Source: Antedon mediterranea (Eukaryota > Animalia > Echinodermata). Taken from it: DNA of 64,000 nucleotides. The notes beneath the pieces were generated by a model. That model was not told where the DNA came from and did not search any database. It worked only from the letters and a program-made list of their open reading frames with translations. The stretch spans positions 17,357,648-17,421,647 of the forward strand of contig NC_092673.1 in the NCBI RefSeq assembly GCF_964355755.1. Reading direction: 5' to 3'. Of the stretch, positions 1-64,000 are shown in pieces. The translations under genes and the position numbers were made by a program. The number at the start of each line of letters is the position of its first letter. Position 1 is the stretch's first letter.

Positions 1-849
1 CCATCCCTCTTCAATCAAATCCTTCCCAGTATAAATTTCAATTCAACAACTTCATAGTGAGAGACCAAGCCAGCGATATATAGCTATGATGGGCCTATGG
101 TTTAAGTACTTTGTAAACTGTGTAAATGAATAGGTGTAATATTGGCTAATGATTAAAATATCTAATTTTTAATTACCTCTGCCCCAGCCTTTATCCTCTC
201 CCCGTCCCAGCCACAATCAACAAACCTTAACGCCTCCCCAGGACAGTTAAAATGTAGTAACTGTTCCCAGTACAATTCCAATCATGTACCTTATTAACGC
301 CAGTATCTCCGCCCTTCCCCTCCCAACACAACCCGTAATGGGGTGATGTGTTTCCAGTACAATTATGTTGAGCCATCGTTTTCAAATGTAGTTTAAAACA
401 TTCCCAGGATAGGCCTACACTCCAAACTCCCAACCGCTTCCCAAGGATAATTAAAATACTTTAAAAAGTTTCTACTACAATTCATTGCGGTAATTTTGAT
501 ACCCCATATCTATGGTTACGAGCAGAAACAAACATCAAAATTGCGGAAAAGTGGGGCATTTTCACCATATTTTGGCCCCTAACTTGGATCCAAAATGGCA
601 GATAATGTTCAAATATAGTTTAAATTGAGGTCATTTTGTCGAACAAACATTATAAGTGGAGAAAAGTGAGGGATTTTGATCTTATTTTGGCCTCTAACTT
701 GGATTCGAGATGGCGATTCAAGATGTTCAAAAATAGTTTAGATCCTTCCCAGTACAATTGCAGTCATTTTGATACCCCGCTATGAATGAAAAAATATTTG
801 TATAATGAAACAGACAAACAAACATACAAACTCTCACTTATAATATAGA
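1..849 (-). mobile_element. Non-autonomous Helitron-like element (5' part; runs off window start)
   Basis: On the minus strand it begins A|TCTATATTA at 849, next to an (ACAA/ACAG)n microsatellite. The body is homologous to 57760-58530, whose copy carries the CTAG|T 3' end. Confidence 0.55.
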
Positions 850-1617
850 TTTGTAGTTAATTTTAAATCATTATAAATAAATACTTGTATAATTGTCATT
901 AATTGTATATTGTAATAATATATTTGTAAAGAATTTTAATACATCTTAAATTATAAATATAAATATTTAATATTTATCTGTGTAAATTATTATTTTTTAC
1001 ATTGTCATGTTGAGGACCCCTTCTGAAACAACTATCAAGCTTAAAGAGGGTGGGGGGGTGTGAGATTACACTTATCAATTCTAACAATTGATAAAATGCT
1101 TTTTAAATTTTGAATTTAATTTAGCAATTATTTCATTCAGCCATTACGATAAATACACCCGTCCATACAGTGATGAAATATCGGTATCATTAAGCAGTAG
1201 GACAATCTCGCCGAAAACGAGGCAGTTGAAATCTATGGATCATATAAGATTCAGTTTAATGTAGGTTTGTGTTTGCTGATACAGACCAATTGCTCAATTT
1301 CAAAATTTAATGGAAAGTAGATGACAAACAGACAGACATACATACTATTTTGTTATGTTTACAGTTTAGATACCTCAAGTTGTACACAATTAGCACACAT
1401 ATTTAAATTTTGTTTTCTTCAAGTATTGAAACACTGTACTGTATTTAGTTAAATTCCTCTACAATCTTATTGTGTTTTCATTAGTGTATATTGCAGCTAT
1501 GTTGATAAGAATGTGTTAAATGAAAACATTTGGTCAAATATGTATTTGATATGTTTTTGTTGATAAGAATAGTACTGATAATGTTGGAAGAATTTCATCT
1601 GGTTGTGGAATAGGTAT

Positions 1618-1767
1618 TACATAAAATTTCTTTTTGAACAACCAAAAATAGTATAAGCGAACTTACAGTACGTTTCGAAACCTATCAGGAAAATGAAGGA
1701 TAGGTTTCGAAACGTACTGTAAGTACGCTTATACTATTTTTGGTTGTTCAAAAAGAAATTTTATGTA
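1618..1767. repeat. Near-perfect hairpin: 69-bp inverted arms, 12-nt loop
   Basis: 1618-1686 is the reverse complement of 1699-1767 with one mismatch. Confidence 0.9.
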
Positions 1768-2285
1768 GTACTGATAATGTTGAAATTGTTTGTGTTGTCA
1801 ACAATGATAATAACAGTGTAATTTTAATCAAATCATGTAATAATTAGACACATGACATTCTAAGTGTATTGTGACCAAGACAATCATATTTTCCACTCAA
1901 CAACACAATTTATTGTGGATAATTTAACCCACAAGTTGTAGTTGTTTACAGGTACAATTGATAATGATAACTATTAATGATACAAATTTATCGATCTGTG
2001 TGAACTGTAATCTTAAAATGTCTGTTTAATTCATATTTTGCAATGTCAATGTTTTCATTCTTAATGCTGCATTTTGGGTAAAGTTTGACCTACTGTAATT
2101 AATATAATACATATCATAGTTCAATTCACAATAACATATTTGTTTTTCTTTTCTAAATACAGTAAATGAACAGAGTTTGAATAGTAAAAATAAAGAGGCA
2201 AAATACCTAGGAACTGGAAGTAGTCGGAAAGTCTTCCAATTTTTTTTTTAACTTGAAAGAACCAGTTAATTATATAGTTTGTTAA

Positions 2286-2632
2286 AGATGTATTGTCCCC
2301 CGAAAACATGACAAATAAATTTTAATACAATCAGATTTTGAATAGGCAATTTCACAGTTTTAATCAAGTTATTCACTTCTGTAGAAAAAAAATCATTACA
2401 AATAATTATTTCACTTATAAAAAGACAAAAGAAATGGTTAATTTCAACCAAAAACCATTGTCTTCCAGACAATTTAGGTATATTTTGCTTTAAATTAAAT
2501 TTTTTTGGGGGGAATTTTTTTTTTTTTGGTTTGTTTTTAGTCAAAGTGAATAGATATAAAATATGTGATATTAAAATGGCATACTCAAAAAAAAAATTTA
2601 AACAATTATTTTTTTAGGGGGACAATATATCT
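2286..2632 (+). mobile_element. Kolobok-type MITE
   Basis: TTAA TSD (2282-2285, 2633-2636); TIRs AGATGTATTGTCCCC / GGGGACAATATATCT; AG terminus; homologous to 43071-43414 and 21677-21902. Confidence 0.8.
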
Positions 2633-2685
2633 TTAATTAATGCTTTTTATATGCAGAATTACAAAAACAAAACGGGACAAACAAA

Positions 2686-3364
2686 TATGCAAATGAGACC
2701 AGGTAAACGGAAGTAAATAATTAAATCCTTGCGGCCTCTAATCCTTCCCCTTACCATACTAGACATAGACACAACTTTGTTGAATCTCACTGTGCTACTA
2801 AACGCCACTTCTCTAGCCCTGTTCCATACTTGATCCAGTAACGAACAATGCTTAAATCTAAATGAATGTTTGATGAATGATTGTTTATAGTGTTCAATTT
2901 GTTTGTACATTACTAAATTATATTTTTTTATGAATAAATTTTATAATGTCTATTTGTTAAATGAGAAGTTCTATATTTTGATGTTTTTTCACTTTCAATT
3001 CAATTTTGTAAATTAAAACTCAATTCAGTGTTTATGCTGCTATTTAATGTTTATATATTTGTTAATAAATACTAATGAATGAAAAACTTATTTGTTTATT
3101 TGTAAGGATAGTGTTTTTTTTTTAAAGGGGGAGATTTTAACATCGAGGAGATCATTATATCAAATTGTACGTGCTCATTGTGTATTATAGGAATAATGTT
3201 CATTTCACCATGGAGAAACTTATCCATGATTTCACCAACCCGCCGGAGATTGCAGCAGTGATAAAATATGTAGACAAATTGTGATTGCGCCCTCTATAAA
3301 AAATAAAGTTTATCACACCCACCACACGTTTTATACAGTTTCAGAAGAATGTCAAAAACAAGAA
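2686..3364 (+). promoter_or_regulatory. Putative promoter and first (probably non-coding) exon of the Roco gene
   Basis: GCGCCCTC-TATAAAA at 3287-3301 and donor AAGAA|GTAAGT at 3364/3365. Upstream block ATGCAAATGAGACCAGGTAAACGGAAGTA. All are conserved in the paralogous block at 49636-50181. Confidence 0.5.
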
Positions 3365-3589
3365 GTAAGTTTTGTTTCATTATTATCATACCATCTTTAT
3401 ACTGTATTGTTTTAATAGCAGGGCTTTTTTGGATCTTATATTCGTATTATAGTCTATAGGCCCTACCTAGCTAACTAGGCCAGGTCTAAGTAAAGTATCT
3501 AGGCTAGGCCTACTACTATACTAGCTAGGCTTAGGCCTACTAGCCGGTCTAGGCTTAGCCATCTACGTACTATACTACTACTTGGCCTA

Positions 3590-4675
3590 GGGGCGCTATT
3601 TCCGTTTCGCACCTGTCTTTTATTTCAACTCCAAATGTGTTAAGGAACTTTATACTGAATACCACACCTTAGAATTAGGCCTCATAAGTACTTTTACGAT
3701 GGAGAATCACAAAAAAAGTAACAAATATTAAATCCTTTAAATTGATGAATTTACAGACGTGTTTCTTGCACACAGTTTGTGAATTTCGCATAGGCCTACT
3801 CCATGTTCAATATTGATGTTTCTCATCTCTCTCATCTCATATCATAGCCTATTTCACCCACTGCTGTGTTAAGGCCGCCTCCAGCTGTTTCCATTTAGTT
3901 CTGTTCCTTGCCAATCTTTCCTACCCATGTTGCTGTTTCCATGTACGTTGTTATGTCGTCACGCCATCTTTTTTGCCGTCCTCTTCTTCTCCCTGTCCTC
4001 GGCTGCCATTCATTCAATCTCTTCGTCCATCTGTTGTTACTGATGTTTCTATGAAGCACCAAAAGAGCAACTATAATAGAGGGCTAAAAAGGCAATATAA
4101 TGCGTATATTTAATGCATCTAGGCCTATTGGTGAAAATTACGTTCAATTTCAATTTATTTTGTCAATGTTAATACAACTAAAATGTTACTGTTGATACTG
4201 TACATGGTTTTCGACAAATTCATCACCATAAAATGTAATGTAGGTTATATACCTAAATGATCTAAATCGCTGTTCCGCAACTAGGGGGCGCGACCCAAAC
4301 CGAAAAAAATTAATAGGTCGCGAAATTGTTTCCGATACTGAAACTTTTTTATCAATTATACACTGATCTATATGTGAAATGTTGTCAGTTTTATAGAATC
4401 TACAACACTGATTACATTTTTATCTACAGTTTTTGGCTTGGTTTGTAAGATCAAATACGCAATGTTGGGTCGCGAAAATTCCCAAAATAGGATCATGGGG
4501 TTGTGTATGCGAAATTCGCTAATATTGTACAAGAAACACATCTGTAAAATCATCAATTTAAAGGATTACTTTAAAGGGTTACTTTTTATGTGATTCTTCT
4601 TCATACAAATATTTATGAGGCTCAATTCTAAGGTGTGGTATTCACAATAAGTTTGGAGTCGAAATTAAAACAGCT
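3590..4675. mobile_element. Degenerate long-TIR MITE, interrupted by an RTE fragment
   Basis: About 3612-3722 is an imperfect inverted repeat of about 4578-4673 (e.g. GAATACCACACCTTAGAATT / AATTCTAAGGTGTGGTATTC). Confidence 0.5.
3820..4040 (-). mobile_element. RTE-clade LINE 3' fragment
   Basis: Minus strand translates to NRWTKRLNEWQPRTGRRRGRQKRWRDDI...ARNRTKWKQLEA (RTE C-terminus, frameshifted), followed by a (GATGA)n-like tail. Confidence 0.65.
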
Positions 4676-5003
4676 AGGGCCAGGCCTAACCTTCTATCTA
4701 GGCCTACTAATCTCTCTAGTCTCTTGTACTAGGCTAGACTAGTTATGGGTGTAATAGACGGTTGATCGGGATCACAGACAATCAGGCCCAGGCGATCGGG
4801 CAGCCCAATATTGTTGTAAGAAGATTGATAAAAGAGACGATCAGGCACAAAATAGAAATGTACGGGTCTAAATGACTCTCACAACTCAAACCAATAAACA
4901 ATTTTTGTGCTACCGAAGCCATCTTGCAGAGATGACAAACAGTTGTGACCAACTGAGCGTAAAAATGGAGAATATAATTATATATCACAAGAATTAGTAA
5001 TCT

Positions 5004-8000
5004 CAAAGAATATATATCACAAGAATGAGTATTCCGCGATTTTCCCTGTAACATTAATATTGTCCATGTGGTAGGGCGCCGCCATAAGTGTGGATGTATC
5101 TGGGATGTATACAACTTTTTGTGACGGTTTCACTAATCAAAGGCTGGACCACCGGTAGTATTTTCATGATAAAAAATGTTATCAACTACATGCCAACATC
5201 ATGTTAAATACTATTTGGATATTTAATTGTTCGTTTTATGCAATTTATTTAGTAAAAACTGCTGTATAAACAGTTTGCTTTATCAACCGGGCGCTACAAA
5301 TTGGTTTGGTAGATTGGGATGTGGTTTTCAATGACAAATCAGGTATTCAATCGTGGGACGAATTCGAGCATATTCTTGCGAAGAATATTGATGAGTGTAT
5401 CCCGATGAGGAAGGTTTGCCACGGAAGAAAACCTCTTTGGATGAACAAAAAAATTGAAAAGCAGATTGCCAAAAAGAATAAATGTTGGAAACAGTATGTA
5501 AAGGCCAAGAGAAAACAAAAAGTATGTGTGTCAGCAAAATGGTCGAAGTTTGTCCAAGTAAGAAATCAAACAGTAGATCTGATTCGATGTAGTAAATCTG
5601 ACTTCGAAAATAAAATAGCAATTGAGATCAAATCTAATGAAAAGTCTTTTTGGAGGTATCTCAGTTCTCAGATCAATATAAAGTCTGGTATACCCAACTT
5701 AACTGATAGTAATGGAAGGCATGTGTCTGATGACAAGGATAAGGCTGAGTTGCTAAACACGTTTTTTAGTAGTGTATTTGTCGATGAAAATTTTTCGAAT
5801 GTACCGGCTATTGATGACATTTCAGAGGATTTTTTATCTCAAGTTGACTTTCCTTGTGACGAAATCTTAAATATTTTATCAACGTTGAATATTACTAAAA
5901 CAGCTGGACCTGATGGTATTCACCCACGCATCTTAGTCGAACTAAAGGATATCATTTGCTATCCCCTCCATATTATTTTTACGAAATTGTTTCAAGAAGG
6001 AGCCGTCCCTAATAGTTGGAAACGGGCTACAGTGGTACCGATTTTTAAAAAAGGAGTGAAGTCTGACCCAAGCAACTATAGACCTGTGAGTTTAACTTCG
6101 GTAGTTGGTAAAATTATGGAGAGAATTATCAGGAAGGAATTATTGGACTTTCTTGAACATCACTCACTTATTTGTTATGAGCAATTTGGTTTCCGGCAAG
6201 GTCGTTCCTGTGCTTTACAATTACTTGATGTTCTTGAAAACTGGTTTTCTTATTTTGATAATCAGGATTGTTTTGATTGTATCTACCTTGACTACAAGAA
6301 GGCTTTCGATAGTGTGCCTCATCATAGACTCCTTCTGAAAATGAGTGCATTGGGTATTAGAGGTAAACTTCTAAACTGGTTTCAAGAATTTCTTAACGAT
6401 AGACAACAACGGGTTAGTGTCAATGGATGTGTTTCAGATTGGGCTGATGTTCGTAGTGGTATCCCGCAAGGAAGCGTCGTTGGACCTGTTCTTTTCATTA
6501 TGTTTATAAATGATTTACCTTCTGTTATTTCCTCCTCTGTACGCATGTTTGCAGATGATACTAAATTGTATAGAGTAGTTAACACTGTGAATGATGCTCA
6601 AGTTCTACAAGAAGATTTAGAGAAAGCATGTGACTGGTCTGACAAATGGCAATTACCTTTTAACGAGGGTAAGTGCAAAGTAATGCACTTTGGGAAGAAA
6701 AACAACAAACATCTGTATGCCATGCGTGGTTTCTTATTGAATGAAGTTGATCATGAAAAAGACCTCGGTGTTACTATTGACTCTAAACTTGTTTTTAATG
6801 TACATGTGGCAGATGTAGCAATGAGAGCAAATCGGAAGTTGGGCATGGTATATCGAGCTTTCAAGTTTTTAAATATGGATGGGTTTCTTCGTTTATATAA
6901 AGCTATTATTCGTCCGACCTTGGAATACTGCAACGTTGTTTTTAACTCGCTACATTGTAAGGAGGAAGACCTATTGGAAAAAGTCCAAGAACGTGCCACC
7001 AAGCTTATTTTTTCCATTCGTCATTTACCTTATTCAGAAAGGCTGAAAATTCTCAACCTACCTACTCTCGCATACAGAAGGCAAAGAGCTCATTTGATAC
7101 AGATTTTTAAAATTTTACATGGAGTGGATAGTATTTCTGCTGATTCTTTTTTTGAGCGTGATGAAGATGTTAGAACACGTGGTCATTCTTTTAAATTAAA
7201 ATTTAAGTTCTCACGCACAAATTGGATGAGGGACTCATTTGGTCGAAAAGCTATTATATTATGGAATTCGTTATCGGAGGATGTAGTAGCTTCAAGATCA
7301 ACCAATCAATTTAAGTCCGGTCTTGAACGGGCATGGTCCAACCACCCTCTTAAATTTGCGCCATATTCAAGAGTTGATGTAATTATCAAGAGGGGCTTAT
7401 AGGCATAGCCTAGCCTCGACTCCGGACCCAGCATTGCTGAGCTCCGGAAACAAGTAAACAAGTAAGTAAGTAAACAAGTATACAATAGCGTGACCGGGCG
7501 TGTTGGTGTTTACGCGTTTTCACGTAGGATAGTTTAATAATATTCCTATATTTAACTTGTTTCTGGTAAAACAAATAAATGTTAATGACATTTAACATTT
7601 TTTCCTATTAATAACATGTATCTTATACTAATTTATATCATAAAAACAATACTTAATTTACCGGGCGTAGAGTAGTACACGGGCAATGGTAAAGAATAGG
7701 CCGTGCTGAGTAACGATTCGTTGACTTTTGGTCTTGCTGTGTTAGGCCTTTTTTGTGAACTAACTTAGCATGTTAGTAAATAATTGTCTGTAAAAGTGAA
7801 TGTACACTAGTTTGTTAATAAATATGTATTATAAAATAGTTTACAATTGCAAAACTATTATCATAATTCTATTTAATGTGACATGTATAATATCTATTAA
7901 ATCAAGTCTTATTTAGTATGTATACATCCGCCCTTATGAGGGCGGGCATCACTTTCTGGAGCTCTCTGTTACAAATTTCTCATGCAAAAATCGCGGAATA

Positions 8001-8026
8001 CTCATTCTTGTGATATATATTCTCTG
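5004..8026. mobile_element. P-element-like non-autonomous transposon carrying a nested CR1 LINE
   Basis: TIRs of about 40 bp (CA(A/G)AGAATATATATCACAAGAATGAGTATTCCGCGATTTTT); 7-bp TSD GTAATCT at 4997-5003 and 8027-8033. Confidence 0.75.
5306..7402 (+). CDS. CR1-clade LINE ORF2 reverse transcriptase (5'-truncated, frame open)
   Basis: Motifs GPDGI, YRPVSLTS, QFGFR, LDYKKAFDSV, GIPQGS, FADD and C-terminal TRGH; no endonuclease domain; (AGTA)n tail at 7450-7480. Confidence 0.92.
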   Translation: MVDWDVVFNDKSGIQSWDEFEHILAKNIDECIPMRKVCHGRKPLWMNKKIEKQIAKKNKCWKQYVKAKRKQKVCVSAKWSKFVQVRNQTVDLIRCSKSDFENKIAIEIKSNEKSFWRYLSSQINIKSGIPNLTDSNGRHVSDDKDKAELLNTFFSSVFVDENFSNVPAIDDISEDFLSQVDFPCDEILNILSTLNITKTAGPDGIHPRILVELKDIICYPLHIIFTKLFQEGAVPNSWKRATVVPIFKKGVKSDPSNYRPVSLTSVVGKIMERIIRKELLDFLEHHSLICYEQFGFRQGRSCALQLLDVLENWFSYFDNQDCFDCIYLDYKKAFDSVPHHRLLLKMSALGIRGKLLNWFQEFLNDRQQRVSVNGCVSDWADVRSGIPQGSVVGPVLFIMFINDLPSVISSSVRMFADDTKLYRVVNTVNDAQVLQEDLEKACDWSDKWQLPFNEGKCKVMHFGKKNNKHLYAMRGFLLNEVDHEKDLGVTIDSKLVFNVHVADVAMRANRKLGMVYRAFKFLNMDGFLRLYKAIIRPTLEYCNVVFNSLHCKEEDLLEKVQERATKLIFSIRHLPYSERLKILNLPTLAYRRQRAHLIQIFKILHGVDSISADSFFERDEDVRTRGHSFKLKFKFSRTNWMRDSFGRKAIILWNSLSEDVVASRSTNQFKSGLERAWSNHPLKFAPYSRVDVIIKRGL

Positions 8027-8033
8027 GTAATCT

Positions 8034-8608
8034 ATAGAATAATAGAAATTTGTAACAAAGCGTGGATGCCCGCCCTCATGAGGGCGGATGTATACAGACT
8101 AAAGAAGACTTGATTTGACAGATATTATGTCATATTAAATAGAATTATGATAATATATATAAATTTGATTTCTTTTAATTTAATTTATATTGTTAAATGT
8201 TTATGTCTCATCTTGTATTTTTGTGAGGGTCCGTAATGGTTAGCTTCGGCTGGATGGACCACCCTCATAAAATATTGTTGAAATAAAAATAAATAAAACA
8301 TTTTATAAAACATATTTAATAACAAACTAGTGTACATTCACTTCTACAGAAAATTATTAAATTAGTTCACAAAGAAAGACCGAACCACAATAACAAACAT
8401 ATATTATCCAAATAGCATTTAATATGATGTATTGTTAGCATGTAGTTGAACATTTGTTATCATAGAAACATTACCGGTGGTCCAGGCTTAGATTAGTTTA
8501 ACCGTCACAAAAAGTTATATACATCCTGACTTATGGTGGCGCCCTACCACATGGACAATATTACAGACAGGGAAAACTGCGGATTACTCATTCTTCTGAT
8601 ATTCTTTA
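8034..8608 (-). mobile_element. Older inverted copy of the same P-like element (its left TIR remnant lies at 4968-5003)
   Basis: 8060-8390 is inverted-homologous to 7720-7950, and 8407-8608 to 5008-5220. Confidence 0.65.
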
Positions 8609-9096
8609 GTAAAACAAAAATAACATGCGTTTTTAGGGGATTTCAGGATACCATGTTAATTAAAGAATCGTACCTCCTGAATGGAGGATCGTATTTAAAA
8701 CCGCACTATAAAGATTGTCTGACCACCTGTTGAAATACATCCCATATGAATCAAAGAAGAATACATTCTGGTCAAGAGGGCCACATAAGCATTAATGCTT
8801 TAAGTCTCTAAAGGTAAATCCAGGACGAGGTAGTTGATGACAATCACTATCATCAGGCCTAAATATTGGTTTAAGAGGATATCAGTCACCTTTAATTTTG
8901 GTATTCGTATGGCACTCCACAATCTATCTGCCATGCCATGCTTTTGATTATTTTGAACTAGGGTTAGGTAGTGCCATTGTTAACCCACTCACAGTTCATC
9001 CTCATTATCACTTTGGTAATAGTAGTGTACAATGACAGAGTATTGACTAAGTTCATTTTATTATCACTCTGTGTAAATATAACCAAAATGGTAATA

Positions 9097-9282
9097 CAGT
9101 CAACTCTCCCAATACCGGACTCTCTGAAAACCAGAAACTCTCCCAATACCAGACTTTTTTTGAGGACCAAAAGGTCCCAAATTTATTTTTACCATTAAAA
9201 ACACATTCCGAATACCAGACTTTCCGGAAAACCAGACTTATTTGGCCGGCCCAAAGGTGTCCGGTATTGGGAGAGTTGACTG
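9097..9282. mobile_element. Tc1/mariner-type MITE
   Basis: 24-bp TIR CAGTCAACTCTCCCAATACCGGAC with TA TSD. Confidence 0.85.
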
Positions 9283-10342
9283 TAGTACAGAGAGTTATAA
9301 ACTGCTGTGTGTTCTATTTATTATCTTTGTTTAACATTAGAATACAATGTTAATATTAAATCTATGGTAAAGATTATCTATAAACAATTGTATAACAGGA
9401 AATCAATAAACAAAACAAACAAATCATTAATAACAATGTTAATATTAAATCTGTGGTAAAGATTATCTATAAACAATTGTATAACAGGAACTCAATAATC
9501 AAAACAAACAAATCATTAATATTAATAACAATGTTAATATTAAATCTGTGGTAAAGATTATCTATAAACAATTGTATAACAGGAACTCAATAAACAAAAC
9601 AAACAAATCATTAATAACAATTTCTACCCTGGTTTTCTGTATAAGTGTTATAATGAACTTGTTATCATATAAATTGTCCGACCAGAGCAATATGTAAAAA
9701 AATTTATTTAGATTATAAAGATAATAAATGTTTGCTAAAGTCTTATGACTGAACCAGACCAGATCAAATGTGAGATAACAAATTACCTACAGTCTTTAAT
9801 ATGACTATGTATAGTCCCCTGAACCAGACCAGATAAAATGTGAGATAACAAATTACCTATCAGAGGTCCATGTAGCCCAACAGAAGATTAACCAAAAATG
9901 AAATTTCAAATAAAACCAATTTTGACAAATATAGTCAGGGCCGTACACAGGATTTTATTTGAGTGGATGCGGATTAATATATTTTGGACCATTTTCATAA
10001 TATTGAGTGAAGACGATAAGACCCTATAAAATGTGGACCTTTTGCAATTTGGCGGGGTGGGGGGGGGGGGCTGCGTACGACCCTGATAGTGACCCATGAA
10101 ACCCAAAAAAAGAGAGCACATCAACCAGATCTAACATGGGATACCACATAAGACTAAATTAAAGTATTCATTGTGAATACCTGTTTTAACACCCACTTAA
10201 TAGCGTATGTGGACTTGTATCGGAATGGATGACACAATTGGGGGGGAGGGGGGGATGTCATGATAGTGACCCATGAAACCCAAAAAAGAGAGCACATCAA
10301 CCAGATCTAACATGGGATACCACATAAGACTAAATTAAGGTA

Positions 10343-10528
10343 CAGTCAACTCTCCCAATACCGGACTCTCTGAAAACCAGAAACTCTCCCAATACCAGAC
10401 TTTTTTTGAGGACCAAAAGGTCCCAAATTTATTTTTACCATTAAAAACACATTCCGAATACCAGACTTTCCGGAAAACCAGACTTATTTGGCCGGCCCAA
10501 AGGTGTCCGGTATTGGGAGAGTTGACTG
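10343..10528. mobile_element. Tc1/mariner-type MITE (duplicate copy)
   Basis: Same as 9097-9282; TA flanks. Confidence 0.85.
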
Positions 10529-12428
10529 TAGTACAGAGAGTTATAAACTGCTGTGTGTTCTATTTATTATCTTTGTTTAACATTAGAATACAATGTTAAT
10601 ATTAAATCTATGGTAAAGATTATCTATAAACAATTGTATAACAGGAAATCAATAAACAAAACAAACAAATCATTAATAACAATGTTAATATTAAATCTGT
10701 GGTAAAGATTATCTATAAACAATTGTATAACAGGAACTCAATAATCAAAACAAACAAATCATTAATATTAATAACAATGTTAATATTAAATCTGTGGTAA
10801 AGATTATCTATAAACAATTGTATAACAGGAACTCAATAAACAAAACAAACAAATCATTAATAACAATTTCTACCCTGGTTTTCTGTATAAGTGTTATAAT
10901 GAACTTGTTATCATATAAATTGTCCGACCAGAGCAATATGTAAAAAAATTTATTTAGATTATAAAGATAATAAATGTTTGCTAAAGTCTTATGACTGAAC
11001 CAGACCAGATCAAATGTGAGATAACAAATTACCTACAGTCTTTAATATGACTATGTATAGTCCCCTGAACCAGACCAGATAAAATGTGAGATAACAAATT
11101 ACCTATCAGAGGTCCATGTAGCCCAACAGAAGATTAACCAAAAATGAAATTTCAAATAAAACCAATTTTGACAAATATAGTCAGGGCCGTACACAGGATT
11201 TTATTTGAGTGGATGCGGATTAATATATTTTGGACCATTTTCATAATATTGAGTGAAGACGATAAGACCCTATAAAATGTGGACCTTTTGCAATTTGGCG
11301 GGGTGGGGGGGGGGGGCTGCGTACGACCCTGATAGTGACCCATGAAACCCAAAAAAAGAGAGCACATCAACCAGATCTAACATGGGATACCACATAAGAC
11401 TAAATTAAAGTATTCATTGTGAATACCTGTTTTAACACCCACTTAATAGCGTATGTGGACTTGTATCGGAATGGATGACACAATTGGGGGGGAGGGGGGG
11501 ATGTCATGATAGTGACCCATGAAACCCAAAAAAGAGAGCACATCAACCAGATCTAACATGGGATACCACATAAGACTAAATTAAGGTATTGTGAATACCT
11601 GTTTTAACACCCACTTAGTGTATGTGTATCAGAATGAATGACACAATTGCAGCAAATGCATAACTAACCAATTAGTTAATGATATGACTAGAAACCTACT
11701 TAAACAAATTAATTTCAAAAAAATAAAAGTTACAGTTATTTGGCTAAAAAATATAATTTGTTATAAACTAGAAATCTAGCTAGTCAACACCAAAGTAAAA
11801 GATTAGGTCTCTTTAAAATACAGTGTGTGGTATTATGTTTGGACACAAGAAAACCAAGTTTTTATGGAAAATCTTTATAGCCTCAATACTTCTGGGGAAT
11901 TAGAAGGTGATCCATGCAAACTTCAGAAGTTTAGAAGAAAATAAAGTGCAAAGGCTTTGAGTAAGAAATAGAAAAATGTGAAACTAGAGAAATAAAGGAG
12001 GATAAATTATGTTTTTTAATAATTTTTCTGTATATAACATACTCAATGTTTGACAATTTCATAGCTAAAATAATTTTTGTCAGAGATTTTTCTTATGAAA
12101 AAAAGTAATTGTTCAGTAGGAGTTGATCAGGAATTGTGTTTCATTTCGGAATCCTTTTAGCCATGTTTGTTTTTGTACTTGAGAAAAATGTTATGCAGAT
12201 TGTCAACAAGCTTACATTGATAAAAACAAGGGGCCTGATTATTATTAATGACCGTTGTGTGTTTGTGTTTACTGTTTGCCTGTTGCCCCTAGATACAGCC
12301 AAACAAATTGTATTAAAATCATTATCGTCAGTTTAATATTAACTTTGTACTGTATTTAAACAAAAGATAAAGTAAAAATCATCTGATTGTTTGAAACATG
12401 TATAAAGGTTATAGAAATGTTTGGTTAT

Positions 12429-13040
12429 TACTTTATGATCCATTTATTAAAAGACTAAAATGCACTGCTTCCCCAGGGCTGTTAGTCAGGGTATTTGTGT
12501 GGGTATTGTACTACCTTACTTTATGATCCATTTATTAATAGACTAAAATGCACTGCCTCCCCAGGGCTGTTAGTCAGGGTATTTGTGTGGGTATTGTACT
12601 ACCTTACTTTATGATCCATTTATTAATAGACTAAAATGCACTGCTTCCTAGCAGGGCTGTTAGTCAGGGTATTTGTGTGGGTATTGTACTACCTTACTTT
12701 ATGATCCATTTATTAATAGACTAAAATGCACTGCTTCCCCAAGGCTGTTGGTCAGAGTATTTGTGTGGGTATTGTACTACCTTACTTTATGATCCATTTA
12801 TTAATAGACTAAAATGCACTGCTTCCCCAGGGCTGTTAGTCAGGGTATTTGTGTGGGGTATTGTACTACCTTACTTTATGATCCATTTATTAATAAACTA
12901 AAATGCACTGCTTTCCCAGGGCTGTTAGTCAGGGTATTTGTGTGGGGTATTGTACTACCTTACTTTATGATCCATTTATTAATAGACTAAAATCCACTGC
13001 TTCCCCAGGGCTGTTAGTCAGGGTATTTGTGTGGGGTATG
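12429..13040. repeat. 88-bp minisatellite, about 7 copies
   Basis: Unit TACTTTATGATCCATTTATT...GGGTATTGTACTACCT at 12429, 12517, 12605 and onward. Confidence 0.9.
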
Positions 13041-14253
13041 CAGTAATACGATAGTTTAGTTTAGTTCTGTAGTTATAAGGCTTTATATTTCACATGACAG
13101 AAGATTGTAAAAATCTGTTGAATCAGTAAGTTTGTCTAACCTGCATAACATAATGTCACACTCATTTTGGTAGAAATACACCAGGAGTAGATCCAGGATT
13201 TAGAGGGGAGGGGTAATAATAGACTGGGGAAAGAAGCCTACAGAAAGAAGCCTAGGCCCCATGGTTCTAATCAAAATGTTAAAATGTCTTCTTTCGCCAT
13301 GCTTTTATAAAGTCTGCCACCATTTAATTTTTATGATTTCGGACCTCAAAAAATGGCAGTGCAAAATAACACTTTTGGTTTTTAATAATAAATGAACAAT
13401 AAATGATATAATTATTAAATAAAGAATTGTTTATCTCATAATAAATATATTTAATTCAAAATAAAGTTCTGTTCTTATTGTAATATCCATTTTTTAAAAT
13501 CCATAATTGTTATTTAAAAATATTTAGTATAAAGCTGGTAGACTGCTCACATTAAAATACAGACAGTAGTTTTTGTTTCATTATGCAAAATATGATTTTT
13601 TTTGAATTAATAATTTATAATTAGGTGATACATTTAATATCTATAGCTTCTAGTGCATTCTCCATACAAATACCAATTTCTGATAAATCAAATGAATGTG
13701 ATGTGAAGTAGGATTGGCTTTCCCATGGATATCTTTTTTCCTTCTTGATATACCTGAGTACCAATAATTAACCAATATATAGGCCAATAAATAATATTAT
13801 CAATACTATTATCACAACATAAAATGGCATAGTAGGCCTCTATTAACCAAACAGAGCCTCCTAATTAGCCTTAATATAAATTGTTTTTTATACCTACAGT
13901 AAACAATTCCTGGTAATCAAAATACACATTATTATCCTAAAGCACAAAATATTATTAACAAATATATCCATGACACTTTGTTAATTTTATTTAATCAGCA
14001 AAGCATCTACTATGAATTAAAAATATACATAGTTATTTATTTATTTATTTATTTCGTTTTCTTTCAGTAGGGTAGCCCTCTCAGTAATAAAACTGCTCTT
14101 CCGAGGGGCCCTACGGCACATTTAAACAAAATTTGAAAACAACTTAAACTAAACTTAAACTAAAACTTAAACTAAAACTAAACTTCAATGCATGTTCTCA
14201 TTATTATTATAACTTTTATACCACATATTTAAATATATTTCACTGGAACCATC

Positions 14254-15540
14254 CTAGACCACCGGCAACAATAAATGAATCTTAAGAAGTGATTTAAAAC
14301 GGTTATAATTGTTTTGTTTTCTTAATTCATAAGGTAGGCCATTCCAGAGTGAACTTCCATAATAAACAAAACTACGTTTGTATATTTCGAGGTTACATCT
14401 GGGCAAATACAACAGATTATTTCCATAGTTTCTGGTTTGAATATTGTGTACACTACTAATATATTGCAAAACATCACATAAGTATGAAGGTACAGATTCT
14501 TGTAAACATCTAAATGTTGTACAAATTGTATGATATTCAATTCTTGTCTTAATTGTTAGCCAACCTAAATCATAATGCATTTGTCTAACAGGAGTTCGAA
14601 TATCAGCACCTAGTATTAATCGTGCAGCTCTATTTTGTACCCTTTGCAATTTTAAAATATGGGCGTTTGAACCAGTACCCCAGACTGTTGAACAATAGTC
14701 AATATGTGATAAAAATAGAGCATTGTATAATCTTTTAATAATTTTAGGAGATGTAAAACTTTTCAATCTATAAAATAGATGTAGAATTTTTGATAGTTTT
14801 GCACATATAGAATCAATATGTACTTTCCATGAGAGTTGTTCATCAAATGTAAGTCCCAAATATTTAAACGTTTCAACTTTCTCTATCGGAATGTTATCAA
14901 AAATTACTGTTTCATCTGTTGTTTTATTAACACGTGCATGAGTACCAAAAAGCATGTATTTGGTTTTATCAATGTTTAGAGTTAATTTATGTTTATCTAA
15001 CCATTGTTTTACATTTTCCAACTGTTCAGTTAAAACTGTTGTAAGCTCTTCATTTGATTTACATGCATAAAAAAGCGCAGTGTCGTCTGCATAGAGGACT
15101 GTTTTACAAATCCCATCAACACTATCATGTAAGTCATTTATGTATAAAATAAACAACAAAGGGCCAAGAATTGAGCCTTGTGGTACCCCATAGTTGACAT
15201 TTAAAATTTCAGATTTTTTTCCATTAAAATTTACAAATTGTTTGCGATTTTTTAAATAATTACTGAACCATGCAAGCTCAGTGTTTATCATTCCAAAGGT
15301 GCATAATTTACGTAATAAAATATCGTGGTCTACCGTATCAAACGCCTTTTTTAGGTCAAGAAAAATTGCTCCAGTTACCAAGCCATTATCAATATTTTTA
15401 TATATATAATTGCATACATCTATCAGTGTAGTAGAAGTTGAATGTAACGACCTAAAACCAGATTGATTTTTACATAATAAATTAAACTCATTTATATGAT
15501 TCATAACTTGATTATGGATGCATCTTTCAAAAACTTTCAT
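14254..15540 (-). CDS. L2/Crack-like LINE reverse transcriptase (5'-truncated)
   Basis: Motifs QSGFR, LDLKKAFDTV, GVPQGS, YADD, KYLG, QNRAARLIL; 3' stem-loop at about 14067-14115 and (AATA)n tail at about 14033-14054. Confidence 0.88.
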   Translation of the reverse strand: MKVFERCIHNQVMNHINEFNLLCKNQSGFRSLHSTSTTLIDVCNYIYKNIDNGLVTGAIFLDLKKAFDTVDHDILLRKLCTFGMINTELAWFSNYLKNRKQFVNFNGKKSEILNVNYGVPQGSILGPLLFILYINDLHDSVDGICKTVLYADDTALFYACKSNEELTTVLTEQLENVKQWLDKHKLTLNIDKTKYMLFGTHARVNKTTDETVIFDNIPIEKVETFKYLGLTFDEQLSWKVHIDSICAKLSKILHLFYRLKSFTSPKIIKRLYNALFLSHIDYCSTVWGTGSNAHILKLQRVQNRAARLILGADIRTPVRQMHYDLGWLTIKTRIEYHTICTTFRCLQESVPSYLCDVLQYISSVHNIQTRNYGNNLLYLPRCNLEIYKRSFVYYGSSLWNGLPYELRKQNNYNRFKSLLKIHLLLPVV

Positions 15541-15965
15541 AACAATAGGTAATAACTTGATTATGGATGCATCTTATGCATGCGTTATGTGATGTTTTGT
15601 TCCAAAATCAATAAATCTTATAGTGTACTAGCGCAAGCAAGTACTTCTGTACACTTTGCACATCAATAATTCACCATCAATGCAATTACATTTTTAAAAA
15701 TATAAGAAAACGTATTTTGTTGCTCCTAATCTATACTTTACATGCATTAATGGAGATAATTTTGACACAATTTGATTTGTATATCACATGACTTTTAAAT
15801 TTAACCCAACGTTGTAACTCTTTATATATGGCTCTGGCTCCGCTCATAATTCATTCGTTTACATTCGTTGAATAGGAATTATGATATCTTCCTAATACTA
15901 TCTTGTTTAAATGAAGTTTGCAAACGATAGATAGGTAAACAAGACTTATATTTTCTATTAAATAG

Positions 15966-16193
15966 GCTAGCATGCAAGACTGATTAGGAAGTCATGTGAC
16001 GCACAGAAGCAGTGAAAGAGGTGTTGGTAATTTGCATGACAATAAACACTAGTAGTAGCGTTCTTTGAGGTGAAACTGCGCAGTCGGACTGATGGACCAA
16101 TGGATGCAGGACTGTTTCCAGACATGTGTAATCCTCAAGAGTGACTATAAGGGTACCAACAATTCTGTTGTTCAGATTCAGTTGTATTTTGTA
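15966..16193 (+). other. Candidate non-coding 5'-UTR exon (copy 1 of 3)
   Basis: AATAG|GCTAG acceptor and GTGAGT donor; homologous to 23668-23885 and 54464-54632, with the donor kept in all three. Confidence 0.4.
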
Positions 16194-17018
16194 GTGAGTT
16201 TTTATATTTTATTTATTTTTTTTAATATTTCATAATAGGCATGCAGTAAATTGACTTACACCAGTAGCCAGTTAGTAACAATGTAAAACTTGGTTTAGTG
16301 GTTGATTTCCAAATGGAGGATGTCGGATTTTTGTCATGGAAGAAAATATTTGAAAAGTCTAGTAATTTAGATTTCATTACTACTCTGGGGTGGATCTAGA
16401 CATTTTCGAGAGGGGTGGGATGGGGGGTCCCACAAGAAAAGGGCACTTCCGGGACTGAGTATTTGAGCCACAGGAGAAGCAAATTTTGTTAAATCGATCC
16501 ATCGATCAAAATTCATGTATTTAACCTTATGACACCTTAAGAAAATTACAATGAGTCATATTTGGCTTGTTGTGTCTTTTTGTTTACATTTTCTCTCCCT
16601 TACGACGCACAATTTAGTATTTGAAACGATCTCCTTTACTACCCCTCATGCGGCCACTGATCGGTAGCCACCTGCACCTGTAAAATTTAGGGGGTGGGGG
16701 GGGGGGTCCACCCTTGCTACTACTATTCAACCTGCTAGTGGCGGTTTCATCGCTGTTGGTTGTGAACTGAATAAAATAAATAAAATAAAATAAGTGTATC
16801 TTTACCATTTGATTGGCTCATTCCATACCACACATACAGTATCATGCATAATTTTCTTCAATGTCAATGACTGAGGTACTATTGCATGATGATGATAACT
16901 TAACTTTAATATTCTAAAATTAATCAGTATTCTAAATTTTTTTATTTTTCATTCTTCAGGACATTTTAATTTAAATTAATAATTAATTTAAACATAATTA
17001 TGAGTTAGAAATTCTAAA

Positions 17019-17515
17019 GTTCTGTACTTTGAGCTAAGAGTGTAATAATGAGTACAAGTCCCACAATCTCCCTTTTGATGATTGGATGATATTTTGTATT
17101 TGTTCTGTACTTTGAGCTAAGAGTGTAATAATGAGTACAAGTCCCACAATCTCCCTTTTGATGATTGGATGATATTTTGTATTTGTTCTGTACTTTGAGC
17201 TAAGAGTGTAATAATGAGTACAAGTCCCACAATCTCCCTTTTGATGATTGGATGATATTTTGTATTTGTTCTGTACTTTGAGCTAAGAGTGTAATAATGA
17301 GTACAAGTCCCACAATCTCCATTTTGATGATTGGATGATATTTTGTATTTGTTCTGTACTTTGAGCTAAGAGTGTAATAATGAGTACAAGTCCCACAATC
17401 TCCATTTTGATGATTGGATGATATTTTGTATTTGTTCTGTACTTTGAGCTAAGAGTGTATTAATGAGTACAAGTCCCACAATCTCCATTTTGATGATTGG
17501 ATGATATTTTGTATT
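17019..17515. repeat. 83-bp minisatellite, 6 copies
   Basis: Unit GTTCTGTACTTTGAGCTAAGAG... at 17019, 17102 and onward. Confidence 0.9.
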
Positions 17516-19307
17516 TTTTTAATGCATTAATACATTTTTATGGTTGTGAGACTGTTTGACAACTGTTTAAATTGAAGTTTGCTGCAATATTAGGAGAAAT
17601 ATTTTGTGCAGTAAGGTTAATTGCAAATAATTTCACCTGATTCCTTCCCACCATGCATTGTGCAATGCCGTTCCTCGTGATATCAAGCTATTTGTCATAA
17701 ACCTTATTTAAGTTGAAAGGTTACTCCACAAATTTACTAATAAATATTATAACCATTGTACTTATGATTATAAGACAGATGACTGGTAAACCTAAATTTG
17801 TAATTTGAAAAATCCAGGGTGCTGATAAATAATGATTTGCTGTGATTTTCTGGGTCTGTTACCCCTAGCAACAATATATTCTGCCAAAGCCCATTTCAAA
17901 ATGTGTGATCAATAGATGGTTCATAAATTATATAGTATGTAGAATATTAACAAAATTGTTGACCAAATAACTGATACGTTTTTCTGATACTCACAATTGC
18001 CTAGAGGGATGTTTTTGCTCTTTTTTTGGGGTGTTAAGTATAGCGGCCAAACTGAATGGCAGCCATTTGTTGTGTATTAATTAAAGAAAAGTTATAATTG
18101 CCGTTTGGGAAAATGAATCCACAAAACAATGTTTCCAGTTGTCGATCAATTATTATGAACAAAATAAGAGACCATGGCCAGTTTTTATCAACTTGGTGAT
18201 AAACTTAGATTTTACAATCGTACAATGTACACAATAGGCTTTAACAAATAACCGTTTAAAAGTCTAAAGTTTGATATGCTGTAATGTTAGCATACAGGTC
18301 ATCTTCATGCAGTAACGTAGCATTTAATGCAAAGGTTTCTGTCTGATGGGATTATGTTTTTTACCTGACGTAAGTATGAAATACATTCAATGCTGCTGAA
18401 TTAGCTTTTCAGTATGTATACACTTTCACCAGTTTTATGTTCAACAGTCTGAAACTGAATTCCATTTGTATTTCCAGTAGGCCAGACCCGTTGCCAGGGA
18501 GGTTCTTGGCGGCCCCCTGGCCTCCAGCCTACAGTTGCTCGCTTCGCTCGCAAGATATTTGGTGTCAAGAAAACCCCCCCTCTGATGCATTCTAGCTACG
18601 GGCCTGTAGCGGTCCTTTAACAGAGGTAGTCCCTTTTAAATATTAAAGGTGGTCGCTAACAAGGGTGGTTGCTTACGATCAGAGTGCTAAGTTTTGAAAG
18701 CCGATCACTTACGAGAGGTGGATAGACTGACGGCAAGTAGAGAAATACATTTGCACATGATTTAGACATTTAGGTTTGTAAAATATATAATATTTTATTA
18801 GCTGGCGATATTAACTACATTAGCTGTGAGGCAATTTTCGTTACTACATTACCTGTTGAGTTGTACATTAGTATAATGTTGATTTTTATTTGATAAATAA
18901 GCTGTTGGTGTTTCTACATCATTAGCTAGTTCTAGGTTTTATTATATGGGTGGATTTGACTTTTCTACACTAGCAGTTTTGAACAGGGCCTAGTTTAGTT
19001 AGTTTAAATGGAATGCTACAAGTTGTATTATTTTTTTTAAATTTATCGTTTTGTGTACTAAAGTGGCAGCATAATCAGTATTTATTTTTACCAGATGTCC
19101 AGCAAGGGTAATGTCCCAATTGGTAATTGCCACAATTGTCAGGTCAACCTCAAAACAGCGGCTCTCGGGACCGGGAGAGTTGTATGATTTGTTTTTATTA
19201 TTTTTTTTTTTTTGAATGCGCCTTGAGCACTCTGTGGTATGTGCGCTATAAAAATCCTGTTATTATTATTTGTTATTATTTCACCTTTTAGTCGTGTCTG
19301 TCTTACA

Positions 19308-20250
19308 GTAAAGTGATCTTTAATTGGAAGAGGACCAGTACAATTACTTGTTTTTAATCACATGATTATAAACTATTTATTCCTCTTGTCTGTGCTCGTA
19401 CAAAATAATAAAACGGTCGCTAATTGGAAGTGTCTTAAAGTAAAGTGATCTTTAATTGGAAGAGGACCAGTACAATTACTTGTTTTTTATCACATGATTA
19501 TAAACTATTTATTCCTCTTGTCTGTACTCATACAAAATAATAAAACGGTCGCTAAATGGAAGTGTTTAAATTGAAGTGATCTTTAATTGGAAGAGGACCA
19601 GTACAATTATTGTTTTTTATCACATGATTATAAACTATTTCTTCTTCTTGTCTTTATTCATACAAAATAATATAACGGTTGCTAATTGGAAGTGTCTTAA
19701 ACTGAAGTGATCTTTAATTGGAAGAGGACCAGTACCTTTACTTAATTTTGTCACATAATTAAACTATTAATTATTCTTGCCTTTACTCATACCAATTAAT
19801 AAAAATGGTCACTAATTAGAGGGGTCTTAAAGTAAAGTGACCTTTAATTGGAAGCGGACCAGTCAGTACAGTTACTTAATTTTGTCACATAATTAAAACT
19901 ATTAATTATTATTGTCTTTATTCATACCAATTAATAAAATGGTCGCTAATTGGAGGTGTTTTAAGTAAAGTGGTCCTTTATTGAAAGAGGTCCAATACAA
20001 TTACTTGTTTTTTGTCACATAATTAATAACTATATATTCTTCTTGCTTTATTAATACTAAATAATATAATGGTCGCTAATTGGAGGTGTTTTAGGTAAAG
20101 TGATTTTTAATTGGAAGAGGAACACTTCATTTACTTGTTTTTGTCACATACTTATCAATTATTTATTCTTCTTGTCTTTTCACATACCATATAATATAAT
20201 GGTCCCTAATTGGAGGTGTTGAGGTGTTTAGGCAAAGCGATATTTAATTA
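19308..20250. repeat. Diverged ~131-bp tandem repeat, about 7 copies
   Basis: Recurrent AAGTGATCTTTAATTGGAAGAGGACCAGTAC and GGTCGCTAATTGGA. Confidence 0.8.
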
Positions 20251-21676
20251 GAAAAAAAAAAATTGTTTGGCATCATTAAGTATTATTGGTTATTAAAAGA
20301 AGACAAGACAAGTGCAGGCGTGATAAAAACAACCACCTATCATAAAACGTATGATACAGTATTTAATAGTGGACGCATTTCAATCCATGGGTCAGACATT
20401 ATTAAACGGGCCGGACAGCATTAAATTGTTGAAAAACGCCCACGAACCCGTTGAAACATGCAACTGGACACTATCCAATGCTGAAAAGTGTCCACCCGGA
20501 CACCTTTGAATGCTGGACACAATTCAATCTTACACCGGCACTGATCCATGACTGTATTTGAAATCGGTCGCGTTTCCAATCAGTCGCATATGGCATGCCA
20601 AATGTGCCTTATGTATATTTTCTTTTGTTTTTTCCTCCAGGGTCATACCGTATGCGCGATATGATTCTAGCAAGACAATGATGATTAGGTTTAAAAAAGG
20701 TGGTACAAAACATTTTTTGGGGTTTGAGAGGCTTTCCATTGGTACACCAAAGAGCCGTAAAAAATGAATTCATAAAAAATTCAATATATGTTATGTACCC
20801 AATATATCGTTTATTATTGTTCTGAAAAAATGGTAAATAATAATGATATACATTCAAAAAATTAATAAATTAACATATTTCTCGTTTTTGGCATGAAATT
20901 TAACTGAAAATATTTGAATCTAATATTAAATTATTATTATAATATTCTAGAATGTGTTTTGACATAACGTTAGTAAAAAGATAAATATATTGGCACATGC
21001 CGTTTCATACATATAATGCTAATTGATCGATCATCTACAGTAATATTTGGGCAACTATTAATCTTTGTTATGGATGATTTTACCAATATACAGAAACAAT
21101 TTTATTGCATTACCGGTAAATATTTTTTCTTTACTGTAGTTTAAAATGTATGTACAGTATAGTGATTCATTTGATCATGTTTGAAAGAGTTGGTGTCAGT
21201 TTATTTCAAAATGTTAGCATAACTCAATGTCGATGACCTATTAATATAGTACACCCTCTCTCCCCTGAAATTGACACTTAACAAGTATATATAACTTTAC
21301 TTATTTAATTTAACTTTACAATCAATTGTGTTAATAATTAATGCATTTTAAGTTAAAGGCCAAAACTCGAATAGCGAAAGCTGATTTGTTTTATGTCTTT
21401 TTTGTCATAATTGTTAATGAAGTTTTTATATTATATTATGAGAGTGACAAATAAAGTATTTACACAAATATATATTTTGGCCTTATGTGTACAATATAAA
21501 TTTTAAAAAAGATTTTCCAAGTTTAAACACTCAAATCGCTAGCATTACAAAGAATCTACAATTTCTTTTTAAAGAATTGTAGCCAATTTTTAAAAAATGT
21601 CCTAAATACTGTAGGGTAGTTTTTGCAGTTTAATTTAAGCATGACAGATTTGCTCCTGTATACTGAAATCCATTAA

Positions 21677-21902
21677 AGATATATTGTCACCCGGAAAATA
21701 TATATTTTTCTTGAATATGCAATTTTAATGTCATAATAGTTATTCACTTTGACCAAAAATTGGAGCGAAAATAAAACTATTTACCTGAAAATAATGCAAA
21801 CAATAGTCAAATTATCAGACAATGGGTTGAAGCTGCAGAATTCCCTATTAAAAGTGTGATTTATTAATCTTCATTTTTCATGTTTTTGGGGGACAATATA
21901 TC
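21677..21902 (-). mobile_element. Kolobok-type MITE, inverted and internally deleted
   Basis: TTAA at 21673-21676, then AGATATATTGTCACC; reverse-complement homology to 43071-43414; the right TIR merges into the 37-bp array. Confidence 0.75.
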
Positions 21903-22895
21903 CAGTACCATGTGGACCCCTGTTGGGGGACAATATATCCAGTACCATGTGGACCCCTGTTGGGGGACAATATATATCCAGTACCATGTGGACCCCTGTT
22001 GGGGGACAATATATCCAGTACCATGTGGATCCCTGTTGGGGGACAATATATCCAGTACCATGTGGATCCCTGTTGGGGGACAATATATCCAGTACTATGT
22101 GGACCCCTGTTGGGGGACAATATATCCAGTACCATGTGGACCCCTGTTGGGGGACAATATATCCAGTACTATGTGGACCCCTGTGGGGGGACAATATATC
22201 CAGTACCATGTGTACCCCTGTTGGGGGACAATATATCCAGTACCATGTGGACCCCTGTTGGGGGACAATATATCCAGTACCATGTGGATCCCTGTGGGGG
22301 GACAATATATCCAGTACCATGTGTACCCCTGTTGGGGGACAATATATCCAGTACCATGTGGACCCCTGTTGGGGGACAATATATCCAGTACCATGTGGAC
22401 CCCTGTGGGGGGACAATATATCCAGTACCATGTGTACCCCTGTTGGGGGACAATATATCCAGTACCATGTGGACCCCTGTTGGGGGACAATATATCCAGT
22501 ACCATGTGTACCCCTGTTGGGGGACAATATATCCAGTACCATGTGGACCCCTGTTGGGGGACAATATATCCAGTACCATGTGGACCCCTGTTGGGGGACA
22601 ATATATCCAGTACCATGTGGACCCCTGTTGGGGGACAATATATCCAGTACCATGTGGACCCCTGTTGGGGGACAATATATCCAGTACCATGTGGACCCCT
22701 GTTGGGGGACAATATATCCAGTACCATGTGGACCCCTGTTGGGGGACAATATATCCAGTACCATGTGGACCCCTGTTGGGGGACAATATATCCAGTACCA
22801 TGTGGACCCCTGTTGGGGGACAATATATCCAGTACCATGTGGACCCCTGTTGGGGGACAATATATCCAGTACAGTGTACCATGTGGACCCCTGTT
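21888..22895. repeat. 37-bp minisatellite, about 27 copies, containing the MITE TIR
   Basis: Unit GGGGGACAATATATCCAGTACCATGTGGACCCCTGTT. Confidence 0.95.
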
Positions 22896-23667
22896 GAATA
22901 AATTTTAACCTGGTAAACTTAAGAACAACAATAATTAATGTTTAAATTTAAGCAACAACAAAATAAAGCTTATTGACTGAATTTAATACAAAAAAGTAAA
23001 TTAAATTAAATACCGTACATGTTTTTTTTGTTCATATGGGTTGTTAAAGGTGATACATTTTATATAAGGGCACACTCCATACTAATGGGGAATTTAGGTG
23101 TAAGTTTCATTTTGATTGTTTCAGAAACGGTAATGGTAACATGCATAATATAGTGAACAGACTTTTGTTATTATATCAATTTTTAATAATTTAGTTAAAT
23201 TATTTTATTAATTCAGAATAAGGATAACACTGGTCAACAACAAATATTTCACTATCGCCCATCATCCGCCTAATTTTAATGGTGTGCCCACATCCATAAG
23301 AGGATTTGTTGGAAAGCAGAATTAGAAATGGGTTAGATGGGTATCACTGAAATATTTGTGAAAAATTGTAATGTTGTTTACTACACCAACAACATAAGAA
23401 CCTTCATTCATGAATATAAACATTTGATAATATCAAATGAAGGAAATAAAAAAGATTACGTTGTTTCTTTTCCTCCATGATATCACACAGTGTGCCTTCT
23501 CTTAGTCTTATTGACTTAACCAACTTGACTGGACAATATCCAGATGCCAATTGTGTAGTAAAATGATTTCATATGCTCTAGTTAACATTGTCTTTACAAA
23601 AGGTTGTTCTTGGTTAATATGAAATGTATAGAAACTGAATAACACAGTTCATATTCTCATTAAATAG

Positions 23668-23885
23668 GCTAGTCATGCAAGACTGACTGAAGAAGTCAGG
23701 TGATGCACATAACGTGGCATAGAGGGTGTTGGTACTTTGCATAACAATAAACACCTGTTAGCGTCCATTGATGTAGAGCTGTACAATCGCATTGCTAGAC
23801 TAGTAGTAGTAGTGGATGGAGGATTCTTTTCCAGACAAATGATATCATTTTATGTTAACCTACAATTATTTATGAATTCATTAGT
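23668..23885 (+). other. Candidate non-coding 5'-UTR exon (copy 2)
   Basis: AATAG|GCTAG acceptor and GTGAGT donor; homologous to 15966-16193. Confidence 0.4.
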
Positions 23886-24239
23886 GTGAGTTATATATTT
23901 TTTCATTTCTTGATAGTAATTTTACTTTTAAGCTAGTAGAGCTCTTTGTATGAAGGTTTAAACATGGACCTATAAAATAACAGCTCCATGAGTTAAAGCT
24001 AATCGGTAATAATACAATACACTAGCAGATACCCGTCCAATGGTTTTAAGTTGTGGGAATCAAAGAGATTACAGTCATATAGTACAATGCAGTATGCACA
24101 AATCTATAAATGGATGTATAGTGTGAAGAGGTACATTATACAGCATTTTAGAAGGAAGATAAAGTTAATAGGAATACTCTATTCTTTATATTTCAGTGTC
24201 TATTTTGTTTTAATTCTAAAAGCAAGTAACTTTAAATAC

Positions 24240-24980
24240 AAACTAGATTTAAACTCGAGGCTATCGCGCAACGCATAACATGCACATGCTATTTATTAGG
24301 CTTAGTATACAGTAGGCTGCACCACAACGATGGTACAAACAGCATAGCATTGATCAAAACCGTTCAATAAGGGTCAACGTATTGGCATTGTAAACGGTTT
24401 AGTTGACGGTTTAGTTTTATTTTACGTACATTTATTTAATTGTTTGAATTTGATGACTTTTACGCGATATGCGCTCTATTGAATGTGATGAACTGTGTTG
24501 AAAAAGATAATAATCCAATTTTTAAAATTCAGATGGCCATATGATGACGTCTAACATCCGAGAGGTAAATATTCTGCATTAATTCATATCTACAACATAT
24601 CTGCTTACATTATTACGTTAAACAAAATTGGGGTCACCGTTGATCCTATTCAAAATATGTATAATTTTGCACAAATTTGCATAAAATTACCTATTTTCAA
24701 GCGCATGATCTTTAAAGTTTGATGTGCACATGTGTCCTTATTTTACATTCATAATTGATTAAAAATGAAAAAAAGTGCATAAAAAATGAAAAAAAATGCA
24801 TCATAAAAAGTATAAAGAACAATAATCAAGTGAAAATACGGTGTTTATAAAGCTACGTACAGGCTAAGTGCGCAGCTTTTGCCGTTTTTTAGATCTGCGA
24901 GACACAAAAAATGAGCAGAAAATATGAAATTTTTGACAATAACAATAGGCTATCGCTCTACAGAGAGCAATAACCTATTT
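24240..24980. mobile_element. Helentron-associated (HINE/DINE-like) non-autonomous element
   Basis: Starts AAACTAG; GGCTATCGC motif near both ends; terminal hairpin TAGGCTATCGCTCT-ACAG-AGAGCAATAACCTA. Confidence 0.45.
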
Positions 24981-26636
24981 GCAGAATCATCGCAACATTA
25001 GTGCTCACTGTAAAATGAATGTTTGAAAAACATGCAGTCACAAAATAAAACAGAATCTCAGTAATATATTAATTTTTAATATACATCTGTATCTTTGTTC
25101 TTGTTTTGTTTGTGTAAATATATTAAAATAACAGATGTTTATTATTGTATTGATTGATTAATAATACAGGTAATAATGTTTTGTAAAAGCTTCGAAAGTA
25201 TGTTAATATTATTTCTGATTGGAGAACAGTGACTTAGTTGAATCTGGTTGAATATTCTTGCAGTCGCCTGTTGTTGTTCAGTTGAATGACCTGAATAGTG
25301 GTGGTAAAAATGATTGGTGATTTGTCTTTAAGATGAACAACAATGTATGTTTTCTGGTGGTGTCTGGTAGTGTGTAGGCCTAAATTAAAGAAGTAAATAT
25401 GATTTATCCTCCTTGTTTGTACCTCCTTCCTAAACACCACGAAAATAAATACCATAAAAAAAACAATTACAAATAACAAAACATAATGTTAGCATAATGT
25501 ACTTTACAATATTTCATATCATAACCCTACACAGGAAGCTAATGGAATTAGAAGCCTCTCTTTAAAGTCAAGCATTATGTGGGCCTAAAAGTGGGCCGAA
25601 TTGTCTCATTACACCTGGGCCAAATAATCCCGCATTCAGCTATTGCCTATATAGCAGCTTAGGAATAGTAATTGGTAAGAAACATAACCTAGCCTTGTGT
25701 TATCACTGCATTTGGTGTTTGAAAAAATGGAAAAAGGGTGCTCAATCTCTCCTTTGGCAGGCGCGATGTGCATGAGGTAGAAACTGACCACCCGTTCATT
25801 TGAAATGGTGCACAACATGTAGCACTGCCGCTACACTGACTGCATGTGCTCTCGATATATTGCAAATGATTTGAGTGACCTAATTGTGACATAGGAAAAT
25901 GGCCCAGAATTACCGAACGCAGCATTTTTGCCTAAATTGGCCTAAAAACACATTTTTTGTACAAATTTTCTGTTCTAATATAGCTTAATGAATTAAAAGG
26001 TGCCCCAGCTTGAACTTTGCTAGTATTGGATGGACGGTTTAGGAGGAGATAGAGGAACAAATTTAATTACAATATAAAAATATAATCTGTAGTTTTTAAG
26101 CAATGGGCAATACGTTGACCATTAGATGCCTTACTGAATTCAAATAAGTCTCACACATTTGGCATATTTCAGTAAGTCAGATGCTGATATATTTTTCTGT
26201 TATTCTGGACAGTGCACATGCAATAATACAAACATTCTGTTTTATAGTGTACAACACCAGTTTGGTGATAAAAGATAAGGATAAGAGATATTGAGAGAAT
26301 TTTGAGTAAAGTATATTCAGTTATTTGGAACTTTGTTAAATGAAAGGGAAAATTACTGAAAACATCACAATCAATGGTTGGATCTCAATGGTGTATACAA
26401 AAAAAATATGAGCAAAAAGCTAAATCAAAACGATGGGTTAAAACAGCCAGAAAGGAATTGCAGAGCTTTCGGGTAGCACTAATCCTTTTTCTTTGATTGA
26501 ATTCGATTTGAAGGAAGTATAACAAAGAAGGAACAGTCTGGTGAAGAGAGAAAGTAGAAAACAATGAAGATAACTTGCATATAAAATAATGTATTTGTTT
26601 ATTTGTCTTTGCAGATCTCCACTTTGAGCAACAATA

Positions 26637-27701
26637 ATGGCAAGTAATGAAACAGTGTTAAAACCATATCCTAAGATTTTAGAGATACCATGTAATGATA
26701 TTGAATTTGGAGAACTTATTGGAAGTGGTTCAACGTGCAGTGTGTTGAAAGGGGTTTGGAAAACTAAAAAAGATGTGCCAGTTGCAATTAAACGTCTCAA
26801 CCATTTTCGAGAAATGGAAATTGTTACATTACGAAAAATTAAAGCTGATGAAGAAAAAAAACACATTGGTAGAAAGTTCATAATAGAGATTCTAGGGGTT
26901 AGTAAGAAGGATCATATGGATTGTATTGTAATGGAATATGTAGCAAATGGGTCATTATATGATTATTTAGGCCAGAAACGAGAACAGCAGCAACCTCTTG
27001 GGAATGACCAATTTTTCAACTGGACCCAGCAAGGTGCTCTTGCAATACAGTATCTTCATGAACTTGATATAATTCATCGAGATATCAAATCGCCAAATTT
27101 TTTAATTACTGATAAACATAATTTTAAACTTTGTGACTTTGGAATTTCCTGCATAAGTGATAAAACAGTTACAACAACATATACTGGGTCTCTTCCATGG
27201 ATGGCTCCTGAAAGTTTTGAGGCTTTTTTTAAATACGATGGGTCAAAAATAAAGGTATCAAAGCGTTCAGACATATACTCTTATAGTGTTGTGATATGGG
27301 AAATGTGGACTTGTCAAAAACCAGAGTTTTCGGTGAAAGTTGATGGTATGTCAGGGAAAATTTTCATTTAAAAATTTTGTTTAGCAATATTGCTAATCAA
27401 ACTGATTTTTAAGTCCAGAAACATAGTTTTGTATTGTATTTTTTGCTACACAATTTTCAAAATGTGTAGCAATAAGGTTGTTTTGTATAGCTTTTTGCTA
27501 CGCTACACTGGCGAAAATGTTCCCTGTATGTACCAGTTAGATGAAGGAACACCCACTAAGTTAAAGGATATGCTGCATAGTTGCTGGGAGGTGGACAGAA
27601 TGAAAAGGCCAAGTATTCCAGATATACTAGAAACTATGGAGGAATTGGCTATTACAATGGAGGAATTGGCTATTACAATGGAGGTTAAAGATTTTAAAGA
27701 G
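26637..27701 (+). CDS. Protein kinase domain, tyrosine-kinase-like group (MLK/ZAK-like); coding exons 1-2
   Basis: GSGSTCSV, VAIK, HRDIKSPN, DFG, GSLPWMAPE, SDIYSYSVVIWEM, CW...RPS. Confidence 0.92.
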
Positions 27702-30700
27702 GTATGTTTCCTACAATCAAATTCAGTATCGTTTCACTCCAGCTGGACTAGAGATTTTTTCCCAATGAGAAATACAAACTTGTCAAATCTAGTTCACCCA
27801 AATCCTGTGTATTGAAAATGCAATTACTAGCTAATGCAAGTGATCCTTGCCTACTTAAGATCCCCTTAGTCAAACTTAAAACTTCTGAACACTTCTTATT
27901 CTTATTATGATGACAGTCCACATAAATAGTATTTCTCTCCTTGAACATTATATTTCTTTATACAAACTGATTGGCTCTGATTTTTTTTATCATTTTCTCT
28001 GTAATTGTACTGTACTTGTCTTGTTTTTGTTATTTATTTATAAAAATGTTTTTTTGTGTTTATATGGTCATCTCGTGACAAGTACTTCTTGACATGTACT
28101 TCTAGTACTATAACTGCTGCTTGCTTTCAGCTCCTAAATGAGTCATCCTCTTGGGACGTAGCGATCTAAAGCAGCAGCGTGAAAAACATTGTTTTGATGA
28201 AATATAAAGTGCGTCTTATACATCAACGATAAAAAAATACTGATATTTTACTCTCAGTTAGGGAGTGCGTCTTATACACAGGTGCGACTTATACACTGAA
28301 ATATACGGTATACTATTCCCCACAATATACTCCGATTGTTTATGAATATATTTGATTTGATCTTTAATAATTTGCAGTATAATTTTTATTATGCTACTGT
28401 ACCTCCACACGCGTGGTCCAGTCCAAAAATAAACAAAAAACTAAAATGGCTATCGCCACCAACGGCCAACTTAGTTGAAACCAGGAAGTTGCAAGGTGAT
28501 GACAACGTGAACCCGGAAATTACTTCTACCGCGTACGGTTGAAAATCTACCGATGAAATCAATAATTTTGTTTTAAAATCCTTTATAATATCTTCCTAAG
28601 ATATAAATATGGAACAATATCGTAATAGTGAGAACTAATGTTATTAACGTTTCGGGAGGTAGGTATCCAAGGCGGAGATTTGTCTTTGAAGTTTTCCATT
28701 GTGCTTGCCTATGTCACAATTAAGCATAATTTATATATAGATTCATAATAAATGAAACAAAAGAGTATAATAATGAATGGATAAGCTGCTTTAAAAAAGA
28801 GGTACTTTTAATTTTCTTATAGTCAGTAGAAGAGTATATTCCATCTGCTATTACTGCTCATGGTACAGATGTTAAGGAAGCATATAATGAAGCATTGACT
28901 GAGGGATCTGTCAAAATCAATCTTGGAATGCTTAAAGTGATTGGACAGGAAGGTGTGGGGAAAACTTGCCTCATTAATGCCTGTCTTGGAAAAAAGTAAT
29001 ACATAGTTTAAGACAGTGAAATTGACAATATAAACTTTCCATCATTTCAGGCCTGTTTGATGTACAATGAGTGGGAGTATGGAATGCAGCAGGGGCACAG
29101 GGGCAGATCCGGTAAATTGTAATGCAAAAGATAAGACATCAAATTGAGCTCAGCCCTTCATTTCACTATTTTTAGGATTGATGATACAATTTTTGTCGCA
29201 ATGTGAAAGAAGTAAATCGATGATACAAATTTTGATTTGCGATGTGAAGGAATTGCATCGATGATATGAATTTTGTCACGATGTCCATGAAATGAATTGA
29301 GTAAAAAATATGCTGATGAAAAGTGATGAACAGATGCTTAATAATCATTACCATTAATACAGTAGTTAGATCGGATTGCCCAACCAATTTCTAACAATTA
29401 GGCCTATGCTACAATGGCTACTTGGTAGGGCTTGTTTATGAGGATCCACTATCAAGGCTAGCCCTCCAAGGCCTATGCCCTTTTAAGTCAGGCATAGCAT
29501 AATATAATTCATATATACAAACATAATAGGCATATAATATTATTATTTTGTTCTTACGGTGAGGTTATAGCCCTGGGGTTTGTCGTTTTTATGTCCGTTT
29601 TAAGAAAATAAATAAAACACAAAGTTATGATAATGTGAATGAGACATATGGAGAGGAGAGGTCCAGTACCAATGCTTTGTTAACCTTGTGGGGTTGACCC
29701 AGCAGAGATTGAGAGGATGACATATGCCGCCAATAGTTTTTACATTTCATTCAAATCTCGACAAAATTTGTATCACTCAACGCAAATTTATCCAATGCAT
29801 TTTATTCACATATACACGAATCATAGTTACGTAAACAGCGTTCTATACGGGAGTGTTTTTTACATTGAAAAAAGATAAAAATGTTATTTTAATTTTATTG
29901 ATATTGCAGCGCAATTAAATAGCAATAACTGAATACAATTTATTAAAATATATCAACCATCTTAAATTGATTGAATTAACTAATCAATCAGTTTTTGTAT
30001 TTATAAATCATAAATAAAGGTTAGAAATGTTTTGATTATTACATTATTATTATAAGTATGTATATTTATTTATTTATTGTTCTTTATTGGTTTTCAATTA
30101 CTCTATTTACTTTCAGATTTGAGAAAGACCATAACATTACAGATGGCATAGAAGTTATAAGGACAGCAAGCAAAACATGGAATGAGGCTAAAGCTGATAG
30201 TGGTAAACATGAATACATTTAGCACTGTTGTCATTTATCTCCATTATAATAAACACAAACAGTCTCATATCCTCAAATACGCTATAAAAAATATGATATA
30301 AAATAATATACTGTAGTAGATAAAATACTGTATTTTAGCCTGTTTCCGCTATAAGTAATTTTTTGGTGGTCCTGTTAAAATATTTTACCCAAACTGCCTT
30401 TCATGAGTTGCAATTCTTATTGACCTATGTAATAATAATAACTTTATTGTTTCTCTTTTATAACAGAGGCACAATTCTCAAGAGATGTGCAACAACAAAA
30501 AATTAATATGGACTTATCTTAATACACAATCAAATACAAACATTATAAAATATTGTTACATTAAAAAGTATATAAACATTAGGTTATAAAAATACATTCA
30601 ATACATTTGAGTGAAAAGTAAAAGATTGTGTTATGGAAGGATATTATAAATTTTGTTGCGTTCTTTCCATGCAGTTGTTACAATATTTGTCCAAAGAGGT

Positions 30701-33700
30701 TACTTGCTAAAATAGTTAATATTGGTTATACATTGGATTTGATATTCTTCATGAATTTCTAGGTCGTCAAAAAAAAGGTGATATTTAAGTTCAGGTGAGC
30801 TTGACGTGAATAAGTCCCATATTTTATGCAAATCATTGTGGTATAGATCTTCTTTAAGTTGTTTAAATATTGAGTTTCTAATATTTATTAATCTAGTACA
30901 ATTGAATACAAAATGATAAATTGTTTCTTTTTCACCACAATTACATAACAAACATGATCCTAAATTTTGTGGTGACCAAGCTTCCTTTCTTCCTTCGAGT
31001 GGTAATGAGTTAGAACGAGCTTTGAATTTTAGACTTGATGCATGTATACTAAGCATATTTTATCAATAAATGGGGTAAAGAATGTTGTAATTTTGCCAGG
31101 CCTTTCTACGACTCTTTTTCACCCACAAAAAAAAACCAGATTAATATAACTAATTGTAACTTTAAATAGTTTATTAATAGGCAAAGGATTCATAAACAAG
31201 TTTATAATATGCATATGTTAGGTAAAAATGCACAATCGGCATCTTCTATCAACTGGCAATGAGTCGCCAAGATGCGTCCTTTCTCCTGTATTGTTCAGCA
31301 TATATACAAATGAGTTTAAAATTAAATTTGATGACTGCTGTTTAATTAAGTATACAATTTGTTCAACCACATTATGAAATGAGTTGATAGTTCAGGGTAT
31401 AGTAATGTATCTATATATTTTTTTCTCTACAGGTAATCCTTCAAAACAGTATCAAAATTGATTTGAATCCTTACGACTAGCAAAGCAATCTAGCCACATA
31501 CTACATTACCTTAAATAGTACTAGTAGAATGAATTCCAATTTAGGACAATTTGTTCAACCGAATTATGAAATGAGTTGATAGTTCAGGGTATAGTCACAT
31601 ATCTATATATTTTTTTCTCTACAGGTAATCCTTCAAAACAGTATCAAAATTGATTTGAATCCTTACGACTAGCAAAGCAATCTAACCACATACTAAATTA
31701 CCTTAAATAGTACTAGTAGAATGAATTCCAATTTAGGACAATTTGTTCAACCGCATTATGAAATGAGTTGATAGTTCAGGGTATAGTCACATATCTATAT
31801 ATTTTTTTCTCTACAGGTAATTCCTTCAAAACAGTATCAAAATTGATTTGAATCCTTACGACTAGCAAAGCAATCTAACCACATACTAAATTACCTTAAA
31901 TAGTACTAGTAGAATGAATTCCAATTTAGGACAATTTGTTCAACCGAATTATGAAATGAGTTGATAGTTCAGGGTATAGTCACGTATCTATATATTTTTT
32001 TCTCTACAGGTAATCCTTCAAAACAGTATACAAAAATGGTCAAGAATAAATTGAGAGAAAGGAAAACTGTAAACGTAAGTCACTATAGTGTAATTGAAAC
32101 ATAAAATGAATAAAATAGTATCCACATGGATGTTCTACTAATACAAACCAGTCGTTTAAGCTTCTTTTGTAAATGAACCAATGAGACATATGACTCTATG
32201 AGCAGCAGTTTTAATTATCCAAAAAAACATTTTTTTTTTGTTCAATTCTTTTATAATTTGGTTTTGAAAGTTTTCTTCTGTTAAACGTAGATTATTTAAG
32301 TTTTGATAAACATTTAAATCTTTTATATCCGTTTACTCTTTTTTTATTTCAAGTGTCATGATGATAAACCACTTACATATGATTCCAATTACAAAAATGA
32401 TGATTACAGAAATGATGACGAGAACAATGATGATTACAGAAATAATGGTGTGTAACTCCCTTTCTAATTTTGTTGATATCGTTGTCAATAATGAATAAAT
32501 AAGTCCTAAAAGTATGAGTCATATTCATATATCATCGCTATTTGAAATAATCAATTAGATTGTGTTTAAAAAAAATTTATTTTCCAATTTAAAGTAACTA
32601 AACTATTACTATGTAATATAGTTTTTATGTGATCATATTTATATTTAACAATTATGTTGACAGTCAATTTTTTGTCAAAGTGAATAACTATTATGTGACA
32701 TTAAAATGGCATATTCAACAAAAAATGTGTTCTAGAGTTGACCAGCCGATTCTGTAAGACCTTGAAAAATAGTCATTAGGGACTTTACGGAACAGGACGG
32801 GAAGCCACAGAATGCTAATGAATAATTTATAACTTTTTGTGGACAATAAAGTTGCCATTTTCCCGTTTACGGAGAATGACTAGAAATAATGTACATATAA
32901 CCTTAAATATACAGTTCAAATTACACTTAAACATGGAATTTTTAAAACTCTAAATAATATTTGAACTTAATTTAATGGTTTAACGTTAAAAGCAATACAT
33001 TTTGTGCGGTGTTTGAATGCGAGACCTCTAGCTAGGAAGGCTATGCTGTATCACCAGAGCCAAGCGATTCAGAAGGGCCATGCGCTGCGAGGCAGGGGAG
33101 GGAGAGAGATACTGCCGGTTGTCGTCTTTGCACAAGGGTATGTAACTAATAAAACAGCTATGTCGCCTGTATATGATTTTACATTCTAGCGAACACAGGA
33201 TGTCCGTTGTCTTCCCCTAACTGTCCTGTTTTGGCTGGGGGTGGCCAGATGCCAAAATAAGCATGCTTGAATTTTACTTGTGTTTATGATAACCAACAAA
33301 ATTTGTTTCCACTACAGGTACTGCTACAGCAGCTGAAGCTATTCCAATTGATATAGATAAACAGTTAGTTAAAGATGTAATTCAGGATATTGTGCAAAAT
33401 AAGGAGACTTTGGAAGAAACATTCAACATCTGGGACCATGGGGGACAATTGATATACCATGGTATACATCGTGTAAGGCTGATTCAAACCTATGGAATTA
33501 TGCTTTCGTATCGTACGTGGCGTACAACTTCATGTCTGAACCACTAAAAGATTAGTCAAAGCCACCTCTTTATGACACTGACCTTTCGTTCGTTCGTTCT
33601 GAAGGTCCAAGATTAGTGTACAGATGCTTATGATACGATCAATGATTCTGACCTCCAACCAATCAAATTTACTCTTGCATGCCAGATGTTGGCTAAATCT

Positions 33701-36700
33701 GTTTCACTTCAGTTTGTAACGAAAGCGTTAATCAATTCAAAACACTTTGCTGTTTCTAACTACTGTGAAGTAGCTTTACGTCTAGAGGTATGAATGAATG
33801 CCAGGCTAGTGATGTGGAGGTCGTGGATTCGAGTCCCACCCAAGAATTACTTAAATACAAATTATGACAGAGTGGGGAAAATCATCTAACCAATTGCTAA
33901 GTATAATATGACCTTGCTTGCGATACGAAAGCATTTCTCCATGTGTCTGAACCTACCCTTAATTTCAAAATATGTAGTAGAACAGAACATTGATATTTTA
34001 TTGAATAAGATCTGGGTAAGATCTTTACTTCAAAAACATTAAACTCCACATCAGCCAGTTAAAAGGAAATGTTACTAACATAACTGTATGGCTAAGGTAT
34101 GGTATGCCTTTCTTGCCTATTCAGTAATCACAAATTTCTTTCCATGGTAACTGCTTATTGTTAATATTAAACATTTTCCATGCCTATATTCCAACAAAAC
34201 AAATCAAGTATTTTCAGTAACTCTTAGTTCTTATTTTTGTTTTCTATCATCACTGATTGTAGCCACAATATTATATGAATTTGTTATAGAGAATTGCTCT
34301 GATAAAAGGAGTAACAGAAATAGATTTTAGATATTTTTTATTTATATTAGGGTCCACCTACAAATTCAAATAATATTAACGAATATTAATCAGCCAATAT
34401 TTAAATAAAAAAATAATTTTTGCAGATCTTCATGACATCACGATCACTTTACATTGTAGTGTTTGATCTCAGTAAACCCTTGGATGATCTTGCTACTTTC
34501 ATTAATTCTACTGGAGTAAGTATTTCTAGAGCATGGCGGCAGTAAGGTATTGTGATTGAACAAGTCTTCTAATTTATAAAAACAAAAACAGTTTGACTAT
34601 TATAAAAGATTTTATTTCATACCTTCCAGATAAGATGTAGTAATGAACATTTTTTTTTAAACTAACCATTTCAAGTTTAACTTTAAGATGTTTTAAAGTG
34701 TTCTTATAATTTTTTTTTCAGAGAACATGTCAACATCATTGGACCAATCTCCAGTTCATATTATCTTACATCCTGTCAGTTTATTCTCATAGTCGTATTG
34801 TGGAAGAGGATGAGGAGAATGAAGTTGACAAACCAACTATCCTTATTGTGGGTACACATAAGGGGAAGCTTGGCTGGACTGAAGAACAGCAAAATGATGA
34901 GGTTAATACTTCTTTTGTTTCTATATTATTATAAATAGCCACAACCAAAGATACATTGCAGTTGTAACTGTTTTTAAATATTACTTTAAATAATTTACCA
35001 AATTGACACATTCTTATTATGCGTAAACTGTTATTAAAATTATATACAAACAGGCAGAAAAGGCGTTTAAAATTATTCAAGATGTGCTTAAAACAAAACC
35101 ATATGGAAATCATGTCTACCACAAATATTTTGCCATTGAAAACAGTCAACCAACTACAGATAAGAGCTTTAGTGATCTCAAACAAGTTATTGATACACTT
35201 ATGAAAGCTTTAGAAAAGCCTTTTCCTTTAAAGTGGATGCGTTTTCGATGTGATCTACAAGATCTAAGAGGAAAAAAACAGCCCTCCTTTTCTTTGTGTC
35301 CTTTAAAAGAGGTAAATGGTATTTGTTTTGTTTACATTTTTCGAAATATTAAGGCGCAAGTATCTATCAAGTATCTAAAAAAAAAAATTTACGTTTCTAA
35401 ATATAAGTACCCTTTAATTAAAAAATGTCCATAGACTAGCCAATTTAGATTACAATATCCAAAATCAAATTTTCATCTCAGATATTTGCTGCCATTGTTT
35501 TATTTATAAATTGTGTGTTTGAAAATACTGAGGTAATTAGCCATTGAAATTGAATATTTCAAACTATTTTTTCATGTAATACCCACATTTTTTATTTAAT
35601 TCTGAATAATACTAATTATTATTTCTTTTAGATCAAAATTCTGACAAGTAAGAATGGTATTGTTGAAGAAAAAAACAAATCAGTCCTGCTTAACTTCTTG
35701 TACGATCTTGGTGAAATTGTTTACATGCCTGACAACAAATTATTAAGAGATAAAGTCGTGCTTGATCCGATGAGGCTGGTTGAAATTGTCACCCAATTTG
35801 TAACTGTGGTTCCCCCAAAATATCCCGTAAGTAGACTCATGTAATGTCTTGCATTGTAAAAACATGTTAAAGTAGTATAATTACTGTTCTGTGTAATTTA
35901 TTATTCCTTAGCAAAGAATTTGTCATTGATAATATTTGATAGAGATGCTTAACATTTTCTATAGATAAAATAAAAGTATGCCGTAAGGCATCATTTGTAA
36001 TTTACTGTAATTTTTTTACAAGTTTTAATTAGTTCACTTTTAATATTCTGCTTTCAATCTATTATAATTGAAGCACTAGAAAAGCAAACTAACTTGGAGT
36101 AATTTCACAGTTTAACCCTTTCACTGCGTGTACCCGGTATTACCGGGTATAAACATGTCGTCGAACTTCATATAACCATCATTACCGGGTACGGTATAAA
36201 ACTATTTTCCTGCACTACAAGCGACCTCTATATTTTTTAATATTGTCTTCTGTAATGATGTCATTAGTATGCAAATTACCATTTTTTTACTCCAAACCGT
36301 AGACCAACCTTTTACCCACCACAAAAGTATTTACAAAATTATCTCATTTAGTATGTTTTTGCAATTAATTAAAAATCACCTGTCTCTCAATGTTATGCAC
36401 AGTGAAAGGGTTAAACCACAATACTGTATTATACCAACACATGGTTCATCTATATTCTTCTAAATGCTTACTGTATCTATATCCGTCATCCTCACAACTG
36501 TTATAAACACAAAATACGATGCATGGTTGATAGTTGGTGTTTTTTTAGTCTGCTAAATTTAGAGAATCTTTTGATAAGCTGGACAAAGGCATACTGGAAG
36601 AAGACTTGTTGCGAAAATTATGGAAAGATAGTAAAGTTGACAACGGAAAGAATTTTGAGTTCCTTGTAGCACTGATGATTCAATTAGGTTTTATTTGTGA

Positions 36701-39700
36701 GAGGGAGACAACCAGCAGCCAAGATGTGGCAAGTACATCTACAGTAGGTTTTGTTTCTTTAATCTTTCATTTTATGCATGTAAGATTTGGGATAAAAAGT
36801 ATTATTTTAATAGTTTGGATGTTTAATGTTCAGACAAAGTTTGAATAAACTTTCTAATGAAAATGTCTACATGACAGAGTATCTTTAGTTTGCTTAAAAT
36901 AGTTTAAATGGCATTGTTACAAATTAACAATTTCAGAAATCAGTTGGAAAACGATCCTTTTTTGTGCCACTGCGACTTGCTATCAAGACAAGTAAAGTGA
37001 GACAATTACCTGATGATTCACAATCTATCAGCAGGCCTATCTATTATGACTTTGAGGGATATCTGCCAGACGTGTTGTTTCCGTATTTAATTATTGAATT
37101 CCTTAACAAATTTCAAAAGGAAGGAGTTAACCCAATACTCGCATGTAATTATGCAGAACTTTACCTCGACGAAAATCATCATGTGACTTTGTCTCTTGAC
37201 AAATTTATTACTAAGAATGATGAGCGAAAGTTCTTGTTAAAGGTAATATCTAATCTCTAATGTTCAATAAATATCACTAAATTATGAAAGTTAAATATTG
37301 TTGCTTAGTCTTTCCCTAATCTGTCATGTCAGAATCTACTTTAAATGCATATAAAACTAAAACTAAATTCTGATAACAAAACATTACATCTATTTTTACT
37401 TTCTAGATGGCTATTAAAAGAACAGATTCTTTTGATGAAACGAGTAATGAGGCGCCTTCAGCTGAAGCATGTAAATTGGTATGTATCTATACCAGTTACG
37501 TTATCTATCTATTTGAAGGTAGTTATGAAAATACACGTAGAAAGTTTTCTCCTAAATTTTTTGTCAGGTTTGCTTGATGTCTGAAAATGTCTGTATATTT
37601 ACAATGTATACTGATTTTAAAAACCAATTACATATTACTTTCCAACATTGCATTGTATAGTATAATAATGAATGTTTATGAGATGGATGGTAAGAATATT
37701 TTATGAGTTGAAAGATTGACTGCACTATTTTTAACAAAGCAGAGCCGAAAATAGAGCAGTCAATGAATAACATATTCTCTCCATTCAACGAATACAAAAC
37801 ATTCATTATTTATTTTATAACACACCTATTTTTTATTAAATTTATCCATCGTAAATCAGTGACGAATGTTAGGTCCGGGAAGCTAGGTCATTTAAAAAGG
37901 CAGTGATCCAACTTTGGACACGGAGTAGAACCGTAAACAGCGTAAACAAATTACATCCATGTTCTCTTTTATTTTTGTAATTGAATTGTAAGTAATTTTA
38001 ATATGTATCTGCCTATTAAAAGATTTATTCCCAATCAAGTTTTCAGATTTACACCATAAATCTAAAAACATTGCCTGCCTCACATTACATAAAATGTCTA
38101 ACTTTGTAAGCTACTGCATCATTGATGCTTTCATATTTGTTGATATGATATGTATTAAATTCAAATCAACATTAAATTTATATCTTTAGGTTTTGTCAAC
38201 AGTTGAGAAGTCATTCGAGCAATCTAAAGATGGTGGTAGAAGAGGGATTCCATTCAAGAGATGCATTCCTTGTCGGTGTAGTGATCAATTAGACAAAAAG
38301 CATTTTCAAATTCTTAAAGATTTCCAATGCAGGAAGTTTACATGCACAGAAACTGGCAAGTCTGTTACGATGGATGTCACATGTTACAAGCGGCTGTTTG
38401 GAGGTAAGAGTCATTAAATTTATTTATTTTTATTAAGTACATTTTCATTAATACACTACTTTCTTCATGAAGGACTCTCACTCATCCCTAGAGCACAGGA
38501 AACTGAAAAACAAAAGGCTATTTCTGTTCTATAAACAATTTGTGACCTATTTCTGCAAAAAAGTGACATGTTTAAATAATTATAGAATAGAAAAAGAGGA
38601 TACTGTACCTTATTTGAAAATAGACATATTTGATAATACTCTTCCAGTAGTAGTACAACATAATCATTGTTGATAATCTATACATTGTTACAATATGCTG
38701 CTATTAACTGTGATATCTTCATTCCTCTTACCAGTAGTAGTACAACATAATCATTGTTGATAATCTATACATTGTTACAATATGCTGCTATTAACTGTGA
38801 TATCTTCATTCCTCTTACCAGTAGTAGTACAACATAATCATTGTTGATAATCTATACATTGTTACAATATGCTGCTATTAACTGTGATATCTTCATTCCT
38901 CTTACCAGTAGTAGTACAACATAATCATTGTTGATAATCTATACATTGTTACAATATGCTGCTATTAACTGTGATATCTTCATTCCTCTTACCAGTAGTA
39001 CTACTATCAGAATCATTATTGATAATCTATACATTGTTACAACATGCTGCTATTAGCTGTGATATCTTCATTCCTCTTACCAGTAGTAGTACTATCAGAA
39101 TCATTATTGATAATCTATACATTGTTATAACATGCTGCTATTAGCTGTGATATCTTCATTCCTCTTACCAGTAGTAGTACTATCAGAATCATTATTGATA
39201 ATCTATACATTGTTACAACATGCTGCTATTAGCTGTGATATCTTCATTCCTCTTACCAGTAGTAGTACTATCAGAATCATTATTGATAATCTATACATTG
39301 TTATAACATGCTGCTATTAGCTGTGATATCTTCATTCCTCTTACCAGTAGTAGTACTATCAGAATCATTATTGATAATCTATACATTGTTACAACATGCT
39401 GCTATTAGCTGTGATATCTTCATTCCTCTTACCAGTAGTAGTACTATCAGAATCATTATTGATAATCTATACATTGTTACAACATGCTGCTATTAGCTGT
39501 GATATCTTCATTCCTCTTACCAATAGTAGTACTAGTAGAATCATTATTGATAATCTATACATTGTTACAACATGCTGCTATTAGCTGTGATATCTTCATT
39601 CCTCTTACCAATAGTAGTACTAGTAGAATCATTATTGATAATCTATACATTGTTACAACATGCTGCTATTAGCTGTGATATCTTCATTCCTCTTACCAGT

Positions 39701-42700
39701 AGTAGTACTATCAGAATCATTATTGATAATCTATACATTGTTACAACATGCTGCTATTAGCTGTGATATCTTCATTCCTCTTACCAGTAGTAGTACTATC
39801 AGAATCATTATTGATAATCTATACATTGTTACAACATGCTGCTATTAGCTGTGATATCTTCATTCCTCTTACCAGTAGTAGTACTATCAGAATCATTATT
39901 GATAATCTATACATTTTTACAACATGCTACTATTAGCTGTGATATCTTCATTTCTCTTACCAGTAGTAGTACTATCAGAATCATTATTGATAATCTATAC
40001 ATTGTTACAACATGCTACTATTAGCTGTGATATCTTCATTCCTCTTACCAGTAGTAGTACTATCAGAATCATTATTGATAATCTATACATTGTTACAACA
40101 TGCTGCTATTAGCTGTGATATCTTCATTCCTCTTACCAGTAGTAGTACTATCAGAATCATTATTGATAATCTATACATTTTTACAACATGCTGCTATTAG
40201 CTGTGATATCTTCATTCCTCTTACCAGTAGTAGTACTATCAGAATCATTATTGATAATCTATACATTGTTACAACATGCTGCTATTAGCTGTGATATCTT
40301 CATTCCTCTTACCAGTAGTAGTACTATCAGAATCATTATTGATAATCTATACATTGTTATAACATGCTGCTATTAGCTGTGATATCTTCATTCCTCTTAC
40401 CAGTAGTAGTACTAGTAGAATCATTATTGATAATCTATACATTGTTACAACATGCTGCTATTAGCTGTGATATCTTCATTCCTCTTACCAGTAGTAGTAC
40501 TATCAGAATCAATATATAATAGCAATAATGTCACTCTGCAGTGACAATACCTGCTAAATGTGGTGTTCACAAAAGTAAATTGTTGCCTATAAAACAACAG
40601 TTACATTTGTGATAACATGATCTGTCATAGCTTGCATCCTAGCATATAGTATTGAATGAATTATTGTTTTATCATTATTTCATTTGTTACAGCGGATGAT
40701 GTTGGGACATCCGGTTCAAATCAAGGTATGTTAAATTTAATATAAATAATATTTGGGTAATACTATTACTCTACTAATTTCTTTAAGAAGAACTCCCTCT
40801 CTCTCATTATTTCAAACTTTTTTGTGTGTACTTATATTGATGGTATCATACTCATTTTTTCATTCCAGAAATCTCAGAGAATGAATTCCTGCAACTGTTA
40901 ACTGATACAGCAGCATGGTTTGATGGACTTGGATATCTCAAAATATTGAAAGTTTTATACAAAGACCATCTTTCAAAATCGAATGTAGAGGTGGAAAGAG
41001 CTAGTAGTGTTTGGGATCTGCTACAGGATTTAAGAGCCTCAGGAAGTTTGAGTCCATCAAACCTTACTATTCTATATGACACAATAACAGTAACCAAGCA
41101 ATTTGGCTTCCAGTCAAACGTTGAGAATCAACCTTCTGAAGATATTAAGGATCATGTAGTATCAATGTTGACACCTTTCAGACAGAAGGTTTATCAACTG
41201 GGAGTGGAACTTACGAAGGATGAAGTATCAAAACTTGCCAGGTTATTTAACAATATATTGGTAAAGACATATCAAGACAGCTGGAGTATGATTATGGACT
41301 TTGAACATAGAGGGATCATTGATAAGGATTTCACAAAGTTGGTTGAGTTTCTTAAAGTTTTAGAACAAAATGGAATGACAAAAGCTAGGAAGATTTTCAT
41401 TGATGGTTGGTTGGTTGGTTTATTTGTTTTAGTTCATCATCATGGTTCATTGTTAAAACATATAGTACATACTGTAGTACACTACAATCAAGTAAAAGTA
41501 CTGTAACAAATTAAACATTTTAGGCAGATTCAAATTATTATGATGTCCCTTTCTGTCTGTCTGCTATTATAGTGGATTAAGGATATCAACCAACATTCGG
41601 TTAAATGGCAATTCAGCTGAATTGAATGACAAGTTAGTAAAATAACAATAATATGCTCAATGAGTCCAATGGAAAATGAGCTGAACTGAAACGTATGTGT
41701 GTATTCCATGCTATTATCCCTATCAATCAGATTGACCCAAACCTTTGGAACATAATAATAATCTGCATTTTAAATTTGTGAATGCCTCTCAATTCCTACA
41801 AAGCCCAGCATACCATTTGAGGGTCAAAAGACCGACTCTGGGGCTGATTCAGATCTTTACTATTGCAAGAGGATCATTAAGTTGTATAAGAAAGCCACAG
41901 GTTGACAGCGTACCCATCACCACCTCCATGCCAATTAATGCACCCGGACACTTCATAAACTTAGAGTTTAGATTATGTGACTTCTGCCTATCCCATTAAT
42001 AACTTACTGAAACTAGAGAATGCAAAACTCCACCTACAATATAATTTTCCTACACATTAAAATCTCTCCCTGAGAAAAGTGGTTTGTTTTTTTCAGTAAG
42101 GTAATTTGGCCTAATTGCACTGCATAACAAATTAATGTGAATTTTCCATGGTTGAAATCCTGCCTCAAATTGGGCTGAAGAAGGGAGTCTTTTTTAATCA
42201 TTTCTTTTTTTTTTAATAATTTTTTTGTAAATTTTGACATTTGACCCTGCCTGTTCAAAATTGAATTACATTATGATGGATAATTTTGGCCAAATTTCAG
42301 TTTAAAAGTGTGGCCTGGCAGGATATATAAAGAAAACATTTATAGTAGGTTGTGACCTTGACCTTTCACGGAAGCATCCACCTACGCAGAATGAAAAAAA
42401 ACAAACAAGAAGTCAACAAGTAGTCTACATAATTAGATTTATTCTAAATAAGTCTTAAGTATATATGTCTTCTGGTATAGGTATGTCTTCTGGTGCAGGC
42501 GCATCTTCTGGTGCAGGCGCATCTTCTGGTGCAGGTGTGTCTTCTGGTGCAGGTGTGTCTTCTGGTGCAGGTGTGTCTTCTGGTGCAGGTGTGTCTTCTG
42601 GTGCAGGTGTGTCTTCAGGTGCAGGTCTTTCGTCTGACACAGGTGAATGTCAAGGTAACTATCAAGGCACTAGAGCAACACTCTACAGCAAAAAAATATA

Positions 42701-44056
42701 TTATTGTTGATATTTAGCCAGGAGTTTTTGTATACAATATTAAAATAGACTAGAAATCTTTATTACCATTCTATGCTAAGTGATTGTAGTTGTTTATGTA
42801 GGGTGTAATCTAAATTGATTAAAATCTATATTTATCAGGCAACCTTAAAATAAATAAATAAATAAAGTTTTTCTTTGACTTTCTCCAAATCTATTCCATT
42901 CATTTCTTTTTCAGGTAGACATTATACATTAATCCTGTTTGTTGCTTATTGTTCACACAATATCAGCTTAGATAATTAAACTTTCCAAAATGTTATCACA
43001 AATGTTCGTTTAAAGTTTATATGAATGTTTCTATGTAATAGTCAGCAGTTATCGTATAGCATATACTTAAAGACGTATTGTCCCCCAAAAACATGAAAAA
43101 TGAAGATTAATTAAATCAGACTTTGAATAGGTTATTATGTAGTTTTAAAAAAGTAAATCACTTCCGAAGAAAAAAAACGGGAAAAAATAATGTTTTCACT
43201 TATAAAATAACATGATAAATGGTTAAATTCAACCAAAAATCCATTGGCTGGCAGCCAATTTGACCATTTTTTGCTTTAACTTCCAGTTTTTTCAGGTAAA
43301 TAATTTTGTTTTCGATCCAATTTTTGGTCAAAGTCAATAACTATTAGTGACATTAAAATGGCATATTCAACAACAAAAATTTAAAAAAAATATTTTCAGG
43401 GGGACAATACATCTTTAAATCAACAAACATCCAAACTATTTATTTTTTATTTAATCAAATTTATTTAATTTTAACATACTATTAAATGTTTTAGGTTTAA
43501 CTGTGTTCATACTTTATTAAGGGTTAGGGTGTTTAATTGTTTAATTATTTCTCACCATATCTATTACTTAATGAGCTTACTTTGTTGTTATTTCAGGTAT
43601 GCATCATGGCGGGTAAGTATTTTCCACATATGTACTGTTATTTGATCAAATTAATTTTGTTAATAAATTGGCACTTTGTGTGTGATTTACAGAATACATT
43701 AAACTTTTATTTTCATTTCATATATTTTGCCATATAAAATGTATAAAAAACAATTAAAAGAAAACAAAATCAATAAAAAAGAAAAACATTATACTCTGCC
43801 TCCCCACAAAGGCCGACAGGATTACCAAAAGCATAAGTAAATACTGTCTAGTGGCTCTCGTCAAGGTCACTACAGGGCTGGTGATAATCAACTAAAGCCT
43901 GTTTTCTAGTCTACGTTATTCGATTTCAACACGATTGTTTGAAAACAATCAAGTTGAAAGAAACAACAATTTTAATACTTTATTAGAATTTTAATTATTT
44001 AATTGTACCTTGTTATTTCTAGTCGAAAGAAAAAGAGACGTTGCAAGTTGTTATAA
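26637..44056 (+). CDS. Roco-family protein: TKL kinase - Roc - COR - tandem DED-like - SGA linker - polybasic CaaX (about 1258 aa, spliced)
   Basis: Exons: 26637-27345, 27511-27701, 28823-28995, 30117-30202, 32010-32074, 32354-32447, 33318-33472, 34426-34515, 34722-34901, 35054-35311, 35632-35826, 36549-36743, 36937-37242, 37407-37478, 38190-38403, 40693-40725, 40869-41405, 42481-42654, 43597-43612, 44023-44056. Phases are consistent and the total is 3777 nt. All introns are GT-AG except the uncertain first-intron acceptor. An in-frame TGA upstream of 26637 fixes the start. Confidence 0.78.
28823..35311 (+). CDS. Roc GTPase domain exons
   Basis: G1 GQEGVGKT; switch I ITDGI; G3 WDHGGQ followed by IFMTSRSLYIVVFDLS; G4 LIVGTHKG; G5 region FAIENS; COR start P-LKW. 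Confidence 0.88.
30430..31056 (-). mobile_element. Non-LTR retrotransposon 3' fragment (RTEX-like, CCHC zinc knuckle)
   Basis: ARSNSLPLEGR...CLLCNC...ETIYHFVFNC; AATAAA and a (TTA)n tail near 30430-30450 on the minus strand. Confidence 0.6.
31355..32030 (+). repeat. ~192-bp tandem repeat (about 3.5 copies) that includes the exon-5 acceptor
   Basis: TTTCTCTACAG|GTAAT with the AG ending at 31432, 31624, 31816 and 32009. Confidence 0.9.
33476..33959. mobile_element. MITE (PIF/Harbinger-like) inserted at the exon-7 donor, with an internal tRNA-SINE-like fragment
   Basis: Imperfect TIRs including ATGCTTTCGTATCG / CGATACGAAAGCAT; TA(A) flanks; B-box-like GATTCGAGTCCC at about 33826. Confidence 0.5.
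35632..38403 (+). CDS. COR domain exons
   Basis: LNFLYDLGEIVY...VVLDPMRLV, GILEEDLLRKLW, LMIQLGFIC, FFVPLRL, LPDVLFPYLI, and a Cys/His-rich end (CIPCRC...H...C...C). Confidence 0.82.
36116..36410. mobile_element. piggyBac-type MITE
   Basis: TTAA|CCCTTTCACTG ... CAGTGAAAGGG|TTAA. Confidence 0.8.
38640..40511. repeat. Intronic 85/88-bp minisatellite, about 21 copies
   Basis: Unit ...TTGATAATCTATACATTGTTACAACATGCTGCTATTAGCTGTGATATCTTCATTCCTCTTACCAGTAGTAGTAC...; repeated spurious ORFs every 88 bp. Confidence 0.95.
40869..41405 (+). CDS. Tandem death-effector-like (death-fold) domains, exon 17
   Basis: FLQLL...LKVLYKD...SVWDLLQDLRASGSLSPSNLTILYD, then FRQKVYQLGVELTKDEVSKL...MIMDFEHRGII...FLKVLEQNG; both fit the DED helical pattern. 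Confidence 0.62.
42012..42400. mobile_element. Helentron-like non-autonomous element
   Basis: AAACTAGAGAATGC start, TGACCTTGACCT motif and A-rich end. Confidence 0.35.
42468..42630 (+). repeat. 18-bp repeat encoding (SSGAGV)n inside a symmetric phase-1 exon
   Basis: Unit TCTTCTGGTGCAGGTGTG, about 9 copies; exon 42481-42654 is 174 nt. Confidence 0.75.
43071..43414 (+). mobile_element. Kolobok-type MITE
   Basis: TTAA TSD on both sides; TIRs AGACGTATTGTCCCCC / GGGGGACAATACATCT. Confidence 0.82.
43597..44056 (+). CDS. Terminal micro-exons encoding GMHHGGRKKKRRCKLL* (polybasic + CaaX)
   Basis: 16-nt exon 43597-43612 (TTTCAG| ... |GTAAGT, phase 1 to 2) joined to 44023-44056 (TTCTAG|T CGA AAG AAA AAG AGA CGT TGC AAG TTG TTA TAA). 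Confidence 0.72.
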
Positions 44057-44957
44057 GGTATAGTATTAAACTTTAAATTTGAATTTGTTTCTAAAGTCAT
44101 TGCATTGTTTTTCTATTCAAAGACTAATGTAGTTTCAAAATGTAAGAAATCATTTGTCTTTTTTCCTACAAAACCTATAAAATGCTTTTTGTTGTAGTCA
44201 TTTGCAGTATTTTAAAACAACTTTAAATGAAAGCACTCAAGAATATTTCTAAAAAGATGAGGATTTATGAAACATTTTTCTCTTTTAGATTACTGGTTGG
44301 TAGTTACTGTATATATGATGGATTAACTGCTGTTGGTGGCTGCAGTATCTGGTGTGTACATAGTGACCAGGTCTCTTACTCAGTCAAAAAATGCAACAGA
44401 TGAAAAACAGTACACTCTTCACCAATCTAACAGTAGATTTCATACATTTTAAAGGCATTGTATGGATAATATTGAAGATAGATGTGAAATTATAAAGATA
44501 TGAAAGCCTATGGGAGTTTTGACACAATGACAAATGACTAAAGATCCAGGGAGTTATTGCCATCGGAGTCAAAGTTACAATCCGCTACCACCACCCCTCT
44601 TTTTATAAAAAACCAAATAAACAAAAAAATTATTTTCCCCTCAAGAAATTCAGCCATGCTTGTCAGATGAAACGACAACATTGATTTAAGAATTTTTGTA
44701 AAATACAGCTTTCTTAAAAAAGAACTTTACAAATTTCAGTTTATTACCATTCCAAATTCTATTATTGATTTTATAAAAAGAATAAAAAAATAAAATTAGA
44801 CTTTTTAGTTTGCCTCAAGGAAATTGTGTAATTGACCAAAAAAGGACCAAAGAAAAAAGAAATCATTAAATGAAATAAAGTAGGTAATGCAATGCCTGTA
44901 TTATGTATTTAAATAATAACTCATGTTTGATATTTAGTTTTATTAAGCTTAACATCC

Positions 44958-45750
44958 TGTAGTAAACAGTTGTCAACATATAGAAGCTGTAACTCAGTTG
45001 TCAATTGTGCACTCAATGCTGTAGTAGACAGTTGTCAACATATTGAAGCTGTAACTCAGTTGTCAATTGTGTACACAATGCTGTAGTAGACAGTTGTCAA
45101 CATATTGAAGCTGTAACTCAGTTGTCAATTGTGTACTCAATGCTGTAGTAGACAGTTGTCAACATATTGAAGCTGTAACTCAGTTGTCAATTGTGTACTC
45201 AATGCTGTAGTAGACAGTTGTCAACATATTGAAGCTGTAACTCAGTTGTCAATTGTGTACTCAATGCTGTAGTAGACAGTTGTCAACATATTGAAGCTGT
45301 AACTCAGTTGTCAATTGTGTACTCAATGCTGTAGTAGACAGTTGTCAACATATTGAAGCTGTAACTCAGTTGTCAATTGTGTACTCAATGCTGTAGTAGA
45401 CAGTTGTCAACATATTGAAGCTGTAACTCAGTTGTCAATTGTGTACTCAATGCTGTAGTAGACAGTTGTCAACATATTGAAGCTGTAACTCAGTTGTCAA
45501 TTGTGTACTCAATGCTGTAGTAGACAGTTGTCAACATATTGAAGCTGTAACTCAGTTGTCAATTGTGTACTCAATGCTGTAGTAGACAGTTGTCAACATA
45601 TTGAAGCTGTAACTCAGTTGTCAATTGTGTACTCAATGCTGTAGTAGACAGTTGTCAACATATTGAAGCTGTAACTCAGTTGTCAATTGTGTACTCAATG
45701 CTGTAGTAGACAGTTGTCAACATATTGAAGCTGTAACTCAGTTGTCAATT
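44958..45750. repeat. 62-bp minisatellite, about 13 copies
   Basis: Unit CTGTAGTAGACAGTTGTCAACATATTGAAGCTGTAACTCAGTTGTCAATTGTGTACTCAATG. Confidence 0.95.
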
Positions 45751-46234
45751 CTACTCATTTATTTTGTCATTTCATATTGAAAACCAATTAATCTTATAAA
45801 AATAGTAAGCATGTCTGTCTGTCCATTTTCAAATAGTATTGTATGATTACAGTTTAGATATCTGTTACATAATTAGCATACACATTTTGATTGGTAGGAT
45901 ATGGGAACAAAAAGTGGGTTTTTTTTAATATTGATACAATATTTAGTTGGATGGAAAATTAGAGATGCCCCTGCAGCTATAAACATGTTAAAGTAAAATA
46001 AAAATTTGATAAATGAAGAAAATTCAAATTAATAAGAGGACGCGATGGGGTATGAGGGAAGCAAATGGGTGTTTGATATAATGATACTGATGATAATAAT
46101 GTTGCTATTTTTTTGTATTAATAATGCGGTAGTTATGATTAATGATGCTAAATTGTATTTTAAATCAAGAAATCCTGTAATAATTTAGACCCATGACAAT
46201 CTAAGTGTATTGTAACCAAGACAACAACATTTTC

Positions 46235-47608
46235 CACACAATTTGTTGTGGATAAATCCAAAAGCTGTAGGAATCACTGTATTTATAGTACAGGGATTTT
46301 AACAACACAATTTGTTGTGGATAAATCCAAAAGCTGTAGGAATCACTGTATTTATAGTACAGGAATTTTAACAACACAATTTGTTGTGGATAAATCTAAA
46401 AGCTGTAGGAATCACTGTATTTATAGTACAGGGATTTTAACAACACAATTTGTTGTGGATAAATCTAAAAGCTGTAGGAATCCCTGTATTTATAGTACAT
46501 GGATTTTAACAACACAATTTGTTGTGGATAAATCCAAAAGCTGTAGGAATCACTGTATTTATAGTACAGGGATTTTAACAACACAATTTGTTGTGGATAA
46601 ATCTAAAAGCTGTAGAAATCACTGTATTATAGTACAGGGATTTTAACAACACAATTTGTTGTGAATAAATCCAAAAGCTGTAGGAATCACTGTATTTATA
46701 GTACAGGGATTTTAACAACACAATTTGTTGTGAATAAATCCAAAAGCTGTAGGAATCACTGTATTTATAGTACAGGGATTTTAACAACACAATTTGTTGT
46801 GGATAAATCTAAAAGCTGTAGGAATCACTGTATTTATAGTACAGGGATTTTAACAACACAATTTGTTGTGGATAAATCTAAAAGCTGTAGGAATCATTGT
46901 ATTTATAGAACAGGGATTTTAACAACACAATTTGTTGTGGATAAATCTAAAAGCTGTAGGAATCACTGTATTTATAGTACAGGGATTTTAACAACACAAT
47001 TGTTGTGGATAAATCTAAAAGCTGTAGAAATCACTGTATTATAGTACAGGGATTTTAACAACACAATTTGTTGTGGATAAATCTAAAAGCTGTAGGAATC
47101 CCTGTATTTATAGTACAGGGATTTTAACAACACAATTTGTTGTGGATAAATCCAAAAGCTGTAGAAATCACTGTATTTATAGTACAGGGATTTTAACAAC
47201 ACAATTTGTTGTGGATAAATCTAAAAGCTGTAGGAATCCCTGTATTTATAGTACAGGGATTTTAACAACACAATTTGTTGTGGATAAATCTAAAAGCTGT
47301 AGGAATCCCTGTATTTGTAGTACAGGGATTTTAACAACACAATTTGTTGTGAATAAATCCAAAAGCTGTAGGAATCACTGTATTTATAGTACAGGGATTT
47401 TAACAACACAATTTGTTGTGGATAAATCTAAAAGCTGTAGGAATCACTGTATTTATAGTACAGGGATTTTAACAACACAATTTGTTGTGGATAAATCTAA
47501 AAGCTGTAGGAATCACTGTATTTATAGTACAGGGATTTTAACAACACAATTTGTTGTGGATAAATCTAAAAGCTGTAGGAATCACTGTATTTATAGTACA
47601 GGAATTTT
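46235..47608. repeat. 69-bp minisatellite, about 20 copies
   Basis: Unit CACAATTTGTTGTGGATAAATCTAAAAGCTGTAGGAATCACTGTATTTATAGTACAGGGATTTTAACAA. Confidence 0.95.
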
Positions 47609-47764
47609 TACAAAAAATGACCAAATTGATAATGATGTTATTATATTAGTGATGTGCAATTGTCAGTCTGTGTTAACTGTCACCCTTTTTAATTCATATT
47701 TTGCAATATCAATGTTGTCATCCTTCATGCTGCTTTTTGGTTTGGCCTACTGATTAATAGACCT

Positions 47765-49510
47765 ACTGTAAATATATAATAAGTCAATTAACATTACTAT
47801 TTTGTTCTCTCTTGGTTAAAGTTTGGCCTACTGTACTTAATAGGCCTATAATAAATATAATAAGTCAATTAACATTACTATTTTGTTCTCTCTTGGTTAA
47901 AGTTTGGCCAACTGTACTTAATAGGCCTAACAATAAATATAATAAGTCAATTCACATTAATATTTTGTTCTCTCTTAGTTAAAGTTTGGCTTACTGTACT
48001 TAATAGGCCTAACAATAAATATAATAAGTCAATTCACATTAATATTTTGTTCTCTCTTGGTTAAAGTTTGGCCAACTGTACTTAATAGGCCTATAATAAA
48101 TATAATAAGTCAATTCACATTAATATTTTGTTCTCTCTTAGTTAAAGTTTGGCCTACTGTACTAAATAGGCCTATAATAAATATAATAAGTCAATTCACA
48201 TTAATATTTTGTTCTCTCTTAGTTAAAGTTTGGCCAACTGTACTTAATAGGCCTATAATAAATATAATAAGTCAATTCACATTAATATTTTGTTCTCTCT
48301 TGGTTAAAGTTTGGCCAACTGTACTTAATAGGCCTATAATAAATATAATAAGTCAATTCACATTACTATTTTGTTCTCTCTTGGTTAAAGTTTGGCCTAC
48401 TGTACTAAATAGGCCTATAATAAATATAATAAGTCAATTCACATTAATATTTTGTTCTCTCTTGGTTAAAGTTTGGCCTACTGTACTAAATAGGCCTATA
48501 ATAAATATAATAAGTCAATTCACATTACTATTTTGTTCTCTCTTGGTTAAAGTTTGGCCTACTGTACTAAATAGGCCTATAATAAATATAATAAGTCAAT
48601 TCACATTAATATTTTGTTCTCTCTTGGTTAAAGTTTGGCCAACTGTACTTAATAGGCCTATAATAAATATAATAAGTCAATTCACATTACTATTTTGTTC
48701 TCTCTTGGTTAAAGTTTGGCCAACTGTACTTAATAGGCCTATAATAAATATAATAAGTCAATTCACATTAATATTTTGTTCTCTCTTGGTTAAAGTTTGG
48801 CCAACTGTACTTAATAGGCCTATAATAAATATAATAAGTCAATTCACATTACTATTTTGTTCTCTCTTGGTTAAAGTTTGGCCTACTGTACTAAATAGGC
48901 CTATAATAAATATAATAAGTCAATTCACATTAATATTTTGTTCTCTCTTAGTTAAAGTTTGGCCTACTGTACTAAATAGGCCTATAATAAATATAATAAG
49001 TCAATTCACATTAATATTTTGTTCTCTCTTAGTTAAAGTTTGGCCAACTGTACTTAATAGGCCTAACAATAAATATAATAAGTCAATTCACATTAATATT
49101 TTGTTCTCTCTTGGTTAAAGTTTGGCCAACTGTACTTAATAGGCCTAACAATAAATATAATAAGTCAATTCACATTACTATTTTGTTCTCTCTTGGTTAA
49201 AGTGTGGCCTACTGTACTTAATAGGCCTATAATAAATATAATAAGTCAATTCACATTACTATTTTGTTCTCTCTTGGTTAAAGTTTGGCCTACTGTACTA
49301 AATAGGCCTATAATAAATATAATAAGTCAATTCACATTAATATTTTGTTCTCTCTTATTTAAAGTGTGGCCTACTGTACTTAATAGGCCTAACAATAAAT
49401 ATAATAAGTCAATTCACATTAATATTTTGTTCTCTCTTAATTAAAGTGCGGCCTACTGTACTAGGCCTAACAATAAATAGAATAAGTCAATTAACATTAA
49501 TATTTTGTTC
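47765..49510. repeat. 81-bp minisatellite, about 21 copies
   Basis: 27-aa periodic spurious ORF VKVWPTVLNRPIINIISQFTLIFCSLL. Confidence 0.95.
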
Positions 49511-49635
49511 TTTCTTTTCTAAGTTTGTAAAATTACAAAAACAAAACATGACAAACACATATGTGTTTGTTCTGTTTTTTTGTTGTAATTTTGAACATAT
49601 TTACATTAATTATAAATAACTAACATGTGCATATT

Positions 49636-50181
49636 ATGCAAATGAGACCAGGTAAACGGAAGTACAGAACGGTGTTTAAATATAATGAATTGAATAAATT
49701 GTACATTTTTTTGTACAGAACTGAATTATGTTTTTTATATGAATGAATTTTCTAATACCTATTTGTTGAAAATGAAATGTTTTATATTTTGATATTTTTC
49801 ACTTTTAATTCAATTTTGTAAATTAAAACTCAATTAAGTATTTATGCTGCTGTGTTTTAATGTTTATATTCATATTTTTATAATAAATACTAATGAATGA
49901 AAAGCTTTTTTTTGTTTGTAAGGATTGTGTGTTTGTTTGGAAGGGGGAGATTTTAACATCGAGGTGATCATTATACTGTATCAAAATGTACGTGCTTTGC
50001 TATTCATCGTATATTATACAAAATATCCATTCCACCAATCCAGAGAGTAATAAAGTTCTTCGATAATTACACATATAATGTTACGTAGAAAAATAGTGGT
50101 TGCGCCCTCTATAAAAAATAAAAGTTTATTCACCCACCAACAAACCACTCACAACATGTCGAAGAATGTCAAACACAAGAA
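49636..50181 (+). promoter_or_regulatory. Putative promoter and first exon of the next paralogous gene copy
   Basis: Homologous to 2686-3364; TATA at 50110 and donor AAGAA|GTAAGT at 50181/50182. Confidence 0.5.
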
Positions 50182-50569
50182 GTAAGTTTTTGTTTCATAA
50201 TATTATCATATACCATATCATATACGGTATACGGTATATACTGTATCCTAGGCCTGCCTACTTAGTACTATATTATATCAGCCTAGATAGGCCTAGCTAG
50301 GCTAGTTCTAAGTAGCTGGGGCAGGCCCTACCTCTAGCTATCAAAAAAGGCTTTTTAGTGGGCCTAGGCCTAGGCTAGAGTAGAAAGCTGAGGGAGTCTC
50401 CACAACATGTCGTTAAAGAACATATCAACTGCATTGTGATTGGTCCTAAGACGAACATAACACATGGATGGATGAAGATGTTTTAAAGGGGGATTCTGGG
50501 TTTAAAATTGCTTTTAAATATCGTTTTTTATTAAATAAAAAGTATTATAACTAGGGCCTAGGCCTAGGC

Positions 50570-51191
50570 CCCCGGGGGGTCACTCTTAAATATTTCCATA
50601 CGGAGGGAGGTGCCGCATTTACGGGTATATTTTCGAGGGCCTGGTAGCACAAATATTGGGAGTTGGTAGCACAAGTGTGGGAAATGACAGGGTGAAATTA
50701 GTAGTTTAAGTCCCTGGTCGCCCACCCGTGTCAAAATTTCACGATTTATCGCCAAATTTTGCAGGAATTTTAGCTTACTGGATGCTATAAGCCCGGCTAT
50801 ATAAGCCCATCGAGGAGCCCATCGCTAAATACCTTTTAATAGAGTTTTCCCCGAGAGTTTTTGCATCATCAGTATAACACGAAACATAGCTGGCCTAGGA
50901 CAAAATCATTCAACTGTGACCACTCTTGATCATCGGTGGTGTGCACTACCGCAAACGCGTCAAAATTTGCCATGAACGGTGGAGGTCTCTTTGGCCATGC
51001 GCAGATCATGCTGGGAACCAGTACAAATATTGCGCCATCTTTGGCGTGGCCTTGATTTTGGTAAATGGTAGTTTAAGTCCGTAGTATTTTTCAGTAAAAC
51101 AGGTAGCGCAAGTGCCTCATGTCTTGAAGTGGCTGCGGCACCCCCTTGTTTGGTTTATATACAAGTGACCCCCCTCCCCCCCCCCCCCGGG
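50570..51191. mobile_element. CCCGGGGG-ended non-autonomous DNA transposon (EnSpm/CACTA-like)
   Basis: Termini CCCGGGGGGTCACT and AGTGACCCCCC...CCCGGG. Confidence 0.55.
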
Positions 51192-51623
51192 GCCTAGGCC
51201 TATACTTACTTACTACAGTATATACAAACTAAACTAAACACTACAGTATATACATACATACAACCAGAATTAAAACATGTTAAACTACAATACAACTAAA
51301 CTAAATACTACAGTACAATCAAAATCAAAACATATTAAAAACTACAGTACAATCGGAATTAAAACATCTTAAATACTACAAACAATACAATTAATTAAAT
51401 TTAAAATATGTTAAACTACAAAACAACTAAACTAAATATCACAATCGGACGAGCATAATTGAAGATTTATTGACATAATTATATGTTTTTTGTTTGTTTT
51501 ACTGATCACCTGATACATTTACATTAAATGTTAAGTGTAAATAAATGAAACGAATGTAGATACAGAAACAAAATCATAATGGTAACAGATTCATTGACGT
51601 AATTATATGTTTATTTGTTTTAC

Positions 51624-51649
51624 CATAGAGATACTATAATATCTCTATG
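51624..51649. mobile_element. 26-bp TIR-only P-element-like remnant
   Basis: CATAGAGATA-CTATAA-TATCTCTATG flanked by the 7-bp TSD GTTTTAC. Confidence 0.7.
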
Positions 51650-54600
51650 GTTTTACTGATTACCTGATACATTTACATTTAATGTTAAATGTAAATAAAT
51701 GAAACGAATATAGATACCGTAGTTAAACAAAATGGTAACAGATTCATTGACGTAATTATGTGTTTAATTGTTTTTTACTGATTACCGGATACAGTTAATG
51801 TTAAATGTAAATCTTTTTATAATGGTATAGTCCATACAAGTCGAGGTGGCCGAAAACGGCACCTGATCCTATTGTTTTAATGGCAGGGCTTTCTTAAGAA
51901 GGGCCTAGACCTAGACTTTTTTATTTAGCCAAGCTAGGCCTAGCCTACACAGACAGCCAATACGGCGCTAGGCCTACGCCCATAATACTAGTAACTAGGC
52001 CTAGCCTACTAGTTAGGTCTAGTAATAGTAATAAGACGATCAGAGAAACTTAAACCAATAGACGATTTTCGTGCTACGGAAGCCATCTTGCAGAATTAAG
52101 ATAATAAATGTTTGCTGATGTCTTTAATATGACTGTATAGCCCCCTGGACCAGACCAGATTAAATGTGAGATAACAAATTACCTACAGTCTTTAATATGA
52201 CTGTCTATAGCCCCCTGGACCAGTCCAGATCAAATGTGAGATAACAAATTAGGCCTATTATAAGAGATCTGTGGAGCCCAAAAGTCTTTAGTATGACTTT
52301 GAAGCCCCCAAAACGTTTTTTTCTTAGCTTTCACTCAATCACCATACTACTGTTATTGAGATTAAATAGTAAAGTTCATTAATAATGGATACAAAAGAAA
52401 CATATTGTGGTTTTGGTTTACAAGTTGAAATAATTAATTAGGCCAGACAAAATATATTGTTAAGTTACCACTCTTCCCTGATCTTTTTAGCCTCTTCTCT
52501 TTTTCTTTTCTGAGTGACAACAAAATAACTAACAATTACGATAAATCATTACATTTTATTTTACCAACAGGAACAATTTTATTGCATTAAATAGTTTCTT
52601 AAAGTTGAAAATATAGTGATTCATTTGTTCGTGTTTGAAGGAATTAGTATCACTTTATTTCAAGATGGTAGCATAAAACAATGTTGATGACCTATTAAAG
52701 CATAGTACTTTAGTAAAAGAAAAAAAAACGTCCTTGATGCTTAACAAAGTATTATATTTTTTGACCTTATAAACAGGTATTCTAAAATGTGAAACCTCAA
52801 TAATATATAGAGTATGATTTAAACACTAGCATTCGTTTCCTTTCTTTTTGAATAATTGAAGTTGTAAATGTTTTAACTTCCTGTTTTTGCAGTTAAATAT
52901 TTTGCAAGATTGTTTGAGGAAGTCAGTATTGTATTTGGTGAATATTCATTTATTTATGGTCAAACACAGTAAAATATTGTACATGGTTTGAAATTAATTT
53001 TGTTAAAAAAAAAATAAAAAAATCAGTTAAAAAGGTTAAAATTTGGTAAATACAGATAAAGCACTCATAAATTCAGATAAAATACATCATTTAAAATACA
53101 AAATACAAGTAAGATTGGTGTGTGTAAGGGAATAGCATAAAATGACTACTGTTTCCATGTTTCATTGAATTGCCTCATTGCAGTAGGGAGAAACAAGTTT
53201 CTCATCCTGTTGGTTTTCCATCTTGGGTACACTAAACGCCTTGACAATTGCTAAAAAATCACTCACCTGAACCGCATGAGCGCGCAGTAAGCTCTCTATT
53301 TGTTAGAGAAAGAAGATAGGGTTTTTAGTCAAAATAACGATTTAGATTTATCTGCCAATTGTGATATCGATGTTTCACAAATAAGTAGTATATTATGCTA
53401 TTGAAATTAGTAAATTTTAGGTCATAATTTATTATTTCAAGCCCAGCTAGGCCTTCCTCTAGTAAGCCAGCCTTCAATTTGGCGAAAACATGCAGCCTGT
53501 CCTCCACCAGGCTACGAACGAGATAGGCTAGTTTGTCTACCCTATATAGGCCTAATATCGTCAAATGGTCATGATTAGAATGTCAAATGTCCACAAAATA
53601 ATACTATTTATTTAGTATTCTTTCAAATAAATACAACTTGTAATGCAAACTTATGAACTAGAAAAAAAATGTTGTATTTTGTTTGTAATTAGTCTCTGAT
53701 TTTCTACATATTTAAATAACTGTACAGGAAGTAATATATAAAACATTACATTATTGCTTCAGGTGCTGAAGGGTTAAGGGGGTGATTTATTATTTATTAT
53801 TTTATTAGCTGCCTTCACTATCCAATCAATGTATATGTCATCTACTATAGTGTAATTAATTGTATAAACAGCCCCTTTAATTTAATGATATATTCAGCTT
53901 TCATCATCTATGCCATTTTCATCTATTCTATTTTCATCATCTATTCATCATTGATAGAAATTTCATTGATGCAATTTTCATCATAACCAATAACTTGCGT
54001 AAGCGAAGTTTCATAGATTCTGGTATCACCAAAATGTGTTCCGCTTGATGTTAATTAAAGTTTTCAGTTATGACATCGAAGAGAGCTTAGTTGTACAATC
54101 TTCATGGTAAATTCAAGCTAATTTACTACTGATGTTTATACTATGTACTGTATGCTGGTTTTGCATAAAATTGCATATAAGCAAGCTGCATCACTTTAAT
54201 CGTCCCTAGATAATTATACTAATTTATCTAAATAAATGATATTAAAGCTTGTTAATATTTTATTTATTATACCATAGTAAAAATTATTTTCACAGCATAG
54301 GTTTATCGTATTACTGTATGTTGACCAGGTTTATAAGATGTTCTATCCACAAATTTTAGAGAATGGCAGGCACTAAATCAACAGAAAAAAAAATAACATT
54401 GATAAAAAAAAAAGATTCTTGACAATCACAACAGGTTCAATGCAGATCACTTAACCTTAAAGAAGGCAAGACTGATTGAGGAAGTAATGTAATTCACAGA
54501 ATAAGGAAATAGGGTGTTGGCCCTTTGTATAACAATAAGCATCTTATAATAGGCAGCTTTATGATCGGACTGTGCAATTTTGAATGTAATGTTGTTTTAT

Positions 54601-55247
54601 CATGTATGTTTCTTTAGATTCAGTGTGTAAATGTGAGTTGTAATAGTATACTTATTTATTTCATTTTATAATTACTGTATTTTTACTTGTTGTAATTGTA
54701 CAATGATCGTTTAGTATCAAACAGTATTTATACAAATAATTAATGTTTTATATTCTAATGGTACAAACAATGGCATCTAGTGTTAATATGTCAACAAATG
54801 ACCAAACAATCCTAGGCCTATGCTAAAGCACCTATAGGCCTAGCTAGTAATAGCAATTGGCCTAGCAAGGTAGAAAGGCAGCAATTCTATTACGAAATTT
54901 CGACAAGCAACTGAAACTTATCTACTAATTCTAAAAACTAACTAAACAAGATTTCATGTCTTGTAGAGATTAAAAATTAAGAGATTAATTAATCAAAATC
55001 ATAAAAACAATCTAAAGCTATAAATTGAATTGCTTTTTTTGTCTAATTTAATACATGTATCTCAAACCTGCCAACTTTTTCAGTGGCCAATGCGTGAGAA
55101 TTAAATTGTATATAGCGCCCTCTATGTTATAATAACTTGAAAAACGCCCTGAGCTGTATGTTAAATTTTTCGCCGAATTGAGTTTGGCTTTCCTGTACTA
55201 CTGTACCTCAACCATAAAATACAAATAAACATAGGCTTTAATAGGCC

Positions 55248-56261
55248 GGTCAGTCTAATTACCGAAAACAACCGAAAACAACCAAAACAACTGAAAACAG
55301 CCATAAACAACCAAAAACAACCGAAAACAAACCGAAAACAAAATAAAATAATCTAAATACCGAAAACAAACCGAAAACAAAATAAAATAATCTAAATACC
55401 GAAAACAAATTTGTATATACATTTTTAATGTCGCCCTCTACTGAGTTAAGACCATGACAGAGAGAAGGTTGAGACCGCGTGCGCAAAAGCCAAGGAAGAC
55501 CCTACGAAATGGTAGTGTGCACAAAATACAACTAAAAATCGTACAATCAATCAATGATAACATCGCATTTACTTTACATACAGAATCTATGAAAATATTT
55601 TAATTTTAGTCATTTCGATTTTTGATCCAGAAACCAACGCATTTACTCCTCACAATAATTGTGAATACGTTAATCCATAGTATAGAAAGTAAATTGACTA
55701 TGGTTAATCATGATCAATTTAATTATAGATTATCAAAGATAATAATACAAAAATGATATTTTAAGAATATTGATAATATTAGAGACTTAATAAAGTATAC
55801 TTAAAAAATAAAACAAGCTCACGATAAAGGATTCAATAAAATCTATTCAGTAAAATTACTGTAGTCGAGTAAATAACGTTTTTATCCTTAATCACTTCAG
55901 TATAGTGACGAAAAAGCAAAGTTAGGTAAAATCATGCTTTGTTTTTGAAAATCTAAAGACTAAAAACGAAATGTGTTTATAGATTTTGGAAGTAAATATA
56001 GTCTATGGTGTATATCATTGAATTTGTACGATTTTTTTAAGTTGTATTTTGTGCACACTACCATTTCGTAGGATCTTCCTTGGCTTTTGCGCGTGTGGTT
56101 TTCTCTCTGTACGGTCTTAGCTTTAGAAACACTCATCAATAGAGAGCGACATTAAAAAAAATATTAATTTTTTATTTTGTTTTTGGTTTGTTTTCGATTG
56201 TTTTCGGTTGTTTTCGGTTGTTTTCGGTTATTTTCGGTTGTTTTCGGTAATTAGACTGACC
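55248..56261. mobile_element. Foldback / MULE-like element with long TIRs and 10-bp subterminal repeats
   Basis: GGTCAGTCTAATTACCGAAAA ... TTTTCGGTAATTAGACTGACC; inverted arms of about 250-300 bp; (ACCGAAAACA)n. No clear TSD. Confidence 0.7.
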
Positions 56262-56469
56262 CGCTTAGGCTATTTATGCTCAAATTAAATGAAATGTAGT
56301 CTTGGACTATTTTCCCTTCAAAATAGGCAAGTTAATTTCAAAATAATGTTTTTCTGAATATTTTTTTTTTGATGCGTAAGAAATAGCTACATATGCGTGA
56401 GGCATAACAAAATTGGACCTCATGTGTGAGACTCATGCATTATGCATAAGAGTTGGCAGGTGTACAGTA

Positions 56470-57210
56470 TACCATTTTCATCATCAATGCCATTTTCATC
56501 ATCTGCAATTTTCACCATCAATACAATTTTTACCATCAATATAATTTTCAGCATCGATACAATTTTCACCGTCAATACATTTTTCACCATCAATACAATT
56601 TTCGCCATCAGTACAATTTTCACCATCAATACAATTTTCACCATCAATTTAATTTTCAGCATCGATACAATTTTCACCATCAATACAATTTTCACAATCA
56701 ATACAATTTTTACCATCAATATAATTTTCACCATCAATACAATTTTCAATACAATTTTCACCATCAAAACAATTTTCACCATCAATACAATTTTCACCAT
56801 CAGTACAATTTTCACCATCAGTACAATTTTCACCATCAGTACAATTTTCAGCATCAATACAATTTTCACCATCAATACAATTTTCACCATCAATACAATT
56901 TTCACCATCAGTACAATTTTCACCATCAGTACAATTTTCACCATCAGTACAATTTTCACCATCAGTACAATTTTCACCATCAATACGATTTTCACCATCA
57001 GTACGATTTTCACCATCAGTACGATTTTCACCATCAGTACAATTTTCACCATCAATACAATTTTCACCATCAATACAATTTTCACCATCAATACAATTTT
57101 CACCATCAATACAATTTTCACCATCAATACAATTTTCACCATCAATACAATTTTCACCATCAATACAATTTTCATTATCTGTGCCATTTTATTGATGCAA
57201 TTTTCATCAT
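56470..57210. repeat. 18-bp minisatellite, about 40 copies
   Basis: Unit TTTTCACCATCAATACAA. Confidence 0.95.
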
Positions 57211-57657
57211 GATGATGATTAGGTTTAAAAAAGGTGGTAAAAAACGTTTTTTTGGAACCAGAGGCTTCCATTGGTACACCAAAGAGACGTAAAAAAATGA
57301 ATTCATAAAAAATGCAATATATAATATGTTATGTACCCAATATATCGTTTATTATTGTTCTGAAAAAATACTAAATAATAATGATATACATTCCAAAAAT
57401 TTATAAATTAACATATTTCTCAAATTTAACTAAAAATATTGGAATCTAATATCAAATAACCAGGCCGTTTATATTGTTAAGTTGGAATAAATTCCAGTTG
57501 ATAAAGTAATTGTTAACAATAACTAAATATGAATATCAATCAATATGTTATTACAAAATAGACAAAAAAATCATTATAAGAATGAACATTTAAAAATAAA
57601 TCACTTTGGGAATTGACAATTTAATAATTATCATTGTCAAATTGACCTTATAATATA

Positions 57658-58530
57658 CTAGCAATTTTACCCGCCCGAGGTTTCAAACTTAGTTTAAAGC
57701 CTTCTCAGTACATAACACCCGACTCCAGTATCTCCCTATACTCACCAACCCCCACCCCTCTTCAATAACACCCCACACTCTTTTTTTTAAAAAATAAATT
57801 CTTCCCCCAACAAATTCAATTCAACTTTAGCTTCAAAATTAGAGGGGTATACATAGCTATGATATGCCTATGGTTTAAGTACGTTGTAAACTGTGAATGA
57901 ATAGGTGTCATATTGGCTGATAATTAAAATATCTAATTTTGGTATTGTGTCTCCCCCCCCCCCCCCGCCTTCTTTCTTTTTTAGCCATCCCAGCCACAAT
58001 TAACTAACCTTAACTCTAGCCCAGGACAGTTCAAATGTAGTAACTTCATTACGCCAGTATTTTGGCTCCCCCTCCTCCCTCCTCCCCTCCTCCTTCCCAA
58101 CACACCCCAGATACTGGGTGATGTGTTTAGACGGTTCCAGTACTAATAATGTTAGCCATCACTCCAACCCATAATCCCTCAGTGGCAGTTTTCAAATGTA
58201 GTTTAAAACGTTCCCAGTATAGTTTCAGTCATGGTGATAGGCCTACATCCTCACCCCAAACTCCCAGCCCCTTCCCAGTGATAATTAAAATACTTTAACA
58301 ATTTCCTACCACAATTCTGGTCAATTTTATAGCCTACCACCCCTACCCTAAGCAAAATCTCAACTATCCCCTGAACCCCAACTCTCACACCCTATCTCCC
58401 CACCCACCTCTCCCACTAAATCCCCGGACTTTTTGAAATGTAGTTTAAAACCTTCCCGGTACAATTGCGATCATTTTGATACCCCATATGTATGGTTACA
58501 TGCAGAAACAGAAATTTTTATAATGAACAA
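57658..58530 (-). mobile_element. Non-autonomous Helitron-like element (3' part)
   Basis: CTAG|T 3' end on the minus strand at 57658; homologous to 1-530 and 740-830; absent from the paralogous block at about 20930. Confidence 0.55.
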
Positions 58531-59767
58531 ACATCGAAAGTATTTTCACATTTAATTTTTCCTTTTCTCTTCATGTCAAGCAATTTCTGTTATTTTCTTC
58601 ATCACGTCTGTCTAATGAGTGAGTTCTCTCCTTTCAATTAGTTTAGTATGTAAACTTCAGATATTTGGGTAGTCTACAGGTAGGTTCTAGAATGTGTTTT
58701 GACATAATTTTAGTAAAAAGATAAATATATTGCCACATATGGTGTTTCATACATATGCTAATTTATCGATTATCGAAAAAAAAAATTGAAACGCTATCCG
58801 GTGGACTAACATAAAAAAGAGAATATTAACTACAGACTTGGGGCAAGTCGTCTAATATTTGGGCAACTAATCTTTGTTATATGGATGATTTTACCAGTGT
58901 ACAGAAACAATTTATATTGCATTAAATATTTTTTCTTTAGTTTAAAATGTATGTCAGTATAGCGATTCATTTGTTCATGTTTGAAAGAGTTGGTGTCAGT
59001 TTATTTCAAAATGGTAGCATAAATCAATGTCGATGACCTATTACAATATAGTACACTCTCCCTCCCCTGAAATTGACACTTAACAAGTATATAACTTTAC
59101 TTATTCAATTTAATTTTACAATCAATTGTGTCAATAATTAATGCATTTTAAGTTAAAGGCCAAAACTTGAATAGGGAAAGCTGATTTGTTTTGGTCTTTT
59201 TTGTCATAATTGTTAATGAAGTTTTTATTTTATATTTTTATATTATGAGAGTGACAAATAAAGTATTTACACAAATATATATATTTTGGCCTTATGTGTA
59301 CAATATAAATATAAAAAAAGATATTCTAAGTTTAAACACTCTAGTCGCTAGCATTACAACGAATATACAATTTATTTTTAATGAATTGTAAGGCAATTTA
59401 AAAAAAAATGTCCTAAATACTGTAGGGTAGTTTTTGCAGTTTAATAAGCATGACAGATTTGCTCCTGTATACTGAAATCCATTAAAGTGCTAGTGCCACA
59501 CTTTCGACAAATACGACATTTACTATTATCAGTATCAAGAATAATATATGTAGATACTGTGTTAAATTGAGTTTCAATAATAAATTGTTATATATATGAA
59601 AAAAAAAGCAATATGTGTGTCGTTATTTGGTCACGAAATGTTACCTTTCGACATTTGTATGTGACGTCACAGCCAGAACACCGACGATCGCGAGGAGGAA
59701 CTAACCTGCATCTTGCGCCTTATAACACACCCCGCGGCGATCACAACAAGCTTACTGAATATTTGTT

Positions 59768-60815
59768 ATGGATTCCGAAAGCGATTTAGAAAGTGTTTCA
59801 TCAGATAGACCTAGTAGTAGTAGTTCATCATCAAGTGATGAGGAAAATGGTACTGGCCTTATAATACCATATAATTTCGAACCACGTTTTGAGGAACATG
59901 AATTACAAGACATTGATGAAGAAGCCCAAGGTGAAGATGTTGACATGATGGCTGCACGCCTGGATAATTTAGAATGGTAGGTGTTCCCCTTGTGGTTGTT
60001 GTAGTGAAGCGTCTGCTTGATTGGGCTAGGCCTAATTAATCAATCGAAGCTAGAGCTACCTCAGTGTTTCTAAATTCTAAATATACAATCGGTTTTTTTT
60101 TTTCAAATTTTGTGAGATGCCATACGTTAATATAAAGTCCCCATCGTAATTTGTTTGATGATTATTAGATGGGTCGGATTTGGGACGGTGGTTTAATAAT
60201 AGGCTACTCCTTGGGCTTGGGTTTGGTTATAATAATAGATGGACTAGGCCTAAAGTATTAATATTAATATTCTGGTCATAGTTCAAATGGGCATTTGAAT
60301 TTCACTTGCTTGAGTGACTGCTGATATGATCAACTAATTATAATCATAATAATTAGTTTTATAATGACTAAATACATGTTTTCATCTTGTTCAGGTGTTC
60401 CTGTGAACATTGCCAAATCATGGGCTCAGGGGAAGAGTGCATCTGCTGCAAGGAGTGCGAAAACACAAGTGCTAAACTTGAAGACAATGTCAATCTGTTC
60501 AACAATGATGCTCCATTCTCCTGCATCACAAATCATCCAGGTTTCAAGTCTGTTGCTCTTGACCCTTGGGTGCTGGAAGTAGCATGGCTTTCGTATAAGC
60601 AACACTATGATAAGAAAGTTATCTATAACGGACCAAAAAACAAAAAGTACCGTCACATATCGTACAGACAGTATGCCCGATGGATACATGGATATGTCGG
60701 AAAAAATATCCGTATAGTGCTTCCGTCTTGTGTTGTCTCTTGCATAAGAGCACATTTCCCACCACCTGGAGATGACCCGGTGTTTACAGGATTTAAATTA
60801 CCTGACCTAAATTAA
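59768..60815 (+). CDS. KolX accessory protein (P2X7 C-terminal ballast-like Cys-rich domain), 2 exons
   Basis: Exons 59768-59976 and 60395-60815 (phase 2, giving W-CSCEHC). Motifs ECICCKE, CITNHPGF, YRHISYRQYARW, LPSCVV..IR..FP; acidic/Ser-rich N-terminus. Confidence 0.82.
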
Positions 60816-61090
60816 AACAGCCATAGCAGCATTTTAATTTTCTTATACTATTTAGTATTAGTTTAGTAATTTTTGGAAATTAAATAAAGTAATAATTTAT
60901 ACAATTTGTAACTCATTTTGATTTTATTGCTTCTCTCATTCATATACATCTCCAATACATTGTTATTGGGGAAAAAATGAAATAGTCTGAAAATACAGTA
61001 CATTGTGAATATTTCAACAATTTTATTATGTCTACAATAATATGCTGTGTTCAATTCATTTATATGATTAATAAACATGGTGTCAAGTTA

Positions 61091-63890
61091 TTACTGGTTT
61101 TTAAACCGGCTTGTATGTTGGGCAACTGCAGCACTTTTTTCAGGTCTTTCAAATGCTGCGCACAATGATGGTGGTATGGTCTCTGTAAATGCATCTAGAT
61201 TTGGTTCCATAACAATCTCAAGAAGACTCTTGAATAACTCATCAACATAATTATATGTACATTCTGTTAAAAGTTTTTTAACAATGTAACCCCCTTTCTT
61301 GTACTTAGGAAATGATATTACGTATTGCTTTTCTCCAGCCTTATTTACCATTTGTTCTCTGGTACTGTTCTCATTATAGTGAAGAGCAGCTATGAAAAGT
61401 CGACTCTTCATTCCACTATATGAAAAGTGGAACATTTTAGGAGCGAAATGATTAATAAGGCTATGGTACCCTTCCACTGATGACGTTTGCCCATGAGGTG
61501 AAGAATTGCGAATGTCCTTCACCAACATTTTGGTTTCAACAAATTTTTGTAAGGCATCACAAGCTTCAGTATCAGCAGTCAACCACTTTGTTAACCGTTG
61601 GTCTGAAGGAGACATTACCGGATGGGCACATTCCGTATATGGTTCAGGATGTCCAGTATGAAGATTTTGTACATGTCTTACCACAGACTTCCACTTTGCT
61701 TCAATGATATCTTTTTCATCAATGTTGGTGGACATTACACACCAGTAATAATGGTTAGAAATAGATTTTTGCCAATTACCTAAAAGGTTACACGATTTTT
61801 TTGTTGATATGGCCTTGATCTTTTTCTTAATACTTTTTGCAATGTGCCAGCAGTCAAAATAATGCTTAATGTCTGGAAAATTATCCCTTAAATATTTTTG
61901 TAGTTGTCTATGTCTATCGGAAACAATTGTACTTATATTTACTTTGAAATCTTTAAAGACATCCAATGTTTTTTGTAGACCCTTAAGTTCCATATGATAA
62001 GATGATTTAACATCACTACTCTGAACTAATTCAACATTCAAAATCTTATTTTCGGTCAAGTCAACTGATGTGTATGAACCATATTTTGCACTGTGGCCCA
62101 TACTGTCACAGCGTCCATCTACTCCAATAGCAGCGTCCATCTACTCCAATAGAAATATCCTTGCCCTGTAATTCAGCAAAGTGCTTATCCCTTTTAGAAA
62201 ACCAATTATTCCTTACAACTCTGTGTAAGAAATTTTGTTGGTGACGGAAAAAAGTACGTTTACTAATGGCGCTCACATTTATACTTTTTAGCGCTCTTAA
62301 AAATTGTGTGGGTGTTGAGCCAGAAAAAAGAATAGCCCCACTTAGTAGAATGTTACCCATTGGGGTACCTCTAGCTTCTGGCTGACTTTTCCACTCGCGG
62401 TTAGTGTGGCAACATAAGCATCTTATGTTTGCAATAAGCATGCTTCCCTTGTTACGACAACATACTTGAACTTTACTGGAAAAACAGGAAAGGCATATAG
62501 AAAGTAGCATCAGTAGGTGATTGTGAAAAACAATGTATTTTGGCTGTCTATGTGCATCCCCATTAAATCCTTTCATCTCATCATCTTCCATCTCTGTATC
62601 CTCACCATCTGAAACCGATACATCCTCTTCCGGTCGATAATCTGAATCGCTATCATCTTCTGTCGACTCATCAAAATCTTCATCATCTTCATCAGACGAT
62701 TGTTCTTTGTATGTTGGTTTGGCTTTTTTGGGTGCCACGACTTTAGCTTTGCTCATTTTTCTTCGCCGAACACGTTTTCTTTGCTTTCGTGTCTGTGTGC
62801 CTCTGGACACCATAAGAGGCTTATCGCATACACTTGCGAGCTCCTGTTCATCCTCTTCCTCATCCTCTGTTCCAGTAATAAGCTCCCTGATCACTCCCGC
62901 CTTTTCTCTTTTAACAAATGCTGACCTGTTGGAATGAATATTAATACTATTAATAATAAATATCAGACAAACCTAAACATTTTTTCTTTTATTTATTGAA
63001 TCTATTACACTAACCTCTGTGCTGTACACTCTTTGGCCACCTGACCACCATCGTCGGATGTCTCCCTCACAACATGTATTGTTGGTACCGCTGTTTTGGC
63101 ATTCAGTAAAAAAGCCTAAAAGTAGTGAGGAAACCGTTGTCTAATTAATATTAAGGGCAAAATAACGTAAGCAATATAATTATAATATAGTTGTTAGTTC
63201 CCACTTACACCGACAGGACATTCTCCTACTGAGCATAACAGTGTAGGCATTGACTAACCTCCATCGTGTTTGTACAGCATTCAGTAGTACTAATTAGGCC
63301 TGGCTAGGCTAGCCCTTATCCCATTATTATTAATGTAATAAGCCAAATACATAACAACTAGGTTAGGCCTAGTTGAGTTATCTGTGTGGTGTAGGCAAAA
63401 CTGTTATTACTATTACTTATTAATTACGTTAAGTTTATTTAAAGATAAACCAACATAAAGTAAATACTATACATATATATCAGGCGGAGCAACTGTACTG
63501 TATGTATGTACAGTAGTTTTAATGTTACTGCAAATTATGTGCCGGCCCGCCTAGAAGCTAGGCTTGGCCCAGCGGGCCCAGCAGGCCTAACAATAGCGAC
63601 GGCGAACGTATTTTATGCAGTTTTTGTTGAAGGTAAAATATTAAAAGTAAATTCATCTAATTAACAAATACTTACTTTGTAGCTAGACCAGCTTTGAATT
63701 GACCCATGTTTGTAAATGAATCGTCTGAAAAATGCTTAAAACAGAGCACTGATCGAGCTGTGGGTTTCCACTTATCGCGTTTTGTACGTACAAATCTTGT
63801 CCATTGCCTGGCGATGAAACTGTCCTTTGGCCACCGAAACAATAAGTTATTTTCATGATCACAATTCGCAGCAACACAGCGAGAAGGCAT
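61091..63890 (-). pseudogene. Kolobok THAP-domain DDE transposase, frameshifted
   Basis: Exons 63890-63676 (THAP: C-x4-C...P...W...CFKHF), 63115-63015 (AVPT box) and 62925-61091. Catalytic motifs DGRCDSMGHSAKYG, VSDRH, FDCWH, TSSVEGYHS. A 22-bp duplication at 62109-62152 shifts the frame, and the exon 1/2 phases mismatch at a T run. Confidence 0.85.
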
Positions 63891-64000
63891 ATTGATTTAT
63901 TATAATAGATAAATAAAAAAGTAGCTGACAATAATAATAGTTGAAAATAACAATTAGTACCAGTAGAAAGCAGTATACAGTATATATTATTAGTAGTAAA

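Follow-up and report, generated by a model that had tools for sequence, protein, structure and literature searches.

A 64,000-nucleotide stretch of Antedon mediterranea DNA (the window) encodes, on its forward strand, a protein kinase, a Roc-COR core and a tandem DED, and these domains are genuine. On balance, we slightly favor the reading that the locus is a mosaic kinase-Roc-COR-tandem-DED gene whose kinase exon has been hit by an insertion. The animal, a feather star, has an enlarged Roco family, in which the Roc-COR-tandem-DED layout is common (23 of the 79 Roc/COR proteins retrieved).

The gene model was drawn from the genomic DNA of this one window; splice sites were scored with crude matrices trained on 14 sites of the gene under study. 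It comprises 20 GT-AG exons (26637..44056, + strand), in keeping with the roughly 20 exons of a preliminary description, and translates without internal stops into 1262 aa, not the 1258 aa given there. Candidate exon 30467-30501 and a donor at 32451 were dropped, as each broke the frame. LRR, ankyrin, WD40 and other sensor repeats were absent from the model; Pfam and inspection of the model placed no LRR before Roc and no kinase after COR, and no Rfam family was found in 24000-46000. One read run (X1), at first presumed to be RNA, covered introns, and none of the 15 joints listed (a further 89 lay outside the listing) linked exon to exon; it was therefore treated as DNA and carries no information on splicing. 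Its summed depth was high in the bin of the insertion described below (5484), as well as in bins between kinase and Roc, a figure that does not give copy number and was given no weight.

Roc spans eight exons (28823..35311, +), assigned from motifs and paralogue identity: 28823-28995 with G1, 30117-30202 with G2, 32010-32074 and 32354-32447 with an insert, 33318-33472 with G3, 34426-34515, 34722-34901 with the G4 motif GTHKG, and 35054-35311 with G5 and the start of COR. Within a 192-bp tandem array, the acceptor of exon 32010 is repeated three more times. COR continues over five further exons (35632-35826, 36549-36743, 36937-37242, 37407-37478 and 38190-38403, +), which match paralogues P0008/P0009 at 95-100%. 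Identity to A. mediterranea RefSeq paralogues was 73-100% for the Roc-COR exons, and the best paralogue of each Roc exon was 55-99% identical. Model residues 316-1002 aligned with P0008 (87.5% identity) and residues 285-1192 with P0002 (67%), each in a single alignment; RefSeq models thus bear out the Roc-COR-tandem-DED exon chain. Pfam matched Roc weakly on single exons (E 0.008 and 0.06). COR, as previously described, was confirmed by a Pfam COR-A match on 35632-35826 (E 1e-7, 32.5 bits, narrowly missing the single-exon cut-off of 35.3) and by the fold of P0008; COR-B was undetected by Pfam on window exons. The predicted model of P0008, taken as a stand-in at 87.5% identity, matched the Roc-COR of LRRK2, LRRK1 and C. 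tepidum over ~540 columns (E 1e-12). This model is of low confidence (mean pLDDT 54.8, and below 50 for most of residues 1-243, the N-terminal half of Roc), and was left out of the judgement of the G4 pocket because of its poor N-terminal Roc. In the window Roc is followed directly by COR, the arrangement by which a Roco is recognized.

Of the full set of Roc G motifs previously listed, GQEGVGKT (G1), TDG (G2), WDHGGQ (G3) and G5 are present, whereas G4 reads GTHKG, with Gly at the usual place of Asp. The guanine-specifying Asp was found in none of 15 A. mediterranea hits (13 have Gly and 2 Ala), in 4/4 from Anneissia and in 15/65 motifs overall. Lacking Asp, this G4 may not be specific for GTP. 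The passages on these motifs in a 2019 review describe G4-G5 as variable across Rocos (PMC6337361), and the missing Asp is thus compatible with Roco membership.

Past a 33-nt linker exon (40693..40725, +; 90% to P0009/P0015), the tandem DED occupies a single phase 1-1 exon (40869..41405, +), assigned from Pfam, fold and similarity to crinoid NLRs. The two DED-like modules first noted there are well founded: Pfam DED matched two stretches of 40871-41404 (E 1e-10), and the predicted model (pLDDT 89.9) aligned with caspase-8 at Z 16.9 (rmsd 2.6, 164 residues aligned), with the next non-DED fold at Z 8.0. Death-fold similarity is thus present across 40869-41405. The top Foldseek matches were caspase-8/cFLIP; a sequence search against solved structures gave no match, and the fold search alone succeeded. 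The exon is 67-72% identical to the DED modules of NACHT proteins P0001 and P0003.

The TKL (ZAK/MLK-like) kinase exon (26637..27701, +), a single exon before the insertion, was assigned from Pfam, structural neighbours and similarity to P0024 (XP_071948948.1), a kinase-VLIG/URGCP GTPase fusion whose kinase is 84% identical. The MLK/ZAK-like assignment made earlier stands, with a Pfam PK_Tyr_Ser-Thr match on exon 1 (E 5e-39) and ZAK, DLK, CTR1 and TAK1 as the nearest solved single kinases; the kinase is therefore not of the CaMK type that marks the DAPK1 group. Its VAIK, HRD, DFG and APE motifs are intact. Similarity to ZAK is modest (E 7e-27), and judged from its sequence the kinase would work like ZAK rather than be an orthologue. 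The alphaF-alphaH segment falls ~10 residues below the usual length: once the insertion is removed it has 30 codons, against 29 in P0024 and 39-43 in 10 other kinases; the helix normally at this place is presumably alphaG. ZAK/MLK MAP3 kinases carry a leucine zipper and SAM or SH3/CRIB accessory domains. Here the kinase leads to the Roc N-terminal helix within ~40 residues, with no leucine zipper, SAM or SH3/CRIB in between. Apart from the insertion, the exon has no stop or frameshift, and its end branch in the kinase tree is 0.032, compared with 0.17 for P0024; the clean frame and short branch fit selection until a recent insertion.

What had been described as the first intron is instead a 175-bp MITE-like insertion in the interior of this exon (27352..27526, no strand assigned), with 14-bp TIRs (13 positions matching) and a perfect 5-bp target duplication, at a place where the P0024 kinase is uninterrupted. 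A site of this type (TIR plus 5-bp duplication) occurs once in the 64 kb, and no second copy of the 175-bp insertion was found within the window. The insertion carries an in-frame stop (27369-27371), and without splicing translation ends at residue 244. The donor required by the model, after 27349, lies at the 41st percentile of all GT sites as scored by the crude matrix, and every in-frame splice route around the insertion has a weak donor or a weak acceptor. The insertion would cut or alter the kinase-bearing product of this copy, and the main intact product in this haplotype may be kinase-less.

Kinase, Roc-COR and tandem DED lie on one strand in the order first proposed, and the kinase exon is likely part of the same protein as the downstream Roc-COR-tandem-DED. 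The donor after 27701 (99.9th percentile) falls at the exact end of P0024 similarity, and the 28823 acceptor (97th percentile) is the next strong acceptor, in frame and 1.1 kb from the kinase exon. Exon 28823 has acceptors in both phase 0 and phase 1, so phase agreement is no test of the kinase-Roc join and does not settle it; we place fusion at this locus a little above an even chance. It is possible, though we think it rather unlikely, that the interval holds two units, a kinase-less Roc-COR-tandem-DED gene with a promoter at ~28.4-28.66 kb and an orphan or separate decaying kinase exon left by cluster recombination, for example a kinase-VLIG front. A CpG-rich patch (28401..28658, +; 99th percentile) containing 2 of the 7 ETS-like motifs of the window is a candidate internal promoter and first exon, with an ATG at 28638 opening the Roc frame and a strong donor after 28658; such a first exon between kinase and Roc may give a kinase-less protein. 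Two units would also suit the four paralogue models that begin inside the first Roc exon, the VLIG-fused state of the nearest kinase, the lack of a kinase in the closest Roc-COR paralogues (P0008, P0009, P0014 and P0015), the insertion in the kinase exon and the stop met at 27815 on read-through. The near-consensus kinase donor, however, is in frame with an acceptor 1.1 kb away, and if the kinase exon is transcribed, its splicing from this donor is to be expected. The CpG patch may lie within a repeat, P0018 shows that kinase-first Rocos exist, and both promoters may be active, which would leave room for the fusion. No VLIG or other partner exons of 24 related proteins were found elsewhere in the window.

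The 3′ part of the favored kinase-Roc-COR-tandem-DED model consists of a Gly/Ser/Ala-rich exon of 18-bp repeats (42481..42642, +), whose inclusion is uncertain (weak match to the P0012 tail, E 0.003), a 16-nt microexon with strong sites (43597..43612, +) that determines in which frame the last coding exon is read, and that exon itself (44023..44056, +; stop 44054-44056). The acceptors of the 42481-42642 and 44023 exons are moderate (84th and 89th percentile). Conditional on use of the microexon, the tail reads RKKKRRCKLL followed by a stop, a polybasic stretch with the CaaX-type end CKLL. The tail of the preliminary description is a stop-truncated juxtamembrane stretch: it aligns with the basic residues that precede the P0012 transmembrane helix, and its stop codon stands where P0012 has Lys. 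Located 3′ of the stop is a decayed 120-bp transmembrane-tail exon (44289..44410, +; tblastn E 0.014, in two frames; acceptor at the 99.7th percentile), with several deletions and frame changes relative to P0012. These alignments point to a truncated transmembrane tail as the origin of the CaaX end. Across 24 related proteins, none of 23,627 positions showed a Cys-x-x-small/hydrophobic end preceded by at least 4 basic residues, and no comparable polybasic CaaX end was present among the paralogues examined; 6/15 A. mediterranea Roc-COR hits contain a strongly hydrophobic segment towards the C terminus.

A young pseudogene in a birth-and-death cluster, with an insertion, a premature stop and an accidental CaaX, would account for the stop-bearing insertion, the stop at the P0012 Lys with its decayed last exon, the extra exon 32010 acceptors and a likely spliced 3′ UTR. 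We regard this as improbable: the ~880 codons of Roc-COR-tandem-DED, in 15 exons, are free of stops and frameshifts and retain every splice site, whereas the 120-bp transmembrane exon has several indels, so the core has stayed intact after tail decay.

Individual exons have different nearest relatives, and the gene is a mosaic, with a kinase nearest a kinase-VLIG fusion, a tandem DED common to NLRs and a tail from a transmembrane paralogue. The differing relatives, and the many close paralogues, would also fit a chimera made when two paralogous regions of a repetitive cluster were joined in assembly; this is very improbable, as mosaics also occur among independent RefSeq A. mediterranea models and the boundaries lie in introns with matching phases. 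The kinase-first architecture, previously described as unfamiliar, belongs to a real class, since P0018 (XP_071959976.1, A. mediterranea, annotated as "uncharacterized protein") is kinase-Roc-COR-DD-DD with the same short kinase-to-Roc link; the Roc-COR-tandem-DED part is common in the crinoid family. One clade of window and P0018 was rejected for Roc-COR (p-AU 1e-9, in a tree from which 3 of 24 intended rows, P0038, P0050 and P0064, were skipped for want of an anchor motif), as was a kinase clade of window, P0024 and P0018 (p-AU 3e-4). Both trees thus reject a common origin of window and P0018. The DAPK1 layout has therefore probably evolved anew, perhaps on two occasions, by way of TKL kinases, and the locus likely belongs to an immune/cell-death switch family rebuilt by exon shuffling. 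A fuller account is offered tentatively, as it is doubtful in its entirety: an exon-swapping kit across Roco, NLR and VLIG genes with single-exon kinase and tandem-DED cassettes, the DAPK1 layout re-created twice from unrelated TKL kinases, a stop-codon swap of a transmembrane for a lipid anchor, a working membrane-bound kinase/DED switch and a Roc without the guanine-specifying Asp. A literature search, judged mostly by listings, found no paper on crinoid Rocos or a kinase-Roc-COR-DED protein.

In the proposed mechanism, the intact Roc-COR-tandem-DED chain lies 1.1 kb 3′ of the TKL kinase exon, and the kinase is likely spliced on. Lacking LRR, ankyrin and other sensor repeats, the protein would likely act downstream of a sensor. 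The polybasic, probably geranylgeranylated tail would tether it to the membrane in place of the family's transmembrane anchor, and nucleotide-dependent cycling of the Roc-COR dimer would gate DED clustering. The tandem DED would co-assemble with crinoid NLR tandem DEDs or a caspase-8/FADD-type partner, and clustering would activate the kinase via trans-phosphorylation. DED assemblies are an established basis for immune and death roles. Support for such a role was also drawn from predicted AP-GTPase conflict systems, as outlined in part of PMC8195603. GTP switching, prenylation and the immune role of the locus are putative.

Rocos in which a TKL kinase comes first and adjoins Roc would lend themselves to studies of how Roc-COR controls a kinase on either side of it; the opposite behaviour of LRRK2 and DAPK1 (PMC3458246) leaves that question open. 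The family also provides an example, in animals, of cassettes recently exchanged between Roco, NLR and VLIG genes, together with a G4 variant that is fixed within a single genus and what looks like a switch from a transmembrane to a prenyl anchor. Roc-COR with a death fold is already known in several invertebrates, and the weight of the locus is limited by the damage to this copy and a fusion unproven there.

LRRK1/LRRK2 and Dictyostelium Rocos (group 2) have a TKL kinase and Roc-COR in one chain, as in the favored model, but their kinase follows COR and their LRR, ankyrin and WD40 repeats are absent from the window. DAPK1 (Roco group 3) has ankyrin repeats between kinase and Roc. It is similar in having a death fold after Roc-COR, no LRR and, should the kinase and Roc exons be spliced together, a kinase before Roc-COR; it differs in its calmodulin-dependent kinase and one death domain. 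In the favored model the TKL kinase directly precedes Roc, and a tandem DED replaces the C-terminal single death domain of this group. In the relevant part of the 2019 review, DAPK1 is the only Roco group with a kinase before Roc-COR (PMC6337361). Invertebrate Roco expansions are described in Trichoplax (PMC4104024), Aplysia (TIR-Rocos, PMC9334734) and brown algae (shuffled Rocos, PMC11378527); in the portions of these papers that concern them, they are likewise lineage-specific and multigene, with CARD, death or TIR domains, and some forty animal Roco domain combinations are mentioned, N-terminal kinases among them. The same portions mention neither a crinoid family nor a tandem DED, a kinase exon shared with VLIG or a CaaX end. 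Caspase-8/cFLIP resemble the window exon in their two packed DED folds. P0024 shares the kinase, the short alphaF-alphaH segment and the exon end at which similarity stops; unlike the window, its GTPase partner is VLIG, not Roc-COR, and its kinase has no insertion. Roc-COR-tandem-DED proteins of A. mediterranea and Anneissia japonica (XP_071947399.1, XP_071948801.1 and others) have a core up to 96% identical, with the tandem DED after COR and, in several, a membrane anchor, but carry transmembrane helices rather than CaaX and no N-terminal kinase. P0018 has two death domains in place of the tandem DED, no CaaX and a kinase only 35% identical to that of the window, with altered HRD/DFG motifs, and is alike, on the favored model, in its TKL-type kinase directly before Roc, its Roc-COR of the GTHKG subfamily and its tandem death fold after COR.

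The window is AT-rich animal DNA, and its plus-strand gene was modeled as 20 exons with GT-AG junctions, running from 26637 to 44056 and encoding 1262 amino acids with zero internal stops. Pfam searches of 11 single exons recovered a kinase (E = 5e-39), a DED in two stretches (E = 1e-10), COR-A (E = 1e-7) with a score short of the curated cut-off, and weak matches for pieces of Roc. In alignments, model residues 316–1002 were 87.5% identical to P0008, a kinase-less crinoid Roc-COR paralogue from RefSeq, and residues 285–1192 were 67% identical to P0002 (tandem-DED-Roc-COR-tandem-DED-TM); the exon chain that begins with Roc and extends through the tandem DED thus agrees with independent RefSeq models. 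The predicted structure of P0008, used as a stand-in for Roc-COR, was of low confidence (54.8), and the best matches of this low-confidence model were LRRK2, LRRK1 and C. tepidum Roc-COR (E = 1e-12 to 1e-10). Through its Roc-COR tandem the gene belongs to the Rocos, and it is a member of neither DAPK1 nor LRRK. The preliminary description holds for the ORF-intact exon chain, the kinase, COR-A and the DED, and fails for its first intron and for its full set of Roc G-motifs, since G4 reads GTHKG and lacks the Asp. This Asp was present in none of the 15 A. mediterranea matches, 4/4 Anneissia matches and 15 of 65 motifs overall; G4-G5 of Rocos vary, according to PMC6337361.

What had been taken for the first intron is an insertion at 27352–27526, carrying terminal inverted repeats of 14 bp (13 matching) and having a perfect 5-bp duplication on its flanks, the one site of this type in the 64 kb scanned. 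The closest kinase, that of P0024 (84%), is continuous across this place, and with the repeats and duplication this indicates that the kinase was formerly one exon, 26637–27701. P0024 (XP_071948948.1), from A. mediterranea, joins a TKL kinase at its N-terminus to a very large GTPase of the VLIG/URGCP type, a fusion for which no description was found in the literature searched. Catalytic motifs are kept in the window kinase, and its nearest solved single kinases are ZAK, DLK, CTR1 and TAK1. If unspliced, the insertion introduces a stop at 27369–27371, after 244 residues. In-frame GT-AG routes past it exist: using crude matrices built from 14 sites, the originally proposed route relied on splice sites scoring at the 41st (donor) and 75th (acceptor) percentiles, while a strong donor after 27345 was in frame solely with local acceptors that are weak and with acceptor 28827; use of 28827 would lose the last kinase helices and preserve the Roc frame. 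Minus the insertion, the alphaF-alphaH segment has 30 codons in the window and 29 in P0024 versus 39–43 in 10 other kinases; judged from sequence, both are about 10 residues short there. An in-frame 21-bp tandem duplication (27636–27684) near the kinase exon end is absent from P0024.

The predicted structure of the DED exon was confident (pLDDT 89.9) and matched the caspase-8 tandem DED with Z = 16.9 and rmsd 2.6 over 164 residues, versus Z = 8.0 for the best non-DED fold; Foldseek agreed, and together with the Pfam match this bears out the two DED-like modules first described. All five matches to this exon were crinoid, four from Antedon mediterranea (67–78%) and one from Anneissia japonica (42%). 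Taken with the near-identity of the COR exons to A. mediterranea proteins, this makes a feather star near that species the probable source of the window. The last coding exon ends in RKKKRRCKLL-stop, and this polybasic CaaX tail is a stop-shortened stretch before a decayed transmembrane exon: it aligns with the basic stretch preceding the transmembrane helix of the crinoid protein P0012, the stop sits where P0012 has Lys, and 44289–44410 is a frameshifted, deleted copy of the P0012-type transmembrane exon. The hydrophobic tail segment is kept in 6/15 A. mediterranea Roc-COR matches. None of the 23,627 positions in a chance test yielded a polybasic CaaX-like end, and the core stayed intact during tail decay; a genuine change to a lipid anchor is therefore plausible, on the basis of one sequence and a predicted microexon.

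A Roc-COR search, in which the best 7992 candidates (621–1978 amino acids) were scored, returned 19 proteins, 15 from A. mediterranea and 4 from A. japonica. Thirteen of these 15, together with P0024 and the NLR P0001, are assigned to a contig of equal length. Among the crinoid proteins, P0018 (XP_071959976.1) is kinase-Roc-COR-DD-DD and P0023 ankyrin-Roc-COR; P0006 (XP_071947615.1) has two different Roc-COR units in tandem, an ankyrin-like start and a transmembrane tail, and is possibly a fused annotation. With the kinase-Roc-COR portion of P0018 as query, 1.84 billion representatives were searched (best 150 of 177 matches, E = 1e-30). In a set of 175 collected proteins, home-made profiles detected Roc or COR in 79, with a tandem DED after COR in 23 of the 79, a kinase before Roc in one (P0018) and a kinase after COR in one. 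LRRK2 and DAPK1 were not recognized among the best 150 of 177 matches, so distant kinase-first Rocos could escape this search. Pfam analysis of 32 Roc/COR proteins added Macro, Neuralized, TIR, HEPN, KIX and fn3 as partners; in P0050, P0069, P0065, P0074 and P0133, Roc-COR is fused to a KIX/TAZ zinc finger, Macro, HEPN, or Neuralized plus death plus TIR.

Compared exon by exon, the window gene is a mosaic, its nearest relatives being P0024 for the kinase, P0006 for the first Roc exon (84%), P0008/P0009 of A. mediterranea for COR (95–100%), and P0002 (80%) and the NLR P0001 (72%) for the tandem DED. The Roc-COR tree (21 rows) grouped it with four kinase-less paralogues (clade support 100/100) and rejected a clade with P0018 (p-AU = 1e-9), while the kinase tree (14 rows) set it with P0024 apart from P0018 (p-AU = 3e-4), which grouped with Anneissia kinases without Roc. 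Provided that the join in the window is genuine, Rocos with the kinase in front originated twice, an inference that gene conversion among paralogues could blur.

We give slightly better than even chances to the kinase being joined to Roc in one protein, as the preliminary description had it. The agreement in splice phase is no test, since the first Roc exon has acceptors in two phases. The donor at the kinase exon end is at the 99.9th percentile and coincides with the end of P0024 similarity (crude matrices, 14 sites), and the next strong acceptor lies 1.1 kb downstream, in frame. Alternatively, the Roc part may start at a candidate internal first exon between kinase and Roc, both starts possibly being used: 28401–28600 is CpG-rich (99th percentile) and contains two of the seven ETS-like motifs in the window, and after it ATG 28638 opens the Roc frame, with a donor at 28658 (99.8th percentile, crude matrices). 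Four paralogue models begin within the first Roc exon, which counts against the join. Besides the strong in-frame splice sites, two results favor the join: no exons of VLIG or another kinase partner were found within the 64-kb window, and in P0018 the kinase directly abuts the same Roc type.

A 192-bp tandem array of 3.5 copies (31354–32035) carries three additional copies of the acceptor and opening bases of exon 32010; the decoy acceptors (31433, 31625, 31817) are of equal strength and lead into a stop. LINE-type reverse transcriptase ORFs (RVT_1) lie at 5270–7402 on the plus strand (E = 4e-32) and 14254–15573 on the minus strand (E = 4e-36). At 60372–62972, a P2RX7_C-like Cys/His ORF on the plus strand (E = 4e-11) is paired head-to-head with a minus-strand MULE/DDE-like transposase split over two adjacent ORFs, a layout resembling that of a Kolobok-type transposon. 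Long arrays of minisatellites (88, 62 and 69 bp, among others; 38639–40515, 44957–45750, 46236–47613, 21850–22940, 47979–49619 and 56420–57328) generate spurious repetitive ORFs.

In the open-access literature searched, neither crinoid Rocos nor a kinase-Roc-COR-DED architecture were found described; the roughly forty animal Roco domain combinations counted in PMC11378527 may include the latter. The protein has no sensor repeats and is therefore likely an adaptor or effector. As a putative membrane-tethered adaptor or effector, it would assemble through its tandem DED with NLR or caspase-8/FADD-type partners, its Roc-COR dimer cycle would be gated by nucleotide, and clustering would activate the kinase. 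Rapid paralogue turnover and exons common to NLR and VLIG genes point to a possible role in immunity. By analogy with DAPK1 (PMC6337361, PMC3458246), GTP could restrain, not drive, a kinase located before Roc. If fused, the window gene would work like a DAPK1-type layout assembled from other parts.

Follow-up and report, generated by a model that had tools for sequence, protein, structure and literature searches.

Predicted replacement of a transmembrane tail by a polybasic CaaX end in a Roco protein of the crinoid Antedon mediterranea

A stretch of 64,000 nucleotides of the Antedon mediterranea genome (hereafter the window) contains a gene that a first-pass annotation took for a Roco protein with a concealed C-terminus, RKKKRR-CKLL, resembling the prenylated tails of Rac and K-Ras. 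This raised two questions, namely whether a Roco protein with such an end is indeed encoded, and whether the tail is an old feature of the family or a recent replacement of something else. We therefore reconstructed the gene, compared it with its paralogues and looked for traces of the tail in sequencing contigs.

The Roco gene and its predicted C-terminus

Eighteen exons between positions 28823 and 44057, all with AG/GT ends, could be joined by conceptual splicing into 958 codons, in which the only stop is the terminal one. This exon chain was derived from genomic DNA, and the sequencing runs compared with it are not on record as RNA; one of them, X1, was considered as a source of RNA and rejected, as it covers intron stretches in the way DNA does, and it gave no match over 43960-44460. 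No splice junction was found among the contig joints listed, which has no bearing on expression. The first 13 exons (28823..38403, + strand) encode the Roc and COR regions, as assigned by homology and by Pfam COR-A. The P-loop (G1) and G3 motifs of Roc are present, together with a G4-like motif, and COR follows directly, colinear exon by exon with the Antedon paralogue P0002. The COR-A match lies on exon 35632-35826 (E = 9.6e-8; 32.5 bits, slightly below the cut-off of 35.3), and single short exons gave weak Roc matches (E = 0.013 and 0.081). The Roc-COR region shares 50-87% identity with Antedon Roc-COR proteins, paralogues that themselves carry PF08477, and 28823..38403 is 96% identical to P0010 over 520 columns. 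When the Roc-COR region of P0002 served as the query, 15 of the 20 matches were A. mediterranea paralogues.

Downstream of COR, the + strand holds a 33-nt linker exon of phase 1-1 (40693..40725), weakly matching the linker of P0008, an exon encoding tandem death effector domains (DED-DED; 40869..41405; Pfam DED, E = 9.8e-11 over two stretches), and a Gly/Ser/Ala linker exon (42481..42654) that contains an in-frame repeat of 18 nt and weakly matches the linker preceding the tail of P0013 (E = 0.008). A search with the DED exon matched crinoid proteins only, the best being P0002 of A. mediterranea at 78% identity. The COR-A and DED matches and the identity to Antedon Roc-COR proteins support the proposal that this gene encodes a Roco protein. 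In a quick tree of COR, from which P0022-P0026 were left out as distant or unnamed rows, the window sequence grouped with P0010, P0011, P0016 and P0017 (SH-aLRT 100). The COR is thus nearest to the P0010 group, whereas the closest relatives of the DEDs and of the tail are P0002 and P0013, respectively, so that exon shuffling seems to have assembled the gene from several modules.

The Roc G4 motif, located in exon 34722-34901 (region 33320-34901), reads G-T-H-K-G and is devoid of the usual Asp, a peculiarity shared with P0002 and P0010. Since this Asp usually confers guanine specificity, its absence from all three suggests that Rocos of this clade may prefer another nucleotide. In the same part of the gene, a 192-nt tandem repeat (31354-32035, 3.5 copies) includes the acceptor and the 5' part of exon 32010-32074, which are thereby present three more times.

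A coding region for a TKL-type protein kinase lies upstream of the Roc exons (26615..27701, + strand; Pfam PK_Tyr_Ser-Thr, E = 3.8e-39). Its catalytic motifs are intact and it is 33% identical to the N-terminal kinase of P0020, a paralogue in which a kinase also precedes Roc. The inclusion of the kinase and Roc exons in one mRNA is uncertain, because there is an in-frame stop near 27369 and the position of the intron is ambiguous: the likeliest donor (27346) and acceptor (27490) mismatch in phase, and the alternatives that preserve the frame rely on weak splice sites. The mismatch and the stop may mean that the region is damaged, that its intron is unusual or that the kinase belongs to a gene of its own. 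Elsewhere in the window, two long ORFs of 710 and 439 aa (5270-7402, + strand, and 14254-15573, - strand) resemble LINE reverse transcriptases by eye. Two further ORFs are convergent; we take the one at 60372-60815 (+) to resemble a Cys-rich protein like the P2X7 C-terminus and the one at 61091-62972 (-) to be transposase-like.

The predicted protein shares the Roc-COR tandem with LRRK1/2, DAPK1, MASL1 and the Rocos of Dictyostelium and Trichoplax, but it differs from them in that no LRRs were seen, in that any kinase would precede Roc instead of following COR, and in its predicted C-terminal CaaX. Animal Rocos are described as diverse in architecture and algal Rocos as subject to exon shuffling, and Trichoplax Rocos are reported to have death-fold partners (PMC11378527).

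The DED and Gly/Ser exons lead into two small exons in phases 1-1-2, which yields the predicted end RKKKRR-CKLL-stop. The first is a 16-nt micro-exon of phase 1-2 (43597..43612, + strand), bounded by ttcag and gtaagt; segments at the matching position are found in P0008, P0013, P0014 and P0016, as judged by eye. The second, of 35 nt (44023..44057, + strand), is supported by splice sites and by homology to paralogues, and encodes the six basic residues, CKLL (44042-44053) and a TAA stop (44054-44056). The end of the stop is reached 34 nt into this exon, and a phase-1 GT donor follows at 44058. Scored with simple custom weight matrices, the micro-exon (acceptor 3.8, donor 7.8) ranked first among the 164 AG..GT candidates of 42700-44000 and is one of only two candidates on the entire + strand of the window to reach its score, whereas the second exon has a modest acceptor at 44022 (2.0) and a donor after the stop that scores 0.8. 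The two exons, their matching phase and the additional donor just behind the stop are as the first-pass annotation described them, and its qualification of the splice sites as strong suits the 16-nt exon better than the second one. Its expectation that automated gene models would miss these exons does not hold generally, since the RefSeq models of paralogues contain their counterparts. The intron before the micro-exon carries an interspersed, MITE-like repeat of very high copy number (43067-43418; contig depth 100- to 1000-fold over background). Poly(A)-like hexamers are present at 44065 and 44616.

In the conceptual translation, CKLL matches Cx[V/I/L][L/F/I/M/V], with Cys in fourth position from the C-terminus and a Lys, which is not aliphatic, at a1. 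The last 15 residues bear a net charge of +7, and no hydrophobic window was found within the last 130 residues of the predicted protein. In the tails of Rac1 and K-Ras4B, the combination of a basic run with a prenyl group targets the protein to membranes. Lipid anchoring of this Roco protein is a prediction from its sequence. The motif corresponds to the profile of yeast GGTase-I, in which a Leu at X points to this enzyme (PMC10942308), in agreement with the GGTase-I-type CaaX first proposed; the tetrapeptide CKLL itself was not found in the text or in one supplement of that paper. A search of the open-access literature returned no paper linking CKLL with geranylgeranyl.

Origin of the tail

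We considered the possibility that the tail is an old family feature. The first-pass annotation had declared beforehand that its reading depended on the conservation of the CaaX in paralogues. Such conservation was not found in A. mediterranea: a GGTase-I-type CaaX terminates none of the 29 homologues fetched, one of which ends in another Cxxx. Judged from these sequences, the tail is consequently not a feature of the family.

What does terminate 5 of the 15 A. mediterranea Roco paralogues is a hydrophobic transmembrane tail of one or two helices. These proteins, all uncharacterised RefSeq predictions, are XP_071948735.1 (P0013), XP_071948758.1 (P0014), XP_071948801.1 (P0002), XP_071947615.1 (P0008) and XP_071949165.1 (P0018). 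The other ten have no transmembrane tail in their models, and among the latter are the COR-nearest paralogues P0010, P0011, P0016 and P0017. The transmembrane-tailed proteins have in common with the window gene a Roc-COR core and a tail module made of a linker, a short segment, a basic segment and a hydrophobic exon, which in P0002 is also preceded by DED-DED; they differ from it in that one or two hydrophobic helices follow, with neither Cys nor stop at the CaaX site.

The basic exon of the window aligns with the juxtamembrane exon of these paralogues. Its C-K-L-L-stop-D is matched by W-K-F-L-K-D in P0013 and by W-K-L-L-Q-E in P0027, and the alignment extends through the exon starting at 44289. 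The stop thus falls on a codon that was ancestrally Lys/Gln, while a Trp/Leu position is taken by the Cys. Six A. mediterranea proteins have a homologous segment; a Cys at the CaaX site is found in none of them, and the ten positions before this site hold 0-4 basic residues in these six segments, compared with six here. As the Cys is missing from all six segments and the paralogues run on through the position of the stop, both changes are most simply read as derived. The small exons therefore appear to be an inherited juxtamembrane module and not an ancient concealed tail of the family. The resemblance to the tails of Rac1 and K-Ras4B, in which a basic run also directly precedes the CaaX, is convergent, because there is no homology and the tail of the present protein derives from a juxtamembrane exon.

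The predicted 3' UTR retains a decayed remnant of the ancestral transmembrane exon (44289..44410, + strand), recovered as tblastn pieces and by frameshift-aware alignment. It consists of three colinear pieces matching the hydrophobic exon of P0013, with three deletions, two of which are frameshifts, that take out most of both helices. The frameshift-aware score, obtained with a custom aligner, was 61, whereas 148 random tiles of the window averaged 23.8 and did not exceed 39. The tail of P0013 was needed for detection, that of P0002 alone giving a tblastn match of 5 residues at this place. With the donor at 44058 and an acceptor at 44288, the first few codons are still read in the ancestral frame. 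What lies behind the donor is a decayed counterpart of the hydrophobic exon of P0013, so that on this alignment the donor after the stop is a relic of the link to the transmembrane exon.

A profile built from the five transmembrane tails, which is unable to detect CaaX-ending relatives, matched those five and one new protein, the UNC5C-like P0027 (XP_071948789.1). The latter bears the same module as P0002, P0008, P0013, P0014 and P0018, pointing to a shuffled anchor cassette, and Rocos with a transmembrane tail are unusual in their own right. In the RefSeq model of P0016, what follows the basic segment shares 78% identity with a Roc exon (window 28842-28937) in another frame; this model was probably joined wrongly and would represent a further copy that has lost its transmembrane exon.

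Copies, constraint and alternative readings

These findings suggested a lineage-specific switch in which a transmembrane tail gave way to a predicted geranylgeranyl and polybasic anchor, and we hold this reading with moderate confidence. It presupposes that the stop and the remnant are not assembly errors, which is indicated by their occurrence in sequencing contigs. The stop is seen in a contig of run X4 (record 15) identical to the window over 43995-44059, and the remnant is present in runs X2, X3 and X4 with 0-1 differences from the window; these three runs come from one sample, possibly the window's own source. X4 holds three versions of the basic exon: that of the window, an allele with an Arg to Gln change at 44025, and a divergent copy. 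Sample S2 has about 49 nt duplicated in tandem (44061-44100), beginning 4 nt past the donor that follows the stop.

The divergent second copy (X4 record 13) is about 90% similar to the window, with 12 extra in-frame bases and six letter differences, of which three are unlisted. Two placements of the 12 bases were compared, and one fits both numeric fingerprints (a distance of 38 for 44042 and a record end at 44069). With this placement CKLL is retained and preceded by an additional K-C-G, which puts an extra Cys two residues upstream. A version with Ser in place of the CaaX Cys was rejected, as it misses both fingerprints, distances being assumed to run along the read. The second copy therefore likely keeps CKLL. 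It likely has the same stop end as well, a stop deduced from the fact that the record ends 30 bases after the last unique letter, which suggests a merge with a window-type path across the stop. The window copy has probably lost the 12 bases, because the longer form aligns with P0014. A variant at 43611 in X2 suggests that the second copy also possesses the micro-exon. Over 44283-44460, the depth corresponds to one contig per run, the downstream exon of the second copy lying outside this view.

The gene appears to have remained constrained after the loss of its tail. In the 2877 coding nucleotides upstream there are no frameshifts or stops, versus two frameshifts in about 206 ancestral nucleotides of the remnant. 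At the rate of the remnant, about 28 frameshifts would be expected upstream, or 14 if the two represent one event, and their absence points to continued constraint, unless the tail module arrived already broken. The units of short repeats within coding exons are 21, 15 and 18 bases long, all multiples of three. At least nine differences were found in the DED exon, four synonymous and five non-synonymous among those listed, with alleles and paralogues mixed, so that they carry no weight here.

We considered the possibility that the truncation is real and the gene alive, but that CKLL is a mere by-product, any prenylation being incidental and unselected after the loss of a dispensable tail. The anchor is apparently dispensable in these Roco proteins, since P0010, P0011, P0016 and P0017 lack a transmembrane tail in their models, as do two thirds of the Antedon paralogues. 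The basic run stems from the juxtamembrane segment and is not invariant: besides the Arg to Gln allele, the second copy has a Lys to Gln change, and such substitutions count against selection. Chance was assessed by truncating the paralogues at random. Among 14,563 positions of the 15 paralogues, Cx[VIL][LFIMV] arose at 11, three times with a basic run (≥4 basic residues), and within the five transmembrane tails it arose at 3 of 435 positions, less than 1% in both cases; these rare matches must be read in the light of the choice of this locus by a scan that favours striking motifs, which inflates them. Yet a by-product would require both a stop and the gain of a Cys, absent from every homologous segment, at the exact spacing, and the second copy likely retains the motif despite the adjoining indel. 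We consider this explanation unlikely, though it is the most probable of the alternatives.

A second alternative is that the modelled splice form is not made at all, because the gene is not expressed or has recently become a pseudogene, or because read-through of the DED or Gly/Ser exon or skipping of the micro-exon leads to a soluble protein without CaaX. Leaving out the 16-nt exon does result in a predicted end other than a CaaX, and the possible ends reached by read-through or skipping stay open for 6-36 residues, again without CaaX. In addition, no database protein equals this gene (the 78% identity of the DEDs being the closest), the kinase junction is ambiguous and the acceptor at 44022 is modest. 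This reading has to accommodate 958 intact codons and 18 intact exon boundaries, as well as a micro-exon that is the best pair of sites in its intron and that the second copy, to judge from the X2 variant, appears to carry. It is in our opinion quite improbable. The transmembrane exon could also have arrived already broken through exon shuffling, as the lack of a transmembrane tail in the models of the four COR-nearest paralogues would allow.

Finally, it is very improbable that a transmembrane tail is still obtained through stop read-through, a stop-less allele or an intact exon elsewhere: the phase-1 donor after the stop does persist, but translation past the stop would run into a frameshift and, 12 codons into the following exon, another stop; the tails of six paralogues, used as tblastn queries, revealed no intact transmembrane exon anywhere in the window, and no variant at 44054-56 was found among the differences listed, which cover sites away from contig ends.

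Proposed explanation and significance

The switch from a transmembrane to a lipid anchor could be explained as follows. A nonsense change likely severed the ancestral tail, leaving six basic residues and CKLL at the C-terminus. The mRNA would include both small exons and would escape nonsense-mediated decay under the 50-nt rule, because the stop sits 1 nt before the last likely junction, the one leading to the remnant exon; a possible donor at 44352 (score 4.6) could create a later junction. GGTase-I would prenylate the Cys, Rce1 and ICMT would process the end, and the basic run would favour acidic membranes, for example the plasma membrane. The predicted Roc-COR and DED regions would then sit on the cytosolic face of membranes, where GTP-dependent pairing of Roc-COR may cluster the DEDs and recruit DED partners such as caspase-8 or a FADD-type protein, a step that rests on knowledge of these families in general.

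In a more specific version, which we put forward tentatively, the swap was recent and selected: a nonsense change and the gain of a Cys would have converted the juxtamembrane segment of an immune-type Roco with a transmembrane tail into a Ras-like polybasic CaaX, yielding a prenylated subfamily in which the sister copy has a possible palmitoyl Cys, the old transmembrane exon meanwhile decaying in the 3' UTR.

Both types of anchor occur among other large GTPases: GBP1, GBP2 and GBP5 are anchored by a CaaX and atlastin by a transmembrane segment (PMC9005921). This GTPase family is unrelated to Roco. In bats, GBP5 has lost its CaaX through a nonsense change creating an early stop, which altered its anchor (PMC13128109), and a CaaX loss is also reported for OAS1 (PMC10683996). 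The present case differs from that of bat GBP5, since the stop appears to create the CaaX instead of removing it, replacing a transmembrane tail whose old exon is still visible. Neither a prenylated Roco nor a CaaX gained by a stop was found in the open-access literature, searched by title and the beginning of the abstract.

If confirmed, this protein would be a Roco anchored by prenylation, for which that literature offered no precedent, and its CaaX would have an unusually legible origin from a stop codon, with the ancestral and derived states and the discarded exon all visible. The finding is so far confined to one or two copies specific to a crinoid lineage, which limits its reach; if confirmed, it would make the origin of prenylation signals, and a possible re-targeting of death-domain signalling proteins by a change of anchor, testable with a few tail constructs.
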